64,000 bases of DNA from an uncultured Candidatus Saccharibacteria bacterium (GCA_964459225.1 CAYWKB010000001.1:116140-180139); one strand, 5' to 3'; shown: positions 1 through 64,000, counted from the first letter of the stretch. Program-made: numbers and translations. Notes: a model not told the origin generated them from the sequence alone.

Positions 1-109
1 CTGCTCCCACCATACCAAAGTCTTGTGTAAATATATTAATAAATTTATTTGCCTCACCTTGATTGAGACTATTTACTATAAATCCTTTTGTTGTGTATAT
101 ATTGTGCAT

Positions 110-138
110 TTGACAATAAAATTATATGGTGTATACTA
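110..138 (+). promoter_or_regulatory. sigma70-like promoter TTGACA-17nt-TATACT
   Basis: Near-consensus -35 (110-115) and -10 (133-138) hexamers with a 17-nt spacer, read directly. No ORF follows, only a GC-rich segment and a terminator. Confidence 0.4.
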
Positions 139-145
139 ATATCAG

Positions 146-253
146 TAATCGGTTAGTTTGGTTCTTTGGTTGCCGAAAGGCATTGGTGAGGTCGAGTCAG
201 TGGTGTTCCTCCGGGGCGGTCGCATTCTTTTGTGCGACCGCCCTTTTTCTTAC
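146..253 (+). ncRNA. candidate small RNA of unknown family (~105 nt)
   Basis: GC-rich segment in a 30% GC background, bounded by a consensus-like promoter and an intrinsic terminator. The only coding ORF here (158-373) overlaps ileS and looks spurious. No match to SRP, tmRNA or RNase P motifs that I can see. Confidence 0.3.
214..249 (+). terminator. rho-independent terminator (11-bp GC stem gggcggtcgca/tgcgaccgccc + TTTTT)
   Basis: Perfect inverted repeat followed by a T-tract, read directly. It lies immediately 3' of the ileS stop on the opposite strand. Confidence 0.6.
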
Positions 254-3200
254 CTATTTTATTTCTATCTTTGTTTCTTCGGTACTTTCTGTATAGTAAA
301 TAGCAGAAAGACCGGTTGTTTTCCTTATTATTTCTTCACCCTTTTTGTATATTTCTATATTTTCTTTGCTTGATGAAATAGATAATTCGGCAATATCTTT
401 AACATTCATTCCTTTTTCTTTTCTTAAATCTTGAATACTTCTTTGAAGCTCTCTTACTATCCCCTCCTCTTTTAATTCTTTTGTAATAGTAGTATCGAGC
501 AATACATCATTTAATATACTTACGTCATGCACTATTTCTTTTACATTTACTTCGTCTTTTAAAATATAAATTAAATCATCATTTATTTTAACTTTTGTTG
601 TAAGCTTTGATAGTGGTTGTCTTACATTTATTTTTGCATTCATGCGGGCTTCAAGACCAAGAGATGCAATCTTCCTTAGATTAGACATTGAATTCAACAC
701 CTCTACATTAACCTTCTTTAAATCAGACCATGATTCCAAATGAACACTTTCCTTCATGTCCTTTGTTTTTAATTTTTGATATATATCTTCAGCAATAAAT
801 GGCATAAATGGTGCGATTAATTTTGTGAATTCTATTATCACATTTCTTGTGGTTGATAATGCCATTTCCCTATCACTTAGATTATCACTTTTAAATCTAT
901 CTCTTGATCTTCTTAAATACCAGGTTGAAAGATCATCCACAAAATCAGCAATAGGTCTTGATGCTCTGTCTATTTCACATTTTTCTAAATTATCTGTAAT
1001 CTCTTTTGCCACTTGAGACAGTCTTGTGTTTATCCATATATCCAATTGATTTGTACTTTTAACATTTTTGATTTCCAATCCTTGTGAATACATTTCATAA
1101 AATGAAACCACATTATTTAATCTTCCTATATGCTTTTTAACTACTTCATCAACTAATTTTTCTGAAAAAACTACATCCTGTGCTCTAACTGCAGATGATG
1201 ACATCAGGAAATATCTAAGTGCATCTGCACCGTATTTATTTACAACAAGCATTAAATCTGGGTAATTTTTCTTTGACTTTGACATCTTTTGACCGTCCTC
1301 AGCAAGCACAAGTCCGTTTACTATGACTTTTTTGTATGGAGACTTACCAAAGAGTGCAACACCGAGAACAAGCATAGAATAAAACCATCCTCTAGTCTGA
1401 TCCAATCCTTCAGAAATAAAGTCAGCTGGATAACCCTTTGTCTTGCCTAATATCTTGCTAAATGGTCCTGGCTTTGGATTGAAATCGCATTTATTGAATG
1501 GATAATGTGATTCACCAAATGGCATTGAGCCTGATTCAAACCAACAATCAAATACTTCAGGAATTCTCTTTAGTTTACTGCCTTTGTCTGTATACAGCTC
1601 AATATTATCTATATATGGTCTATGCAAATCTAATTCGTATTCATCATTATGTGGTAAAGGATGGAAATCTAATTTTCTTGGTTTTGCATTTTTATTATAA
1701 TGCTCATCACTTCCCCTAAGTGCTATTGATTCCTTTCTATTTAATCCTTGCGAAACTGTTTCAAGTAAAAATAGTGGTGTATCATGAGAAATTATCAAAA
1801 TATTTTTGCCAGAATATTTATTTTCATAATCATATATTGCATTACCCATTCTCTTTTTGATATCAACATAGTTTTCACCTCCTTCTGGAGTCATTTCGAA
1901 TCTATTTTTATGAGAAAAATTTGAAACAAAATCATCAAATGGCTTGCCGTTCCAAACACCTGCATTTAATTCTTTTACTCTCTGATCTATTATTATTTTT
2001 GATTTATCCAAGCCTAATTTATCTGCAATTATATTTGCAGTTTCCATTGTTCTTATGAAAGGCGACACAAATATTAAATCAATCTTTTTATCTGATAGCC
2101 ATTTACCTGCTTCATTTGCTTGCTTTTTACCTAATTCAGTTAAATGATGTGGATTATCCTCTTTTGAACTTATAACCTTTTCGGTATTATTCATTGCCTC
2201 TCCATGACGACAGACATAGTATGTGTTTTTTGCTTTGCTGTACTTTTTTAAATCTTTTACTGATCCAAATACAATACATTCATTTGTTTTTTCATCACGC
2301 CATACAGGAAGTGGTGCACCCCAAAAACGTGAGCGGGATATTGCCCAGTCTCTTGCTCCAGTCAACCAATCTCCAAATCTTTTTTCACCGATTTCTTTTG
2401 GCGTCCATTTTACTTTTGAATTTTCTTTTATTAATTTATCTTTTATTGCAGTCACTTTTACAAACCATGATGAAGTTGCATAGTTTAAAAGTGGAGTAGA
2501 ACAACGCCAACAATGTGGATATGAGTGTATTATCTTTTCCTTTGCAAAAAGACTTCCTGCATGAGCAAGGTATTTAATTATTTCAATATCTGCCTTTTGA
2601 TGACCTTCAACTTTATTTACTCTATCTTCATCTGTTGTTTTTGGTTTAACATCTTTAAAAGCAAAATCCTTAACTTGAGCTGTAAACTTACCGTCCATAC
2701 TTACATGCTGAATAAATGGAATATTATTTTTTACTGATAATTCATAATCATCAGTACCGAAGGCTGGTGCAATATGTACAATTCCTGTTCCACTATCTAT
2801 AGTTACAAAATCTGCATCGTATATTTTATATGCATTTTCAATATTTTTTATTTTTTTATCATTTACAAAATAATCAAATACTGGAATATATGACTTACCT
2901 ATCAAGTCCTTTATACTTACCTCACCTAACACTTTGTATTCTTGCTTTATTGTAGAAAGTCTTGATTCAGCTAAAATCAAATTATCTATACCCTTTTCTG
3001 TCTTTACTTCTATTTTTACATATTTGATTTTTGAGTTTATCGCTAATGCGGTGTTACCTGGTAATGTCCAGGGTGTTGTTGTCCATGCAAGTAATGATGT
3101 ATTTTTATCATCCTTTAATTTAAATTTAACATAAACTGAAATGTCAGTTATATCTTTGTATCCCTGACTAACTTCAAAATTTGAAAGTGTTGTTTCGCAT

Positions 3201-3772
3201 CGTGTACAAAGATTCATAGACTTAAAACCTTCGTATATTAATCCCTTTTTATGCAATTCAGAAAATGCCCACCACACAGATTCGGTATAACTTGAATCCA
3301 TAGTCCTGTAATCATCTTCCATATCAACAAATCTTCCAAGTCTTGGGATTATTTTTCTCCAATCATTAGCATAACGCATCACACTATTCCTTGATGCTTC
3401 GTTAAATTTATCTATTCCGTAATCGATAATATCTTTTTTGCTTTTTAAATTTAATTCTTTTTCAATTAGATTTTCGACTGGAAGCCCATGGCAGTCCCAA
3501 CCCCATCTACGACGGACTTTGTAACCCTTCATTGTCTTGTATCTAGGTATAATATCTTTTATTGTTCCTGGAACCACATGACCATAATGAGGCTCTCCAG
3601 TTGCAAATGGTGGGCCATCATAAAATACAAAATCACCTTTTGGAGCAGGCTTTTCAACACTTTTCTTGAATATTTGATTATCTTCCCAAAATTTAAGTAT
3701 TTTTTCCTCTGTTTCAACTACTTTGTTTTTAGGTACATTTAGATTATTTTTATCATCTGACATAAAAGTCAT
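254..3772 (-). CDS. ileS: isoleucyl-tRNA synthetase, type 2, with an inserted histidine-phosphatase-like domain
   Basis: N-terminal FYDGPPFATGxPHYGH (HIGH region), WGxPLPVW, DCWFESGS and KMSKS motifs. 1172 aa including about 200 extra aa with RHGE...SPFIRTMETA...ISHD motifs. Confidence 0.9.
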   Translation of the reverse strand: MTFMSDDKNNLNVPKNKVVETEEKILKFWEDNQIFKKSVEKPAPKGDFVFYDGPPFATGEPHYGHVVPGTIKDIIPRYKTMKGYKVRRRWGWDCHGLPVENLIEKELNLKSKKDIIDYGIDKFNEASRNSVMRYANDWRKIIPRLGRFVDMEDDYRTMDSSYTESVWWAFSELHKKGLIYEGFKSMNLCTRCETTLSNFEVSQGYKDITDISVYVKFKLKDDKNTSLLAWTTTPWTLPGNTALAINSKIKYVKIEVKTEKGIDNLILAESRLSTIKQEYKVLGEVSIKDLIGKSYIPVFDYFVNDKKIKNIENAYKIYDADFVTIDSGTGIVHIAPAFGTDDYELSVKNNIPFIQHVSMDGKFTAQVKDFAFKDVKPKTTDEDRVNKVEGHQKADIEIIKYLAHAGSLFAKEKIIHSYPHCWRCSTPLLNYATSSWFVKVTAIKDKLIKENSKVKWTPKEIGEKRFGDWLTGARDWAISRSRFWGAPLPVWRDEKTNECIVFGSVKDLKKYSKAKNTYYVCRHGEAMNNTEKVISSKEDNPHHLTELGKKQANEAGKWLSDKKIDLIFVSPFIRTMETANIIADKLGLDKSKIIIDQRVKELNAGVWNGKPFDDFVSNFSHKNRFEMTPEGGENYVDIKKRMGNAIYDYENKYSGKNILIISHDTPLFLLETVSQGLNRKESIALRGSDEHYNKNAKPRKLDFHPLPHNDEYELDLHRPYIDNIELYTDKGSKLKRIPEVFDCWFESGSMPFGESHYPFNKCDFNPKPGPFSKILGKTKGYPADFISEGLDQTRGWFYSMLVLGVALFGKSPYKKVIVNGLVLAEDGQKMSKSKKNYPDLMLVVNKYGADALRYFLMSSSAVRAQDVVFSEKLVDEVVKKHIGRLNNVVSFYEMYSQGLEIKNVKSTNQLDIWINTRLSQVAKEITDNLEKCEIDRASRPIADFVDDLSTWYLRRSRDRFKSDNLSDREMALSTTRNVIIEFTKLIAPFMPFIAEDIYQKLKTKDMKESVHLESWSDLKKVNVEVLNSMSNLRKIASLGLEARMNAKINVRQPLSKLTTKVKINDDLIYILKDEVNVKEIVHDVSILNDVLLDTTITKELKEEGIVRELQRSIQDLRKEKGMNVKDIAELSISSSKENIEIYKKGEEIIRKTTGLSAIYYTESTEETKIEIK

Positions 3773-3800
3773 TCTAGCATTTTACCAACTTTTTTTCATC

Positions 3801-5510
3801 CTACATCTTAGATGGAACTTCAATTCCTAATATCCATAATCCTGATTTCATAATATGAGCAAACATTTTTGTAATCATAATTCGATATGCTGTATACTCA
3901 CTCTTTTCATCTAATATCTGATTATTTGTATAATATGAATTAAATTCACCAACAAGGTCTATTAAATATGTTACTAAATAATTTGGCGCGTATTCTAATC
4001 TTGATCTTTCAACTACTTCATTAAATCTAATTAGCTTTTTTTCTAATGAACTAATATTTTCATCAAATTTTATTTCATTTGAATACTTTGTATCTTTTGC
4101 CTTTGCCAATATAGCATTTGCCCTAACCGCTCCGTACTGTAGATATGGACCTGAATCCCCTTCAAATGAAATTGCCTTATCTGCATCGTATATAATGTCT
4201 CCACCTATTGATTGTCTGAGTATTGTGTATTTTAATCCCGCAATTGCTATTTGATTTTTAATTTTTTTGTATTCAACTTCTTCAAAATCTTTTCCTTTCA
4301 TCTTTACATCAACTAATTTTTCAAATTCTTCTATGAGTTCTGTTGCGGGTATTATATTTCCCTTTCTTGAAGACATTTTCCCTGTACTTGGTCTCAATAT
4401 TCCATGACTCAAATGCTTCATTTTTGAAGCGATATTTTTATCTATTTGATTGAATGCAGAAATAATAACCTTAAAATACGCATTTTGTTCATTTGCTGTT
4501 ATCACAATTGATTCATTTAATTTTGGATATAAATCAAATTTGGTAAATGTTAAACCGATTTCTTTTGCTTCATAAGTTGGTAATCCTTCGCTATTTATGA
4601 ACACTCTTGTATGTTCCCCATATTTTTCACCAGGGAAAATTATCGCACCATCGCTTTTTTCAAATACGCCTTTTTCTAAATTTTCATTTACCTTTTTAAC
4701 ACCGAGTGATGCAACTTCACTTTCAAAAAAGAAATTATCGAACTTTGTTCCAAGTTTTTTGTATATAGTATCAAAATATTCAAGACTTATTTTTCTGCCT
4801 TCATTATATATTTTATTTATTTCTTCATCTGATTTATTGAAAATCTTTTTATTTATTTCTATTATTTCCTTTTTTGAATTTTCATTATCTGCATATTGAT
4901 TTTCACCATATACATACATTTCACCTAGAAATTTAATTCTCTTTTCCAAGTCAATATTTTCGGCTGGTATATTACCTATATTTTTAGTCATTGCCCATAC
5001 TGTCTTTGCAACATGAAGCCCTACATCGCCCTGATAACAAGCTCGTATCACCTTTGCATTTGAATAACTGACTATTCTAGATATTGATTCACCTATAGTG
5101 TTAGCCATAAGGTGACCAATATGAAATATTTTAAAAGGATTTGGATCAGTGTATTCAATCATCACCTCTTTATTTTTATCTAAATTATTTTTACCAAAAT
5201 CATTTAGATTTTCAGAAATTTTGATTATTTCATTTTTAAATACCGTATCTTTAATTTTAAAATTAATAAATCCAGGACCTGCAATATTTACTGATTCAAT
5301 TATTTCATTTGGATTTTTATTTATCTTTTCTATAATTTGTTCTGCTAATTGTTTTGGAGAAATATTTAATTGTTTTGCATAAAGCATGGCAAAGTTAGTC
5401 GAAAAATCTCCATGATCTTTATTGTCAGGATACTCTATATTTATTTTAGGATTTTGAATATTAAATTCAATAGCTACTTTATTTAATATTTCAATTATCT
5501 TACTTTTCAT
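3801..5510 (-). CDS. argS: arginyl-tRNA synthetase
   Basis: PNPxKxxHIGH...IGESISR class I motif, GKMSSRKG near the C-terminus, C-terminal anticodon-binding region. 569 aa. Confidence 0.9.
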   Translation of the reverse strand: MKSKIIEILNKVAIEFNIQNPKINIEYPDNKDHGDFSTNFAMLYAKQLNISPKQLAEQIIEKINKNPNEIIESVNIAGPGFINFKIKDTVFKNEIIKISENLNDFGKNNLDKNKEVMIEYTDPNPFKIFHIGHLMANTIGESISRIVSYSNAKVIRACYQGDVGLHVAKTVWAMTKNIGNIPAENIDLEKRIKFLGEMYVYGENQYADNENSKKEIIEINKKIFNKSDEEINKIYNEGRKISLEYFDTIYKKLGTKFDNFFFESEVASLGVKKVNENLEKGVFEKSDGAIIFPGEKYGEHTRVFINSEGLPTYEAKEIGLTFTKFDLYPKLNESIVITANEQNAYFKVIISAFNQIDKNIASKMKHLSHGILRPSTGKMSSRKGNIIPATELIEEFEKLVDVKMKGKDFEEVEYKKIKNQIAIAGLKYTILRQSIGGDIIYDADKAISFEGDSGPYLQYGAVRANAILAKAKDTKYSNEIKFDENISSLEKKLIRFNEVVERSRLEYAPNYLVTYLIDLVGEFNSYYTNNQILDEKSEYTAYRIMITKMFAHIMKSGLWILGIEVPSKM

Positions 5511-5757
5511 AAAATTATATTAACTTAAAAATGTGCATAAAGCCATTTGACTTTGTGTGTAGGTATTGTATATTTTAGACAATAGCTCTTTTACTGATAT
5601 GGTAGGTGAGGATGAATGTGCTGCCTGAATCATGGATATTGGCTATGGGAATGAACAAAAAGTGACCAATATCATAGCTGTAAGGAACATTCCACATCGG
5701 TGTGTGTGAGAACATCACAAACGTTTTCACACTTCCTCGTCCTATCCGTAACACAAA

Positions 5758-5799
5758 GGGCGTCCGATTTTCGGTTTTCGGGCGCCCTTTCTCTTTTCT
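5758..5799 (+). terminator. intrinsic terminator hairpin (gggcgtccg...cgggcgccc) + T-rich tract
   Basis: GC hairpin followed by tttctcttttct on the + strand. It also lies just 3' of the glyA stop (minus strand), so it may act bidirectionally. Confidence 0.5.
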
Positions 5800-5813
5800 G
5801 ATTATTTTTTATT

Positions 5814-7016
5814 TTATTTTCTTCTCAAAATAGTGTCTATTCTCTCAGCAATCTTCTTCATATCTTTTTCCTTTTTACCTTTTGTTGTTTCTCCTGCCGT
5901 TCCTAGTCTTATGCCTGATGGATCAATAGGACTTCTAGTATCAAATGGAATTGCATTTTTATTTACTATTATTCCTTCTTTTTCTAATCTATCACTCGCA
6001 TCCTTTCCTGAAATTCCCTTACCCTCCATCCATGTATCAACAAGTATTAAATGACTATCAGTTCCCCCTGAAATTATTTTCCATCCCTTTTTTGATAATT
6101 CATCTGCTAGAACTTTTGCATTCTTTTTGACTTGTTTTGCATACTTTTTAAATGCGGGAGTATTTGCCTCTTTTAAAGCAACTGCAACTGCTGCGATTTG
6201 ATTAATATGTGGACCTCCTTGAAGTCCTGGGAATACTGCTTTATTTATGAGATCTCCCATTATTTGCTCCTTTCCCTTGCTATCAATTATCTTTTTATCA
6301 TTTTTTGAAAAAATAATTGCACTTCTTGGGCCTCTCAATGTCTTATGAACTGTTGTTGTGACTATATCTGCATATTCAAATGGTGATGGATATTCACCTC
6401 CCGCGACTAGTCCCGCAATATGTGACATATCTATCATTAGCAATGCTCCGCAGGCATCGGCAATTTCCCTTAATTTTTTGAAATCAACAATTCTAGGATA
6501 TGCAGTATATCCGCCAACTATAATTGCTGGCTTTTCTGCTATTGCTTTTTCTTTTAATAAATCATAATTAATTAATTCAGTTTCCTTATCTACTCCATAA
6601 GGAATTTGTGACCAGAATTTTCCTGTAGCAGAAACTTTATGACCATGAGTCAAATGACCACCATGATCAAGTGACATACCCATAATCTTTCCACCTTGTG
6701 GCACAAGAGCAAGATAGACAGCAAGGTTGGCGGGTGAACCAGAAAGAGCTTGGACATTTACAGACCATTTATCATTTGAAAGTTTAAAAAGTTTTAATGC
6801 TCTTTCAATAGCCAAATCCTCTATCTTATCTACAATTTCATTTCCACCATAATATCTCTTACCAGAATACCCTTCTGCGTATTTGTTAGTAAGGACAGAG
6901 CCGAGAGCGGTCAAAACATCTTTTGAAACATAGTTTTCAGAAGCAATAAGATTAATGACTTTCTTTTGTCTTTTACCTTCAGATTCAATAAGTTTTTTGA
7001 TTTGAGTGTCTTTCAT
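5814..7016 (-). CDS. glyA: serine hydroxymethyltransferase
   Basis: SENYVS, YAEGYSGKRYYGG and THKTLRGPR (PLP lysine) motifs. 400 aa. Confidence 0.95.
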   Translation of the reverse strand: MKDTQIKKLIESEGKRQKKVINLIASENYVSKDVLTALGSVLTNKYAEGYSGKRYYGGNEIVDKIEDLAIERALKLFKLSNDKWSVNVQALSGSPANLAVYLALVPQGGKIMGMSLDHGGHLTHGHKVSATGKFWSQIPYGVDKETELINYDLLKEKAIAEKPAIIVGGYTAYPRIVDFKKLREIADACGALLMIDMSHIAGLVAGGEYPSPFEYADIVTTTVHKTLRGPRSAIIFSKNDKKIIDSKGKEQIMGDLINKAVFPGLQGGPHINQIAAVAVALKEANTPAFKKYAKQVKKNAKVLADELSKKGWKIISGGTDSHLILVDTWMEGKGISGKDASDRLEKEGIIVNKNAIPFDTRSPIDPSGIRLGTAGETTKGKKEKDMKKIAERIDTILRRK

Positions 7017-7119
7017 GGGATTTTTGGAATTACTTTTAATATACAGATATTATCATTTAATATCGATATATCAAAAAAATAAAATTTTTACGAAACAAAA
7101 CGAGAGTTTGAGCAATATA

Positions 7120-7542
7120 CTATTTACCGGTACTACCAAATCTTCCTTCACCTCTAGAGCTTTCTTTTAAACTATCAACTTCTTCAAAATCAGCGATAAC
7201 TACAGGTATTATCACCAACTGTGCTATCTTATCTCCTTTTTTTATTTCATATTCCACTTGTCCTAAATTTATCAAATTAACATTATATTCCCCTCTATAC
7301 CCAGCATCAAATACCCCTCCCATACTATGTATACCAGCATTTTTAGGTAAACTACCTTTATCCTTAACTATTGCAGCGTATCCAGATTCAAATTCCAATG
7401 CGAATCCAGTGAAGAATATTTTTCTTTCACCAGGCTTTAAAATATAGTTTTCAGTTGAATACATATCCATACCCACATCACCTGGATGAGCATAAGTAGG
7501 GATTTTAGAATCTGAATTTATTTTTTTAATTTTAATTTTCAT
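7120..7542 (-). CDS. dut: dUTP diphosphatase
   Basis: 140 aa with conserved dUTPase motifs: GDVGMD, GxFDAGYRGE and a GxRIAQLVI-like C-terminus. Confidence 0.85.
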   Translation of the reverse strand: MKIKIKKINSDSKIPTYAHPGDVGMDMYSTENYILKPGERKIFFTGFALEFESGYAAIVKDKGSLPKNAGIHSMGGVFDAGYRGEYNVNLINLGQVEYEIKKGDKIAQLVIIPVVIADFEEVDSLKESSRGEGRFGSTGK

Positions 7543-7547
7543 ATAAA

Positions 7548-8189
7548 TTAACCGACAAGTGAATTAATTATTCTTGAGACTTGTTCATGAACATTTTCGA
7601 GATCTTTGTTTGCATCTATTCTAATTGATTTTACACCATCAGATTTGAAGAATACTTCATAACCAGTACGTAGACGATTATGGAAAGCAAGATCTTGTTC
7701 GTCAAAGTGATTACTGTCTAAATTTGTACCGTTACGCGTCTTAACCCTTTCTAAACCTTCTTTAGTTTCGACATCAGCATAAAGATACCAGTCTGGAGTA
7801 ATGTCTAAATTATCCCTAAGTGTCCAAAATAACTTTTCCAATTCAGCACCACCTTTTTGTGCGTGTATTTGGTATGCAAAAGTTGAAGCGTCAAATCTGT
7901 CAGTTATAACATGTTTACCGGATGTGATTGCTGGTATAATGACGTTTTTTATATGATCATATCTCGCCGCAAACATTAGACACATCATTGTCTTATGATC
8001 AGCTTGACCTGCATGTTCATTTTTTAAAGCAAGTGTTCTTATCGCTTCCGCATATGGTGATCCACCAGGTTCCCTGGTTATCACAACATCATCTCCAAGT
8101 TTTTCTTTTATCTTTTGTATGATGGTTGATTTACCTGAACCATCACCACCTTCGATTGCAATAAATAACGGTTTGTTTTTTGTGTTCAT
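7548..8189 (-). CDS. tmk: thymidylate kinase
   Basis: FIAIEGGDGSGKST P-loop, REPGG motif, 213 aa. Confidence 0.9.
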   Translation of the reverse strand: MNTKNKPLFIAIEGGDGSGKSTIIQKIKEKLGDDVVITREPGGSPYAEAIRTLALKNEHAGQADHKTMMCLMFAARYDHIKNVIIPAITSGKHVITDRFDASTFAYQIHAQKGGAELEKLFWTLRDNLDITPDWYLYADVETKEGLERVKTRNGTNLDSNHFDEQDLAFHNRLRTGYEVFFKSDGVKSIRIDANKDLENVHEQVSRIINSLVG

Positions 8190-8202
8190 ATATTCATTTA
8201 CT

Positions 8203-8694
8203 TTATTTAAACATCATATCAGATTCATCTAACAAAAATACATCTTTAATATTTGCTTTTATCATGGAATCCCAACATGGTTTACAACACCACCAATGTC
8301 CATATAGATACAAATCTGCATCCGATATATCTGTATTTGTTTTAAGGGCATTATTTACCGCTGATGTTTCAGCATGCATTTTACTATCTGAACAACCAGG
8401 GCATAGCCAATATTTTTCTCCTGATTTTATTTTTAATATTTTTCTTACACATAATCCTTTTTTATGTAAATTTATCATCCACCTAAATTTAAGTTTTGAT
8501 TTATTAGCCCCATAAGCTATTATTTTTCCATCTTTTACAACCACCGCTCCGGTAGGGTGAAAATGATCAGTGGAATAATTATCCCTGTAGTATTTAGCCT
8601 TCTGCATAAAAGTATTTTCGATACTAACATATTTTATTATTCTGCCTTCAGGTAAATAAGGGTATTTATTATTCATTGTTATTGTTATAATCAT
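8203..8694 (-). CDS. CMP/dCMP deaminase zinc-binding family protein (dCMP-deaminase-like)
   Basis: HAE(T)SA zinc-ligand motif plus CPGC and CCKPC cysteine pairs. The motif order is atypical: a CxxC pair precedes HAE. Confidence 0.6.
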   Translation of the reverse strand: MIITITMNNKYPYLPEGRIIKYVSIENTFMQKAKYYRDNYSTDHFHPTGAVVVKDGKIIAYGANKSKLKFRWMINLHKKGLCVRKILKIKSGEKYWLCPGCSDSKMHAETSAVNNALKTNTDISDADLYLYGHWWCCKPCWDSMIKANIKDVFLLDESDMMFK

Positions 8695-8713
8695 TATATA
8701 TAATAATCACACA

Positions 8714-9550
8714 ATGACAAAATTCGATAAGATTTATAAAGGAATAGTCGAAAATATAATGAATAATGGTATTGAAGAATACAGCGAAAGAACCAAGTAC
8801 AATACAAAGTCATTGCCTGGGGTGCATTTTTCAATTGATCTAGAAAAAGATGGTCTGCCATTATTAACTCTTAGGAAAATACCAATAAAAATGTTTGTTG
8901 CAGAACAGATATGGTTCCTTTCTGGATCAAGAAAACCGGAAATATTTCTTAGAGATTACACCAAAATATGGGATATATTTACAAATCCAGGTGACGTCGT
9001 GACAGTTGCTTATGGATATAGATGGAGAAAGCACTTCGGAAGGGATCAAATAGAATTATTGATTGATTTATTAGAAAAAGAACCCAGCTCTAGACAGGGT
9101 GTGATAATTACATGGGATCCAGCTCAAGATGGTTTATCATTATTTAAAAAGAAAAATGTACCATGTCCTTTTGCTTTTACTGTGAATATAATTGGCGGAA
9201 GATTGCATTTACATAATATTGTAAGATCAAATGATGTAATACTTGGACTACCGTCAGATGTTGCTGGTTTTGCTTTACTACAGTTAATACTGTCACAAAG
9301 ATTAAAAGTAAGACCAGGAATATACTCTCATTCAATATCAAATGCTCATATATATAGCAATCACTATTCTGGAGCCGAGGAGTTACTAAAGAGAGATCAT
9401 GAACATAATGAAATTTTTGTTAATTTACCTGAAAATTCATATGAAAAATCAGTATCAATGGACAAATCTTTTGCAGATAATCTGGTAGAAGACATTGTAA
9501 AGCAGTATAATCCTATGGAAGCAATCAGTGGATTAAAAATAGCACCATAA
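8714..9550 (+). CDS. thyA: thymidylate synthase ThyA family
   Basis: Aligns by eye to ThyA: RTxxxTxSxxG, LxTxRK, EQIWFLSGS, AYGYRWR, DQI...SRQ..ITWDP, VPCPFAF (catalytic Cys), RSND, HIYSNH. The canonical PCH is PCP here. Confidence 0.75.
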   Translation: MTKFDKIYKGIVENIMNNGIEEYSERTKYNTKSLPGVHFSIDLEKDGLPLLTLRKIPIKMFVAEQIWFLSGSRKPEIFLRDYTKIWDIFTNPGDVVTVAYGYRWRKHFGRDQIELLIDLLEKEPSSRQGVIITWDPAQDGLSLFKKKNVPCPFAFTVNIIGGRLHLHNIVRSNDVILGLPSDVAGFALLQLILSQRLKVRPGIYSHSISNAHIYSNHYSGAEELLKRDHEHNEIFVNLPENSYEKSVSMDKSFADNLVEDIVKQYNPMEAISGLKIAP

Positions 9551-9552
9551 CC

Positions 9553-10179
9553 ATGGCAATAATAACAAAAAATCAAATATTAGATTTAATTAAAAAAGGA
9601 GATATAAGTTTTAAGCCTGATCTAGATTTTTTTCAATTACAAGGTCACTCCGTAGACTTACGTTTAGGTTTTACTTTTATGATTCCAAAATCATGGCATA
9701 TAACAACAAATGGTAGAGAATCTTTAGATATTACACATTTCGATAAAAATTCTAGAGATCAATTTGAAATTGTCGAACTGGAAGAAGGTCAGCATTTTGA
9801 CCTATTACCAAACGAATATGTTTTAATATCAACATTAGAATCAATTAAAATACCGGATTATTTAATGGCTATACTTTATCCAAGATCATCAACAAATAGA
9901 AAAGGTATGTCACTGGATTTAACTGGAATTATTGACGCGGGTTATGAAGGGCAGCTAATACTACCAGTACGAAATAATACTCATTCACAAGTTGTTAGAC
10001 TATTTCCCGGTGAAAGATTATGCCAAGTAGTCTTTGAAGAGTTAAAAGAGAGGGTTGAGCATAAGAGTAAATATCATAAGAGAGATATAATAGATGGTTC
10101 ACAAAAAGAGAGAACCGGAGAAGTTGATTATATAATGAAAGGAGATATAAAAGGTTTAAAGAATAATCATAAAATATAA
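9553..10179 (+). CDS. dcd: dCTP deaminase
   Basis: VDLRLG, YPRSS, IIDAGYEG and RLCQVVF motifs. Start is 3 nt after the thyA stop. Confidence 0.8.
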   Translation: MAIITKNQILDLIKKGDISFKPDLDFFQLQGHSVDLRLGFTFMIPKSWHITTNGRESLDITHFDKNSRDQFEIVELEEGQHFDLLPNEYVLISTLESIKIPDYLMAILYPRSSTNRKGMSLDLTGIIDAGYEGQLILPVRNNTHSQVVRLFPGERLCQVVFEELKERVEHKSKYHKRDIIDGSQKERTGEVDYIMKGDIKGLKNNHKI

Positions 10180-10185
10180 ATTAAC

Positions 10186-10719
10186 ATGCCCAAAGTCTTT
10201 ATAATAGCAGCAATTTCAGCAGATGGTTTCATAGCAAAGGATGATAAACATAGTCCTATGTATTGGACTGGAAAAGCAGATAAAAAAAGATTTATAGAAT
10301 TAACAAAAAGAGCTGGTGTTGTAGTAATGGGTTCTTCTACATACAAAACCATAGGAACTCCACTTAAGGAGAGAGTAAATATAGTCTATTCAAGAAATCA
10401 GAAATTCGACGGTGTTGAAATGACAAATGATAATCCAAGAGAATTAATACAAAAACTCGGTGAGAGAGGATTTAAAGAAATTGCAATTTGTGGTGGTTCT
10501 AATATTTATACTATGTTTATGAAAGCAGGAGTTGTCGATACTGTTTATTTAACTATTGAACCGATAATGTTTGGTAAAGGTATTCCCCTTTTTATTGATG
10601 ATTTGCATTATTTATTAAAATTAAAATCATCACAAATATCAGAGGAGACTGGATCATTGCTCCTTGAATACTCAGTGGACTACACAGGAACACCAAAATT
10701 TAAGAATGATAATAGATAA
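10186..10719 (+). CDS. dihydrofolate reductase family protein (RibD C-terminal-like)
   Basis: AISADGFIA...VVMGSSTY...ICGGSNIY pattern of the RibD_C/DHFR-like family. Position next to thyA supports a DHFR role. Confidence 0.65.
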   Translation: MPKVFIIAAISADGFIAKDDKHSPMYWTGKADKKRFIELTKRAGVVVMGSSTYKTIGTPLKERVNIVYSRNQKFDGVEMTNDNPRELIQKLGERGFKEIAICGGSNIYTMFMKAGVVDTVYLTIEPIMFGKGIPLFIDDLHYLLKLKSSQISEETGSLLLEYSVDYTGTPKFKNDNR

Positions 10720-10729
10720 ATTAAGATAA

Positions 10730-10765
10730 CAAAAAAGACTGAGGTTTGATTCTCAGTCTTTTTTG
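10730..10765. terminator. bidirectional intrinsic terminator (agactgag...ctcagtct)
   Basis: 8-bp stem flanked by an A-tract 5' and a T-tract 3', between the convergent DHFR-like gene (+) and rplK (-). Confidence 0.6.
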
Positions 10766-10766
10766 T

Positions 10767-11189
10767 TTATTTTACATCTACTCCTAGTGATTTACATGAA
10801 CCTTCTATAATCTTCATTGCTGCCTCTATAGTGCTTGCATTTAGGTCTGGCATTTTCCTTTCTGCTATTGCTCTTACTTGAGCTTTAGTGATTGTTCCTG
10901 CCTTTTTGACTGCATGTTTTCCTGCACCCTTTTCTACTCCTATTGCTTTAAGAATTAAGAAACTTGCTGGAGGAGTCTTAAGTACAAAGTCATATGATCT
11001 GTCATCATAAACTGTTATGACAACAGGTATCATATCTCCCATCATACCCTTTGTTGCATCATTGAACTTTTTAGTGAAATCTCCAATATTAACACCCGCC
11101 TGACCAAGTGTTGGTCCAAGTGGTGGAGCTGGAGTTGCCTTTCCTGCTGGTGCTATTACCTTTACTTTTTTAATTATTTTTTTAGCCAT
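10767..11189 (-). CDS. rplK: 50S ribosomal protein L11
   Basis: PAGKATPAPPLGPxLGQxGVN hallmark, 140 aa. Confidence 0.95.
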   Translation of the reverse strand: MAKKIIKKVKVIAPAGKATPAPPLGPTLGQAGVNIGDFTKKFNDATKGMMGDMIPVVITVYDDRSYDFVLKTPPASFLILKAIGVEKGAGKHAVKKAGTITKAQVRAIAERKMPDLNASTIEAAMKIIEGSCKSLGVDVK

Positions 11190-11244
11190 TTTATTGTATT
11201 ATTTGATATTTTCCTCTAGAAGCACGAGGTAATAAGATACTATA

Positions 11245-11790
11245 TTAAATCTTCTTAACTTGCAAGAAATCAAGTTCTACTGGTGTTTCTCGACCAAACA
11301 TTGATACAAGAACCTTCACCTTACCACGACTATCATCTACTTCACTTACTTTTCCTTCAAGATCTTTAAATGGACCATCTGTAATCTTAACTGTCTCGTC
11401 TTTAACTAGATCTATTGTATGCTTTACCTCATCTTTATTCATACGAGCAAAGAGTGACTCTGCCTCCTTTTTATCTAGTGGAACTGGGAATACTCCTGAA
11501 CCGACAAAGCCAGTAACTCGAGGTGTGTTACGAACAACAAACCATGAATCATCATTAACTATCATATCTACAAGTACATATCCTGGATATATTTTTTCCT
11601 CTTCTTCAACTCTCTTTCCTCCCTTTATTTTTATCTTTTTTTCTGTTGGAACAATAACATTAAATATTCTGTCTTCCATTCCTAGAGATTCTATTCTCTG
11701 TTTTAGATTTCTCGCTACTGCATTTTCGTATCCTGCATATGTATGTATTGCATACCAATTCCTCTCGCCTCCTGCTTGTTGTTTTGACAT
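11245..11790 (-). CDS. nusG: transcription termination/antitermination factor NusG
   Basis: [16 protein letters not shown] domain, C-terminal KOW domain. 181 aa, in secE-nusG-rplK order. Confidence 0.9.
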
Positions 11791-11799
11791 AATTTTAAA

Positions 11800-11976
11800 T
11801 TAAATAAATAGAGTTAATAATCTTCCAAAGATATAATCAGACAATCCAAGCATAAGGGCAACACCGACAGAAACTACAACTACAGCAATAGAATAAAATA
11901 TTGCTTGCTTTCTTGTTGGCCATGTTACATGTTCCATTTCACTTCTTGTATCCTTTATGTATTCTGTGATTTTCAT
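11800..11976 (-). CDS. secE: preprotein translocase subunit SecE (58 aa; absent from ORF track, below size cut-off)
   Basis: Translated by hand: MKITEYIKDTRSEMEHVTWPTRKQAIFYSIAVVVVSVGVALMLGLSDYIFGRLLTLFI. KxxWP motif plus a single TM, immediately upstream of nusG. Confidence 0.75.
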   Translation of the reverse strand: MKITEYIKDTRSEMEHVTWPTRKQAIFYSIAVVVVSVGVALMLGLSDYIFGRLLTLFI

Positions 11977-12002
11977 ATTATTTGATTATATCGATTTGTA
12001 TT

Positions 12003-12020
12003 AAAAAACCCCGAACGGGG
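12003..12020 (-). terminator. intrinsic terminator (cccc-gaac-gggg preceded by A6 on + strand = U-tract on - strand)
   Basis: Short GC hairpin with a poly-T on the minus strand, downstream of the SIMPL-domain gene. Confidence 0.45.
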
Positions 12021-12106
12021 TGATAGATACATACTACCACCATTACAATATATAGTCAACAAAAGAAAAAAGGCCTTTTGATTGACCTTTTTCCTATATT
12101 TTATTT

Positions 12107-12895
12107 TTATTTAATTTCGTATCCTATACTTACTGACGCTGTGACTTTTTGTTCTCCCTTTGGTATTTCTGGAGCAATACTTGCCTTCATAATACCAGTG
12201 TCCGCACTCATTCCCTCTCTTGCATACATTGGATATACTTCATCACTTGAATCATAATAACTTGTAATCTTTACTAATTTAACTCCCAAACTCTTTGCTA
12301 TTTTTTCTGCTTTTTCCTTTGCATTTGCAATAGCTATTTGTCTTGCTTTTTCCTTTACAACATCTATATCATCGATTGCAAAAGTTAAACCATTAACTGT
12401 TTTGATTCCTGCATTTCCAATTGAATCAAATAGTTCTCCTGCTTTTTCTAAATCACGAATCTTTACCTCTATTGTTTGTGATACATCATATCCAGATTGA
12501 ACTGACTTACCACCTGTACATCCGTATTGTGAACATATACCTTGTTCGTATTCATAGTGAGGATTAATAGAATATGAAATTGTCTTTATATCCTTATCAG
12601 CCACACCTCCTGATCTAATAACTTTTAATGCTGTGTTTGTTTTTTCGGTTGCTTTATTTTGTGCTTCCTTTACTGTCTTAGCATTTTCATTTACAGAAAA
12701 AGAAAATGTAGCGATATCAGGTATTGATATAGCTTCACCCTTACCTGTTACACTAATATTACTTAGAGATGGGAAATCACCTTTGCCTACGTATTTTATT
12801 GATATTATTTCTTTAATAGAAATAACAGCCAAAAATACAGTGAGTGCAATGCCCGCCCATTTACCTATTTTCCAAATATTTTCTTGATTATTCAT
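12107..12895 (-). CDS. SIMPL/DUF541 domain periplasmic protein (YggE-like)
   Basis: N-terminal TM/signal, then an ISVTGKGEA...FSVN...A...EK...ALK pattern typical of SIMPL proteins. 262 aa. Confidence 0.65.
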   Translation of the reverse strand: MNNQENIWKIGKWAGIALTVFLAVISIKEIISIKYVGKGDFPSLSNISVTGKGEAISIPDIATFSFSVNENAKTVKEAQNKATEKTNTALKVIRSGGVADKDIKTISYSINPHYEYEQGICSQYGCTGGKSVQSGYDVSQTIEVKIRDLEKAGELFDSIGNAGIKTVNGLTFAIDDIDVVKEKARQIAIANAKEKAEKIAKSLGVKLVKITSYYDSSDEVYPMYAREGMSADTGIMKASIAPEIPKGEQKVTASVSIGYEIK

Positions 12896-12916
12896 TGTAT
12901 TTATATTATTAATTTA

Positions 12917-13726
12917 TTAAGATTTATTATCATTATAACACGCATCCACTAGGTTCTCAAAAAGTGACAGGACAGTCATCTGCCCCACACCCCCTGGAAC
13001 TGGTGTGATTGCTGAAACAGTATTTTTAACTTTTTCAAAATTTACATCCCCTACTATTCCTTTTTCTACTCTATTTATCCCTACATCTATTATTATTTGA
13101 CCTTCACTTATATATTTATCATCTATTAACTCTGGCTGACCGATAGCAATAATTAATATTTCTGCATTTTTTGATTTGATTTGATTGTCTATTGTTTTAC
13201 TATCACAAACAGTTACATTGGCACCTCTCGTTACACACATTTTTGCTATTGGAGTACCTACTAATTTTGATTTTCCTAATACTGTGACTTTTTTATCTTT
13301 TATTTTAATATTGTAAAAATCAAAAAGCTCTGAAATTCCCCTTGCAGTGGCAGGAACAAATTTTGTATTTGAAGTTAGTCCATCGACATCCTTTTTTGAA
13401 TCAATTGTCTCTATAATCAAATCAGGATTTAAATGTTTAGGTAGTGGAAGCTGAACTATTATTCCTTGTACACCTTTATCTTCATTGTACTTTTTAATTA
13501 CTGAAATAACTTCTTCTTGCTCGACATTTTCTGGTAAATTTACATGAATTTCATTTATCCCAACTTTATTTGCAAATATCTTTTTTGATTTAATAAATGA
13601 ATCAGAATCAGGCCTATTGCCTACTTGTATGATAACTAGGCAAGGCACAATAGAAAGCCTCTTAACTTTATCTATGAGTACAGCCACATAATGACTTTTT
13701 GCTATTCTTCCGTCGAGTATTTGCAT
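12917..13726 (-). CDS. folD: bifunctional methylenetetrahydrofolate dehydrogenase/cyclohydrolase
   Basis: GIIVQLPLP, DVDG and TPIAKMC...GANVTVC motifs. 269 aa. Confidence 0.9.
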   Translation of the reverse strand: MQILDGRIAKSHYVAVLIDKVKRLSIVPCLVIIQVGNRPDSDSFIKSKKIFANKVGINEIHVNLPENVEQEEVISVIKKYNEDKGVQGIIVQLPLPKHLNPDLIIETIDSKKDVDGLTSNTKFVPATARGISELFDFYNIKIKDKKVTVLGKSKLVGTPIAKMCVTRGANVTVCDSKTIDNQIKSKNAEILIIAIGQPELIDDKYISEGQIIIDVGINRVEKGIVGDVNFEKVKNTVSAITPVPGGVGQMTVLSLFENLVDACYNDNKS

Positions 13727-13735
13727 TGAGTTACA

Positions 13736-14446
13736 TTACCACGTTTTTTCTGGTATTTCTAGGGTTATTGTTTTCCTCTCATCTGTTGTTGCTGTATCAA
13801 ATGTAAGCGAGGTGGCAGTAAGTGCAATCTTTTGATCTGGTAATTTGATTTTTGAACCATACTTTGTGTCCCCAACTATCACATGACCGATATGTGAAAG
13901 TTGTGCACGTATCTGATGTTGTCTACCTGTTTTTAATTTTATTTTTAATAGTGAAAAAACTCCTTCAGATTTAACTAATTCATAACTTAATTCAGCCAAA
14001 TCCCCTCTTTTATCATTCATATCAAAAACCTGAGTGTAGTTTTGATTATCATCATGTAGTAAATAATTAATTAATTTTTTATTTTTATCTTTTGGAATTC
14101 CTGAAACCCATGCATGATATGTTTTTTCAACTGTATGCAATCTAAATTGTTCTGACAATCTACTGGCACCCTTACTAGTCTTTGCAAAAAGCACAATACC
14201 GTCAACATTTCTATCCAGTCTATGTATAAGACCTAGAAAAACATTTCCCGGTTTATCATACTTTTTCTTCAAATACATTTTTACTTCTTCGAGCATGGAA
14301 ATATCACCACTTTTATCTCCTTGAACAAGAGTGCCCGCAGGTTTGTAAACTGCTATTAAATGATTGTCTTCGTAAACTACTTTTATGTCCATATTATTTA
14401 CTCCACCTTGCAGATATTCCGCATGGTAATAATCTTCCTCCATCAC
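13736..14446 (-). CDS. RluA-family pseudouridine synthase
   Basis: HRLDRNVDG catalytic motif and AVYKPAG. The true start is probably MDIKVV (about 14392), which removes the overlap with the next gene. Confidence 0.8.
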   Translation of the reverse strand: MMEEDYYHAEYLQGGVNNMDIKVVYEDNHLIAVYKPAGTLVQGDKSGDISMLEEVKMYLKKKYDKPGNVFLGLIHRLDRNVDGIVLFAKTSKGASRLSEQFRLHTVEKTYHAWVSGIPKDKNKKLINYLLHDDNQNYTQVFDMNDKRGDLAELSYELVKSEGVFSLLKIKLKTGRQHQIRAQLSHIGHVIVGDTKYGSKIKLPDQKIALTATSLTFDTATTDERKTITLEIPEKTW

Positions 14447-15278
14447 TTTCCTCTATTGCCAACTCACCTATTTCTATATTCCCACCAAATTTATCTACAA
14501 GTGAACTTAATACATTTTGATATGCAATTGATGAATATCCAGCTGAATATCCGTTAATTATAAAAAATAGTGGTTTATCTGCTAAAAGTTTTATGCAATT
14601 TTGAACTAAATCAAGGAAATGTTCTTCTATTTTCCATATCTCTTTGTTGGCTCCATGACCAAATGCTGGTGGATCCATTATTATGGCATCGTATTTATTT
14701 CCTCTCTTTAATTCTCTACCCACGAAAACTCTCGCATCTTCCAATATCCACCTAATTGGCTTATCGGATAATTTAGAAATTTCTGCATTTTCCCTTGCCC
14801 ATGTTATAGCAGACTTTGATCCATCGACATGTACAACCTTTGCACCAACCTGTGCACAAGCAAGACTTGCTCCACCTGTATATCCAAAGAGATTAAGCAC
14901 TTGTATATCATCATTACTTTTTGATTTTTCGTCTTTAATTAAATTTCTCATCCAAGACCAATTAACACTTTGTTCAGGGAAAAGTCCTGTATGTTTAAAC
15001 GCAGTTGGTTTAATCCAAAATTTAAGTTCAGAAAAATCAATTTGCCATTTTTCGATTTTACCATTTTTTGATTTCCATTCACCTTCTTGCTCATGTCTTA
15101 TGAAATTTGCATTTGCATTTTTCCATTCTGCTTCATTTTTATTTTTATTCCATAGAGCTTGTGGGTCTGGGCGTGACAAGACAACATCGCCAAATCTTTC
15201 GAGTTTTTCACCTTGACCTGAATCAATTAGTTCATAGTCCTTGCTCTTATTTGTTATTAATATATTAATTGATTTCAT
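14394..15278 (-). CDS. class I SAM-dependent RNA methyltransferase (RlmI/YccW-like)
   Basis: LFGYTGGASLACAQ (SAM-binding motif I) and DPPAFGHG (motif IV). 294 aa. Confidence 0.7.
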   Translation of the reverse strand: MKSINILITNKSKDYELIDSGQGEKLERFGDVVLSRPDPQALWNKNKNEAEWKNANANFIRHEQEGEWKSKNGKIEKWQIDFSELKFWIKPTAFKHTGLFPEQSVNWSWMRNLIKDEKSKSNDDIQVLNLFGYTGGASLACAQVGAKVVHVDGSKSAITWARENAEISKLSDKPIRWILEDARVFVGRELKRGNKYDAIIMDPPAFGHGANKEIWKIEEHFLDLVQNCIKLLADKPLFFIINGYSAGYSSIAYQNVLSSLVDKFGGNIEIGELAIEESDGGRLLPCGISARWSK

Positions 15279-15741
15279 TTAATTTATATTTCCTAATCGA
15301 ATACACCGCGGTGATAAATATAGCCGTAGAAGAAATTGCAGATACCACACAATACGGACAAAAAGCCTTTATAATAAATAACTGGAGAAATGAAAACCAA
15401 ATAGCAGACAATAGTCCTATAAACGAAATCATCATTGGAAATCTTAAATATTTTTCTTTTTTTGTATCTAGAAAAATAAAAACAGAAAACAGTATTGCAA
15501 GATAATAAATAGCTCCCATTAATGCTACTGGTATGCCAAATATCTTTGCATATGAACTACTCAAAACCGATTCACATCCGCCGATTGTACATGGAGGAAT
15601 AACATTTTGATAATGCTTTACAGTGAGGAAAGTTGCATCAGAAAATCCGATAATAGCAAATAGCAATATTATTATCGGTATGTACTTAGGGATTATTTGC
15701 AGATTTAGCTGCGTCTTTAATACGTTGTCTAAAATCTTCAT
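15265..15741 (-). CDS. vitamin K epoxide reductase (VKOR) family membrane protein
   Basis: Multi-TM protein with loop cysteines (PPCTIGGCES) and an intramembrane CPYC. Adjacent to a DsbA-like gene. Confidence 0.75.
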   Translation of the reverse strand: MKILDNVLKTQLNLQIIPKYIPIIILLFAIIGFSDATFLTVKHYQNVIPPCTIGGCESVLSSSYAKIFGIPVALMGAIYYLAILFSVFIFLDTKKEKYLRFPMMISFIGLLSAIWFSFLQLFIIKAFCPYCVVSAISSTAIFITAVYSIRKYKLNEIN

Positions 15742-16369
15742 ATGATTTAATGTTTTCAGCTTTTACGCCATTAATATAAAATGTTGGTGTACTGTTTATA
15801 CCTGCCTTTATACCACTCTTTTGATCAGCATTTACCTTATTTATAACTTCTGCTGAATCGTAGTCGGTATTGTACTTTACAATATCAAGTTTTAACTCTT
15901 TTGCATAACTTTCAAAAATAGTTTTAGCTGTTCTTGAATTTTCCCAATTTTTCTGATTTTTAAATATCAAGCGATACATTTCCCAAAACTTACCTTGCTT
16001 GCCAGCCGACTCAGCTGCGCGTGACGCAGGTATTGCATTTGCATGTTGTTGTAACGGGAAATGTCTGTATACAAATGCTATATTTGCCTCGTCAGATAAT
16101 ATTTGTTCAACTATAGGGAAATAGTAGGCACAAGCAGGACATTGGAAATCACTATATTCTATAACTGTAACAGGAGCATTTTTGTCTCCAATCAACCAAT
16201 CATTGTCTACAACCTTATCGGGTGTTGCTATATTTGCACTTTCCTTTTCTGCTTTATTTGCAGCAGCAATCATTCCCCATATTATAAGTCCAATAATAAT
16301 GATAAAAATTGACCAATTCAGTATTCTTTTTGTATTCATAAAAACATTATAGCAGATGTGAGAATTCAA
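15686..16369 (-). CDS. DsbA-family thiol:disulfide oxidoreductase, membrane-anchored
   Basis: N-terminal TM, thioredoxin-fold CPAC active site, FxxxxP cis-Pro region. 227 aa; the 5' end overlaps the VKOR ORF, so the start is likely internal. Confidence 0.75.
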   Translation of the reverse strand: MNSHICYNVFMNTKRILNWSIFIIIIGLIIWGMIAAANKAEKESANIATPDKVVDNDWLIGDKNAPVTVIEYSDFQCPACAYYFPIVEQILSDEANIAFVYRHFPLQQHANAIPASRAAESAGKQGKFWEMYRLIFKNQKNWENSRTAKTIFESYAKELKLDIVKYNTDYDSAEVINKVNADQKSGIKAGINSTPTFYINGVKAENIKSYEDFRQRIKDAAKSANNP

Positions 16370-16988
16370 TCAAAAGGAATATTCCTATCATATTCATAAT
16401 CAAAGTTACGGGGATTAATACTATTAATTTAACTTTTGACATGCCGAGTAGGGTTATACCAAATTCATCAGGCAATGGTGAAGCTATTATTATGGCCCCG
16501 AGGAAAGGTGACAACCATTTTAGAAAACCAAAATGAAATGATCTCAAAATATGCTTTACCTTTGATGGCTTAATTGCACTCATTAAATCTTTTGCAAATC
16601 TGTCCTTTATAAAAAAGTAAAGTATCATATCACCACACATAGCACCTATACCTCCCCACACAACCACACCCAATATCGGTGATGTCTGTGAAATATGCAC
16701 CAAGCCGATAGATGCAGGTGCCAAGGTAAATGCAGAAGTAAAAAATAATCCCGCAACAAAACTTGATAGTATATAGTAATCTCTAAAGGCAAGTACAATA
16801 TAATCTATTACACCAATATCAGAAAGGAAAACAGCAACAATCAATCCAGCGGAAATCATCAAGACATCATATAGCAACGCATATGCATTTTTCTTTTTTA
16901 TTCTTTTAGGCATGATGATATTTTTCACCTTTAATAATTGTAAATGCTCTGTATAATTGTTCAGCCAAAATACCTCTAACCAATTCAT
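16347..16988 (-). CDS. hypothetical integral membrane protein
   Basis: Long ORF with 4-5 predicted TM helices and no motif I recognise. The 5' end overlaps rlmH, so the true start is probably internal. Confidence 0.4.
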   Translation of the reverse strand: MNWLEVFWLNNYTEHLQLLKVKNIIMPKRIKKKNAYALLYDVLMISAGLIVAVFLSDIGVIDYIVLAFRDYYILSSFVAGLFFTSAFTLAPASIGLVHISQTSPILGVVVWGGIGAMCGDMILYFFIKDRFAKDLMSAIKPSKVKHILRSFHFGFLKWLSPFLGAIIIASPLPDEFGITLLGMSKVKLIVLIPVTLIMNMIGIFLLIEFSHLL

Positions 16989-17355
16989 GCGGGAAAACTA
17001 AATTTGATAATGAAATAGTTGTATTTACTTTTTCTTTTACAATTTCATTTACACCATATGAACCACCTATTATAAATACAAGATTTTTAACACTTTCATT
17101 TAATCTTTTTTCAATAAAATTAGAAAATTCTATAGAATTAAAAGTCTTTCCTCTTTCATCCAAAAGTACAATATGAGAATTATCCGGTATAGCTTTTATT
17201 ATTTTTTCACCCTCGTCTTTCATATCCCCTGATTGAATATATTTCCAATCAATTGATGTATAGTGCACTAGTCTATTTGTATATTCAATTACAATCTCCT
17301 CACTCAAAAAGTTTTTAGATTTCCCAGGAGAAACAACTATTATATTCATAAGCAA
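16906..17355 (-). CDS. rlmH: 23S rRNA (pseudouridine1915-N3)-methyltransferase RlmH (SPOUT)
   Basis: IIGGSYG...SLSNLVFPHELVRGILAEQLYRA C-terminal SPOUT knot motifs. 149 aa. Confidence 0.85.
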   Translation of the reverse strand: MLMNIIVVSPGKSKNFLSEEIVIEYTNRLVHYTSIDWKYIQSGDMKDEGEKIIKAIPDNSHIVLLDERGKTFNSIEFSNFIEKRLNESVKNLVFIIGGSYGVNEIVKEKVNTTISLSNLVFPHELVRGILAEQLYRAFTIIKGEKYHHA

Positions 17356-17380
17356 ATTATATCATGTTAATGATAGTCTT

Positions 17381-18268
17381 TTAATCTGCAGTAAAGTATT
17401 TAATAAAGACAACTGGATCAATTGAAATACCATTTATTTTAATACTTAAATGCAGATGTGGCGCCAGAGCATATCCTGTTTCCCCGCTTTTACCAATTTC
17501 TTGTCCTATTTTGACCTTATCGCCAATCTTAACCCCCATTTCATTTAAATGCATGTATAAAGTCTGAATTCCTTTTCCATGATCTATTACAATTGTATTT
17601 CCATATACTGTGTATTTTTTTGCTATTTTTACAATTCCATCGTTTATCGCGTAAACACTTGTATTTGTAGTCGCGCGGAAATCAGTGCCTTTATGAACTA
17701 TAGACTCCCCCACAGTATCTCTATTGTATCCATAATTATCTGTAATAAAAATATCTTTTAGAGGATAGACAAAATCAGATGACCATAAAGTTTTGTTTTC
17801 TGATTTAATATTATTTAATTCAAAATTTTCTTTTGCTAAATTACTTAATACATTTTGACTTGCCTGTTTTGTATTTCCACCAAGCTTTGCTGGAATATCA
17901 AGTTTCTTAACTATTTTTTGTCTTTGATTTATCTTTATACTTTTTTCTATATTCATCCCATTACTTAATCTACTTTTAAATATGTATTCTGTTTTTTTAT
18001 TATTAAAATCAACCGGAACAATAAATAAGAATGATTTATTTCTCTCAATATATTCTATTTTTTTATTATTTAAAAATGATTCAATTGGCGTAGAGCTTGA
18101 ATTAATATTAATAAAAATAGGGTTACCTACATATGCAGTATCTGGATAAATATTAATAAGGGGTTTAACTACCTCAACATTATTATTGTGATTAAAATAA
18201 TTATTATAAATTATTATGGAAATTAGTAAGATGATTATAATTAAAAATAATTTGAAGAATTTTTTCAT
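17381..18268 (-). CDS. M23 family metallopeptidase (LytM domain)
   Basis: N-terminal TM, then HKGTDF (HxxxD) and APHLHLSI (HxH) zinc-site motifs. Confidence 0.85.
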   Translation of the reverse strand: MKKFFKLFLIIIILLISIIIYNNYFNHNNNVEVVKPLINIYPDTAYVGNPIFININSSSTPIESFLNNKKIEYIERNKSFLFIVPVDFNNKKTEYIFKSRLSNGMNIEKSIKINQRQKIVKKLDIPAKLGGNTKQASQNVLSNLAKENFELNNIKSENKTLWSSDFVYPLKDIFITDNYGYNRDTVGESIVHKGTDFRATTNTSVYAINDGIVKIAKKYTVYGNTIVIDHGKGIQTLYMHLNEMGVKIGDKVKIGQEIGKSGETGYALAPHLHLSIKINGISIDPVVFIKYFTAD

Positions 18269-19045
18269 TTAATTAGGAAATAGAGATATTATAATTACAG
18301 CCAAGAGTATTCTATACCAACCAAATGCAGTCAGGGATATTTTATTTAAATACTTTTTAACTATAATCAAAATTAAATATGCACTTATAAATGCAATTAT
18401 AAAACCATAAATAAAAATTGCATAAGAATCCATGCTTGCAATAAAAGCAAATGATTTATAAAAATCATACAAAACTGCAGCGGTTATGGTTGGTATTGCT
18501 AATAAAAATGTATATTCGATTATTGCTGATTTTTTGATATTTAAAAGTAATCCAGCAATAATGGTAGACCCTGATCTCGATACACCGGGGATTATTGCGA
18601 GTGATTGTGATAGACCAATAATAAATGCTTCTTTATAATTAATATCGTTTATATCCTTACCTTGATTTGCTTTCGATGAATTTCTTTTTTCTAAAATAAT
18701 AAAAATTATACCTCCAAGAGCAAGCATGATTGCCATTAGTAACATATTGCCTTCCAAAAGCTTTTTGAATACTTTATATAAAACAAAGCCGATTACAGCA
18801 GTCGGAATAAAACTTATTAAAATATTTGATAGAATTTTTTTATCTGAAATAATCCTCTTTGAAAATAAACTCACACCAGCAATAAGCGCCCCAAATTGTA
18901 TAAATAATAAGAAAAACTTAATGTATTCGGTGGTGGTATCTATATTAAATAACTTTGAAAGAATAATGATATGAGCAGTAGAAGAAACAGGTAAAAATTC
19001 AGTTATACCCTCGAGTATAGATATGAGTATTAGGTGAAGGTTCAT
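18269..19045 (-). CDS. uppP: undecaprenyl-diphosphate phosphatase (BacA/UppP)
   Basis: EGITEFLPVSSTAH signature. The track ORF extends to 19084 through a terminator hairpin; the start at MNLHL (19045) is more plausible. Confidence 0.85.
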   Translation of the reverse strand: MNLHLILISILEGITEFLPVSSTAHIIILSKLFNIDTTTEYIKFFLLFIQFGALIAGVSLFSKRIISDKKILSNILISFIPTAVIGFVLYKVFKKLLEGNMLLMAIMLALGGIIFIILEKRNSSKANQGKDINDINYKEAFIIGLSQSLAIIPGVSRSGSTIIAGLLLNIKKSAIIEYTFLLAIPTITAAVLYDFYKSFAFIASMDSYAIFIYGFIIAFISAYLILIIVKKYLNKISLTAFGWYRILLAVIIISLFPN

Positions 19046-19059
19046 TTTAAAATTATAAC

Positions 19060-19087
19060 ATAGGAAAAGCCTTGGGGTTGCCAAGGC
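19060..19087 (-). terminator. intrinsic terminator (gccttgg-ggttg-ccaaggc, then TTTTCC on minus strand)
   Basis: 7-bp GC stem with a U-tract on the minus strand, downstream of the 39-aa small ORF. Confidence 0.5.
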
Positions 19088-19110
19088 CTTCTTGAAAAAC
19101 TACTGCCGAT

Positions 19111-19230
19111 CTATTTGCTAAATCCTTCGTTTTCTCGCGTCACTTCTGCTTCGCCTGTAAAAATCAAGTAGAGGGCACCCAGAGTGGCGAAAAACAATGC
19201 AACCAGTGCAAGCGGATATAAAACTTTCAT
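19111..19230 (-). CDS. small hydrophobic peptide (39 aa; MKVLYPLALVALFFATLGALYLIFTGEAEVTRENEGFSK), not in ORF track
   Basis: Hand-translated ORF with one TM helix and locally elevated GC, followed by its own terminator. Function unknown; resembles KdpF/CydX-type membrane micro-proteins in form only. Confidence 0.3.
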   Translation of the reverse strand: MKVLYPLALVALFFATLGALYLIFTGEAEVTRENEGFSK

Positions 19231-19268
19231 ACGTATTTGTGCTGCTAGTAGTATTGTACACTAATTGT

Positions 19269-19595
19269 TTATAAAGTCAAACTATACCCCTTAGTCTCTA
19301 GGAAATCATTTAGTAGAGTGTTGTCTTTGACACTACACAAAATTCTCATCTTTACATTATTTTTTAAATAGATTATTTCTATCCCCCTATCCCCCTCCCT
19401 TTTTTTAATTGAAATTATGTCGGATTTATTTATTTTTGTCTTAAAGAAAAAAGATGAAATTATTAATTCATTTTCATAAATTGAAATACTACCAAACGGC
19501 CTGCTGGCTTTAATGGTAAATAGATATTTACTGTAACCATCGAGTTTGTTTGGACCAACTATTGTGGCCTTAAATTTTTGTAAATCGCTTTGCAT
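19269..19595 (-). CDS. hypothetical protein
   Basis: 108-aa ORF with no motif I recognise. Confidence 0.35.
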   Translation of the reverse strand: MQSDLQKFKATIVGPNKLDGYSKYLFTIKASRPFGSISIYENELIISSFFFKTKINKSDIISIKKREGDRGIEIIYLKNNVKMRILCSVKDNTLLNDFLETKGYSLTL

Positions 19596-19605
19596 TAGAT
19601 TATTA

Positions 19606-19680
19606 TGGGGTGGCTAGAGAGAATCGGACTCTCGACTTCGGATCCACAAACCGAGGTTTTACCACTAAACTATAGCCACC
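19606..19680 (-). tRNA. tRNA-His (anticodon GTG) with encoded G-1 and CCA
   Basis: Cloverleaf folded by hand. G-1 pairs with C73; acceptor GTGGCTA/TAGCCAC; D-stem GTTT/AAAC; anticodon loop TTGTGGA; T-loop TCCGATT; 3' CCA encoded. Confidence 0.9.
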
Positions 19681-19695
19681 ATATTTCAATCACCT

Positions 19696-20265
19696 TTATT
19701 TGTATTTTGGTGATACCTCATTTATACCAGATTTATGGTTACTTAGTCTAGCTAATGCATACAATATGCTTGAAAGCCTGTTGAGATAAGACAATGTTTC
19801 CTTTGAAATCTTTTCTTTTTTATTAACATTTTTTTCTAATGAAACTGACACAACTCTCCTTTCCGCCCTTCTTGCTATTGTCCTACTTATATCAAACAAG
19901 GCCCCAAGCTTACTTCCTCCTGAAATAAAAAAGGTTTTGATTGGTGGTAATGTCTTTTCTATTTCATCTATTACCTTTTCTAAATCTTTTACCTTTTCTT
20001 CACCTAGTGGTTTTGGATAACCTGCCACTTCTGCCTGAATTATAAAAAGACTTTCTTGAATATTATGTATTAATCCTTTTAATTTAAATTCACTTCCTGG
20101 TATTTTCCATTTTATCTTTTCTGACTCTACTTTTACTAATCCAAGAAATGAATTTATTTCATCAAGCGATCCTAATGCCTCAGCTATATCTGAGCTTTTT
20201 GAAATTCTCTGATCACAACCAAATGTTTTTGTTGTTCCTGTATCGCCTTTTCTTGTGTATAACAT
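19696..20265 (-). CDS. ATP:cob(I)alamin adenosyltransferase, PduO-type (MMAB family)
   Basis: N-terminal YTRKGDTGTT...DEINSFLG pattern typical of PduO/MMAB. 189 aa. Confidence 0.7.
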   Translation of the reverse strand: MLYTRKGDTGTTKTFGCDQRISKSSDIAEALGSLDEINSFLGLVKVESEKIKWKIPGSEFKLKGLIHNIQESLFIIQAEVAGYPKPLGEEKVKDLEKVIDEIEKTLPPIKTFFISGGSKLGALFDISRTIARRAERRVVSVSLEKNVNKKEKISKETLSYLNRLSSILYALARLSNHKSGINEVSPKYK

Positions 20266-20299
20266 AATAAATATAAATTAAATCTATCCTTTTATTGTT

Positions 20300-20384
20300 T
20301 GGTGCACGGGAGAGGACTCGAACCTCCACACCTTACGGCGTACCCACCTCAAGGGTATGCGGCTACCAATTACGCCACCCGTGC
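20300..20384 (-). tRNA. tRNA-Leu (anticodon GAG), class II with long variable arm, CCA encoded
   Basis: Acceptor GCACGGG/CCCGTGC; anticodon stem TACCC/GGGTA; loop TTGAGGT; 13-nt variable arm; T-arm GGAGG-TTCGAGT-CCTCT. 85 nt. Confidence 0.9.
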
Positions 20385-20403
20385 ATAGTCAAAATATATC
20401 ATA

Positions 20404-20436
20404 ATTAAAACAAAAACTCGATTGCTCGAGTTTTGT
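20404..20436 (-). terminator. intrinsic terminator (aaactcga-ttgc-tcgagttt) flanked by A/T tracts
   Basis: 8-bp stem directly downstream of rplS (minus strand), with a U-tract on that strand. Confidence 0.55.
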
Positions 20437-20439
20437 TTA

Positions 20440-20868
20440 TTATGCAGTTACTTCTTCTTTTGTTTCTTCCTTTGAAATTACTTTTGTATCTGTATTTTGA
20501 TCTTTGTCTATTGAGAGCATTCTTCTCATTTGCTTTCTGATTTCCTTTGCTGCCTTTTCTCTTATGAAATATAGCTTTGCTCTGCGAACCTTTGATCTTC
20601 TTAATGACTCTATCTTATCTATCATTGGTGAGTATAGTGGGAATATCTTTTCAACTCCTACACCGTCTACAACCTTACGAACTGTAAATGTAGCTCCTGC
20701 CTCTCTACCATGCTTGTGGGCTAGTATAATACCCTCAAATGCCTGCAGACGTGTCTTGCCCTTTTCTTGTATTTTTTGCCATACACGAACTGTATCACCA
20801 GCCTTTATGTCGAGCTTCTTTCTTTCCTCTATATTTACCCCTGAAATGATATTAGTATTTGTTGCCAT
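20440..20868 (-). CDS. rplS: 50S ribosomal protein L19
   Basis: GDTVRVWQKIQEKGKTRLQAFEGIILA...TFTVRK...GVEKIFPLYSP signature. Likely start MATNTN (20868); the track ORF extends to 20901. Confidence 0.9.
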   Translation of the reverse strand: MATNTNIISGVNIEERKKLDIKAGDTVRVWQKIQEKGKTRLQAFEGIILAHKHGREAGATFTVRKVVDGVGVEKIFPLYSPMIDKIESLRRSKVRRAKLYFIREKAAKEIRKQMRRMLSIDKDQNTDTKVISKEETKEEVTA

Positions 20869-20894
20869 ATTTGTTATGTAATGTATGAACAAAT

Positions 20895-21653
20895 CTAACA
20901 CAAGCCATGCTTTTTAGCAACTTCTTTAATACCTAATTCAGTTATAGCGGTGACAAAATCCTTTGGAATATCAGCCTTTACTTTTATTACCTTACCTTGG
21001 CAATTAGTGAATTCAATAGAAAAGGCATGCAGAGCATTTCTTTTAAAACCTAGACTTTTTGTCTTATCATCTATCTTTTCTGGTGCATAAAGTGAGTCAT
21101 GGAGTATTGGATGATTGATTGCCTTAAAATGCACTCTAATTTGATGAGTTCTTCCTGTCTTTGGTTCAACCTCTACAAATGAATACCCCACCCTATTTGA
21201 AAGTACAGTATACCAAGTTTCTGCATCTCTCATTTCCCCTCTTGCGCCACGTGTTGCAGACCATCTTCTAAAATCTTTTGGACTTCTACCTATTGGTCTA
21301 TTTATTATTCCAAACTGATCTTTGACTTCACCATAAACAAAAGCTAGGTACTTTTTATTTATTGTCCTGTCTTGAAATTGTGTTTTTAAACATTCGTGCC
21401 CCGCCTTTGTTTTTGCAATTAAAATAACTCCTGAAGTATCGCGATCTAGTCTATGTACTATTCCTGGTCTTTCGATTATTCCATAATCTTTGGTTTCAAC
21501 AGGCTCACCTACATTTTTTGTCTTTGGATAATTTTCAAGTATCCAATCAGTCAAAAAAGGACCCTTGCTTTTACCATCAGGATGCACGACAAGGCCTGCT
21601 GGTTTGTTTACAGCTACAATATCCTTGTCTTCATATAATATGTCTATTTTCAT
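20895..21653 (-). CDS. RluA-family pseudouridine synthase (RluD-like, no S4 domain)
   Basis: AVNKPAG and HRLDRDTSG catalytic motifs. 252 aa. Confidence 0.8.
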   Translation of the reverse strand: MKIDILYEDKDIVAVNKPAGLVVHPDGKSKGPFLTDWILENYPKTKNVGEPVETKDYGIIERPGIVHRLDRDTSGVILIAKTKAGHECLKTQFQDRTINKKYLAFVYGEVKDQFGIINRPIGRSPKDFRRWSATRGARGEMRDAETWYTVLSNRVGYSFVEVEPKTGRTHQIRVHFKAINHPILHDSLYAPEKIDDKTKSLGFKRNALHAFSIEFTNCQGKVIKVKADIPKDFVTAITELGIKEVAKKHGLC

Positions 21654-21721
21654 AGTTAAGTCTTGATAATTAATACATTATACGATAATCTATTATAAGT
21701 CTAATTTATATTAATTTATTA

Positions 21722-21794
21722 GGGCGATTAGCTCAGTTGGTAGAGCAACCCATTTACACTGGGAAGGTCACAGGTTCGAGTCCTGTATCGCCCA
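21722..21794 (+). tRNA. tRNA-Val (anticodon TAC)
   Basis: Acceptor GGGCGAT/ATCGCCC; D-arm GCTC-AGTTGGTA-GAGC; anticodon stem ACCCA/TGGGA with loop TTTACAC; T-arm ACAGG-TTCGAGT-CCTGT. No encoded CCA. Confidence 0.9.
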
Positions 21795-21800
21795 CAAACT

Positions 21801-21830
21801 AAAAAAGAATGACAACCGTCATTCTTTTTT
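21801..21830 (+). terminator. intrinsic terminator after tRNA-Val (agaatgac-aacc-gtcattct + T6)
   Basis: 8-bp stem plus TTTTTT, read directly. Confidence 0.6.
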
Positions 21831-21944
21831 ACGTTCTGTGGTACTACTTGGACGAGAAAGCCGGAGCTATACCGAGCCAGTAGGCGAGGTAGCGAGGCGG
21901 GGTCGAAGAAATTTCCGAGCGATGGCGAGGAAATTATCTGTGAC

Positions 21945-21965
21945 CGAGTCCTGTATCGCCCACAA
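21945..21965 (+). repeat. 21-nt direct repeat of the tRNA-Val 3' end (cgagtcctgtatcgcccacaa; first copy 21777-21797)
   Basis: Exact 21/21 match, 168 bp downstream of the tRNA copy, embedded in a 110-nt GC-rich non-coding segment. This is the pattern of an att-site scar. Confidence 0.6.
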
Positions 21966-22098
21966 CAATCTCAGACAATCACGTTTGACTATAGGTTATA
22001 AGAATGATAAAAAAATATCAGAATAGCTGCCGAACTATTTTGAATCACATGAAGTATTTCTATAAGCTGCCCGCATATAGAAATGGGTCGCAAACCCC

Positions 22099-22815
22099 AT
22101 GGATTCTAATCCAGGCATTTTAAAAATGACAAACCAAGAAGTGGAGTGTTTATTTACGACTTCATCCACCCCTATTCAAAACAAATGGGAAGCCGCAAGG
22201 AAAATGACTAGAAGTTTAATTGATCTCAAAAATGACCGAGAGGAAGCATTGGTCAATAAACGTAAATACTACAGAAATTATATTGTTGGATCTGCCATAA
22301 TGTTGGTCCTTGTTATATATACAATATATTTCTTGGTGGTGCCTCAACCATCCAAAAATGATCACAAGAATCTCCTGAAACTATCAATTATCATGATTAT
22401 ATCAGGAATTGTTCTCGTAATCTGGCACATGGTGTATGAGAAGTGGTGGAAGGAAAAAAGTAATATTTGGCGGATTGAGCAAATCTTTGAGGATTTTGCT
22501 GAATCGCTAAAAAAACTAAACCCCCTAGGAATTAATACTGATAATTGTTCGATTGACGAAGAATATGTAAAAACAAGCTACCTTTTGCTTGCAACTAAAC
22601 TAGCCAGGGAGCAGATCTTGTTTGATAAAATGAGATCAAATCGCGATATAGACAGACAGACTCTTATCGAAGCAGGGTACCTTTTAACAGATTGCGAATC
22701 TGAATTCAAAAGACTTGAAACATGTCTCAGTAATGACTTTGGTATTAAACCAAGTCGAGCAGAGATATTCCAGGAAGCGATGAGAAACTTAAAAAAGACA
22801 GCTTCTATAGCATAG
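22099..22815 (+). CDS. hypothetical membrane protein (2 central TM helices)
   Basis: 238-aa ORF with its own strong terminator and no recognisable motif. Sits just beyond the tRNA-Val repeat scar. Confidence 0.45.
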   Translation: MDSNPGILKMTNQEVECLFTTSSTPIQNKWEAARKMTRSLIDLKNDREEALVNKRKYYRNYIVGSAIMLVLVIYTIYFLVVPQPSKNDHKNLLKLSIIMIISGIVLVIWHMVYEKWWKEKSNIWRIEQIFEDFAESLKKLNPLGINTDNCSIDEEYVKTSYLLLATKLAREQILFDKMRSNRDIDRQTLIEAGYLLTDCESEFKRLETCLSNDFGIKPSRAEIFQEAMRNLKKTASIA

Positions 22816-22837
22816 TGCAAACCTTGACGGCATTCAC

Positions 22838-22868
22838 AAACCGCCCCTACACAGAGGGGCGGTTTTAT
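22838..22868 (+). terminator. intrinsic terminator (ccgcccct-acacag-aggggcgg + TTTT)
   Basis: 8-bp GC stem plus a T-tract, downstream of the 22099-22815 gene. Confidence 0.6.
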
Positions 22869-22904
22869 ATTTATATTTTATTTAAACAGTAAATATTACA
22901 TAGA

Positions 22905-22932
22905 ACAAAAACACCCTTTCGGGTGCTTTTTG
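22905..22932. terminator. short bidirectional terminator (caccc-tttc-gggtg flanked by A5/T5)
   Basis: 5-bp GC stem with flanking homopolymer runs. Positioned 3' of the DUF378 gene on the minus strand. Confidence 0.4.
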
Positions 22933-22959
22933 TTTAGAGATAGTATTCCCTATTTTAAA

Positions 22960-23187
22960 TTACATTGATGTAGAACCTGAAGCTGAGCAATCTCTGCATG
23001 ACTTCTTATGTGTGAAGATAAGAACCAAAGCTGAGATACCAACTAGAACATATACTATATTAGCAACTACTGCTGGTAAATATGCTACTATTCCTGCTCC
23101 ACCAGCACCCAATCCTAATCCAACTAGAAGCCAATTTAGACCTCCTACTACAACCAATATAAATGCAATTGTATGTAAAGCTTTCAT
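22960..23187 (-). CDS. DUF378-family small membrane protein
   Basis: 75 aa with two TM helices and the FILVVVGGLNWLLVGL pattern typical of DUF378. Confidence 0.55.
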   Translation of the reverse strand: MKALHTIAFILVVVGGLNWLLVGLGLGAGGAGIVAYLPAVVANIVYVLVGISALVLIFTHKKSCRDCSASGSTSM

Positions 23188-23314
23188 AAAATTTAATTAA
23201 CTATTAATAATTAACCTATACCCTTATATTATACTAAATATACATCGTATACGCTAAGTACTTATACACATGCAATCCACAGTTATTCCCCATTTACCTA
23301 TTAAAACGATTTTG

Positions 23315-23386
23315 TGCCTTCGGTAGGAATCGAACCTACATCAAGACCTTAGAAGAGTCCTGTTCTATCCATTGAACTACGAAGGC
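23315..23386 (-). tRNA. tRNA-Arg (anticodon TCT)
   Basis: Acceptor GCCTTCG/CGAAGGC; D-arm GTTC-AATGGATA-GAAC; anticodon stem GGACT/GGTCT with loop CTTCTAA; T-arm GTAGG-TTCGATT-CCTAC. 72 nt. Confidence 0.9.
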
Positions 23387-23430
23387 AATGGAATAGTAAG
23401 AATATAACAGAAAAAGCTTAAAATACAAAA

Positions 23431-23763
23431 TTATTTCGATGGGTCTGCAGGTCCCGCATAACCCGCCTTTAATTTATTTGATAAATCTTTTTTGATATCA
23501 AATCTCATAAGCACATCATCTAAATCCTTATTGTTGAATATTTTTTCATCATTTTTTTGCGCTACCGTTGAATTTTCATAATTTCCTGTTGATATTTCCC
23601 AATAAAGATACAGACCACTTATCGCAAGTGACAAAGACAATAAGCTAAACAATATTAATATAATAATCCAATCAACATAAGCATTCCTACCTATCTCTCT
23701 AAAAGACGAGAGTAAAGATAGATTTGGAACTTTCATAAATTTCTTTTTAAATAAATTAGCCAT
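23431..23763 (-). CDS. hypothetical membrane protein (possibly pilus-assembly accessory, PilP-like position)
   Basis: 110 aa with a single TM; lies downstream of the pilM/N/O-like genes on the same strand. No motif. Confidence 0.35.
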   Translation of the reverse strand: MANLFKKKFMKVPNLSLLSSFREIGRNAYVDWIIILILFSLLSLSLAISGLYLYWEISTGNYENSTVAQKNDEKIFNNKDLDDVLMRFDIKKDLSNKLKAGYAGPADPSK

Positions 23764-23764
23764 A

Positions 23765-24310
23765 TTATTTTATAGTTATTGCCTCAATATCTAAATTTAA
23801 TTTCCATTTACTTGAAACATTTGATGACTTTGATTTCAACAAATCACTTTCTAATCCTTGTGAAGTACTTAATGCAATATTACTAATCTTACTACTAATT
23901 GGAAGATTTTCGATGAGTGACAATGCCCTCATTATATTTGCCCAATTACCCTCAACCTTAACCTTTGCTTTAATATTGCCCTTATCATTACTTATCGAAG
24001 ACAATTCAAAATCGGTATTTGTATAGTCACCTATTTTTTCAACTGTTTCTATAAAAGAAACTATTTTATCTTCATTTGCAATTATACTGTATATCTTTTG
24101 TCTACTTCCCTCAGTATTGTCATATACCTTAACTAATTCTTCTTCATATCTTTTACGTCCATCTTCGGAATTCATTTCATTTGTGAGTTTTGAATAATTT
24201 TGTGCAATACCGATTGTTTTTTTATATACAAATAAATACACAAAAATAGACACAACAAGACATGCGACAGCAAATAATATTAAAATGTAATGTCTGTGAT
24301 TTGTTTTCAT
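23765..24310 (-). CDS. PilO-like type IV pilus assembly protein
   Basis: Bitopic: N-terminal TM, a coiled-coil segment, then a C-terminal globular domain. Gene order pilM-pilN-pilO. Assigned from architecture and context only. Confidence 0.5.
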   Translation of the reverse strand: MKTNHRHYILILFAVACLVVSIFVYLFVYKKTIGIAQNYSKLTNEMNSEDGRKRYEEELVKVYDNTEGSRQKIYSIIANEDKIVSFIETVEKIGDYTNTDFELSSISNDKGNIKAKVKVEGNWANIMRALSLIENLPISSKISNIALSTSQGLESDLLKSKSSNVSSKWKLNLDIEAITIK

Positions 24311-24867
24311 TTGTTTGATAATGATAATCTAATAGAATAATTTATCTCTCTACTCTTTGCTAAATCAGATACCGGTAATTCAACCTTTGTGATTATAGGG
24401 TTTTGCTCAAGCTTTGTCTTAAATCTAATTAATGCATCTCTGGTGTTTGCTCTGCCCTGAATAATCAAAATTGTTGATGAGGCTGAATTTGCAGTTTCAT
24501 TGTCGGTAAATTGAAATGAATTTATATAGACATCGGAATTTTTATCATTAATGATTTGAGGTATTATTTCTGAATATACTATTTTATTTGTATTCGAATT
24601 AATTTTTTTAATATATTCATTTATTAATCCTAAATCTTTAACTATTTTATCTATTTCTTTGTTTTTCCTACCCTCTCTTATTGTTTCTATTCTTAAAAGC
24701 GCGTCTTTTTCTTCTGAATATGAGAGTATAAATGCAGGTGCTAATGAAAATATACCTATAGTAATAGCAAGAGAAATAAAAAATAATATAAAAATAAATA
24801 ATCTCATGCGATATTCTCGCTTTAATACTTTCATTTCATTTTCTGGTAAAAGTGTGTAGTGAATCAT
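24307..24867 (-). CDS. PilN-like type IV pilus assembly protein
   Basis: Short cytoplasmic N-terminus, one TM, periplasmic domain. Overlaps pilO-like by 4 nt and directly follows pilM. Confidence 0.55.
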   Translation of the reverse strand: MIHYTLLPENEMKVLKREYRMRLFIFILFFISLAITIGIFSLAPAFILSYSEEKDALLRIETIREGRKNKEIDKIVKDLGLINEYIKKINSNTNKIVYSEIIPQIINDKNSDVYINSFQFTDNETANSASSTILIIQGRANTRDALIRFKTKLEQNPIITKVELPVSDLAKSREINYSIRLSLSNK

Positions 24868-24871
24868 ATAT

Positions 24872-25867
24872 TTATGGTATTGCTAAACCGGCTGATATTG
24901 CATAGTCTAATGACTCTTCAAATGAAATCTTTGGTACATAATGATCAGATGAAAATACATTTTGCCAGACATTTGCAACTGAAACTTGTATATCTGTTGA
25001 TGGTGAAAGATTAGATATTTGGCTTATATGCACAGCGTCATGTCCAGAAATAATTATTGATTTTATATCATTGCCATTTCCATGTTGTTTCCAGTATGTA
25101 TAAACTTTTTCTATTTCTCTTCTAAGTGAAAAGATACTATCTCCCATTTCCTCTGGTTTTTTGTCTCTAACACTTTCACCACCCCATGAAATGGTAGATG
25201 TAAAACAAACTATTCCATTATAGACAACATACAAACCTGTTTTTTTATTCATTACATGCACTATAAGCTCAGTTTCAAAATTATCATGTGGCACTACCGC
25301 TCTTGCTATGGCTTTTGCTTGAATTTCAAATGAAACCACAGTTAACCCTGAACTTTTAAGTACATTTAAATAACTATTCACCAAGTCCATAGGAGCAACT
25401 GAAACACTGGCATATGTTTTGCCGCTATTGTTTTCATCCAATGCTTGTGGAAGTTTATCAAAAAAGAAAATAGCCTCAGACGCACCAAGTGGTACATTTT
25501 CCTCTAATTTAAATTCGATATTTTGCCTAATTTGTCTTTCATTTGTATCGGGTACTTCAGTTTTAAACAAATACATTCTCTCTTCAGGTAAAGAGGCTTT
25601 AACGGTGTGAATTTTTAACTCTTTAACTAGCGATGTTACTTGTTCTATTAAAGCCTTTTCATCCTTTATATGACCCCCATCAACTATTCCGGGTTTTAAA
25701 AGTCTATTTCCATATCTGTGTAAGGTATATCCATGGCTATTAAAAGAGTATTCAATACACCTCACCGCCTCATCAGAAATATCCAAACCAGCATAAGGAA
25801 TATTTATATATTTTGGTGGTGGAAAAAGTTTAAAAAATTTCTTGGTAAACGTACTCATATTTACCAA
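24872..25867 (-). CDS. pilM: PilM type IV pilus assembly ATPase-like protein (actin fold)
   Basis: 331 aa with an N-terminal GLDISDEAVRCIEYS-type phosphate-1 motif, a length and layout typical of PilM, followed by pilN/pilO-like genes. Confidence 0.65.
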   Translation of the reverse strand: MVNMSTFTKKFFKLFPPPKYINIPYAGLDISDEAVRCIEYSFNSHGYTLHRYGNRLLKPGIVDGGHIKDEKALIEQVTSLVKELKIHTVKASLPEERMYLFKTEVPDTNERQIRQNIEFKLEENVPLGASEAIFFFDKLPQALDENNSGKTYASVSVAPMDLVNSYLNVLKSSGLTVVSFEIQAKAIARAVVPHDNFETELIVHVMNKKTGLYVVYNGIVCFTSTISWGGESVRDKKPEEMGDSIFSLRREIEKVYTYWKQHGNGNDIKSIIISGHDAVHISQISNLSPSTDIQVSVANVWQNVFSSDHYVPKISFEESLDYAISAGLAIP

Positions 25868-25875
25868 ATATTATA

Positions 25876-26493
25876 TCATGGATTTTTTTGAGAATATTTG
25901 TCTTTAAAGTATTCGTAAAATATCGGAATAAATGAAAAGACTATAATAGCAATAATTATATAGTGCAAATACTTATCGATACCCGGAACAATATTACCAA
26001 GCAAATACCCTACCCCAAGCATTCCCCAAGTCCAAGTAAAAGCTCCAATAATATTGAATTTAATGAAATATTTATAATCCATACCTGTTGCGCCCGCTAT
26101 TATGGGTGCAAATGTTCTAACTATTGGGATAAATCTTGCTAAGACTATTGTCTTTTTACCATGTTTATTATAAAACCCTTTTGCTTTTTCTAAATGCTTC
26201 TTTTTGAAAAATCTTGAATCCTCCCTACTAAATAAAAGCTCACCTGTCTTTTTACCAAATGAATATCCAACACTATCTCCAAGCACAGCAGAAATAAAAC
26301 ATAAAAATAAAAGTAGCCAAATCGATAGATAACCTTGAGATGCAAGTAATCCGGCAGTAAAAAGTAATGAATCTCCAGGGAGAAAGAAACCAAAAAATAA
26401 TCCAGATTCAGCAAAAGTAATAGCAACAACCCCAATCAGTCCTAGGGTTTTAATTATAAACATTGGATCTATTAAATCAGTGATGTTATTCAT
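25876..26493 (-). CDS. DedA/VTT-domain membrane protein
   Basis: FFxGFFLPGDSLLFTAG and ARFIPIVRTFAPIIAG DedA signature stretches. 205 aa. Confidence 0.8.
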   Translation of the reverse strand: MNNITDLIDPMFIIKTLGLIGVVAITFAESGLFFGFFLPGDSLLFTAGLLASQGYLSIWLLLFLCFISAVLGDSVGYSFGKKTGELLFSREDSRFFKKKHLEKAKGFYNKHGKKTIVLARFIPIVRTFAPIIAGATGMDYKYFIKFNIIGAFTWTWGMLGVGYLLGNIVPGIDKYLHYIIIAIIVFSFIPIFYEYFKDKYSQKNP

Positions 26494-26495
26494 TT

Positions 26496-26882
26496 TTATT
26501 TTGCTTTTGTACCTGCGGGAATTGTCTCATTAGGTTCAAGTAATGAAAACTTCCCATCAGTAGTTGATAGTCCCAATATCATTCCATTACTTTCAAAACC
26601 TTTTATCATTCTTGGTTCAAGATTTGTGATAAACATACATGTCTTACCCACAAGCACACTTGCATCTGGGAAATATAATGATATACCAGAGACGATTTGC
26701 CTTGGTTTTGAAACTGTATTTTTATTTCCCATATCATCAACAACTTCCACAGTTTCGGCAAAATCAACAATTAATTTTAATAATTTATCTGTATCAGGGA
26801 TCTTTTCGGCACTTATTATTTTCCCTGCAGTTATTTCTACTTTTGAGTATTCTTCGTAACTTATTTTTTTATTTTCATTCAT
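26496..26882 (-). CDS. tRNA-binding protein (CsaA/Myf domain, MetRS C-terminal-like)
   Basis: GKIISAEKIPDTDKLLKLIVD...QIVSG...LVGKT...NLEPRMIKGFESNGMIL OB-fold tRNA-binding pattern. Confidence 0.7.
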   Translation of the reverse strand: MNENKKISYEEYSKVEITAGKIISAEKIPDTDKLLKLIVDFAETVEVVDDMGNKNTVSKPRQIVSGISLYFPDASVLVGKTCMFITNLEPRMIKGFESNGMILGLSTTDGKFSLLEPNETIPAGTKAK

Positions 26883-26891
26883 ATTTTTATA

Positions 26892-27278
26892 TTAACCTTT
26901 AATATTTTTCTTATCAAGAAAGCTTTGCAATATAAGAGCGGCAGCTGAGGCGTCTAGCATTTCATTTTTACCTTGTAGTCTTTCTGCATTTTCACTTGTC
27001 ATGAATTCTGGTTCAAAATATACCTTATAACCTTTTTCCTCAAGTTCCTTTTTAAATTGCATGCTTTTTTCAAGTATGGCATTTGCCTCGCCTTTGTAGT
27101 TTTTTGACTCCCCCATTACTATTTCTTTTATATCATTTTCTTTAAGTATCTTTATGATTTCATCTAAAAGATTTTTGGAATAATTAATCACTTTATTTGG
27201 AATGGCAAATTGCCCACCGTCATCTGATAGTGCTATTCCTATTCTTTTTGTGCCGTAGTCTATGCCTAGCAGTCGCAT
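26892..27278 (-). CDS. ruvX: Holliday-junction resolvase-like pre-16S rRNA nuclease YqgF/RuvX
   Basis: MRLLGIDYGTKRIGIALSD N-terminus, 128 aa. Confidence 0.85.
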   Translation of the reverse strand: MRLLGIDYGTKRIGIALSDDGGQFAIPNKVINYSKNLLDEIIKILKENDIKEIVMGESKNYKGEANAILEKSMQFKKELEEKGYKVYFEPEFMTSENAERLQGKNEMLDASAAALILQSFLDKKNIKG

Positions 27279-27352
27279 GACTACAGTCTACTCTAAGTTT
27301 AAAATATGAGCAAAATATTTATTCATACATATATATTTGGTATAATGGATGA

Positions 27353-27838
27353 GTGACTGAAGCATATAAAAGAAAGCCAAATACTAATTGTAAAATATGT
27401 GAAAAACTAATTTACAAAAGACCATCCCAGATCAAACTCAATAACGGGAATGTATTTTGCAGTAATACTTGTTACGGCAAATCATGTAGAAACGAGAAAC
27501 CCTGTATAATATGTGGAAAGATGATACTGTCGAGTATGCACAAAAAGACATGTAGTAGATCATGCTCAAACAAGAACAGGGCTGGAATAAAATATGGAAT
27601 ACGAAGACCGAATGATAAAGTTAAAGCACAAGAAATCATAAAACTTCGACTTATAGAACTTCGTGGTATGAAATGTGAACTATGTGGTTACAACAAATAC
27701 GAAATACTGCACATTCATCACAAAGATAGAAATAGATTGAATAATAATTTTGATAATCTAGAACTCATATGTCCAAACTGTCATTATGAAAAACATCATC
27801 TTGAACGAAAAAAGGTGAAATCTTATACAGGTAAATAG
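27353..27838 (+). CDS. HNH endonuclease with N-terminal Cys-rich zinc-finger repeats
   Basis: C-terminal HIHHKDRNRLNNNFDNLELICPNCH HNH motif, preceded by three CxxC...C...C repeats. Standalone, next to a tRNA cluster. Confidence 0.7.
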   Translation: MTEAYKRKPNTNCKICEKLIYKRPSQIKLNNGNVFCSNTCYGKSCRNEKPCIICGKMILSSMHKKTCSRSCSNKNRAGIKYGIRRPNDKVKAQEIIKLRLIELRGMKCELCGYNKYEILHIHHKDRNRLNNNFDNLELICPNCHYEKHHLERKKVKSYTGK

Positions 27839-27927
27839 TCACTTTTCAATAACACTTGAAAACAAAGCAATAATATGAGAGTATCTAGTATATTCAACAC
27901 TGTAAAAAGTGAATGAATAACACAGAT

Positions 27928-28015
27928 GGAAGCGTGGCTCGAGTGGTTGAAGGCACCGCTCTTGAAAAGCGGAACCCGGGCAACTGGGTCGTGAGTTCGA
28001 ATCTCACCGCTTCCG
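27928..28015 (+). tRNA. tRNA-Ser (anticodon TGA), class II
   Basis: Acceptor GGAAGCG/CGCTTCC; 3-bp D-stem; anticodon stem CCGCT/AGCGG with loop CTTGAAA; 18-nt variable arm; T-arm GTGAG-TTCGAAT-CTCAC. 88 nt. Confidence 0.9.
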
Positions 28016-28096
28016 CAAATTGATTGTTTAAGTTAATTATATAAAAACAGATCACTATATCTGTCCCCTATTTTTATATAATGCTATAATATATTT

Positions 28097-28555
28097 ATGA
28101 AACCCCTAATCTCATGGGATGCTCCCGAACATAATCATATAGAAAAAAACAATGACTGGTACTGGGCAGTTAGCATAATCACTATTACAGCTTCTGCTCT
28201 TGCATTTATATTTGGAAATTTTATGTTTGGAATATTTATACTTGTTGCGTCTTTTGCTTTAGTAGTTCATTCATCTAAACACCCAAAAACAATACATTGT
28301 GAAATAAATGATAGAGGTGTAGTCATTAACGGTATTTTGTATCCTTTTCTCAATCTTGAATCATTTTGGATTGACGCACATACTGAACCTGCAAAAATAA
28401 TCATAAAACCTAACAAAACTTTTATGCCATATATCAACATCCATATTGAAAATGTTGATAGAGAGCATGTTAGAGATATATTATTAAATTATATTGCAGA
28501 AACCGAGCATGCCGAACCATTATCTCAACAAATACTTGAGAGACTTGGATTCTGA
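28097..28555 (+). CDS. hypothetical membrane protein
   Basis: 152 aa with two TM helices near the N-terminus and no motif. Lies between two tRNA genes. Confidence 0.4.
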   Translation: MKPLISWDAPEHNHIEKNNDWYWAVSIITITASALAFIFGNFMFGIFILVASFALVVHSSKHPKTIHCEINDRGVVINGILYPFLNLESFWIDAHTEPAKIIIKPNKTFMPYINIHIENVDREHVRDILLNYIAETEHAEPLSQQILERLGF

Positions 28556-28582
28556 GTAAAATATGTTAATGTAGTTTAAATA

Positions 28583-28654
28583 GCCCCCGTCGTTCAATGG
28601 ATAGGACACAACTTTGCGGAAGTTGTGATGTAGGTTCGATTCCTACCGGGGGCA
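28583..28654 (+). tRNA. tRNA-Arg (anticodon GCG as read)
   Basis: Same scaffold as the TCT tRNA-Arg (D-arm GTTC-AATGGATA-GGAC, T-arm GTAGG-TTCGATT-CCTAC). Anticodon stem CAACT/AGTTG with loop TTGCGGA gives G34-C35-G36. Confidence 0.8.
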
Positions 28655-28742
28655 CTTTTTTTTAAATCTAATATGACGTTGACTTTTATGGTAATTATTA
28701 TATTATTCTCTCTGGAATAAACCTCATCCAAAAGGATCAATT

Positions 28743-29054
28743 ATGGAAAATTGCACTCATCTCTCGGAAGGAAAACTAGGCTATGTTACTTGCCCACACG
28801 GTCAAAGCAAGTGCGTCGGACACAGTGGAGATTTTAAATATGAGAACCTCGAATTACCTAATCCGAGTTTCCTTGGACTCTACAAATGCTTGTTTTTCCG
28901 TCATTGTGGGAGAGCAATGTTGAGATACAAAATTATTCAAGTACAAACATGTAAAATCTGTGATCGCAAAGTAGTAAACGATACCTTTGAGCGCTTTGCA
29001 CTTTGTAGCTGTTGCGGACACAGAGTGGACACCACACAAAGAGAGTGCGACTAA
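28743..29054 (+). CDS. hypothetical Cys-rich small protein (13 Cys in 103 aa)
   Basis: ORF with locally elevated GC (about 42%), multiple CxxC/CxC pairs, and a shared bidirectional terminator at its 3' end. No family recognised. Confidence 0.4.
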   Translation: MENCTHLSEGKLGYVTCPHGQSKCVGHSGDFKYENLELPNPSFLGLYKCLFFRHCGRAMLRYKIIQVQTCKICDRKVVNDTFERFALCSCCGHRVDTTQRECD

Positions 29055-29121
29055 CACTCAGAATGGCTTAATAACAATCAATAATTTTTTAACTTACCAC
29101 CTCTCAGAAATTGAGATAAAC

Positions 29122-29150
29122 AAAAAAACCGGATAGATTCCGGTTTTTCT
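29122..29150. terminator. bidirectional intrinsic terminator (accgga-tagat-tccggt, A7 before, T5 after)
   Basis: Between the convergent Cys-rich gene (+) and rpsT (-). Confidence 0.6.
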
Positions 29151-29155
29151 TTTTG

Positions 29156-29422
29156 TTATTTAGTAATTGTCTTTATCGCTGACATTAATCTAGACTTGTA
29201 TCTTGATGAAGTATTTTTCTTAATGTAATTTCTTTTTACTGCCTTATCAAGTGCTTGATATATAGTTGGTACAAGTGCAATTGCCTCTTTTGAATTTTTT
29301 TCTGAAATTAACTTACGGAATTTCTTTAGAGGAGTATCAATTGCTGCCTTTGTACGCAGATTAAATACCCTTTTCTTATCTCCTGCTCTTATTGCCTTTT
29401 TTGCTGATGATGTTATTGCCAT
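29156..29422 (-). CDS. rpsT: 30S ribosomal protein S20
   Basis: MAITSSAKKAIRAGDKKRVFNLRTKAA...KAVKRN signature. Start taken at MAITSS; the track ORF begins 9 codons earlier. Confidence 0.85.
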   Translation of the reverse strand: MAITSSAKKAIRAGDKKRVFNLRTKAAIDTPLKKFRKLISEKNSKEAIALVPTIYQALDKAVKRNYIKKNTSSRYKSRLMSAIKTITK

Positions 29423-29489
29423 ATGTGTTTTGTACATAAAAACTAACATATAGCTTTAAAAAAGACAAGGTCTAAGATATGATAGAGGT

Positions 29490-30068
29490 ATGATACACAG
29501 ACTTACAGGCCAAATTGCCCATATAGACCCTAAATATCTAGTATTGGATGTAAACGGTATTGGCTACAAAATACATGCCACAGTAGATATATTGAGTAAA
29601 TACGAGATATCGAATTCCCCTATCACAATATGGACGTATTTGGCAGTTAGGGAAAATTCATTAGACCTATACGGATTTACATCAATTCATGAATTAAATA
29701 TTTTTGAATTACTGCTCACCGTATCAGGTATTGGTCCAAAAACTGCTTTAGGTGTTATGAATTCCGCTTCAGTAGAGGCTATTGAAACCGCAGTACAGAC
29801 AAGTGACACATCACATTTAACTAAGGTTTCAGGGATTGGTAAAAAGGTAGCAGAAAAAATAGTTATGGAATTAAAAGATAAAATAGAAAAAGTATCACAT
29901 TCAGTTGAATCAAAAAATGCAATGAAAAATGATAGCGATGTAATAGAAGCATTGAAATCATTAGGATATAATCAAAATGAAGCAAGAGAAGCAGTAAAAG
30001 AAATTCCAAAAACAATTACAAAGACAAATGAAAAGATAAAAGAGGCATTAAAAATTTTAAGTAAATAA
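29490..30068 (+). CDS. ruvA: Holliday junction branch-migration complex subunit RuvA
   Basis: MIHRLTGQI...GIGYKIH N-terminal OB domain, two HhH motifs (SGIGPKTA, SGIGKKVAEKI), C-terminal domain III. 192 aa. Confidence 0.9.
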   Translation: MIHRLTGQIAHIDPKYLVLDVNGIGYKIHATVDILSKYEISNSPITIWTYLAVRENSLDLYGFTSIHELNIFELLLTVSGIGPKTALGVMNSASVEAIETAVQTSDTSHLTKVSGIGKKVAEKIVMELKDKIEKVSHSVESKNAMKNDSDVIEALKSLGYNQNEAREAVKEIPKTITKTNEKIKEALKILSK

Positions 30069-30069
30069 T

Positions 30070-31290
30070 ATGTTAGATAATACCCTATCAATCATAAGAA
30101 AGTTCATTCCGAAAAAGGTTTATACTTTTTTCCAGCCTGCATATCATTATATTTTAGCTTTTTCTTCTGCCCTTTTTTATAATTTCCCTTCTAAAAAAAT
30201 AAAAATAATCGGTGTTACAGGCACAAAAGGTAAAAGTTCAACAGTTGAAATAATTAATGCTATTTTAGAAAAAGCTGGGTACAAAACTGCCCTATCAAAT
30301 ACAATAAGATATAAAATCGCAGATGAATCTTTCCCAAATAAATTTAAAATGTCTATGCCGGGTAGATTTTTTGTTCAAAAATTTATTAGAAATGCAATCA
30401 AAAAAGGTTGCGACTATATAGTTTTGGAAATGACATCTCAAGGAGTACTTCAATACCGTCATAAATTTATAGATTTAAATGCTTTAGTTTTTACAAACCT
30501 TTCACCTGAGCATATAGAATCACATGGATCATACGAAAAATATGTAGAAGCAAAATTGGAAATTGCAAAGGAATTATCTAATTCAAGTAAAAGACCTAGA
30601 ATAGTTATAACAAATGCAGATGATAAAGAAGGATACAAATTCCATAATTTCAATGCAGAAATCAAAAAGTCATATAGCTTAAAAGGCATAAATATTAGCA
30701 CTCCACTTCAGGGTGAATTTAATAAGTACAATGTTCTAGCGGCTATAACCTTAGCAAAAGAGTTAGGAATCAAAGATGAAACAATAAATGAAGCCGTAAG
30801 TAATCTAAAAGAAATTCCGGGTAGAGTTGAATATATAAAAGCAGGACAGAAATTTAATGTAATAGTAGATTATGCCCATACACCTGATTCCCTTTCAAAA
30901 CTATATAAAGTATTTGAAAGAAAAGAGGGACAAAAAAATATCTGTGTACTAGGTGGCACAGGCGGTGGAAGAGATAATTGGAAAAGAAAAGAAATGGGAA
31001 AAATTGCAGAAATGAATTGTGATGAAATTATTTTAACAAATGAAGATCCATATGATGAAGATCCTGAACAAATAGTCAGAGATGTTGCATCAGGAATACA
31101 AAGCATAAAGCCATTAATAATAATGGATAGAAGGCAAGCGATAAATAAAGCTATTAGTCTTGCGAGTGATAGTGATAATGTAATTATTACAGGCAAAGGA
31201 ACTGATCCGTACATTATGGGACCAAATGGAACAAAGATATCTTGGAGTGATACTGAGATTGCTCGTGAGGAAATACTGAAAATTATTTAA
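30070..31290 (+). CDS. Mur ligase family protein (MurE-like, short)
   Basis: IGVTGTKGKSST ATP-binding P-loop and DYAHTPDSL motif (MurE has DYAHNPDAL). At 406 aa it is shorter than canonical MurE. Confidence 0.6.
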   Translation: MLDNTLSIIRKFIPKKVYTFFQPAYHYILAFSSALFYNFPSKKIKIIGVTGTKGKSSTVEIINAILEKAGYKTALSNTIRYKIADESFPNKFKMSMPGRFFVQKFIRNAIKKGCDYIVLEMTSQGVLQYRHKFIDLNALVFTNLSPEHIESHGSYEKYVEAKLEIAKELSNSSKRPRIVITNADDKEGYKFHNFNAEIKKSYSLKGINISTPLQGEFNKYNVLAAITLAKELGIKDETINEAVSNLKEIPGRVEYIKAGQKFNVIVDYAHTPDSLSKLYKVFERKEGQKNICVLGGTGGGRDNWKRKEMGKIAEMNCDEIILTNEDPYDEDPEQIVRDVASGIQSIKPLIIMDRRQAINKAISLASDSDNVIITGKGTDPYIMGPNGTKISWSDTEIAREEILKII

Positions 31291-32542
31291 TCTGTACTGA
31301 ATATTTATTATTTAATACTTTTTTTGTTTCTTGACCTACCCTATCTTTTTCATTCTTAATACCATTAACTCTTTGAAATTCACTTAGAGCATTTGCAGTA
31401 CATGGGCCAAATTTACCTGATCTAGGACAATCATTTTTGCTTTTATTTTTTGGTGGATATACATCTTCAAGTACTAAAGCAGTTTGAAGCGCTAAAACTG
31501 CATTTTTATCATTTGTATCTTTTGTTATATCACCATCCCATTTATATGGGAGCATGAGAGTATCGTATGCCAAAGACACATCATTCCCTGCCCCAAAAAA
31601 GTCTTGAACACCTAAATATGTTTGAAATGCTAAATCTTTTAAAGTACTACTTCTAATTTCCTTATCGGCAAATTGTGATTCGTAAATATAACCATATTCA
31701 ACCAACATACTTGGAGCATCTAAAGTATTATGTGAGCCAATAGCAATCAACTCTTGTTCTTCAACAATTCCAGAATCCTCTATGGGTAGATTACTCACAG
31801 CATTATATTTTGAAAGTCTATTGAATACTGATTTTGCAATTACTCTTGTTGTTGTACTATTTGAATATTGTCTTTCGGGCACATATATTGAAAGTCCAGA
31901 ATACTCTCCAGATACTGAATGATTTTTTCTTGGATAATCATTGAAATGCACATGTATAACCATATCTATCTTATTGTCATTTGCCCATTTATTTATTCCG
32001 TATAATCTAAGCGCAACATTTGTAGGTGCATTATTGTGTAGTACTCCCTCAGGATTTTTAGCTACCTTGCCATTATTAACCAAGGTTAACATTTCATTTT
32101 TACTTTCCCTCACAAAAGTTCTTATGGATTCCCAATTATTTTCAAAATAAGTCTTTAAATCCTTATTCCAATTATCACCATCACGAGCAACGATTACTTC
32201 ATAATGAGGGTTATTATAGAAAAATTCAGAAAGGTATTTTGATAATTCAACCGTCATTTCCCTTTCTTTTAAATTACCGTACTCTGCACCTCCATAATCA
32301 GGCTCATGACCTGGAACTATTAAAACCTTTACCTTAATTTGATTAAGTGGCGCTGAATTATATTTTTCTTTTAACTGGGCAATACTTATTGCCTCTCTCA
32401 TAAATACAGCGCTTAGGTTATTTGTATAACTAAACACAACATCAATATAATGCGTAGCGCGAGGAAAATGATTTACAAGCCATGGTGTGCCTATAATAGT
32501 TATTGCAAATAATGCAGTAATTGTGTATTTATAATATTTCAT
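31283..32542 (-). CDS. N-acetylmuramoyl-L-alanine amidase-like protein with C-terminal peptidoglycan-binding domain
   Basis: N-terminal TM; PGHEPDYGGAEYG...EREMTVEL...VARDGD amidase_3-like region; C-terminal LALQTALV...ANALSEFQRVNGI PG_binding_1-like repeat. Confidence 0.6.
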   Translation of the reverse strand: MKYYKYTITALFAITIIGTPWLVNHFPRATHYIDVVFSYTNNLSAVFMREAISIAQLKEKYNSAPLNQIKVKVLIVPGHEPDYGGAEYGNLKEREMTVELSKYLSEFFYNNPHYEVIVARDGDNWNKDLKTYFENNWESIRTFVRESKNEMLTLVNNGKVAKNPEGVLHNNAPTNVALRLYGINKWANDNKIDMVIHVHFNDYPRKNHSVSGEYSGLSIYVPERQYSNSTTTRVIAKSVFNRLSKYNAVSNLPIEDSGIVEEQELIAIGSHNTLDAPSMLVEYGYIYESQFADKEIRSSTLKDLAFQTYLGVQDFFGAGNDVSLAYDTLMLPYKWDGDITKDTNDKNAVLALQTALVLEDVYPPKNKSKNDCPRSGKFGPCTANALSEFQRVNGIKNEKDRVGQETKKVLNNKYSVQIK

Positions 32543-32593
32543 TCAAAAAGCTAAAATTTAAAAAATATGATATAAAAGTTATAAGATAATTAT

Positions 32594-33478
32594 ATGCCAG
32601 AACTACCAGAGGTACAAACCACAGTTTCCGGACTAAACAGTCACATACGAGGACTAGTAATAAACGATGTCTGGACTGAATACAATAGTCCGTATTTTCA
32701 TGGATCAGATAATATTAAAGATCCTAAGTTTTTTAAATATTTCAAAAAAACAATAAAAGGTGCAGAAATCATTGATGTAAAACGTAGAGCTAAAAACATA
32801 TTAATTAATCTCTCAAATGGCTTCACTATTTTAATTCATATGAAAATGACAGGACATGTGATGTATGGAGACTATAATAAAAAAGACCCATTTAATAGAT
32901 TTATTAGATTAATATTTTATCTTTCAAATGGAAAGACTATGGAATTATGCGATACAAGAAAGTTTGCAAAAGTAACTTTGATTGAGACAAAATCAATGCA
33001 TAATACAATTCATCTAAAAGATATTGGTCCAGAACCACTAGAAAAAGATTTTACACTAAAAGTTTTTAAAGAAAGAATAGGTCATAAACCAAATGGAAAT
33101 ATAAAATTAGTTTTGATGGATCAATCAATAATCGCAGGAATTGGAAATATTTATGCAGATGAAAGTTTATGGAGAGCCGACATACATCCACTTAGCAAAG
33201 TTTCAGAATTATTAAAAGAAAAAAATTCAGATTATATAAAAAAATTATATAAAGCAATAAAAGAAACATTATCAAAAGGAATAGATTTCGGCGGAGACTC
33301 AATGAGTGACTACAGAAACATACATGGAGAAAGAGGAAAATTCCAAGAGCAACATAGAGCTTATCGAAAGACTGGAACGGAATGTAGCAAAAAAGGCTGT
33401 AATGGAAAAATCGTAAGAATCGTTGTGGGTACTCGTGGAACTCATCTTTGTAATGCACATCAAAAACTATTCAATTAA
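32594..33478 (+). CDS. mutM: formamidopyrimidine-DNA glycosylase (Fpg/MutM)
   Basis: MPELPEV N-terminus with catalytic Pro2/Glu3, H2TH region, C-terminal zinc finger (CSKKGCNGKIVRIVVGTRGTHLC). Confidence 0.85.
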   Translation: MPELPEVQTTVSGLNSHIRGLVINDVWTEYNSPYFHGSDNIKDPKFFKYFKKTIKGAEIIDVKRRAKNILINLSNGFTILIHMKMTGHVMYGDYNKKDPFNRFIRLIFYLSNGKTMELCDTRKFAKVTLIETKSMHNTIHLKDIGPEPLEKDFTLKVFKERIGHKPNGNIKLVLMDQSIIAGIGNIYADESLWRADIHPLSKVSELLKEKNSDYIKKLYKAIKETLSKGIDFGGDSMSDYRNIHGERGKFQEQHRAYRKTGTECSKKGCNGKIVRIVVGTRGTHLCNAHQKLFN

Positions 33479-33937
33479 TTTATACAAAATAATCCCAGTC
33501 GCAACAGAAACATTTAAAGATTCCTTGGAACCATACATAGAAATTTCAGCAATAATATCCGACATATCAATAATATCTTTTGCAACTCCATCGACTTCAT
33601 TCCCTACTATAAGCAATATATTATTTAGAGTTTTAATATCTTTGTAATTAATTGATTTATCATTTTGCTCGAGCGATATTATCTGAAAGTTTTCTTTTTT
33701 AAGTTTTTCAATCAAATTTTTAATATCTTTGATTTCTTCCCAAGCAACAGTTTTTTCGGCACCAAGAGATGCTTTATTAATATCACTTCTTTCCCTACCA
33801 AAACGATCAATGGGAGCGGGAGTAATACCAGAAATATATATTTTAGAAACACCCACAGCATCAGCAGTACGAAATATGGCACCGACATTGTGAGTGCTTC
33901 TAATATCATGAAGTAATAGGTGAATATTCCTTTTCAC
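33467..33937 (-). CDS. SpoU-family tRNA 2'-O-methyltransferase (TrmL-like)
   Basis: 156 aa: NIHLLLHDIRSTHNVGAIFRTADAVG, LLIVGNEVDGV and SLNVSVATGIILY SPOUT motifs. Confidence 0.75.
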   Translation of the reverse strand: MKRNIHLLLHDIRSTHNVGAIFRTADAVGVSKIYISGITPAPIDRFGRERSDINKASLGAEKTVAWEEIKDIKNLIEKLKKENFQIISLEQNDKSINYKDIKTLNNILLIVGNEVDGVAKDIIDMSDIIAEISMYGSKESLNVSVATGIILYKLIE

Positions 33938-34040
33938 ATATCTACTCTATATCAAATATATTAAATATCAATACTGACCCTAGCCAATTATGTATTTTAT
34001 GTTAATATCATTCCCATACGATGTTTTTGAAAGGTGTAAG

Positions 34041-34070
34041 AATAAATGCGCCAATAGCTGTTTTGGTAGG
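34041..34070. repeat. degenerate copy of the tRNA-Lys 5' end including its upstream aataaatg (about 25/29 identical)
   Basis: aataaatgcgccAatagctGTtttggtag at 34041-34070 versus aataaatgcgccCatagctCAgttggtag at 34113-34141, read directly. Confidence 0.5.
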
Positions 34071-34119
34071 CTTAAGTCAAGCTATGGTATATATGTTAAA
34101 GTTTGAAAAGTAAATAAAT

Positions 34120-34192
34120 GCGCCCATAGCTCAGTTGGTAGAGCAACTCCCTTTTAAGGAGTGGGTCGTTGGTTCGATTCCAACTGGGCGCA
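34120..34192 (+). tRNA. tRNA-Lys (anticodon TTT)
   Basis: Acceptor GCGCCCA/TGGGCGC; D-arm GCTC-AGTTGGTA-GAGC; anticodon stem ACTCC/GGAGT with loop CTTTTAA; T-arm GTTGG-TTCGATT-CCAAC. 73 nt. Confidence 0.9.
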
Positions 34193-34240
34193 CAATTTAG
34201 AGATATAGACCAAAAGTCTTTGGTATGTTATTATTTTTTT

Positions 34241-34597
34241 ATGAACTTTCCTCAGAAACTATTTGAAATTACAATGGACTTGCTTGTTATTTATCTTCTT
34301 TCTGCTTGTTATCTGTTTTATTTGATCAAAAAAAATTTTCCGGATTTCTGGAATAAATCATATCCTTACGGATTTATGATGATTAAGGCTGGTTATGTTC
34401 ACCTATTTTCAACTCGTGCTTTTCAGATAACTTTTACTACATTAAAAGGCCATGCTCAGATGATGCAAGTTTTATTTACATCTCGTTTTTCTGATAATAG
34501 AAAAATTGGCCTGGTTAAAAATATTGCTCGGCTGCTCTTAGCTTGCTACCTAATCTCTTTTATTTATCTAATATTTATTATAGGTACTTCAATGTAG
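34241..34597 (+). CDS. doubtful hypothetical ORF
   Basis: The track ORF (34169-34597) starts inside tRNA-Lys; the first plausible Met is at 34241. Composition is F/Y/L-rich and AT-rich, so it may be non-coding. Confidence 0.2.
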   Translation: MNFPQKLFEITMDLLVIYLLSACYLFYLIKKNFPDFWNKSYPYGFMMIKAGYVHLFSTRAFQITFTTLKGHAQMMQVLFTSRFSDNRKIGLVKNIARLLLACYLISFIYLIFIIGTSM

Positions 34598-34783
34598 ATT
34601 GTGGCCAAGGGGAGTCAGAATGCTCTGGAAATTATAACTGGATAACCCTTGTGCGATCTCTCTAAGAATTATCCTGGGCCATCAAGGGCGTACAACAAAA
34701 AGTAAGCAGAAGTGCGATTAGGAGTAATTAGTTATTATTTTAATTGATTTGAAAAATTCATCATAAAATGATACATTTAATTT

Positions 34784-35020
34784 ATGAAAAATATCATTCA
34801 ATTCATTGTATCAAATGAAGATAACATCTACACAGCTGAAGGTTTAAATATCCCTATAGTTACTGAAGGAAAGACTTTTGAAGAGTTAATGACAAATATT
34901 CTCGACGCTGTAAAACTATTCTTTAAAGAGGAAGACTCAGCATCGTTAGGATTTGGTCCTATGCCATCGATTCTTACCAGTTTTGAACTTCCCACAAATC
35001 TTTATGGGAGTATAACTTAA
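34784..35020 (+). CDS. hicB: HicB-family antitoxin (UPF0150, RNase H-like fold)
   Basis: YTAEGLNIPIVTEGKTFEELMTNILDAVKLFFKEE matches the HicB N-terminal domain pattern. Directly followed by a HicA-like ORF. Confidence 0.65.
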   Translation: MKNIIQFIVSNEDNIYTAEGLNIPIVTEGKTFEELMTNILDAVKLFFKEEDSASLGFGPMPSILTSFELPTNLYGSIT

Positions 35021-35249
35021 GACATTATCCGGAAAGGATGTTGTCAAAATACTGAATGGTTTCGGCTTTATTGTTCATGATCAGACTGGAAGTCATATAA
35101 AATTACGTCGTGTGACGTTAGGTATGAATCAGACATTGATTATTCCCAATCATGATTCAATAGCGAAGGGCACGCTCAAAGGAATTCTCAATCAAGCGTC
35201 AAAATACATTACGCAATCAGATTTATTGTCACATTTCTACAGTAAATGA
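35016..35249 (+). CDS. hicA: HicA-family mRNA interferase toxin, lacking a canonical start codon (possible pseudogene or non-AUG start)
   Basis: Hand-translated frame: (L)KTLSGKDVVKILNGFGFIVHDQTGSHIKLRRVTLGMNQTLIIPNHDSIAKGTLKGILNQASKY..., with the HicA GSH...H pattern. No ATG, GTG or TTG between the in-frame stop at 35013 and the conserved N-terminus. Absent from the ORF track. Confidence 0.5.
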   Translation, partial: LKTLSGKDVVKILNGFGFIVHDQTGSHIKLRRVTLGMNQTLIIPNHDSIAKGTLKGILNQASKYITQSDLLSHFYSK

Positions 35250-35363
35250 TTTATGTAATAAAATCGCAAATAAACAAAAGACACATCGTTTATAATGATG
35301 TGTCTTTTGTGATATTATATTAAGTAAAGATAAGCTTTAATTAACATTACGATAAATAAGAAT

Positions 35364-36011
35364 ATGTCTAATTCAATAAATAAATTTACATTGAGAGCAG
35401 GTGGCTCATCACCCATAATAATAGGTTTGCGTTTGTTATGTTTTCTGCTGATCGGTCTTTTGGGAAATTTATCTGATTGGTATGACTATCACAGTATTGA
35501 TACGGAAGGCTTCCTTATCCCTCTATTGTTAGTATTATTTCTCGGTGGAATTTTTAGTTTATATTTCTTCATTATAAGCATAAAGTTAGATGCTGAGTTC
35601 TTAAGTGTTTTTCCTGGGAATAAGCCGTTTGCATTTTCTTGGCAGAGTAATAATATACCGAAAAATAAATCGATAACAATAAGACTAGATGAAATATCTG
35701 GGGTATTTGTAGGACAATTACGCGAACTGGAAAAAATAACCAAGGAATCAAGGGAGCAATCAGCTGAAAATGCATTGCAATACTTTCATAATACATGGAT
35801 TCCCATATCTTCATCGGTTCCTTTACCTATACCAATTTGGTTTGCGGAGCAATTCACGATAATAATGTTTGTTAGATCAACTGAACCCCGAAATTCTTTT
35901 ATAGTTTCGCTTAAACCATTCTCCAAACGTGGGGTTTTAAAATTACTGGGCCATCTTAAACAACACAGGATACAGGTTGTTATACAGCCAAATGTTGGAC
36001 TTGGAAAGTAG
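35364..36011 (+). CDS. hypothetical membrane protein
   Basis: 215 aa with two N-terminal TM helices and no motif. Part of the tRNA-Lys-proximal island with hicBA. Confidence 0.4.
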   Translation: MSNSINKFTLRAGGSSPIIIGLRLLCFLLIGLLGNLSDWYDYHSIDTEGFLIPLLLVLFLGGIFSLYFFIISIKLDAEFLSVFPGNKPFAFSWQSNNIPKNKSITIRLDEISGVFVGQLRELEKITKESREQSAENALQYFHNTWIPISSSVPLPIPIWFAEQFTIIMFVRSTEPRNSFIVSLKPFSKRGVLKLLGHLKQHRIQVVIQPNVGLGK

Positions 36012-36144
36012 CATGAAACTATTGCTTGTAATTTTTTGTCATTATTTTAGCCTATAGACACAAACGGTCTCGGAGCGACAGAAATGCTTAGATCTTTTAA
36101 AATTATAAATTAAATAATTCTAGAGAAAAATTTAATTCGTAATA

Positions 36145-36804
36145 TTAAATCCCCAAAATAAACCCTTCAAATCTACTCTCTAACTCATATCTCCCTCTTC
36201 TTGCTTCGTGATAAATAGTAATTAGTTCATCTAATACCTTTAGTAGGTCTGATTTACTCCAAACACTATTTCCACCAGAAAGTATAAGTGTTTTTATTTT
36301 CCAAAAGACCATACCATGTAATGCCTCAACCACCTCTCCTCTATCTATCGCCTCTCTATACATTATCCATGCTGTTTTTTTATCTTTTTTTCCTATTGCA
36401 TCTGCAATTGCAAAAACATTATTATCCTTTTTAATTTTATTCTTTTCTTCAATTTCAAAAGCCACAACTTTTTCTGCTTTCTTTTCTATTTTGGAAAGCG
36501 TTGCTTTATCTAACTTTCCTTCAATTATTATAAATATATTTTCTGATTCAGATATTTCTTTTATTTTAGAAATAAATTCTTCTTTTATTTCTTTATTTTC
36601 TGATAATCTATCGAGTAGTACTATATATTTATTTGAAAAAAGTCCCTGCCCTCCTATATATTCATCAAGCATTGCAATCGAAAAGTGTTCGCTATCAATC
36701 TTAAAAAAAGAAGCATCCGGCTTTTTCTTTTTCAATGAATCTATTAATTCATGTGATTTTTTAATTATCTTTTGAATATCTGTCCCGTGATATAGATAAA
36801 TCAT
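36145..36804 (-). CDS. holA: DNA polymerase III delta subunit-like protein (short)
   Basis: 219 aa. Weak resemblance to the HolA N-terminal region (IYLYHG...IDSEHF...). Context: the stop abuts the polA start. Confidence 0.45.
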   Translation of the reverse strand: MIYLYHGTDIQKIIKKSHELIDSLKKKKPDASFFKIDSEHFSIAMLDEYIGGQGLFSNKYIVLLDRLSENKEIKEEFISKIKEISESENIFIIIEGKLDKATLSKIEKKAEKVVAFEIEEKNKIKKDNNVFAIADAIGKKDKKTAWIMYREAIDRGEVVEALHGMVFWKIKTLILSGGNSVWSKSDLLKVLDELITIYHEARRGRYELESRFEGFILGI

Positions 36805-36808
36805 TTTA

Positions 36809-39223
36809 TTATTTTAAATCTCCCCAACTCTTACCTATTGCACAATTTGCTATGCATTTTATTCCTTTTATATCTTTTGGATCAATAATATTTTCCATTA
36901 TTTCTTTTATCTTTTCTGTAACTTTATTCACCACATCCTCTTTGATTTCATAGACCAATTCATCATGAACTTGCAAAATCAAATACGCTTTTTCTTCTAA
37001 TTTATTTGAAATTATATATTCATTAATTTTCTTCATAGCTATCTTTACTATATCTGCATTTGTTCCCTGAATTGGAGCGTTAATTGCCATTCTCTCTGCC
37101 ATCGCTCTTATAAATGGAACTTTTGAATCTATACCTTCAAAATACCTTCTTCTTCCAAAAAATGTTTCTGTATATCCTTTTCTTTTTGCATCTGCTTTTA
37201 CTTCATCGAGATATTTTGCTAATCCTTCAAATTTAGCAAAATAATCATTATAAAACTTTTGTGCTTCTGCCCTTTCCGTTCCCTCACCTAGATTTGTCCT
37301 AAGTGCTGTCACACCCATACCGTACAATATTCCAAAGTTAATAACCTTTGCTTTTCTTCGCATTTCTTTATCTACTTTATCTATTGGAACTTCAAAAACC
37401 TCAGAAGCAACCGCAGCATGTACATCTTCGCCTTTTGTAAAAATATCTATGAGTTTTTTGTCGCCAGAAAGGAATGCCGCAATTCTTAATTCGATTTGTG
37501 AATAGTCGAGTGAGGCCAGTACAAATCCCTTTTCAGCTATAAATGCTTTTCTTATTGCTCTACCTAGCTCAGTTTTGATAGGAATATTTTGAAGTCCTGG
37601 TCCTTGTGATGCCATTCTGCCTGTTGTTGAGCCGGCTTGAATAAAGTGGGCATGTAATCTGTTATTGCTATCAACGAGAGGTGGAATTGCATCAATATAA
37701 GTAGAAAGTAATTTTTGTAATTCGCGGTATTCAAAAAGAAGCGGGATCATAGGGTGTGCATCTCTTAACTTTTCCAATTCTGATTCACGAGTTGATCTTG
37801 CTCCACCTGTAGTCTTTTTTAATCCTTTTGCAGTTAAGGCCATTTTATCAAAAATAATTTCACCCAATTGCTTTGGAGAATTAATATTAAACTCAACGCC
37901 CGCATATTCCCATATTTTCTTTTCTAATTTTGAAAGTTCTGCATGATATGTTTTTGATAAATTATTCAAAAAATCAATATCGATTTTAACCCCCTTTGTA
38001 TCCATTTTTTCAACTATTGGAATAATCGGAGCCTCAATATTATCAAAGACTTTTTTTAATCCTCTTTTATCTAATTCAGTAAAAATAATTCTGCTTGATT
38101 CTTTGAAACTTTCATTTCTTGCGAAGTTTTTAATATCTTCTAATGTAGGATTAGTTATATTTGAATTCAAAAGCCATAAAGCAACAGATGTTTTAACAAA
38201 TTCATTATTATCAATATCCTCAACAATCTTTGGCTTTTCTTCTTCCTTTACTCCAAGTACAGACTTCAATCTCTGATTCATAGTTCGAAAATCCAAATCA
38301 TTAAACAGAGTATTTAATTTATCAAAATCAATAGAATTATTGAAACTATCTTTTGGCAATACAAAATCAATAGGCGCGTCACGTCTTATTGTTGCGAGCA
38401 TTTTACTAAATTCTGCTTCTTCCCTACCTTCTGTTATAAGCGAATAAATACGATCGGTAATTCCTAACTTTTTTAATTTATCTTTGAATTTCTTTTCTGA
38501 TTTTTCATCTTTTTTTGCTTCATCAATTTCTTTATACATATTTTCGATACTACCAAATGTAGTAATCAAAATTGTTGCAGTCTTTTCGCCTATTCCTTTT
38601 ATTCCGATAATATTGTCAGAAGGATCTCCTCTTAATCCTTTATAGTCAGGCAAAAGTAATGGCCCAAAACCAAATCTTTCCATCACTCCCTTTTCATCAT
38701 AAATAATTGTGTCTTTAATACCCTTTTTCAATGTATACACCTGCACACTTTCACCGTCTACAAGCTGCAAGGTATCCATATCACCAGAAGCAATAACTAT
38801 ATCTAGTTTTTCATCTGAAATTTTATTTTTATTTTTAACTTGTTCAACTATTGTTCCGAGCATATCGTCCGCTTCAAATCCCGGCTTATCGTAAATTGGA
38901 ATATTGAAAGCATGAAAAACATCTCTCGATCTTTTCATCTGAGACACAAGCTCATCATCTGCCTTTGCTCTGCCTGCCTTATAATCCTTGTAAACTTCTT
39001 TTCTAAAAGTAGGTCCTGGAAGATCGTAGCAAGCAACAATATAATCTGGCTTTAAATCTTCAATAATTTTAATAAGCATTGTAGTGAGTCCGTACAATGC
39101 TCCTGTTGGCTCACCTTTTGAAGATGCGAAATCAGGCAAAGCGTGATATGCCCTGTGTAATATTGCATGTGCATCAAGTAAGACTAGTTTTTTATTCATA
39201 TTGATATTGTACCTCAAATACAA
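36809..39223 (-). CDS. polA: DNA polymerase I (5'-3' exonuclease + polymerase domains; reduced 3'-5' exonuclease region)
   Basis: N-terminal FEN-like LLDAHAILHRAYHAL; polymerase motifs RRKAKVINFGILYGMG (motif B) and QVHDELVYE (motif C). At 804 aa it is shorter than E. coli Pol I. Confidence 0.9.
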   Translation of the reverse strand: MYLRYNINMNKKLVLLDAHAILHRAYHALPDFASSKGEPTGALYGLTTMLIKIIEDLKPDYIVACYDLPGPTFRKEVYKDYKAGRAKADDELVSQMKRSRDVFHAFNIPIYDKPGFEADDMLGTIVEQVKNKNKISDEKLDIVIASGDMDTLQLVDGESVQVYTLKKGIKDTIIYDEKGVMERFGFGPLLLPDYKGLRGDPSDNIIGIKGIGEKTATILITTFGSIENMYKEIDEAKKDEKSEKKFKDKLKKLGITDRIYSLITEGREEAEFSKMLATIRRDAPIDFVLPKDSFNNSIDFDKLNTLFNDLDFRTMNQRLKSVLGVKEEEKPKIVEDIDNNEFVKTSVALWLLNSNITNPTLEDIKNFARNESFKESSRIIFTELDKRGLKKVFDNIEAPIIPIVEKMDTKGVKIDIDFLNNLSKTYHAELSKLEKKIWEYAGVEFNINSPKQLGEIIFDKMALTAKGLKKTTGGARSTRESELEKLRDAHPMIPLLFEYRELQKLLSTYIDAIPPLVDSNNRLHAHFIQAGSTTGRMASQGPGLQNIPIKTELGRAIRKAFIAEKGFVLASLDYSQIELRIAAFLSGDKKLIDIFTKGEDVHAAVASEVFEVPIDKVDKEMRRKAKVINFGILYGMGVTALRTNLGEGTERAEAQKFYNDYFAKFEGLAKYLDEVKADAKRKGYTETFFGRRRYFEGIDSKVPFIRAMAERMAINAPIQGTNADIVKIAMKKINEYIISNKLEEKAYLILQVHDELVYEIKEDVVNKVTEKIKEIMENIIDPKDIKGIKCIANCAIGKSWGDLK

Positions 39224-39241
39224 TATGTATTGTATTGACTA

Positions 39242-39676
39242 CTAAATAATATACTTTCTGGTATTTTCATCTATAAATTCACAGTAAATTTTAATATGAT
39301 TTTCAGGAAGAATTTCTTTTACGTTTTCTGGCCACTCTATTATGATCAAATTATCCTTGTCCTCAACAATCTTTTCAAAATCAAGATTTTGTAATTCCCT
39401 TCCACTTTCTAATCTATATGCGTCTATATGAATAAGATTTTTGAATTTTTCATTTTCAATTTTATAAATCTTTTCAATAACAAAAGTCGGACTGGTTATT
39501 GAATCCTTAATATTTATATATTTTGCAAGTGATTGAGTAAAGGTTGTTTTACCAGAACCTAGATTTCCATATAATCCTACTATTGTAGCCTCATCATTTA
39601 GAGGGTTAATATTTTGATACCATTCCTTTGCTATCTCAGAGGTTTCTTGAAGATTTTTACTGATTAATGTTTTCAT
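39242..39676 (-). CDS. tsaE: tRNA threonylcarbamoyladenosine biosynthesis protein TsaE
   Basis: LYGNLGSGKTTF P-loop and SPTFV motif. 144 aa. Confidence 0.85.
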   Translation of the reverse strand: MKTLISKNLQETSEIAKEWYQNINPLNDEATIVGLYGNLGSGKTTFTQSLAKYINIKDSITSPTFVIEKIYKIENEKFKNLIHIDAYRLESGRELQNLDFEKIVEDKDNLIIIEWPENVKEILPENHIKIYCEFIDENTRKYII

Positions 39677-39711
39677 TGATAAAACTATATCATATTGAAT
39701 TTATAATAAAA

Positions 39712-39769
39712 TAGGAAAAAGAAAAACCAGCATTCACTTGCCCTATCACAAGATAGGGATGAATGCTGG
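39712..39769 (-). terminator. long compound hairpin terminator (ccagcattc...gaatgctgg enclosing ccctatc-acaa-gataggg), U-rich tract on minus strand
   Basis: 9-bp outer plus 7-bp inner stem. Followed on the minus strand by TTTTTCTTTTTC. Lies 3' of the GC-rich secreted-protein gene. Confidence 0.6.
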
Positions 39770-39802
39770 CTCTCAAGAGGCCACACGGAAACCTCTTGAA
39801 AT

Positions 39803-40243
39803 TTATCTTACTGATCTCCAGACTGGCCCGCGGCCATATGACCTGGTTGTTGGGTACCTGTACGGAACCGAAGTGGTTCCGTAATAATACGGGTACACCG
39901 GGGTCACCGACTCCGAAGTGTTACTCCACGTGCTTTGCTCAGCACTTATGGATGTTTGACCGGTGTATGGGTCAAACGTTTTGTATGCAGAGTTGTATGT
40001 ACCCTGCGAGTGATAGCGACTGTACCCCGTAAAGGGGTCCACAATTACCGTCACACTCCCCCTAACTGGGTCAGGAGGAAGTGCTGATCTTGGGATGGGA
40101 TCTAAAAGAGATCCCCCAACATACACCCCAGGTCTTGTACAACCAGGCTCTAATCTGTTCCAAAACTTCCTTCCCGTTTCCGCGCAACCCGTACAGAGAA
40201 AAAGGAACAGAAATCCAAATACCAACTGAACAATTTTTTTCAT
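39803..40243 (-). CDS. secreted Tyr/Pro/Thr/Gly-rich protein encoded in a GC-rich island
   Basis: N-terminal signal peptide (MKKIVQLVFGFLFLFLCTGCAE) with its own terminator. Local GC is about 50-55% against a background of about 30%. Confidence 0.5.
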   Translation of the reverse strand: MKKIVQLVFGFLFLFLCTGCAETGRKFWNRLEPGCTRPGVYVGGSLLDPIPRSALPPDPVRGSVTVIVDPFTGYSRYHSQGTYNSAYKTFDPYTGQTSISAEQSTWSNTSESVTPVYPYYYGTTSVPYRYPTTRSYGRGPVWRSVR

Positions 40244-40368
40244 AAACTTTCTAAGAGCAATTTGATCAAGAAACCATTTCCTGACCTTATATTTATATTA
40301 TATCATAATAATATACTATGTCAATACATACCCCTTTTTACCCTTCTCATATATAATTAAACAAATAT

Positions 40369-42039
40369 ATGATTGAATTTGATGAAGACAAGCAAAAAAG
40401 AAAGTTAGGTGACCTTTTAAAAAAAGAGGAGGAAGAGTTAGTACAATTTCTTTCTGCTAAATTTAATATTGATTACATTGATTTATCTGTTAATTCAATT
40501 AGCACTGACGCACTTAGACTTATAGATGAAAAGACAGCAAGAGAAAGGAAAATGGTTGCATTTTCATTGATAGATAAAAAGTTAAAAATAGCCTTAAGAG
40601 AGCCTGACAATGCAAGTGCACTTGAAACAGTAAATGAATTAAAAGAAAAAGGATACATAATAACTCTATATATTTGTTCAACAGCAAGTCTTTTAAAAGC
40701 ATGGAATTCGTACAAGGATCTTTCATTTGCATACGAAAATAAGGCGGGATCACTTGAAATAGCTAGTGACGAAATTTCAAATATAGTTGAGCAAGCGCAT
40801 GATTTACCAAGTATAGCCAAAATACTTGAGGACACTCTTGCAATGAAAAAGAGCTATCGTGTTTCTAGAATATTAGAAACAATAATAGCTGGTAGTCTAG
40901 CAACTGGTGCATCTGACATACATATCGAACCCGAGGAAAACTACATAAGATTGCGATACAGACTTGATGGTGTGCTTGTTGATGTAACTAAATTTGATTT
41001 GGATACTTTTTCACTTTTGCTATCCCGTATTAAATTACTTTCAGGATTAAAATTAAATATAAAAAAGGATGCACAAGATGGAAGATTTAGTGTTCATGTA
41101 AAGGAAATGGATATTGAAATTAGAACATCTGTTTTGCCTGGCGCATACAATGAGTCCATTGTACTTAGAATACTTAATCCTAAATCAATAGGAGTACCTC
41201 TTGAGGAGCTTGGCATACCTGAAAAACTTTTAAATATTATTTTAAAAGAAATAGACAAGCCAAATGGCATGGTACTTACAACAGGGCCTACAGGTTCAGG
41301 AAAGACCACCACACTTTATGCCTTTTTAAAAAAGATTCATAATCCAAAAGTTAAAATAATAACAATTGAAGACCCGATTGAATACCATTTACCAGGTATA
41401 GTTCAAACACAGGTAAATGATAAAGGTTATACATTCTTGGACGGACTTCGTTCTGCACTTAGACAAGACCCTGACATAATCATGATTGGTGAGGTGCGCG
41501 ATAGCGAAACAGCAGGAATTGCAATAAACTCTTCTTTGACTGGACACTTAGTGTTTTCAACATTACACACAAACAGTGCGGCAGGTGCCTTCCCTCGCCT
41601 AATCGATCTAGGAATAAATTCAAAGATTATGGGATCAGCAATAAATATTGTTTTGGCACAGAGACTAGTAAGGAAGCTCTGTAATGATTGCAAAAAACCA
41701 AAAGCAATAGATGAGCATGTAAAACAAGAAATAGATTTGGTATTAAATACTATTTTTGATAAAAGTGTTATACCTCAGCTACCTGCAAATATATTTGAAG
41801 CAAATGGATGTGAAAAATGTAATCAAACTGGTTACAAAGGGAGAGTGGGTATTTATGAAGGTATGAAATTAAATGAAAAAATAAATTCAATTATTGATTC
41901 TAATCCAAGTGAAGGCGAAATAGAGTCAGCATCAGCCGATCAAGGAATATTAACATTAAAACAAGATGGAATTTTGAAAGTTTTGAGTGGAATTACTTCT
42001 ATTGACGAGCTTCAAAGAGTAATTGCTATTGAAGATTAG
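40369..42039 (+). CDS. pilB: type IV pilus assembly / type II secretion ATPase PilB/GspE
   Basis: GPTGSGKTTTL Walker A, ITIEDPIEY, IMIGEVRD Walker B/Asp box, TLHTNSAAG His box, C-terminal Cys tetrad (CNDC...CEKC). 556 aa. Confidence 0.85.
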   Translation: MIEFDEDKQKRKLGDLLKKEEEELVQFLSAKFNIDYIDLSVNSISTDALRLIDEKTARERKMVAFSLIDKKLKIALREPDNASALETVNELKEKGYIITLYICSTASLLKAWNSYKDLSFAYENKAGSLEIASDEISNIVEQAHDLPSIAKILEDTLAMKKSYRVSRILETIIAGSLATGASDIHIEPEENYIRLRYRLDGVLVDVTKFDLDTFSLLLSRIKLLSGLKLNIKKDAQDGRFSVHVKEMDIEIRTSVLPGAYNESIVLRILNPKSIGVPLEELGIPEKLLNIILKEIDKPNGMVLTTGPTGSGKTTTLYAFLKKIHNPKVKIITIEDPIEYHLPGIVQTQVNDKGYTFLDGLRSALRQDPDIIMIGEVRDSETAGIAINSSLTGHLVFSTLHTNSAAGAFPRLIDLGINSKIMGSAINIVLAQRLVRKLCNDCKKPKAIDEHVKQEIDLVLNTIFDKSVIPQLPANIFEANGCEKCNQTGYKGRVGIYEGMKLNEKINSIIDSNPSEGEIESASADQGILTLKQDGILKVLSGITSIDELQRVIAIED

Positions 42040-42381
42040 TGTTAGGAAGCATTAAAATTTTACTGTCAATTGAATTTTGTACTGTATAGAGTAGAATTAT
42101 TATCAGATAAATGAGATTTTGATCAAAGTGATCAGGTGCATGATTCTCTAAACAATACTTTCAATGCGATCACCAAAAGTTAAACGTAGACTCAAGGATA
42201 ACCCCAGTAAATACACACAAGGTGTATAACCAGAATGTCCTCAAAACTACATCAGATGACTTGAACAAACAAGCCATATTGTTTAGAGAATTATGAATCC
42301 GATTTATTGCCGAATGGAATATTTGTAGAGTGCCGACTATCTGTATTTGATTCATCTATAGCCTAGCATATATTAATTATA

Positions 42382-43377
42382 ATGTCAAGTACCAAAAAGG
42401 ATATAAATACAAACGAAACTCAAGAAACAGGTTATCTAGATCAGACCCTGCGACCATCTAAGTGGGCTGAGTATATAGGACAGAGATCAATTAAAGATAA
42501 TTTGCATATACTTTTAACGGCAGCAAAAGAGCGTAATCATCCGCCTGAGCATATACTCTTTTATGGGCCACCAGGATTAGGTAAGACAACACTTGCTCAT
42601 TTGATTGCAAAAGAGACAGGAGTACAAATGAAGGTTACATCAGGCCCAGCAATACTTAAAGTCGGTGATTTAGCATCAATACTTACTAATCTTTCACATG
42701 GAGATATACTTTTTATTGATGAAATACACAGATTAAACAAAGCAATTGAAGAAGTTTTGTACCCAGCAATGGAAAGTGGTGTTTTGGATATAATAATAGG
42801 TAAAGGTCCGTCAGCAAGGACAATACAACTCGAACTTCCCTCTTTTACTCTCATTGCCGCCACCACACGTATTGCCATGATTTCATCTCCGCTGCGTTCA
42901 CGTTTTTCTGGTGGAGTTTTTAAATTGGAATTTTATAATGAAGATGAAATAGGACAAATAGTAAACAGATCTGCGGATATTTTAGGAATAGAAATAGAAA
43001 AAGAAGCAATAAAAGCAATTTCACTAAGAAGTAGATTTACACCACGTACCGCAAATTACTTTTTAAAGCGTTGTCGTGATTTTGCCCAAGTAGAAAAAAG
43101 TAAATTAACAAAAGAAATAGTAGAAAAGGCATTAAAAATGCTCGGTGTTGATGATTTGGGTCTAAATAGTGCCGATAGAGATATTTTAAAAGTGATGATA
43201 GAAAAATTTAAAGGAGGCCCGGTAGGACTAAACACCATTTCCGCTGCCCTATCTGAGGAACAAGCAACAATTGAAGAAGTCTATGAACCATATCTTATAC
43301 AATTAGGATTATTAGAAAGAACACCAAAAGGAAGAGTGGCGACAGATAAGGCTTATTTGCATTTGGGATTAAAATAA
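42382..43377 (+). CDS. ruvB: Holliday junction DNA helicase RuvB
   Basis: LRPSKWAEYIGQ, GPPGLGKTTLA Walker A, ILFIDEIHRL Walker B. 331 aa. Confidence 0.95.
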   Translation: MSSTKKDINTNETQETGYLDQTLRPSKWAEYIGQRSIKDNLHILLTAAKERNHPPEHILFYGPPGLGKTTLAHLIAKETGVQMKVTSGPAILKVGDLASILTNLSHGDILFIDEIHRLNKAIEEVLYPAMESGVLDIIIGKGPSARTIQLELPSFTLIAATTRIAMISSPLRSRFSGGVFKLEFYNEDEIGQIVNRSADILGIEIEKEAIKAISLRSRFTPRTANYFLKRCRDFAQVEKSKLTKEIVEKALKMLGVDDLGLNSADRDILKVMIEKFKGGPVGLNTISAALSEEQATIEEVYEPYLIQLGLLERTPKGRVATDKAYLHLGLK

Positions 43378-43402
43378 TTATTTTGTTGATAATCTTTAGC
43401 TA

Positions 43403-43431
43403 TTGACATATTATACTTTTAATAGTAATAT
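43403..43431 (+). promoter_or_regulatory. sigma70-like promoter TTGACA-17nt-TAATAT
   Basis: Consensus -35 and a good -10 with a 17-nt spacer, about 85 nt upstream of the 43516 ORF. Confidence 0.4.
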
Positions 43432-43515
43432 CTTTTTAGACATGACAACTTTATTTCATTACCTATCCATACAGTTTGGATTTGGTTTATGAGTAAGGCT
43501 AGTAGAAACTAGGTC

Positions 43516-43965
43516 ATGAAGGAGGTTATTGATATGAATGGACTAGCTATTATATTTGGTATTGTCGCATTTGCCTTTGCATATGCTTACTTTTCAAAGC
43601 CTGAGAAGGTCGAGTTGAAAATCGGGGATATTACATTCAAAAGTGATGACGGGAGAGACCCGCGGGATGCCGAATCGCTATCCGAGGATGTACATGGATA
43701 CGGTGTCACTTATGAGAGTGGCAAAAAAGTCTTTTTGATAGACATGATTCAAGGTTGGACAATGGTGGCAACAGATCCGGCGACACATGAGATATCGCAC
43801 ATACTCGTCACAAAAAGTCTTGGTTCTGGGAGTGGTAATGGACAAATCGAGACCATAAAAAAATGGCGCCTCGGCGAACCAGAAGACGCTATTGTGATAA
43901 GGACGAAAGCAATATTCATCAGAGACGTCTTAAGGAAGGAGTTAAAAAAACCATCAACAAGTTAG
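43516..43965 (+). CDS. hypothetical membrane-anchored protein in GC-elevated island
   Basis: N-terminal TM (LAIIFGIVAFAFAYAYF), 149 aa, local GC about 45%, with its own promoter and terminator. Inserted between ruvB and yebC. Confidence 0.45.
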   Translation: MKEVIDMNGLAIIFGIVAFAFAYAYFSKPEKVELKIGDITFKSDDGRDPRDAESLSEDVHGYGVTYESGKKVFLIDMIQGWTMVATDPATHEISHILVTKSLGSGSGNGQIETIKKWRLGEPEDAIVIRTKAIFIRDVLRKELKKPSTS

Positions 43966-43980
43966 TTTTGTTTTTAGTAT

Positions 43981-44019
43981 CCCCCAGGCAATTCGGCCTG
44001 GGGGATTATTATTTATTTT
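43981..44019 (+). terminator. intrinsic terminator (cccccaggc-aattc-gcctggggg) + AT/T-rich tail
   Basis: 9-bp GC stem; the downstream tract is T-rich but interrupted. Confidence 0.5.
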
Positions 44020-44089
44020 GCTATATTAAAAAATACAAAATATATTGAGGCAATCTTTTTAATTTTAATAATAGTGATAATATATAAAT

Positions 44090-44620
44090 ATGGCAGGACA
44101 TAATAAATTTTCAAAAATTAAACATCAAAAAGCAGCAAATGACGCCAAAAAAAGTAAAATCTTTGGCAAACTTGTTCGATTTATAACTGTAGAAGCAAAA
44201 AAGTCGGGGGGGAATCTAAAGTCTCCGGGGCTTGCTTTGGCAATTGAAAAAGCAAAAAAGGAAAATATGCCAAATGACACTATTGATCGCGCCATCAAAA
44301 AGGCAACAACAGATAATTCGGCACAAATGGAAAATATAACATATGAATCATATGGCCCAGGTGGAATAGCGATTCTTATTGAAGCATTAACTGACAATCG
44401 CAATAAGGCAGCACAGGAAATAAAAGCAATACTTGCAAGACATGGTTCTGATCTTGCTTCACCTGGAAGCGCATCTTGGGCATTTACAAAAACTGCTGAA
44501 GGTCTAGTTCCAAACATGACCATGCCACTTGAGGATCAAGATATAGAAAAACTTCATGCTTTAGTTGAGGAGCTTGAGGAAAATGATGAGGTGCAGGAAG
44601 TTTACACTAATGCTGAGTAG
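44090..44620 (+). CDS. YebC/PmpR-family transcriptional regulator (short form)
   Basis: MAGHNKFSKIKHQKAANDAKKSKIFGKL...YESYGPGGIAILIEALTDNRNK signature. 176 aa against the usual 240 or so. Confidence 0.8.
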   Translation: MAGHNKFSKIKHQKAANDAKKSKIFGKLVRFITVEAKKSGGNLKSPGLALAIEKAKKENMPNDTIDRAIKKATTDNSAQMENITYESYGPGGIAILIEALTDNRNKAAQEIKAILARHGSDLASPGSASWAFTKTAEGLVPNMTMPLEDQDIEKLHALVEELEENDEVQEVYTNAE

Positions 44621-44635
44621 TTGTAATATATACGC

Positions 44636-45064
44636 ATGGATCAATCATCATGGACTAATACTCCTCAACAATCTAACCCAGAACTTACTAATACCCAATC
44701 AAATAAACAGCAGGATAATATTTTAAATATACAGACTAGAAAAAAACAATTTAGAAAATTCTTATTTTGGAATACTATTATTATTCTTGCTATTATTTTT
44801 CTTAATCCTCTTTTACTCAAATCAATTGGTCATCCCCTACAAGATGGTGTAGATAATATTGTGTATGTAATGGTTTGGATTTTTGGATACCCAATAGCTC
44901 TTGTTATTATAGGAACTATATTTTTTATACTAGGTAAAAAAGAGAAAGCAGATTATTATTTCAGAATTTGTGTGGCTCACTTCTTTGCGGTTTTTATTAC
45001 ATTTTTTATGGTAATTTTATTTGATGTGTTGTTAGCGATTATGTATAAATTTATGATGGTGTAA
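44636..45064 (+). CDS. hypothetical membrane protein
   Basis: 142 aa: Q/N/T-rich N-terminus followed by three TM helices. Lies between yebC and ruvC. Confidence 0.4.
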   Translation: MDQSSWTNTPQQSNPELTNTQSNKQQDNILNIQTRKKQFRKFLFWNTIIILAIIFLNPLLLKSIGHPLQDGVDNIVYVMVWIFGYPIALVIIGTIFFILGKKEKADYYFRICVAHFFAVFITFFMVILFDVLLAIMYKFMMV

Positions 45065-45129
45065 TAGCTAAATAATCAATCCTATAAATAGGTGTGCAAA
45101 CAGTAATCTAAAAGTAGTATAATGCTCTC

Positions 45130-45594
45130 ATGATAATACTAGGAATAGATCCTGGATACGACAGATTAGGTATTGCGGTTATTGAGGGTAAAAATCTTTT
45201 ACACTCTGAATGTTTTGTAACCTCAGCAAAAGACGAATTCCCTGTTCGTTTAAAAAGTGTGGGTCTTAAGGTAAAAGAAATAATTGAAAAATACAATCCT
45301 GACATAATGTCCATTGAATCTCTTTTTATAACCAATAATCAAAAAACTGGCATGAAAGTTGCCGAAACAAGAGGGGTAATTATTTATGAAGCAAGTTTAA
45401 AAAATTTACCAATACACGAGTTTATTCCCTCTCAGATAAAGCTTGCGGTGACCGGTCATGGTTCAAGCAATAAAAGCCAGATAATAAAAATGATTCCTCT
45501 TTTAATTAAAATGGATAAAATTAAAAGATTAGATGATGAATATGATGCAATTGCTGTTGCCTTAACTTGTCAGGCATATAAAAAAAGTATTTGA
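45130..45594 (+). CDS. ruvC: crossover junction endodeoxyribonuclease RuvC
   Basis: MIILGIDPGYDRLGIAV N-terminus (catalytic Asp) and C-terminal DAIAVAL. 154 aa. Confidence 0.9.
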   Translation: MIILGIDPGYDRLGIAVIEGKNLLHSECFVTSAKDEFPVRLKSVGLKVKEIIEKYNPDIMSIESLFITNNQKTGMKVAETRGVIIYEASLKNLPIHEFIPSQIKLAVTGHGSSNKSQIIKMIPLLIKMDKIKRLDDEYDAIAVALTCQAYKKSI

Positions 45595-45710
45595 TAAATC
45601 AAAATAAGTTGCCCAACAAGTTGTCCACAGAAAAATATATTTGCAAAAATTCCGTACTTTTGTTACAAATATGAAATCTCAATAGATTATTCAAATTATT
45701 TTAGATAAAC

Positions 45711-45917
45711 ATGCCAAAGAAAAAGACAAAAGTTGTTGATGAAGAAGTAAAGGAAAAGGATCTTGAAACAAAAGAAATTATTTTAGACGATGAAGAAAAA
45801 GTTTTAGATCCTGATGTAGTCGTACCTGAAATTATAGAAGAGGACTTAGAGGATGATGAAATGTCAGAAATGGATGACGACGAATTAGACCCGTTTAAGG
45901 ATAAGTGGGAGGAGTAG
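45711..45917 (+). CDS. small highly acidic protein (68 aa, D/E-rich)
   Basis: ORF with a K-rich N-terminus and an acidic remainder, followed by hairpins. May be genuine or a chance ORF. Confidence 0.3.
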   Translation: MPKKKTKVVDEEVKEKDLETKEIILDDEEKVLDPDVVVPEIIEEDLEDDEMSEMDDDELDPFKDKWEE

Positions 45918-46024
45918 GATAATAAAAAGGAAAGTAGTTTTGAGGAACATCCGCAGTGCGGCGGCACGAGGACGAGGAAAATTTTAGTAATAAATTTTCC
46001 GTTTCCGAAAAGCTACTTTCCTTT

Positions 46025-47251
46025 TTATTTTACTATCACCTTAACAAATCTCTTTTTGCCGATTCTTAAAGTTATACTGTTAGTTACCTTAAAATATGGG
46101 TCTGTAACTAATTGATCTGTTTCCATTATTGAGACAGCATTGCCCTCTATCAATCTTTTCCAATCACTATTTGAACTCACAATATTTGAACCTATAAGTG
46201 CATCCTTAATAATTGAATCTCTTTCTAGTATTATTTCGACAGCTGATTCTGGTATTTCGCCCTTGCTGAATTTCTTTTCAAATAATTCATGTGCTTTATC
46301 TGCCTTACTTTCATCAAAAAGCATTTTGACAATTTCTTTTGCAAGCATTACTTTAAATTGTTTTGGATTTTCGCCTTGTTCTATTTTATTTTTAATTTCA
46401 AATATCTTTTCATTTGATATATCAGTGACTATTTCAAAACCTGGAATAATCAAATTGTCATCCCAGCTCATTACCCTACCAAATACATCTTCAAAACTTT
46501 GATCGAAGCTTACCGCATTACCATCTGTCTTACCCATTTTTTTGCCTGTATTGTCTGTTAGGAGTTTGGTTGCTAGGACAAATTTTTCTTTATTTTTAAT
46601 TGTTTTCATCAAATCCCTTCCGGTTAACATATTGAATGTTTGATCATTCCCACCAAGTTCACCGTCTACATCCATAGCAACTGAATCATATCCCTGCATA
46701 AGGGGATACATGAATTCATGAATAAAGATTGGTTTATTTTCCTGTACCCTCTTGTCGAACATATCTCTCTTTAACATTTGATCTACAGTCATCTTTGAAG
46801 CAAGATTTAAAACATCTTCAAAGTTCATCTTTGATAACCATTCTGAATTAAATTTCATCAATGCTTTATTTGTTCCTGAAAAAGAAATAAATTTTGATGC
46901 TTGATCTTTGTATTTTCTGCAATTATCTAGTACTTGATCTCTTGTTAAAACTTTTCTTGTAGCACTCTTATCTGTTGGATCGCCTATCATGGCGGTAAAG
47001 TCTCCAATAAGTAGTATTATTTGATGTCCTAATTTTTGTAATTGTGAAAGCTTTTTTAATGGAATCAAATGACCTAAATGCAAAGTTGGCCCAGTTGGAT
47101 CAATACCTAAATAAAAAGTTAGTCTTTCACCCTTAATTAATTTACTTTTAAGAAAATCTTTATTAGGAAACACAGCTTCAACTCCCCTATTTAGGAAATT
47201 GTCTATCTGCACTTCATCAGTTATCACTTTTGTTTTGTTAAAATTAAACAT
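46025..47251 (-). CDS. tyrS: tyrosyl-tRNA synthetase
   Basis: LGIDPTGPTLHLGH (HIGH), KMGKT (KMSKS variant), C-terminal S4-like domain. 408 aa. Confidence 0.9.
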   Translation of the reverse strand: MFNFNKTKVITDEVQIDNFLNRGVEAVFPNKDFLKSKLIKGERLTFYLGIDPTGPTLHLGHLIPLKKLSQLQKLGHQIILLIGDFTAMIGDPTDKSATRKVLTRDQVLDNCRKYKDQASKFISFSGTNKALMKFNSEWLSKMNFEDVLNLASKMTVDQMLKRDMFDKRVQENKPIFIHEFMYPLMQGYDSVAMDVDGELGGNDQTFNMLTGRDLMKTIKNKEKFVLATKLLTDNTGKKMGKTDGNAVSFDQSFEDVFGRVMSWDDNLIIPGFEIVTDISNEKIFEIKNKIEQGENPKQFKVMLAKEIVKMLFDESKADKAHELFEKKFSKGEIPESAVEIILERDSIIKDALIGSNIVSSNSDWKRLIEGNAVSIMETDQLVTDPYFKVTNSITLRIGKKRFVKVIVK

Positions 47252-47305
47252 CTTTTTGTTTGATTATTACTATGTAATGTAACATATTTATGATAAAATT
47301 TCTAA

Positions 47306-49855
47306 ATGTCTCATAAGAAAAGCTTTTTTAAATCTTGGAAATGGAAAGTTTTGAAACCTCTTATATTACTTTGCATATCCTTGGTATTTATTGTGTCTGG
47401 TATGGGTATTATATGGTTTGCAACACTTAAAACACCTGATTTAAGTGTTTTTGAAACAAGAAAAGTCGCTCAATCAACTAAAATTTTTGATAGAACGGGT
47501 CAAGTGCTTTTGTATGATGTTCATAGCGATGCAAAAAGAACAGTAATACCTTTTGAAGATATTTCTAAAAAAATAAAAGACGCGACAATAGCAATCGAAG
47601 ACCTTGAATTTTATACCCATAAGGGTATTAAGCCTACCGCTATACTTAGAGCGATTATTTCAAATCTTACTCCTGGTTCTGGACTTACCCAGGGTGGATC
47701 AACAATAACTCAACAAGTTATTAAAAATTCAATACTTACAAAAGACAAGACAATCACTCGTAAACTTAAAGAGTGGATTTTAGCTGTAAAACTCGAAAAG
47801 GTTTTGTCTAAAGATCAAATATTAAACACATATTTAAATGAAAATCCATACGGAGGAAGTATTTATGGTGTAGAAGAAGCAAGTAAAACATTTTTTGGTA
47901 AATCAGCTAAAGATGTGACATTAGCTGAAGCGGCATATATCGCAGCAATTCCACAGGCACCTACATTTTATTCTCCCTATGGTGCAAATAAAGACCGTTT
48001 AGATATAAGGAAAAACCTTGTTCTACAACAAATGAAATCAAATGGCTTTATTAATGAAGATGAATACAAAAAAGCTTTAGCCGAAAAGGTTGTATTTTTA
48101 GAAAAAAACACATCAGGAATCAGAGCTCCCCATTTTGCTCTATATGTAAAAGATTATTTAGTTAAAAAATATGGCGAGGATATGGTTGAGGAAGGTGGAT
48201 TAAAAGTTACAACAACTCTTAACTACACAATGCAAGAAAAAGCCGAAAAAGTAGTTAAAAATTTTTCTAAGACATTAGAAAACTCTTTCAATGCAAGTAA
48301 TACTGCAATGATTGCAATTGATCCAAAAAGTGGAGATATACTTACAATGATTGGTTCTCGAGATTATTTTGAAAAAGGATATGGAAATTTCAATATAACA
48401 ACAGCTTATAGACAACCTGGGTCTACATTTAAACCTTTTGTTTATGCAACTGCATTTATGAAGGGCTATACGCCAGAAACAATGCTTTTTGATGTTAAAA
48501 CTGAATTTTCTTCACAATGTACACCAGACGGCAAACCTAAAAATCCAAAGCCAAATCCAGAGGATGACAAAAAGACATGTTATTCACCAGACAATTATGA
48601 TGACTTATTTGAAGGGCCAGAAACAATGCGAACGGCTCTTGCCCATTCAAGAAATGTTCCCGCAGTTAAAACCCTTTATCTTGCTGGAATCCCTGAATCA
48701 ATAGATACAGCTGAGGCAATGGGTATTACAAGTCTTAAAGATCCAAATAGATATGGTTTAACTTTAGTTTTGGGAGGTGGTGAAGTTTCTTTATTAGAAT
48801 TAACTAGTGCATACAGTGTTTTTGCAAATGACGGTATAAGAAATCCATATAGATCTGTACTTAAAGTTGAAGATAGTAAAGGAAATGTATTAGAAGAAGC
48901 AAAACTCGATCCAAATCAAGCAATACCAAGTGAAGCAGCAAGACAAATTAACGATATATTATCTGATCCAAAAGTAAGACTTAATAGTATTTCATCTGTT
49001 GTAGATAATTTAAATAAACCAGTAGCAGTAAAGACAGGTACAACAAATGATTTTAAAGATGTTTGGATTGAGGGATATACACCAAATATTGCCGTTGGTG
49101 CCTGGGCAGGTAAAAATGACAATACACCAATGGAAAAAAAGGTAGCCGGAGTAATCATAACTCCTGTATGGGGTGCTTTTATGGCTGAAATAAACGATAT
49201 GATTGAAAAAGAAAGCTTTAAAAAGCCAGAGGAAATATCATCTGATATAAAACCTGTACTTAGAGGTATATGGCAAGGTGGCATTTCATATAAAAAGGAT
49301 ACTGTATCAGGTAAATTAGCTACTCAATTTACCCCACCAGAAACAACTCAAGAAGTATTATTTAATAATGTTCACACAATACTACATTGGCTTGATAAAG
49401 ATAATCCAAATGCAGTATTTAATGGTGATCCTAAACAAGATTCACAATATGAAAACTGGGAATACGGCGTAAGGAAATGGTTCGATGAATGGAGATTAAA
49501 AAATCCAACTTTTGTTGAAAGCACTAACATAACAATACCAAAAGAAGTTGATGATATTCATACCGAAGCAAATACACCAAAGATATCTCTTACATTAAAC
49601 AAAAAGGATACAATGTATGATTTAAATTCTCAGATAATAATAGGAATAAACCTTATTGGAAAATATCAAATTAGAAAGACTGATTTATATATAAACGGTA
49701 AATTTATACGTAGCGAAGAAAGGGATCCAAAAAATATAGTGTTTTATCCAAGAGATATAGAAGGTATTCAAAACAATAACAGTGTTAAGGTAATAGTTTA
49801 TGATACATCATTCAATAGATCTGAGGCTTCAGTAGATATTCAGGTTATTAAATAA
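47306..49855 (+). CDS. class A penicillin-binding protein (transglycosylase + transpeptidase), PBP1A-like
   Basis: N-terminal TM; GT51 motifs (EDLEFYTHKG, GGSTITQQ); transpeptidase STFKPF (SxxK), SRN, KTGTTND. 849 aa with an extra C-terminal domain. Confidence 0.9.
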   Translation: MSHKKSFFKSWKWKVLKPLILLCISLVFIVSGMGIIWFATLKTPDLSVFETRKVAQSTKIFDRTGQVLLYDVHSDAKRTVIPFEDISKKIKDATIAIEDLEFYTHKGIKPTAILRAIISNLTPGSGLTQGGSTITQQVIKNSILTKDKTITRKLKEWILAVKLEKVLSKDQILNTYLNENPYGGSIYGVEEASKTFFGKSAKDVTLAEAAYIAAIPQAPTFYSPYGANKDRLDIRKNLVLQQMKSNGFINEDEYKKALAEKVVFLEKNTSGIRAPHFALYVKDYLVKKYGEDMVEEGGLKVTTTLNYTMQEKAEKVVKNFSKTLENSFNASNTAMIAIDPKSGDILTMIGSRDYFEKGYGNFNITTAYRQPGSTFKPFVYATAFMKGYTPETMLFDVKTEFSSQCTPDGKPKNPKPNPEDDKKTCYSPDNYDDLFEGPETMRTALAHSRNVPAVKTLYLAGIPESIDTAEAMGITSLKDPNRYGLTLVLGGGEVSLLELTSAYSVFANDGIRNPYRSVLKVEDSKGNVLEEAKLDPNQAIPSEAARQINDILSDPKVRLNSISSVVDNLNKPVAVKTGTTNDFKDVWIEGYTPNIAVGAWAGKNDNTPMEKKVAGVIITPVWGAFMAEINDMIEKESFKKPEEISSDIKPVLRGIWQGGISYKKDTVSGKLATQFTPPETTQEVLFNNVHTILHWLDKDNPNAVFNGDPKQDSQYENWEYGVRKWFDEWRLKNPTFVESTNITIPKEVDDIHTEANTPKISLTLNKKDTMYDLNSQIIIGINLIGKYQIRKTDLYINGKFIRSEERDPKNIVFYPRDIEGIQNNNSVKVIVYDTSFNRSEASVDIQVIK

Positions 49856-50110
49856 TTATTTTATATCAAAGACTTTTTCACCTATTGATTTTGATATTTT
49901 ACTTATTAAACTACCCTTTTTAATAAAAATCTCATTTTTAAAACTCTGATTTCCTTTAATTGTTATAGTTCCATTTTTAATTGATATATCTTTTATATCT
50001 ATATTTTGTTTTGTTAATTCAAAAATCACATTACATATTAATTCTCTTTTTTTTAATTCTTTAATAGCAATATTGTTGAATTTATTAAAAAATTTTCCTA
50101 TATCTTGCAT
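49856..50110 (-). CDS. small protein downstream of dnaN, possibly DUF721/DciA-like
   Basis: 84 aa. The ...NGTITIKGNQSFKNEIFIKKGSLISKI pattern loosely resembles the DUF721 core. Its position right after dnaN matches where DUF721 genes sit. Confidence 0.3.
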   Translation of the reverse strand: MQDIGKFFNKFNNIAIKELKKRELICNVIFELTKQNIDIKDISIKNGTITIKGNQSFKNEIFIKKGSLISKISKSIGEKVFDIK

Positions 50111-50111
50111 A

Positions 50112-51218
50112 TTATCTATTCATTGGCATTACTAAGTATCTAAATGAAGTGTCTGATACTGGAACTATAATAAGTGGTCTGTTTAAGCCGTTGAATATTA
50201 GATTTATACTATCTGAATCAATTGATTGAAAACAATCTATAATATATTTGTAATTAAAATTAATATCTATATCCTCCCCTGTTATATTTGCATCTAAACT
50301 TGTTGTATTTTCACCTATATCGTTATTTTTGGTTCTTATTTCACATTTACCAATTGATTTCATTACTTTTATATTGATTTGATTAAATTTATCAGAAAAA
50401 ATATTTGATAACTTTAATGTATTAACAAAATCTTGTTTTAAAATAATAACTTCAGTACTACTTGTCTTTGGTATTATTTGTTTGTAATCAGGAAATGTTC
50501 CATCAACAACTCTTGAAATCATATAGATACCGTTGTGACTAAATGATATTTGGTTTTTATCTAGATTTACTGTCACATCATCGTTTATAGACTCAAGTAC
50601 TCTTATAATATCTGGGATATTTTTGTGTGGAATTAATATTTGTCCAAAATCCTTACTTTTTTTAATTTTAACCTTTTTTTCTGCAAGCCTAAATGAATCT
50701 GTTGCAACAAAGACCACAAATTCCCCATCGCAATATATATAAACACTTGATAATTCTGGTTTAATACTTGAAATTGATGAGCTGTACCAAACTGATTTTA
50801 ATCCTTTTACAAATTCTAGTGAATTCATTGTAAAAGTATTTTCACTTTCTACTTTTGGAATACTTGGAAAGTCTTCATGAGACAATGTTTTAATTGTTCC
50901 AGAATTGCGTGTGGTGCTTACTTTTAAATTTCCTTGAGACATTGAGAGGTTAACCCCCTTATCATCGCTTGTGGCGTTAATTAGGAATGAATTAATGGTA
51001 GTACTTGGTACCGCTACTATACCTGTTTCATTTGTTTTAACTGGAATGGTTATTTCGATACCTAAATCAAGATTTGTTGCTTTGATAGTTAATTGATTTT
51101 TAACTGATGCATCAAAAAGTAAGCATGACAGTACTGGTAATGTCATATGCTTATTTGCTATCCTCTCTGTGTATCCGATAGCTTCCTTTAATTTTTCTTG
51201 TACACATTCTATATTCAT
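50112..51218 (-). CDS. dnaN: DNA polymerase III beta subunit (sliding clamp)
   Basis: 368 aa with three-domain length and N-terminal pattern (MNIECVQEKLKEAIGYTERIANK...LPVLSCLLFDA). Immediately downstream of dnaA. Confidence 0.85.
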   Translation of the reverse strand: MNIECVQEKLKEAIGYTERIANKHMTLPVLSCLLFDASVKNQLTIKATNLDLGIEITIPVKTNETGIVAVPSTTINSFLINATSDDKGVNLSMSQGNLKVSTTRNSGTIKTLSHEDFPSIPKVESENTFTMNSLEFVKGLKSVWYSSSISSIKPELSSVYIYCDGEFVVFVATDSFRLAEKKVKIKKSKDFGQILIPHKNIPDIIRVLESINDDVTVNLDKNQISFSHNGIYMISRVVDGTFPDYKQIIPKTSSTEVIILKQDFVNTLKLSNIFSDKFNQINIKVMKSIGKCEIRTKNNDIGENTTSLDANITGEDIDINFNYKYIIDCFQSIDSDSINLIFNGLNRPLIIVPVSDTSFRYLVMPMNR

Positions 51219-51464
51219 TTTAGTTCTTATTTATATATAAATACTTATTGTTATTATTAGTCCTGTGGATATGGTGATAACTCAATTTTAGCATTATTTA
51301 TAGCGTTATTTTATTAATCTATATTGTTAATAACTTTACCCTATAAACTAATAACTTTTACACATGACTGAATTGTTACTTATTTTTACCTGTTTACAAA
51401 CAGAGCTCTCACAAGTTGTTATGCACTTATCCACCGATTTATCCACTGTTTTGTCAACAAATCC
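51219..51464. other. candidate oriC (dnaA-dnaN intergenic) with DnaA boxes and AT-rich DUE
   Basis: DnaA-box matches TGTGGATAt (51263-51271), TTATCCACc (51427-51435) and TTATCCACt (51439-51447). AT-rich tract at 51219-51262. A further box-like tgttgataa lies upstream of dnaA at 52867-52875. Confidence 0.5.
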
Positions 51465-52811
51465 TCACATCATTGCGCGGATTTGACTGATTTCTTCCAT
51501 AAGTACGGTGTCTGTTTTTAGGTCTTCTTTTATCTTGTCACATGAATGTATAACAGTAGTATGATCTCTACCACCAAGCTTATCCCCTATTGATGGGAAT
51601 GATATATTAAAATCCTCACGTAATATATACATAATAACTTGTCTTGGTTTAACTACTTCCTTTTTTCTTGTTTTATCAAAGACACTATCTTCACTTATAT
51701 TATAAAAGTCAGAAATAAGCTTAATAACATCCTTTGTTGATATGTTTTTCTTTTGTTTTGTATTGTTTTTAATTAGGTTTTTGATTTCAAGTAATGATAA
51801 TGGGCGATTTTTTAATTGTGTTTGACAAACAATAGCATTTACAACACCCTCTAACTCACGAACATTACTTTCGATATTTGCAGCAAGGAATTCAAGTATA
51901 TCTGATTTTAAATCTACATTACTCATTAGGCTTTTAGCCTTTAAAATAGCCATTCTTGATTCATGATCTGGTGTTGGAATATCAATAATCATTCCCTGAT
52001 TGAAACGAGATTTCAATCTATCTTCAAGTCCGGGTATAAAGTTTGGGTGTTTATCAGATGAAAACACTAATTGTCTATTTGTTTGGAAGAAAGTTTCAAA
52101 TAAATGGAATAATTCTTCTTGAAATTTTTCTTTATTAGCAAAAAACTGAATATCGTCCATAATAATCACATCATATTTCCTATATTTATCTTTAAATTTC
52201 TGTGTTGTATTGTTTTGTAGTGATGAAAAATATTCAGAACCAAATCTTTCTGATGTTAAATAAAATACTTTTTTCTGAGGAAAATCTTTTTTAATATGAT
52301 TTCCTATTGCCTGTATCAAATGAGTCTTTCCATGTCCTGTATTTCCGTAAATAAATAAAGGATTATATGAAGAGCCTGGATTTTTAACTACTGATCGTGA
52401 TGCTGCATGAGCAAGCTCATTAAATGGGCCAACAACAAAACTATCAAATACATATCTAGGATTTAAATTATCATCTCTATTAACATAAAAATCAGAAAGA
52501 GGCATAGAGATTGTAGGGCTTATTTGAGCCTTCTTTTTTTCCTCTTCCTTTCTCTTTTCTGCATCTTTCACTATTATATATTCCAATCCCCTCACCTGCT
52601 CATTTAACTGTCTTAGTGTTTTAAGTATTGTATTGTGAAATTTCTTATACAACCACTCTTGAATAAATGAATTTGGAACTCCGAGATAAATAACACCGTC
52701 TTCGTTTTTAACTATATATGTTCCATTGAACCAAGTAGAAAAATTTGCTTTAGAAACTGCTAATTCTATATCAACAAGTGCTTTTTCCCATAATTCAATG
52801 TAGTCTTTCAT
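51465..52811 (-). CDS. dnaA: chromosomal replication initiator DnaA
   Basis: NPRYVFDSFVVG, GNTGHGKTHL Walker A, IIMDDIQF, C-terminal DNA-binding domain (RDHTTVIHS). 448 aa. Confidence 0.95.
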   Translation of the reverse strand: MKDYIELWEKALVDIELAVSKANFSTWFNGTYIVKNEDGVIYLGVPNSFIQEWLYKKFHNTILKTLRQLNEQVRGLEYIIVKDAEKRKEEEKKKAQISPTISMPLSDFYVNRDDNLNPRYVFDSFVVGPFNELAHAASRSVVKNPGSSYNPLFIYGNTGHGKTHLIQAIGNHIKKDFPQKKVFYLTSERFGSEYFSSLQNNTTQKFKDKYRKYDVIIMDDIQFFANKEKFQEELFHLFETFFQTNRQLVFSSDKHPNFIPGLEDRLKSRFNQGMIIDIPTPDHESRMAILKAKSLMSNVDLKSDILEFLAANIESNVRELEGVVNAIVCQTQLKNRPLSLLEIKNLIKNNTKQKKNISTKDVIKLISDFYNISEDSVFDKTRKKEVVKPRQVIMYILREDFNISFPSIGDKLGGRDHTTVIHSCDKIKEDLKTDTVLMEEISQIRAMM

Positions 52812-52906
52812 GTGAATAGTATATACTTTTTTAAAAATTGCAAAACTTGTAAAAAGTTTATAAACATGTTGATAAGTTGTTAATAATGATATATACTGTT
52901 TTCACT

Positions 52907-53041
52907 ATGTCATTTACATATAAACCAAAGAAAAGAAAGAGAGCAAAGACACATGGATTCCTTGTTCGTTCAAAATCTTCTACAGGACGCAGAGTTTTGA
53001 AAAGAAGAAGAACAAAAGGACGCAAAAAGATCTCTGTGTAA
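52907..53041 (+). CDS. rpmH: 50S ribosomal protein L34 (44 aa; not in ORF track)
   Basis: Hand translation: [44 protein letters not shown]. Classic L34; divergent from dnaA and followed by rnpA. Confidence 0.85.
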
Positions 53042-53053
53042 TAAGCATCAAGT

Positions 53054-53389
53054 ATGTTAAATAAGTCTAAAAGACTAAATACAGCTTCATTTATTAATAT
53101 AATCGAAAAAGGACAGTCATTCCACGGTCCTTTTTTGATTATTAGAGCAAAAAAGAGTGATACTAAGAGTAGATTTGCTGTATCTATACCAAAAAAGGTA
53201 GCAAAAACAGCGGTTTTAAGAAATAAATTAAAAAGAAGAGTATTTAGTATTATTAAAGAGTTAGAATTATCGTTATTACCAAACTTTGAAGTTATTTTGA
53301 TTGCTAAAAACGGTATTGATAAGCTTGATTTTGTTGAATTAAAATCAGAGATTACAAAAATCTTTGTTAAAATAGGTATTTTAAAGTAG
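53054..53389 (+). CDS. rnpA: RNase P protein component
   Basis: 111 aa basic protein with an RnpA-like KLKRRVFSIIKE motif, in canonical rpmH-rnpA-yidC order. Confidence 0.75.
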   Translation: MLNKSKRLNTASFINIIEKGQSFHGPFLIIRAKKSDTKSRFAVSIPKKVAKTAVLRNKLKRRVFSIIKELELSLLPNFEVILIAKNGIDKLDFVELKSEITKIFVKIGILK

Positions 53390-53399
53390 AATACACTCT

Positions 53400-54131
53400 A
53401 TGATTTCATATTTATATAATATTGCTATATTTAAGCCGCTTTATAATGGTTTGATTTTTGTTTTTGATGCATTACCATGGATTGATGCTGGTTTTGCTGT
53501 TATTTTATTTACTATTTTAGTTAGACTTATACTATTCCCTATTTCAAAAAAGGCTACAGTTACTCAAGTAAGAATGAAAGAAATTGAGCCAGAATTAAAT
53601 GAATTAAAGAGAACAATCACCGATAAGCAGCAACAAGCAGTAATGGTTATGGATTTATATAAGAAAAAAGGCGTCAATCCTTTTTCTAGCTTCTTATTAT
53701 TATTTATTCAATTACCTATTATATGGGCTCTTTACTCAATATTTATGAAGTCAGGATTACCTGTTGTTAAAACAGACATTTTATATAGTTTTATAAGTGT
53801 ACCAACTATAGATATGAGTTTCCTTGGTATATTTGATATTGCCAAGAGTAGTATTTTCCTTGCTGTTTGTGCAGCTATTGCGCAGTATCTACAATTACAC
53901 TATTCGTTTTCAGCAAATTCAAAAAATACAAATACAATAGGACAAAATCCAACTCAAGACATGGCGCAAAATATGATGAAAAATATGAAATTTATATTTC
54001 CAATAATGGTATTTTTCATTTCATATAAAATATCAGCAGTGGTTGCTATATATTGGACTATTAGTAGTTTATTTACACTAGGACAAGAGTTGGTGGTAAG
54101 GAAACATATAAGAGATCACAAGCCTATATAA
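53400..54131 (+). CDS. yidC: membrane protein insertase YidC (short form)
   Basis: 243 aa: LFTILVRLILFPIS and QLPIIWALY motifs of the YidC/Oxa1 core. Confidence 0.85.
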   Translation: MISYLYNIAIFKPLYNGLIFVFDALPWIDAGFAVILFTILVRLILFPISKKATVTQVRMKEIEPELNELKRTITDKQQQAVMVMDLYKKKGVNPFSSFLLLFIQLPIIWALYSIFMKSGLPVVKTDILYSFISVPTIDMSFLGIFDIAKSSIFLAVCAAIAQYLQLHYSFSANSKNTNTIGQNPTQDMAQNMMKNMKFIFPIMVFFISYKISAVVAIYWTISSLFTLGQELVVRKHIRDHKPI

Positions 54132-54132
54132 T

Positions 54133-55407
54133 TTAATTGTTTAAATCTAGTGACCAAGCAGTTAAATCTCTTTTGTTAATAAAGTATAGATAATCTTCAT
54201 TTGTATCAAGCGATAAGTCAGTCGCATCTATTATCTTATTTGATAGAGATGTGAGATTTGCAAGCAAATGAACCTCCCCTGTTGCTGTATCTAGATGCCA
54301 TATTTGATCTACAAAACTCACATTACCCTTATACCAATCATCTGGATAGGTGTAATTAGTATTTATTTCATTTGGGACGGCACAATAAACCTCATTTTTT
54401 CTTTTTGTACTCCAGACACATTTATCTGCTATTGTTCTAAATACTATTTCTTGATCTGTATTGTCTTTTGTATTATATATTTTTGTTATTATATTGCCTT
54501 TATCTGTAGATGAATATATTATTTTTGATAAATCTCTATTTGCCTTTGCTACCAATCCTTTTATACCACCTAATACCTTTTTCATTACCCCATTTTTTGT
54601 ATCAATTAAGTAAAAATAACCAGACAATAAAGCACTACTTTTTGTTGTGATACTTACAGTATTTGTCTCCGGCCAATCAAGCACAACTTGTCTAATAGGG
54701 GTTTGTGCTATTTTGATTTTATTTTTCTCATCAAAAGATGATATATAACCTACCCCATTTCCTGATTCAATAGACCAAGTAAATATTCTGTCTCTATTTG
54801 GTGAATTTATTATTTGATTTATGTTTTGAGAAATGTATTTACCCTTAGTTTCATAAGGTGTAACTGTTGTTGATGTGCCAGTAGATCGGAGTTCTGCATA
54901 AAAATTTGTTATTGTATCTGTCTCATCTCTTAGATATCTTGTTACAAATGCATTTAAGTTTTTATTGAAATAACTTTCATATGTTTTAGGTAATGTGGTA
55001 TTTGATATTTTAATAATATCCATTTTTGAACTATTTACCTCATATATATGACCAGTTCCCCTATCTATATATCTAGCTATTGAAGTTGTAGCTGTACTAC
55101 TTGCAGCAAGACCAGAAACAGGCATTGTACTTATCTGTCTTAATGCGGGTATTTTGATTTTACTTTCTACTACAACTTCCTCTTCTACTGTATTTTTAAT
55201 ATCTGTACTTGTACTATTGTTTAAATTAGAGTTATTTGTTTTTGTACTTCTATCAAAAGAAGAAAATCCCTCCCCTACAGTTGTGCCATCTGTATTTACA
55301 ACTGTATCTGGTCCAGTACTCCTTAAATATATATACCAATATACCAAAGCTCCTATAGAGCCTAGTATGAGTATTGATATGATGACAATGAGTATTTTTT
55401 TGAGCAT
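54133..55407 (-). CDS. secreted/membrane-anchored hypothetical protein (S/T-rich linker + large beta-rich domain)
   Basis: N-terminal TM/signal anchor, 424 aa, no motif. First gene of the minus-strand block that ends in T4SS components. Confidence 0.45.
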   Translation of the reverse strand: MLKKILIVIISILILGSIGALVYWYIYLRSTGPDTVVNTDGTTVGEGFSSFDRSTKTNNSNLNNSTSTDIKNTVEEEVVVESKIKIPALRQISTMPVSGLAASSTATTSIARYIDRGTGHIYEVNSSKMDIIKISNTTLPKTYESYFNKNLNAFVTRYLRDETDTITNFYAELRSTGTSTTVTPYETKGKYISQNINQIINSPNRDRIFTWSIESGNGVGYISSFDEKNKIKIAQTPIRQVVLDWPETNTVSITTKSSALLSGYFYLIDTKNGVMKKVLGGIKGLVAKANRDLSKIIYSSTDKGNIITKIYNTKDNTDQEIVFRTIADKCVWSTKRKNEVYCAVPNEINTNYTYPDDWYKGNVSFVDQIWHLDTATGEVHLLANLTSLSNKIIDATDLSLDTNEDYLYFINKRDLTAWSLDLNN

Positions 55408-55408
55408 G

Positions 55409-56572
55409 TTATTTCTTAAGTTTTGCGTTGATTAGCTCCATCTTTCCTATAAGGATATTTTTATACTCAGTTTCAGTAAGACCTGATTTTTTCATCTTAT
55501 CTTTATTATCTATGTCGACTATATAACCATCTAATTTTTTTTGTAGTGACTTAGTGTTATTAATTATGACTCCTCTTGTCTGTGATCCTGTAACTGTTTC
55601 TGTGCCGTGGGTAGATACTAGGTTGTTTAACTCAATCTCATCTCTTATCTGCTCAATATAGAAATCCCTCTGTAATCCAAGTGTTCTTGCTGATTCTGGA
55701 TCGGTTGAAATTATTTCATTGATTTTTTTATTATATGAATTTTGTATTATATTTGGCGTATCTGTTGGGTATTTGCCATCTACAAGGGAGTTTGCTTTTG
55801 AACTATCTACATATGAAAGTATTGATTTATCACTCTGTATTTTTTGATGAATAATATCATTAGCATCTCTGTAGTTATAAGCACCTAAACCTTCTGCTAT
55901 TAATTTGCTTTGCTTTGTGCTAACAATTTTTAATTGATTTTTAGTATTTTCTAGATCTGCTATATATTTTGGTATCGAATCAGCATCTATTTGACCGCTC
56001 TCCATTTTTTCTTCCAATTCCCTTTTCTTTTTTTCGAGTTCAACACGCTGAGCCTCTAACTCATTTACCCCAAGTTGTTTTTCCATCGCTAACTTACTCA
56101 AATCATTTGTTAGTCGATTCCTAAACGCAATCGCATCTTCTGTCCTTATCTCAACCCTCGGTAACTCTGTATTTACCGCCACTAATCTTGGATCTATTGT
56201 CTGTAATATTAGATATGATGCTAATACCATAATCAAACCAATTATTGCATCCCATATTTTTGACTTCCCATCTGATTTTAATGATGGTATTTCACTTGTC
56301 ATGTATTCAAAACCTCCCCAAATAATCATTATCACAGCAAGAAATACTGATAATGCAATTGAAAATCTAAATACATATGAAATATAGTCATCAAATTTGA
56401 TTTTAGGTATTGTTGTACCAAGCACACATGGCTTTCCCCCACTCTCTACACCCTCTATGCATGGAACTGGTTCAAGAAATTTATATGTATCTGATGTTGC
56501 GCTGTTTTGCGCAGAAGAAATGTTCGGTATGAGGACTAATGTTAATGCTATTGTTAAAATAAGTTTTTTCAT
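55409..56572 (-). CDS. signal-peptide protein with two hydrophobic helices plus long coiled-coil C-terminus (pilin/TrbC-like N-terminal architecture)
   Basis: Signal peptide MKKLILTIALTLVLIPNISSAQ, a Cys pair, then two TM helices (FRFSIALSVFLAVIMIIWGGF and IIGLIMVLASYLIL), then a KE-rich coiled coil. Confidence 0.45.
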   Translation of the reverse strand: MKKLILTIALTLVLIPNISSAQNSATSDTYKFLEPVPCIEGVESGGKPCVLGTTIPKIKFDDYISYVFRFSIALSVFLAVIMIIWGGFEYMTSEIPSLKSDGKSKIWDAIIGLIMVLASYLILQTIDPRLVAVNTELPRVEIRTEDAIAFRNRLTNDLSKLAMEKQLGVNELEAQRVELEKKKRELEEKMESGQIDADSIPKYIADLENTKNQLKIVSTKQSKLIAEGLGAYNYRDANDIIHQKIQSDKSILSYVDSSKANSLVDGKYPTDTPNIIQNSYNKKINEIISTDPESARTLGLQRDFYIEQIRDEIELNNLVSTHGTETVTGSQTRGVIINNTKSLQKKLDGYIVDIDNKDKMKKSGLTETEYKNILIGKMELINAKLKK

Positions 56573-56574
56573 AA

Positions 56575-57597
56575 TTAAAATGTTATTTCATTATCTACAT
56601 TTTGATTTTGCTTTTTACTAAAGTATACAGTAAATCCTGATCTCGCGCCCTGTAGTATGTTATCAGTATTTCTAACGTCTAGATTTATATTTGAACTACC
56701 GTCCACATCCCCTTTTACTCGCACCGTTATGCTCCTGTTTTCTATTAAATCATTTTGCTGAATATTATTTATTGACCATGCATAAGAGTTTTTGATGCTA
56801 TTAAATCCAAAAGGAATAGCGATTATTTTCATTTCTGAATTATTGAGCGGTACTCTACCGTTTAAAGATTTATTGTATAGTATTCCGTATAATGCATCAT
56901 TTTCATAAAATGAAAGACTTGGATCAGTTGGTTCTATATTAATACTGCCAAATGTTGAATCTGTTTGTTCACGATTGTATACCTCGACTGAGACATTTAA
57001 TGGTTTCGGTATTTCACTTCCTCTGATTTCTACATATTGTTTTCCATACCCCTGTCCATTTTCAATATACTTACCATCACTTTTCCATGAATACACCAAT
57101 GTTTTTGGGTCTAATTCATTTTTACCATCTTTTGATATATGAGGCATTGCAATTAATCTAACTTTATTTTGATAGGTATATGGAATCTTTGATTTATAAA
57201 ATGGATGCGAGTATCCTTCAGATTCAAGTATTATTTCAACAGAACCAGTTTTTATTGTTACTGATTTTCTTGCTTCTAAACCATCAGATGAACTCACTAC
57301 TGCTGTTATGGTCATAACTGAACCCACCTTTGGAGCGGTTACGGAGATTTTTTTTATTCCTATTCCCTTTTCTTGAGTCTTTCCATTTACTAACCAAACA
57401 ATTGATGAAGAATTTAAATCAATTAAATAACTTTCTAAAGTTATGTCTACATTTTGTCCCGGTCTTGGATTGTCGGTACTTTTATTTATAGTTAATCTAT
57501 CTATACCATTTGGAATTTGAGCATGTATATAATGTGTATTTCCATAAAATACACTTAAAATTAGAATAATTATCGATAATTTAAATATCAATTTCAT
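56575..57597 (-). CDS. secreted hypothetical protein
   Basis: Signal peptide then a 340-aa beta-rich sequence; no motif. Confidence 0.45.
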   Translation of the reverse strand: MKLIFKLSIIILILSVFYGNTHYIHAQIPNGIDRLTINKSTDNPRPGQNVDITLESYLIDLNSSSIVWLVNGKTQEKGIGIKKISVTAPKVGSVMTITAVVSSSDGLEARKSVTIKTGSVEIILESEGYSHPFYKSKIPYTYQNKVRLIAMPHISKDGKNELDPKTLVYSWKSDGKYIENGQGYGKQYVEIRGSEIPKPLNVSVEVYNREQTDSTFGSINIEPTDPSLSFYENDALYGILYNKSLNGRVPLNNSEMKIIAIPFGFNSIKNSYAWSINNIQQNDLIENRSITVRVKGDVDGSSNINLDVRNTDNILQGARSGFTVYFSKKQNQNVDNEITF

Positions 57598-57623
57598 TAA
57601 ACATATTTTAACATACTTATTTA

Positions 57624-58061
57624 TTATTCAGTTAATGAGATTTCCTCAGAATCACTCTTTTTATTTGGCATTCGTATTCCCGGAGTTGAATTTACTGGAT
57701 TTCTGATTTTGCGAGGTAATCTTACGCCTGGTTTGGCGGTATTTGATAATGCTCCACCATCTCCTTTTGTTGTATGTTTTATATACCAAATATCCATTAT
57801 CCATGCGGGTGCCACACCTCCTGTTAATTCCTCTACTCCCGCAATTCCAAGCATTGAAATTAATCTACCGGGATGTGTAATCACTGAAACACCGTTGTAT
57901 TCTAAATATATTATGAGTGAAATTCCAACTAAAGGATCTAATATTCCATTTATTATTACCCCAACACCAGTCAAACCAAGCAATATTTGAGTACTGTCTA
58001 TAAAAGCTGTAACACCATATAGCATTTTCCAATTTACCTTGTTACCCTCTTGTTCTTCCAT
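57624..58061 (-). CDS. hypothetical small membrane protein (two hydrophobic helices)
   Basis: 145 aa, immediately upstream of the VirB4-like ATPase. Could be a VirB2-like pilin component but there is no motif evidence. Confidence 0.35.
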   Translation of the reverse strand: MEEQEGNKVNWKMLYGVTAFIDSTQILLGLTGVGVIINGILDPLVGISLIIYLEYNGVSVITHPGRLISMLGIAGVEELTGGVAPAWIMDIWYIKHTTKGDGGALSNTAKPGVRLPRKIRNPVNSTPGIRMPNKKSDSEEISLTE

Positions 58062-58062
58062 G

Positions 58063-59886
58063 CTATTTTGTATTATTTGAAGCCATCTCTAAATCTTTTT
58101 TGGCTTGATTTATTGCCATAACTTGAGCTGGGTTTGTGGTAATGATTTGATCTTCTGTATATGAAGCAACAACTTTTAATGCTACATGCTTTAAGCCCAC
58201 AAAGAATATTCCCTCCCCCACATCTGATTCTAGTAATAGATATTTTTCTTCATCTGTAAGATTGAATGTTCTTTGAATATTGTCTATTGATGATGGTGAT
58301 TGTTTTAGAAGTATTTGTATTGAAGAGTTTGTAATAATAGGTAAACCATAAGGAGATTTTAGGAAATCATCAACGTCCTGGGTGATTGTTGCAAGTCCCA
58401 AATAATATTTACGTCCTCTCTTTGCAAGTCCAAGTAAAAATGATGCCGTATCCTCTGATTTCATCATCCACCATGCCTCATCAATAACCAAAAGTCTCTT
58501 TTTCAACTCTTTTCTAATTGCATTCCATATATAGTGAGTAACTATATACATTGCTACTGGTTTTAACTCATCTTCCATATCACGAAGTGAAAATACAACG
58601 AATTTTTTATTTATATCAACATTTGATGGTCTATTTATAAAGCCTGACCATGTACCCTTTGTGTATTTTGTTAATCTTTCAACCAATGATTCAGCACCTT
58701 CCATGCCTGCTAGAACAAGTTCAAAATCAGAAAGAAGTGGTGGTTCAACATTTCTAAAATCTGATTCAGGGCTAATATCTTTTAATGCATATGTTTCACT
58801 TATTGCCCTATCTATTATGGCGTCTTCTTCTTGAGTTAGTCCTCCAAGCATAATTCTAAACAAACCAACAAGATTAATTATGTTTGAACGTAATACATCT
58901 GCCGCACTCTCATCCTCTCTTGGTATTGGTAAATCAAAAGGATTAATATGATGCTCTGAGTTAAGTGAAATATTAAAGTATTTACCACCAGTTGCTTCAG
59001 CCATGTATTCGTATTCTTTTTCTGGATCAATAACTATAACTTCAGTATCAAACATCAATGTTCTAAGTATTTCTAGTTTTGTACAATATGATTTACCTGA
59101 ACCGGCCTTTGCAAAAGTAACTGAATTGTAATTTTCAAGTAAAAATCTATCAAACAGCACAAGTGATGAATTATGTCTGTTGATTCCATAAAGTATTCCC
59201 TTATCAGAAGTTAGGTCAAATGAAACAAATGGGAAAAGACTAGAAAGAGGCGAAGAATTAAGCTTAGAATGAACCGCCAATTGATCATCCCCTATTGGTA
59301 GCACACTCTTGTACCCGCTTTCCTGTTGGAATAGTGCTGGTTTAATGTATACGAGTTTTGATTCCAGTATTGATTTGATTTCAGACTCTATCTTATCTAA
59401 TTCAGCTGTGCTATCTCCGAAAATAGTTATATAAACTCCCACATCAAATATCTTTTCTTGTGCCTGCATCAAATTGTCTCTAAGTGCCTCAAGATCTTGA
59501 TATGCGGTGTCTAGCATAGGGTCACGGACTAATCCCTTATCTTCCCTAGTTGATATTTGACTTTGTACCTCGGCTACCTTTTTTTGAAAATGTCTCAATA
59601 TCTTTGCTGTATCAACTGGATGTATAAAAATAGAAATATTAAAGATTTTATCCAGGTTAATGATTGGTGCAAACCAACTCTCAGTCAAAAACCTTGGATA
59701 TGAAATAACAAAAAATGTTCTCGCCACCTTTTCACCCAAATTTATCTCTTTTGGACTTATCTTTAATGCAGAAGGTGCTATAACATCTTTTAATTCAAGT
59801 ATTCCTGCCTCATATATTTCTTGAGGCATAAGAGATACTATAGGTGACTTTTCTTTTTTACCAAATAATTTTGAAAATATACTCAT
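58063..59886 (-). CDS. VirB4/TrbE-family type IV secretion ATPase, C-terminal ATPase part
   Basis: AKAGSGKSY Walker A, LLVIDEAWWMM Walker B, GLATITQDVDDF, QILLKQS. 607 aa. Confidence 0.8.
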   Translation of the reverse strand: MSIFSKLFGKKEKSPIVSLMPQEIYEAGILELKDVIAPSALKISPKEINLGEKVARTFFVISYPRFLTESWFAPIINLDKIFNISIFIHPVDTAKILRHFQKKVAEVQSQISTREDKGLVRDPMLDTAYQDLEALRDNLMQAQEKIFDVGVYITIFGDSTAELDKIESEIKSILESKLVYIKPALFQQESGYKSVLPIGDDQLAVHSKLNSSPLSSLFPFVSFDLTSDKGILYGINRHNSSLVLFDRFLLENYNSVTFAKAGSGKSYCTKLEILRTLMFDTEVIVIDPEKEYEYMAEATGGKYFNISLNSEHHINPFDLPIPREDESAADVLRSNIINLVGLFRIMLGGLTQEEDAIIDRAISETYALKDISPESDFRNVEPPLLSDFELVLAGMEGAESLVERLTKYTKGTWSGFINRPSNVDINKKFVVFSLRDMEDELKPVAMYIVTHYIWNAIRKELKKRLLVIDEAWWMMKSEDTASFLLGLAKRGRKYYLGLATITQDVDDFLKSPYGLPIITNSSIQILLKQSPSSIDNIQRTFNLTDEEKYLLLESDVGEGIFFVGLKHVALKVVASYTEDQIITTNPAQVMAINQAKKDLEMASNNTK

Positions 59887-59891
59887 AATAA

Positions 59892-60524
59892 TTAATTAAT
59901 TTGAATAGGCTTTTCGGTTTCACCTGGATTGAATATTTTATAATATAATTCTACCACCTCCTCAGTCCCTAGTTCAGCAACTCTTATTCCACATCTTACC
60001 AAACCTTGCTCAACTACCCCTACCCTCTGCTCCAATTGACTGCGGTATTCCTCAAATTTTTCATTTGCGAGTAGTTTGTTTTCTTCTTTTTTATTTATCA
60101 ATGATTTAATCGGATTACTACTCATTGTGATTGGCGGAGCAAAAGGTATTACAAGGAAAAATCCTTTAGTCATAATATTGCTGTTATCAACAAATGTTTT
60201 AATGAATTCGATGTATTCTCTTGTCTGTATTTTCATTAATTCTGTCATTTGCTCTTTATATCTTTCCTCAAGTAAGGCAATATATGGCCTTATATCAAGT
60301 CTTTTTGATTGTATGAAAATTTGAATAGAAAAGTCCAACGAATTAATAAAATTTTGAAATTGTGAAATTATGGCATTTTGTTCATCTGATGATTTGAGGG
60401 CAAAGTTTAATGATGATGCCAAAATGATTGATCTCATAGAACCATCTTTTAATATCACTATTCCATCACGAATCTCTTGAATGGGTACAAATTCTTGTGT
60501 TGTTTTTGTATTATTTTGAGCCAT
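59892..60524 (-). CDS. VirB4-family N-terminal domain encoded as a separate ORF
   Basis: VPIQEIRDGIVILKDGSMRSIILASSLNFALKSSDEQNAIISQF matches the N-terminal signature of Gram-positive-type VirB4 (TcpF/PrgJ-like). Stop TAA, 5 nt, then ATG of the ATPase ORF in a different frame. Confidence 0.6.
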   Translation of the reverse strand: MAQNNTKTTQEFVPIQEIRDGIVILKDGSMRSIILASSLNFALKSSDEQNAIISQFQNFINSLDFSIQIFIQSKRLDIRPYIALLEERYKEQMTELMKIQTREYIEFIKTFVDNSNIMTKGFFLVIPFAPPITMSSNPIKSLINKKEENKLLANEKFEEYRSQLEQRVGVVEQGLVRCGIRVAELGTEEVVELYYKIFNPGETEKPIQIN

Positions 60525-60525
60525 A

Positions 60526-60951
60526 TTATTTTTGATTTTTATTACTATACATACTTTCCTTTATATCCAAACTCCAAGTTAAGTCTTTCAATTTGCTGTC
60601 TGAAATTTTAGGTACCATTATTCCGGCGTATTCTTTTGCTTCTTGTATTGCATTATCTGCTTTTTGATTTGGAACCTTTTTCCAAAGGAAAAGCTTGGCA
60701 GATGTATAGTATTTAAATGCTGCCTCAACTACATTTATAAATGGTTTATTGTTTATTTTATAAAATGCAAGCGAAATAGAAAAAGCCATTATTAATAAAA
60801 TAGGAATTCCAGATAATAATATTGATGGTAAAAATTTATAAATTATAAAAGATAACCCTGCCCCACCAGCTAGATAAATGAATTGTTTTAATGTTAATGG
60901 GCCAAATATTTTATCCTCAACTTCAATAAATTGTGGAACTTGATATCGCAT
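60526..60951 (-). CDS. PrgI/TcpE-family (VirB3-like) T4SS membrane protein
   Basis: MRYQVPQFIEVEDKIFGPLTLKQFIYLAGG followed by two TM helices; canonical position directly upstream of virB4. 141 aa. Confidence 0.55.
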   Translation of the reverse strand: MRYQVPQFIEVEDKIFGPLTLKQFIYLAGGAGLSFIIYKFLPSILLSGIPILLIMAFSISLAFYKINNKPFINVVEAAFKYYTSAKLFLWKKVPNQKADNAIQEAKEYAGIMVPKISDSKLKDLTWSLDIKESMYSNKNQK

Positions 60952-60981
60952 GCAAATATTATATCACACACATGTTATCTA

Positions 60982-61698
60982 CTATATCTGTTCTCTGTAT
61001 GGATCTGCAGTATTGTTTGTATTTTTATCTATTTTTTCCTTTATTTCTATTTTCTTTTCCACCACCCTTTCCTTACTGTTAACTGGAGAGTTTAATAAAT
61101 GATCGATCATTGAAACACTAGGTATGTTTTCTGGTTCCTCTATACCCTTTAATACTTCCTCTTTATTGATTTCTATATTTTGAGCAGGCACACTTGCCTT
61201 TTCAATAGTAAAATCCCCTACTTTTTCGATATTGGGTATATCCTTTACTATTTCCGGTGGGTGCATATATGTTGGGATTGTGGTGACAACGGGATTAGGT
61301 TTTTTGATTGGTGCTGAATATATAGGTGTTGGGGTTTTAGGGGCTTCGGGTTCGTTGAATTGTACATTATCTGTATTATCCGAATCACCTGACTCTCTAA
61401 GCGATGATCTTATTTCGTCAAATATTTCCCTGTTTACATCCTTGGCTATATTAAAACAAACGTCACTACCCAAGTTCATTTTTTTTGATATGTTTGGAAC
61501 AAAATTTTTTTGCGAAGTAGCTCCTAGTATCAACAATACAATTTCATCAGTAAGTATTGCCTTATTATCAACCATTAGATTGTATTTGTCTGAGATAGCT
61601 CCTATTTTTTCAGGTAAATCTGTAGAAGTAATAACGTCTTTCAGATTATCTGGAAGTTTGTTAAATAATTCAATTTTTTGTTCTTTTGTGTATTCCAT
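60982..61698 (-). CDS. hypothetical T4SS-cluster protein (two domains, Pro-rich linker)
   Basis: 238 aa with no motif. Positioned between the VirB6-like and PrgI-like genes, where VirB8-like (TcpC/PrgL) proteins often sit. Confidence 0.4.
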   Translation of the reverse strand: MEYTKEQKIELFNKLPDNLKDVITSTDLPEKIGAISDKYNLMVDNKAILTDEIVLLILGATSQKNFVPNISKKMNLGSDVCFNIAKDVNREIFDEIRSSLRESGDSDNTDNVQFNEPEAPKTPTPIYSAPIKKPNPVVTTIPTYMHPPEIVKDIPNIEKVGDFTIEKASVPAQNIEINKEEVLKGIEEPENIPSVSMIDHLLNSPVNSKERVVEKKIEIKEKIDKNTNNTADPYREQI

Positions 61699-61704
61699 AG
61701 ATTT

Positions 61705-63657
61705 TTAAAATACAATGTTTGTCTTTAAATAATTTTGTGATTTTTCAATTACAGAGCCTTTGGTTGGGAAAATATATGAATCTATAATATTTCTGATATC
61801 CTCTCTAACCGTCTTGTCCACATTAGCATTAGCAATAGCTTTCAACATTGCCGGATCAAGATATTTTGCAACATCTCTTTGTCTAAGTATATCTTCAGGT
61901 AGCTTCGATACATCCTCAGGTCTACCTTTAAGGTGAGTATTGATTAAGTAATCTCCCGAATTACCATTGTTGGTTACAATCTTTTTAAATCCATCAGTAC
62001 GTGCGTTCTTTATTTTTGATTTCTGATCAGGTGTCAATTCATCACTTTTAATAAGTGATTCAAACTTAGAAGATGATAGGTGTGTGATAAAGTCCTCATT
62101 AGAAAGTGTATCGAAAGGTAGTTTTTCCAATTCCTTATTATCCATTCCAGAAACACTATCTTTAAAAGATTTTAGTATTACTGGACTAACTCCCCCACCA
62201 GTTTTTAAAGCATCCAAATAAGTTTTTAAATTTTTAGAATTTGTTGCGGTTCTAGATATTCCAGCCAGTGTTTTAGCTCTCTCTTTATTTTCCTTATCAT
62301 AATCTTCAGTTGATTTGCTCCCACCGTACTTTCCTTTTGCAGCTGTGTTTATACCACCCCTCACTGCTTGGCTTATACCCAAACCTCTCAATACATTTGT
62401 GGCGGCTTTACCTACAGGACTTTTCTGTGCATTTATTGCCATATTATCAAACCTTTTACCTACAGCACCAGCTGCTTTACCAACAGTCTTCCTACCAACA
62501 AATCCACTTATGTTACCAAGAAGACCTGTAGCCATATCTAATCCCGGTGCCCACTTTGCTCCAACCGCACCAAACTTAAGCGCTGCGATTAACGGTGCAT
62601 TTATAAAAATAATAGCGATAATGTATTGAATAGTCACACCGATAGAAGTTACTCCAAAAGGCCCCTCACCTGGCGGTATTACTCCATTTGAATTAGCTCC
62701 ACTATTAAATATTGAATTAAAATTAGGACTACTTATTAGTCTAAGAGCTATATACATAAGACAAAGATACACAGGTAAAAATAATAGCTGACTAGTAAAC
62801 ATATCTTTTAGTCTTTTAGATACCTCCTGCTCTATTTGTGGAAATATCATTCCAACAAAGTAAAATGGTGATAATGCCATTAAGAAAAGCAGTATTCCTG
62901 TTCTTGCAAATATGGCAATTCCAGCAGCAAAAAAGCTAAATGCAGCAGTTATCATCATAATCACCCCACTTATTGTTGCGATGAAAATAGCAAGTCCAGC
63001 ATCAGCACTTTGTAAAACTGAGGTATTTTTATATATCTGTGGAATTTTGAGACTACTCATAAATACATCTGACAGTCCACCATTTGTTGCAGAAGCAACT
63101 ATACCCGCATTAGCGTTCACATTTGGTACCATTGCTCTATAAAACTGCATGGATACTAGATTTGATGCATCTATACCAACTCTCACAAAAAATAAACTGA
63201 AATTTATTAGCATTCCAGCTATAATTATATTAAATATAAGTTTTTTGGTTGTCTCTACACCTGATCCAATGATTATCGATATTGAGCTGTATATTAAGAA
63301 AAATATTATAAAAATATTTGAGATATTTCTAACGGTTTTCCATGTCTCCCCTATTACCGGCATATTTGTATCTTTTGTATAATCACCGATATTCAATGTA
63401 AGTGTTATTGCTTGATTTAAAAAGTACCCTGAAATTGACAATAACCATGAAGTTAAACTCAATAAGGCATTACCAATAGCAGCTGCTGCATTATTGATAC
63501 CACTTAAAGCTATTCTTTCAACTATAGTTACTTTACCTTCTGTATTATCCTTTCCACCTTGTTGTGCATGTGTATATACAGGAATAATAAAAATTAAAAT
63601 AGCAAAAAATACCATTGATATTATTGCTATTTTGTTTTTATTAAATAAATTCTTCAT
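61705..63657 (-). CDS. VirB6/TrbL-like polytopic T4SS membrane protein with signal peptide and long hydrophilic C-terminus
   Basis: Signal peptide, at least 6 TM helices across about 400 aa, then a roughly 250-aa K/S/G-rich hydrophilic tail. 650 aa. Confidence 0.6.
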   Translation of the reverse strand: MKNLFNKNKIAIISMVFFAILIFIIPVYTHAQQGGKDNTEGKVTIVERIALSGINNAAAAIGNALLSLTSWLLSISGYFLNQAITLTLNIGDYTKDTNMPVIGETWKTVRNISNIFIIFFLIYSSISIIIGSGVETTKKLIFNIIIAGMLINFSLFFVRVGIDASNLVSMQFYRAMVPNVNANAGIVASATNGGLSDVFMSSLKIPQIYKNTSVLQSADAGLAIFIATISGVIMMITAAFSFFAAGIAIFARTGILLFLMALSPFYFVGMIFPQIEQEVSKRLKDMFTSQLLFLPVYLCLMYIALRLISSPNFNSIFNSGANSNGVIPPGEGPFGVTSIGVTIQYIIAIIFINAPLIAALKFGAVGAKWAPGLDMATGLLGNISGFVGRKTVGKAAGAVGKRFDNMAINAQKSPVGKAATNVLRGLGISQAVRGGINTAAKGKYGGSKSTEDYDKENKERAKTLAGISRTATNSKNLKTYLDALKTGGGVSPVILKSFKDSVSGMDNKELEKLPFDTLSNEDFITHLSSSKFESLIKSDELTPDQKSKIKNARTDGFKKIVTNNGNSGDYLINTHLKGRPEDVSKLPEDILRQRDVAKYLDPAMLKAIANANVDKTVREDIRNIIDSYIFPTKGSVIEKSQNYLKTNIVF

Positions 63658-63660
63658 ATT

Positions 63661-63981
63661 TTATATTCCAGTTAAGGTATTTGGAAATAACTGACATTCC
63701 TGTAACATTCTCTGTGCTTCTTGATTCATTGGATTTGTCTTTGCAACTATTGCATCGTACTCATCCTTTGAAGCTTGCACATCTTGCAGTGTTGCTATTG
63801 TCCTGTTTTGTATCATTGCTGAGTATTTTTGACTTGGTGCATTTAAATCATTAAGTGAATTTGCTGTTGTTATACTTGTCTTTAATAATGTTAATTCCGA
63901 TAATCTACCATCAGCTAACTTTGCAGAACTAAATAGTGTTGTGGCCTGTGGAGCTAAATCAGTATTTATTTTACCAGTCAC
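63661..63981 (-). CDS. hypothetical protein (first gene upstream of VirB6-like)
   Basis: 106-aa ORF with no motif; a possible upstream T4SS accessory protein. Confidence 0.35.
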   Translation of the reverse strand: MTGKINTDLAPQATTLFSSAKLADGRLSELTLLKTSITTANSLNDLNAPSQKYSAMIQNRTIATLQDVQASKDEYDAIVAKTNPMNQEAQRMLQECQLFPNTLTGI

Positions 63982-64000
63982 TAGCTCTATTTTACTATTT

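Follow-up and report, generated by a model that had tools for sequence, protein, structure and literature searches.

A type IV secretion-like operon beside dnaA in a Paceibacteria-type Patescibacterium, with a probable role in host interaction rather than conjugation

What does a cluster of type IV secretion system (T4SS)-like genes do beside dnaA if no genes for conjugation accompany it? The cluster in question is a compact minus-strand operon at 54133-64000 of the 64,000-nucleotide stretch of DNA analysed here (the window). Its nine complete open reading frames (ORFs) were confirmed where a first-pass annotation had placed them, with gaps of 1 to 30 nt; the gene list of that annotation had omitted the 210-aa TrsD-like gene (59892-60524) and had counted two secreted proteins after the small membrane protein and before the pilin-like one, where only one (56575-57597) exists. 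The block reaches the window edge, as had been noted, but does not stop there: contig L001, which is 100% identical to the window over a 12,296-nt overlap and was the source of the full g540 gene and the genes upstream of it, carries the block on for 2.2 kb, up to ksgA. The ORF at 63661-64000 is the 3' end of a 540-aa gene (g540), after which come a 300-aa gene (g300) and then ksgA. The T4SS block comprises 11 genes in all, and every ORF is intact and tightly packed. The genes within the window are as follows.

63661-64000, minus strand: 3' end of g540, 540 aa (full gene from L001, window-equivalent positions 63661-65283)
61705-63657, minus strand: extended VirB6-like polytopic protein, 650 aa (topology, gene position, orthologue matches)
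60982-61698, minus strand: g238, without a transmembrane (TM) segment; conserved N-domain, variable Pro/Lys-rich linker, C-terminal D-P-Y-R-E motif
60526-60951, minus strand: PrgI family protein, the VirB3 equivalent (Pfam PrgI 42.3 bits, cut-off 27)
59892-60524, minus strand: TrsD-like protein, a free-standing VirB4 N-terminal domain, 210 aa (VirB4_plasma N-region, TrsD)
58063-59886, minus strand: VirB4 ATPase, C-terminal catalytic part (conju_CD1110, P-loop_TraG, Walker motifs)
57624-58061, minus strand: g145, small polytopic membrane protein (2-3 TM segments by hydropathy) with a basic Pro/Asn-rich tail
56575-57597, minus strand: g340, Sec-exported (signal peptide)
55409-56572, minus strand: VirB2-like pilin with a long C-terminal extension, 387 aa (Pfam T4SS_pilin, PF18895)
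54133-55407, minus strand: g424, last gene of the operon; predicted TM anchor (residues 2-29), disordered linker (30-85) and extracellular seven-bladed beta-propeller

The proposal of a T4SS-like block from 54.1 kb onward was supported by the nine ORFs together with VirB4 and PrgI profile matches above their cut-offs. VirB4 scored 370 bits against NCBIfam conju_CD1110 (cut-off, 325) and 93.6 bits against Pfam P-loop_TraG, with intact Walker A (GSGKS at 262) and Walker B (LLVIDE at 465) motifs; its score of 256 bits against VirB4_plasma is below the curated cut-off. These profile matches fall in the monoderm CD1110/MPF_FATA group, in agreement with the Gram-positive type previously assigned to the block. 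The closest plasmid relatives of VirB4 belong to Firmicutes and Actinobacteria, at 35.9% identity or less among the matches listed, and among 8000 close homologues all those with a source name carry a Patescibacteria-type label. The names on homologues and relatives place the organism among Patescibacteria of the Paceibacteria type. The TrsD-like protein matched the N-region of VirB4_plasma (E 2e-11) and TrsD (E 2e-9), both under the curated NCBIfam cut-offs, and carries a precomputed Pfam match to PF26593 (TraC-like). It is encoded as its own gene in 79 of 80 loci, and its family HMM matches the N-terminus of fused VirB4s on Clostridium plasmids. VirB4 is split here into a TrsD-like N-domain gene and an ATPase gene. 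The PrgI gene, present in 79/80 loci at a median identity of 59%, is separated from virB4 by one gene, the TrsD-like one, and lies upstream of it.

The two other T4SS-like parts, a VirB6-like protein and a pilin, have the topologies that the first-pass annotation described. The 650-aa protein consists of a signal peptide, six TM segments and a hydrophilic tail of about 290 aa. Its VirB6 label stood on topology and indirect homology and found no direct VirB6/TrbL profile match; the protein had no direct match of any kind in Pfam, NCBIfam or PDB profile searches and no detectable similarity to the CD1112 VirB6. Pfam TrbL/VirB6 was the sole family matched by more than one of its orthologues (3/31; best E, 3.9e-5). 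Moreover, the family aligned with a 779-aa polytopic protein encoded upstream of PrgI/VirB4 on a Pontibacillus plasmid (hhalign probability 90%, E 1.7e-6; hmmsearch E 1.2e-11). Orthologue matches, Pontibacillus homology, topology and gene position together lend indirect support to calling it VirB6-like. The pilin has a signal peptide, a two-TM hairpin at 67-126 and a coiled-coil/variable tail of about 260 aa. Its PF18895 match (residues 73-125) is marginal, 27.2 bits against a cut-off of 26.6 (+0.6 bits), and it is accompanied by an NCBIfam match to the Mbov_0395 pilin-like family (E 1.3e-3). In BLASTP the protein is 40% identical (E 3e-10) to a pilin-like protein that is annotated on the Pontibacillus plasmid as a member of the Mbov_0395 family. 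The long pilin (median, 350 aa) is single-copy in 60 of 64 loci, and its conservation is limited to the hairpin. No pilin known to polymerise has a tail like this one of 260 aa.

The block is flanked by ksgA/uvrD on one side and by yidC/rnpA/rpmH/dnaA on the other, the latter genes being placed as follows.

53400-54131, plus strand: yidC, conserved boundary gene on the dnaA side (precomputed Pfam 60KD_IMP; conserved in syntenic loci)
53054-53389: rnpA (precomputed Pfam Ribonuclease_P; conserved in syntenic loci)
52877-53041: rpmH, assigned from the translation of a 54-aa ORF, without a profile match
51465-52811, minus strand: dnaA (precomputed Pfam Bac_DnaA)

The block was said to adjoin oriC and to begin about 3 kb from dnaA and its DnaA boxes. 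The measured distance from its end is 1.3 kb to the start codon of dnaA and about 2.7 kb to the dnaA-dnaN spacer's cluster (spacer, 51219-51464) of three DnaA boxes with one mismatch each (51264, 51427 and 51439). Over the whole window, the 25 DnaA-box matches found equal the 25 expected by chance, and GC skew tracks the coding strand, so that the oriC label is inferred from dnaA/dnaN/rpmH synteny and the local box cluster only. Upstream, a gene for a UvrD-type helicase is a conserved neighbour, and comM is found about 6 kb away; type IV pilus genes are also present in the window. A LysM-M23 peptidase gene is found outside the block, three genes or about 3 kb upstream on the other strand.

The search for mobility genes covered the 64-kb window and 9.6 kb beyond it. 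Pfam scans of ORFs of at least 100 aa in 1-52811 detected housekeeping families only; relaxases, recombinases and ATPases of the VirD4/TcpA/FtsK type were absent, and across the whole window no relaxase family turned up in any ORF of 100 aa or more. Flanking att-like repeats were none better than AT-rich chance matches. The earlier statement that integrase, relaxase, VirD4 and att repeats are missing from the window therefore held in both Pfam and repeat scans, and the sequence past 64000, suggested as the place to look for VirD4 or a relaxase, contains no relaxase, coupling protein or integrase among the genes called in the next 9.6 kb. Within this scope, the surroundings of the block contain no oriT-like or mobility gene. 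GC content of the block (0.30-0.34) equals the genome background, taken as the rest of the window.

To place the block in relatives, we compared 80 species-level Paceibacteria genomes, limiting the gene-order test to loci with enough flank. Every one of the 80 with enough flank shares the order uvrD-ksgA-g300-g540-B6-g238-prgI-trsD-virB4-(g145)-g340-pilin-g424-yidC-rnpA-dnaA-dnaN, and the block occupies the same site in 80/80, which answers the question of whether it is conserved near dnaA in relatives. VirB4 identity ranges from 78 to 97% across these genomes. Median identities are 83% for VirB4, 65% for TrsD and 59% for PrgI, versus 61% for DnaA, 54% for DnaN and 47% for YidC; VirB4 identity exceeds that of DnaA in 50/50 genomes, and the exposed parts of the machine have median identities of 27-35%. 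The ATPase evolves more slowly than DnaA, and the exposed parts fast. Because gene order beside dnaA is fixed and VirB4 is more conserved than DnaA, we conclude that the block is a vertically inherited core machine and not a mobile element.

Two rival readings tie the block to conjugative elements. The first is that it still works in conjugation, with a relaxase and a coupling protein that lie elsewhere in the genome or have diverged beyond recognition. VirD4-like genes do lie far from virB4 in many Patescibacteria, being present in 2,918 genomes and mostly not near virB4 (PMC12102498), and the part of this genome examined here was 64 kb plus 9.6 kb. We nevertheless consider this reading very unlikely, since relaxases occur in just 103 of 3,035 Patescibacteria genomes and since in Southlakia epibionticum the T4CP homologue is non-essential whereas the T4SS is essential (PMC12102498); a VirB4 conserved above DnaA and a fixed core-genome position are likewise atypical of conjugative systems, and no oriT-like or mobility gene is nearby. 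The second, that an integrated conjugative element has shed its mobility genes and is now in decay, would be in keeping with ancestry from monoderm conjugative systems and with the missing relaxase, T4CP and integrase. It is effectively refuted by the 11 intact, packed ORFs, the intact Walker motifs, the identical synteny in 80 species-level genomes, a VirB4 under stronger constraint than DnaA, the host-like GC content, and the essentiality of the homologous system in S. epibionticum (PMC10633639). The traits of an integrative conjugative element or conjugative plasmid (integrase, att repeats, atypical composition) are absent from the window plus 9.6 kb, and presence of the block is not patchy (80/80 genomes). 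The integrative conjugative element that the first-pass annotation had named as the refuting outcome was ruled out on the lack of relaxase, T4CP, integrase and att repeats in the window and the next 9.6 kb, together with the fixed site in 80 genomes.

The vertically inherited machine has been described before. Quinonero-Coronel et al. (2025) reported that the VirB4s of Patescibacteria form a monophyletic clade within MPF_FATA, with TrsD, PrgI, VirB6 and PF18895 pilins near virB4, with relaxases absent, and with dnaA, dnaN, rnpA, ksgA and rpmH as the commonest T4SS neighbours in Paceibacteria (PMC12102498). The present locus shares with that clade a monoderm-type VirB4, a separate TrsD-like protein, PrgI/VirB3, a VirB6-like protein and a PF18895 pilin, and it is likewise chromosomal, with dnaA/dnaN/rnpA/rpmH/ksgA as neighbours and no relaxase or T4CP nearby (PMC12102498). 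It is an instance of this system without essential difference, although its six accessory families are not named there; in the main text of that work VirB5 comes up for a single MPF_T-type genome only, and DUF4141 not at all (PMC12102498). The system is thus already known, relaxase loss and dnaA proximity in Paceibacteria having been published (PMC12102498) along with an essential homologue in a Saccharibacterium (PMC10633639), and the resemblance to CPR T4SSs thought to serve host interaction, which the first-pass annotation had pointed out, agrees with the published descriptions (PMC12102498, PMC10633639, PMC12857230). The small additions made here are the g540 family with its putative DUF4141-type N-terminus, the g424 propeller, the g238 DPYRE motif and the Pontibacillus counterpart.

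The T4SS of S. epibionticum (SEML1_0006-0019) begins five genes from dnaA (Wang et al. 2023, PMC10633639; the same system is reviewed in PMC12857230), and the system and its pilins are essential for epibiotic growth, without recognisable coupling or relaxase proteins (PMC10633639). Like the block studied here, that of strain ML1 adjoins dnaA, encodes VirB4, PrgI, a VirB6-like protein and PF18895 pilins, and has no recognisable coupling protein or relaxase; a small unannotated gene between VirB4 and PrgI takes the slot of our TrsD-like gene (PMC10633639). The two differ in several respects: S. epibionticum has six short pilins versus one long-tailed pilin of 387 aa here, its cluster contains lysozyme/CHAP and peptidase genes and an NTF2-like (VirB8-like) protein, none of which was recognised here, and it lies on the dnaN side of dnaA whereas our block is on the rpmH/yidC side (PMC10633639). 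Genes for the propeller, the Ig-like protein and g540 were not seen in the table for S. epibionticum (PMC10633639). This bacterium, the only experimentally tested relative, belongs to a different class (Saccharimonadia).

Outside the CPR, the closest counterpart seems to be carried by the megaplasmid of Pontibacillus sp. ALD_SL1 (NZ_CP062975, about 351.8-361.4 kb), which gave the best plasmid E-value for VirB4 (3e-102) and, at 33.9%, the second identity among the matches listed. Two pilin-like genes, the 779-aa B6-like gene, a PrgI-like gene, a TrsD-like gene and a split VirB4 occur there in the same order, and all of them match the family HMMs built here (E 5.6e-11 to 5.8e-131). Neither VirD4 nor a relaxase was found within the 15.8-kb stretch examined. 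The Pontibacillus locus differs in being plasmid-borne in a Firmicute, in being followed by a 1050-aa M23 peptidase and in lacking g300, g540, g238, g145, g340 and g424. The CD1110/CTn2-type T4SSs of Clostridium, Paenibacillus and Brevibacillus plasmids share the arrangement VirB6 - PrgI - VirB4 - small ORF and a CD1110-family VirB4. Unlike the present block, they encode VirD4 (CD1115) directly upstream, and their virB4 is followed by a gene for a large hydrolase of the SLT or NlpC/P60 kind; their VirB4, at only 29-33% identity to ours, has the N-domain fused, and no pilin is present. A relaxase is annotated on one of these plasmids and two others are typed as carrying MOBP relaxases, the Brevibacillus plasmid being typed non-mobilizable. 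The T4SS of Mycoplasma ICEs (Mbov_0395 and Mbov_0397 families) has VirB4, TrsD-like N-region and pilin matches in common with the block, all below cut-offs (590, 40 bits), and unlike the block it sits on mobile ICEs.

Taken together, we consider it likely that the block encodes a chromosomal, non-conjugative T4SS of Patescibacteria beside dnaA, which derives from MPF_FATA, has lost its relaxase and coupling protein and serves epibiotic host interaction. In such a machine, PrgI and the TrsD-like protein would anchor VirB4 hexamers at the membrane. Docked on the VirB6-like platform, the hexamers would pull the pilin out of the membrane and assemble it into a pilus-like tube that spans the cell wall. 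By analogy with S. epibionticum, the role would be one in contact with a host cell (protein exchange or uptake of host material) rather than in conjugation.

Instead, the T4SS could work backwards, as H. pylori ComB or archaeal Ced does, and import host or environmental DNA as a source of nucleotides. ComB, too, has VirB2-, VirB3-, VirB4- and VirB6-like parts without a T4CP or relaxase (ComB composition: PMC12857230), and Patescibacteria are without de novo nucleotide synthesis (PMC10633639). The conserved UvrD-type helicase gene upstream and comM about 6 kb away would also fit uptake, and in class ABY1 the T4SS co-localises with comF/recG/radA (PMC12102498); ksgA, however, separates uvrD from the block, so the linkage may be housekeeping synteny only. 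There is a weak NCBIfam match to CedB (33 bits), far under the 700-bit cut-off. In S. epibionticum, competence needs type IV pili and ComEC, and deletion of comEC abolishes transformation and not viability, whereas the T4SS is essential (PMC12857230). The type IV pilus genes of the window could themselves serve uptake. We thus regard a DNA-uptake machine as improbable, and host interaction remains our preferred reading.

Six accessory families were resolved around the core: g300, g540, g238, g145, g340 and g424. Roughly half of the block's proteins had been described as lacking a recognisable family, and Pfam, NCBIfam and PDB profile searches bore this out. A VirB8-like (NTF2-fold) protein and a VirB1-like cell-wall hydrolase had no Pfam or NCBIfam match inside the block; VirB8 is rarely detectable in the phylum (PMC12102498). 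Four of the six lineage-specific proteins are exported or membrane-anchored with external domains. g300, encoded between g540 and ksgA, is a bitopic protein of 300 aa with no sequence relative in the PDB.

g540 is Sec-exported, with a conserved Cys-rich N-domain and a C-terminal bundle of long helices. Its family is large: at E<=1e-3 there are 5,591 representative relatives. In g540 homologues, Pfam DUF4141 aligns to residues ~16-60, a stretch that includes part of the signal peptide. Homologues at 47-55% identity scored 25.6-38.3 bits, 3 of the 8 tested being above the cut-off of 30, and precomputed PF13605 matches are present on 17 of 120; the g540 of the window's own lineage had no DUF4141 match at E<=1. 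One orthologue matches TrbJ (E 0.017). The AF2 model (pLDDT 70.9) has confident helices at residues 344-532 and a low-confidence N-domain. A Foldseek search of the PDB found no significant match; what it returned were generic helical bundles (E>0.03; query-normalised TM-score, TMq, <0.25), and the g540 profile met no VirB5, TraC or TrwJ chain among PDB sequences at E<=10. The gene for g540 lies just upstream of the one for VirB6; the protein belongs to a large family whose N-terminus may be of the DUF4141 type, and it is a weak candidate for a VirB5/TraI-like component; as VirB5 does in diderm systems, it may nucleate or cap the tube.

g238 has no relatives in Pfam, NCBIfam or PDB sequences. 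A TM-less ORF fills its slot in 60/60 loci, and its DPYRE motif, near-invariant at the C-terminus, is present in 52 of 62 orthologues. The protein is presumably cytoplasmic and, with its DPYRE C-terminal peptide, may be an adaptor at the ATPase. A bolder reading, which we hold tentatively and think doubtful, is a true pilus-building monoderm T4SS in which g540 would be a VirB5-like nucleator or tip, the tailed pilin a decorated host conduit and g238 a substrate adaptor replacing the coupling protein. If true, Patescibacteria T4SSs would gain a defined accessory core outside current T4SS profile sets.

The remaining accessory proteins are encoded downstream of VirB4. g145 had no family match in Pfam or NCBIfam; in 59 of 69 loci the gene after virB4 resembles it in size (median, 158 aa) and topology, although tblastn recognises only 13. 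g340, present in 75 of 80 loci, matched neither Pfam nor NCBIfam, and its profile gave weak matches to PDB sequences, namely Ig-like phage Hoc (E 0.005) and phage decoration proteins (E 0.29 and 1.1); it probably consists of about three Ig-like beta-sandwich domains. Structure prediction had been suggested for the proteins at this end, to see whether they form a pilus or adhesin set; a propeller was modelled for g424, and g340 has the weak Ig-like matches, which are at the level of sequence only. Together with g300, the Ig-like g340 and the tethered g424 would form an envelope scaffold or a host-contact surface. g424 is modelled as a membrane-tethered seven-bladed beta-propeller (AF2 from a 120-sequence alignment; mean pLDDT 89.2), with Foldseek matches in the PDB at E of about 1e-9 to WD40, TolB and acylaminoacyl-peptidase propellers that identify the generic fold only. 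Weak PD40/DUF5050 matches occur in 2 of 31 orthologues, and g424 was found in 59 loci at a median of 34% identity and 97% coverage.

On the minus strand, the ORF listing gave nine complete ORFs in 54133-63657 and a tenth that leaves the window at 64000, with gaps of just 1-30 nt. This edge ORF was completed from L001, a Logan contig that is 100% identical to the window across a 12,296-nt overlap and reaches 9.6 kb past 64000. It encodes a 540-aa exported protein, g540 (accessory genes are named here by protein length in aa), upstream of which lies a further gene, g300. Thus, the unit comprises 11 co-oriented genes over ~12 kb, listed below in their order along the unit and followed by the flanks.

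Genes of the T4SS unit and its flanks
L001, upstream of g540, co-oriented: g300, 300-aa bitopic protein with a TSP3-type calcium-binding repeat (25.1 bits; cut-off, 25)
63661-64000 (L001 8375-9997), minus: g540
61705-63657, minus: VirB6-like protein, 650 aa
60982-61698, minus: g238, no TM segment
60526-60951, minus: PrgI, 141 aa (Pfam PrgI, 42.3 bits; cut-off, 27)
59892-60524, minus: TrsD-like protein, 210 aa (N-terminal region of VirB4 models, E 2e-11; TrsD, E 2e-9; precomputed PF26593 TraC-like)
58063-59886, minus: VirB4, 607 aa (NCBIfam conju_CD1110, VirB4-like conjugal transfer ATPase, 370 bits; cut-off, 325; Pfam P-loop_TraG, 93.6 bits)
57624-58061, minus: g145
56575-57597, minus: g340, with signal peptide
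55409-56572, minus: pilin-like protein, 387 aa (Pfam T4SS_pilin PF18895, 27.2 bits; cut-off, 26.6)
54133-55407, minus: g424
Beyond g300 (L001): ksgA, UvrD-type helicase, divergent LysM-M23 peptidase, comM, dksA/traR-type zinc-finger gene
Opposite flank: yidC, rnpA, rpmH, dnaA, dnaN

Three block proteins, namely VirB4, PrgI, and the pilin-like protein, scored above curated cut-offs in the Pfam/NCBIfam profile scans, and VirB4 carries Walker A (GSGKS) and Walker B (LLVIDE) motifs. Since the 210-aa TrsD-like protein matches both the N-terminal region of VirB4 and TrsD, VirB4 is split over two genes. The ORF listing and the three profile matches uphold, with minor corrections, the packed minus-strand T4SS-like block at 54133-64000 proposed by the first-pass annotation; hydropathy reproduced the topologies described there, but the TrsD-like gene had been omitted from its gene content. 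A promoter/terminator scan of the operon was uninformative, as promoter-like sites were fewer than in shuffles. The LysM and peptidase M23 gene lies on the opposite strand three genes upstream of the block, at L001 3247-4347 (window-equivalent about 69311-70411), and was detected at the same position in 11 related loci. It could be a candidate cell-wall hydrolase (VirB1 analogue), a function without a gene inside the block.

No relaxase, integrase, VirD4, or att repeats had been noticed at first pass, and this absence was borne out. The Pfam scan of all ORFs of ≥100 aa in window positions 1-52811 found no relaxase, recombinase, or VirD4/TcpA/FtsK-type ATPase; apart from type IV pilus genes, all families returned were housekeeping ones, among them RuvABC, Pol I, PBP1, ribosomal proteins, aminoacyl-tRNA synthetases, and thymidylate metabolism. 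These mobility genes were likewise missing from the 9.6-kb extension past 64000, and the direct repeats flanking the block were just imperfect, AT-rich chance matches. The GC content of the block resembles that of the remainder of the window. An ICE or prophage-like island was thus ruled out by absent mobility genes, absent repeats, host-like GC, and fixed synteny, and the block is not a mobile element.

A rival reading, that the block is a product of ICE decay, has to be weighed against the relatives. Close homologues of VirB4 number in the thousands, and their source names, where given, are Patescibacteria, Paceibacterota, or Taylorbacteria. When one genome per GTDB species was scanned, at least 590 relatives were found, and the best 80 loci (78-97% VirB4 identity) were used further. 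In tblastn searches with the block and flank proteins, all of the 80 loci with sufficient length showed the same order, i.e., uvrD, ksgA, g300, g540, VirB6-like, g238, prgI, trsD, virB4, (g145), g340, pilin, and g424, followed by yidC and rnpA on the other strand and then dnaA and dnaN, so that the placement next to dnaA extends to relatives. The slot after VirB4 holds a 2-3-TM ORF (median, 158 aa) in 59 of 69 loci, and that between the VirB6-like gene and prgI holds a TM-less ORF in 60/60, though tblastn often misses either one.

Titles among these 80 loci include Paceibacterota, Parcubacteria, and Taylor-, Zambryski-, and Wolfebacteria, with many automated MAG titles reading "Saccharibacteria." Indeed, "uncultured Candidatus Saccharibacteria bacterium" is the title of many species-representative MAGs with this Paceibacteria-type locus, and their VirB4s share 78-97% identity with those from genomes titled Paceibacterota, Taylorbacteria, or Zambryskibacteria. 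The Saccharibacteria titles on these MAGs are probably automated mislabels.

Conservation differed strongly between genes. The median identity of the relatives' proteins to those of the window was 83% for VirB4, 65% for the TrsD-like protein, and 59% for PrgI, compared with 61% for DnaA, 56% for UvrD, 54% for DnaN, 48% for KsgA, and 47% for YidC; the exported and membrane accessory proteins showed 27-35%. Thus, the VirB4 median also lies above those of UvrD, KsgA, and YidC. In loci picked by VirB4 similarity, VirB4 surpassed DnaA in conservation in 50/50 species-level genomes, by a median of 21 identity points, and DnaN in 48/48, a measurable indication of constraint. Had the block been transferred as a whole, identity would be raised in all its genes, yet divergence in the accessory genes exceeds that in the flanks. 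We therefore attribute the pattern to rate differences: among loci so picked, it reflects differing evolutionary rates at a vertically inherited locus.

The 246-bp dnaA-dnaN spacer contains three one-mismatch DnaA boxes. Over the entire window, DnaA-box matches were not enriched, and GC skew tracked the coding strand and gave no origin signal; therefore, the origin is inferred, not demonstrated. With the T4SS operon, ksgA, and uvrD (≥15 kb) all located upstream of dnaA and on its strand, a layout kept in all loci, their transcription runs toward the presumed origin and head-on to replication, while rpmH-rnpA-yidC, between the operon and dnaA, is co-directional with replication.

Among the matches listed, the closest plasmid VirB4s came from Firmicutes and Actinobacteria, at ≤35.9% identity. 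Plasmids of the CD1110 type have the order VirD4, (small ORF), VirB6, PrgI, VirB4, and cell-wall hydrolase, and on one of them a further ORF precedes or follows VirB4; an annotated relaxase is present on one, and two others have MOBP relaxase typing. In comparison, the block keeps the core order VirB6-PrgI-VirB4 but not VirD4, relaxase, or an in-cluster hydrolase. A locus nearer to the block than these plasmids, and the closest non-CPR counterpart found, is carried by a megaplasmid of the Firmicute Pontibacillus sp. (NZ_CP062975; L084, the plasmid stretch, 2492-12045), with two pilin-like genes, VirB6-like, PrgI-like, and TrsD-like genes, and a split VirB4 that an M23 peptidase follows; VirD4 and relaxase were absent from the stretch examined. 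Of note, pilin-like genes are thus seen in a monoderm T4SS outside Patescibacteria, and the plasmid homologue might offer easier genetics.

This plasmid also bears on the 650-aa protein. Direct assignment to VirB6 failed throughout, since the protein had no direct match in Pfam, NCBIfam, or PDB sequences, and hhalign detected no similarity to a CD1112-family VirB6; the links found are indirect. Among 31 syntenic orthologues, Pfam TrbL/VirB6 drew three matches (best E, 3.9e-5) and no other family more than one; in addition, the profile of the 650-aa protein's family matches a 779-aa polytopic protein of Pontibacillus (hhalign probability, 90%; E, 1.7e-6; hmmsearch E, 1.2e-11), the gene of which lies upstream of PrgI/VirB4 on the megaplasmid. 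These data indirectly support a VirB6-like protein.

The block is a Patescibacteria T4SS in the Paceibacteria arrangement and is already known. An analysis of 3,035 Patescibacteria genomes (Quinonero-Coronel et al. 2025, PMC12102498) found a monophyletic VirB4 clade nested in MPF_FATA, with TrsD, PrgI/VirB3, VirB6, and PF18895/VirB2-like pilins near virB4. The same survey reported dnaA, dnaN, rnpA, ksgA, and rpmH as the commonest neighbors in Paceibacteria and Microgenomatia and read them as a possible gene-dosage effect, an idea that the head-on layout of the operon touches. Conjugation with distant partner genes is a further rival reading; in that survey, relaxases were nearly absent and T4CP homologues seldom linked to virB4. 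In Southlakia epibionticum, Tn-seq revealed that epibiotic growth requires a homologous cluster together with its pilin array (Wang et al. 2023, PMC10633639). This cluster (SEML1_0006-0019) starts five genes from dnaA and has no recognizable coupling and relaxase proteins; the Patescibacteria T4SS is the first for which such essentiality to the bacterium encoding it has been demonstrated (PMC10633639; reviewed in PMC12857230). The CPR-type reading made at first pass is therefore supported, and both observation and interpretation coincide with published knowledge. Patescibacteria hold a large share of bacterial diversity. The window, which adds no new kind of system, supplies a clean and complete Paceibacteria example with defined boundaries. 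Its remaining value lies in a catalogue of six conserved accessory families missed by standard T4SS profiles, the VirB4-versus-DnaA constraint, the Pontibacillus homologue, and a lead on g540.

Many g540 homologues match Pfam DUF4141 (PF13605) over residues ~16-60, a span covering the signal-peptide end and the first mature helix; 3/8 tested exceeded the 30-bit cut-off, and the window lineage's own protein gave no DUF4141 match. The family's mature N-terminal consensus is V-x-D-x-x-N-x-x-Q, which we take to resemble the TrbJ/VirB5 N-terminus, and one orthologue matched TrbJ weakly (E, 0.017; NCBIfam scan of 31 members). The traG and traJ genes of Bacteroides conjugative transposons are presumably VirB4 and VirB6 equivalents. 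In the gene tables of PMC10434189, DUF4141 proteins of these transposons adjoin traJ, close to traG. In the AF2 model (pLDDT, 70.9), residues 344-532 form a long-helix bundle predicted with confidence, and the N-domain, which is Cys-rich and highly conserved, has low confidence; Foldseek against PDB retrieved generic helical bundles and nothing specific, and the g540 profile did not find solved VirB5 among PDB sequences. Given these mixed signals and negative fold and profile searches, a VirB5-like g540 is a lead rather than a finding. It is a large family, with 5,591 representatives at E ≤ 1e-3 and 2,456 at E ≤ 1e-30, in which some orthologues carry additional Ig-like, discoidin, or PKD domains at the C terminus. 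In its main text, the 2025 survey (PMC12102498) is silent on DUF4141/PF13605 and on any VirB5-like component of the Patescibacteria-clade system.

The AF2 model of g424 is confident (pLDDT, 89.2) and places a disordered linker between a TM helix and a 7-bladed beta-propeller, the latter of the generic WD40/TolB type. At the profile level, g340 weakly resembles Ig-like phage decoration proteins (E, 0.005). Apart from these weak g340 matches, profile searches against PDB sequences returned nothing significant for g540, g340, g424, g300, and g238. Informative matches were absent for g300 and g145 in Pfam and NCBIfam and for g300 in PDB sequences, and g238 had no relatives in Pfam, NCBIfam, or PDB. 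Its orthologues end in a near-invariant D-P-Y-R-E, located 2-4 residues from the C terminus in 52/62 after a variable Pro/Lys-rich linker; this motif looks like a short docking peptide. The pilin-like gene occurs as one long copy per locus in 60/64 loci (median, 350 aa), in contrast to the arrays of 2-11 short pilins in Saccharimonadia (PMC12102498), such as SEML1_0014-0019 in S. epibionticum; the conserved part is the 2-TM hairpin only, and the external tail varies.

A working model would anchor VirB4 hexamers via PrgI and the TrsD-like protein onto a VirB6-like platform, where VirB4 would extract pilin from the membrane and polymerize a pilus-like tube through the wall. This tube may be nucleated or capped by g540, and g238 may be a cytoplasmic adaptor, while the Ig-like g340, the tethered propeller g424, and g300 would provide scaffold or host-contact surfaces; the fast evolution of these three fits exposure to hosts. 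A rival reading takes the block as a ComB/Ced-like DNA-import machine. Against DNA uptake as the essential role, a 2025 review of Patescibacteria T4SS work (PMC12857230) states that cells deleted for comEC lose competence yet stay viable.

Elsewhere in the window, three genes were recorded.

254-3772, minus: isoleucyl-tRNA synthetase, 1172 aa, with His_Phos_1 (Pfam, 108.7 bits) at residues 519-669
24872-25867, minus: type IV pilus gene, PilM-like (Pfam)
40369-42039, plus: type IV pilus gene, PilB/T2SSE ATPase (391 bits)

As PilM-like and PilB-type genes accompany the T4SS block, the genome combines T4P with a T4SS, a pairing also reported for Saccharibacteria. The histidine-phosphatase domain is embedded between two catalytic-domain stretches of the synthetase, an unusual fusion.
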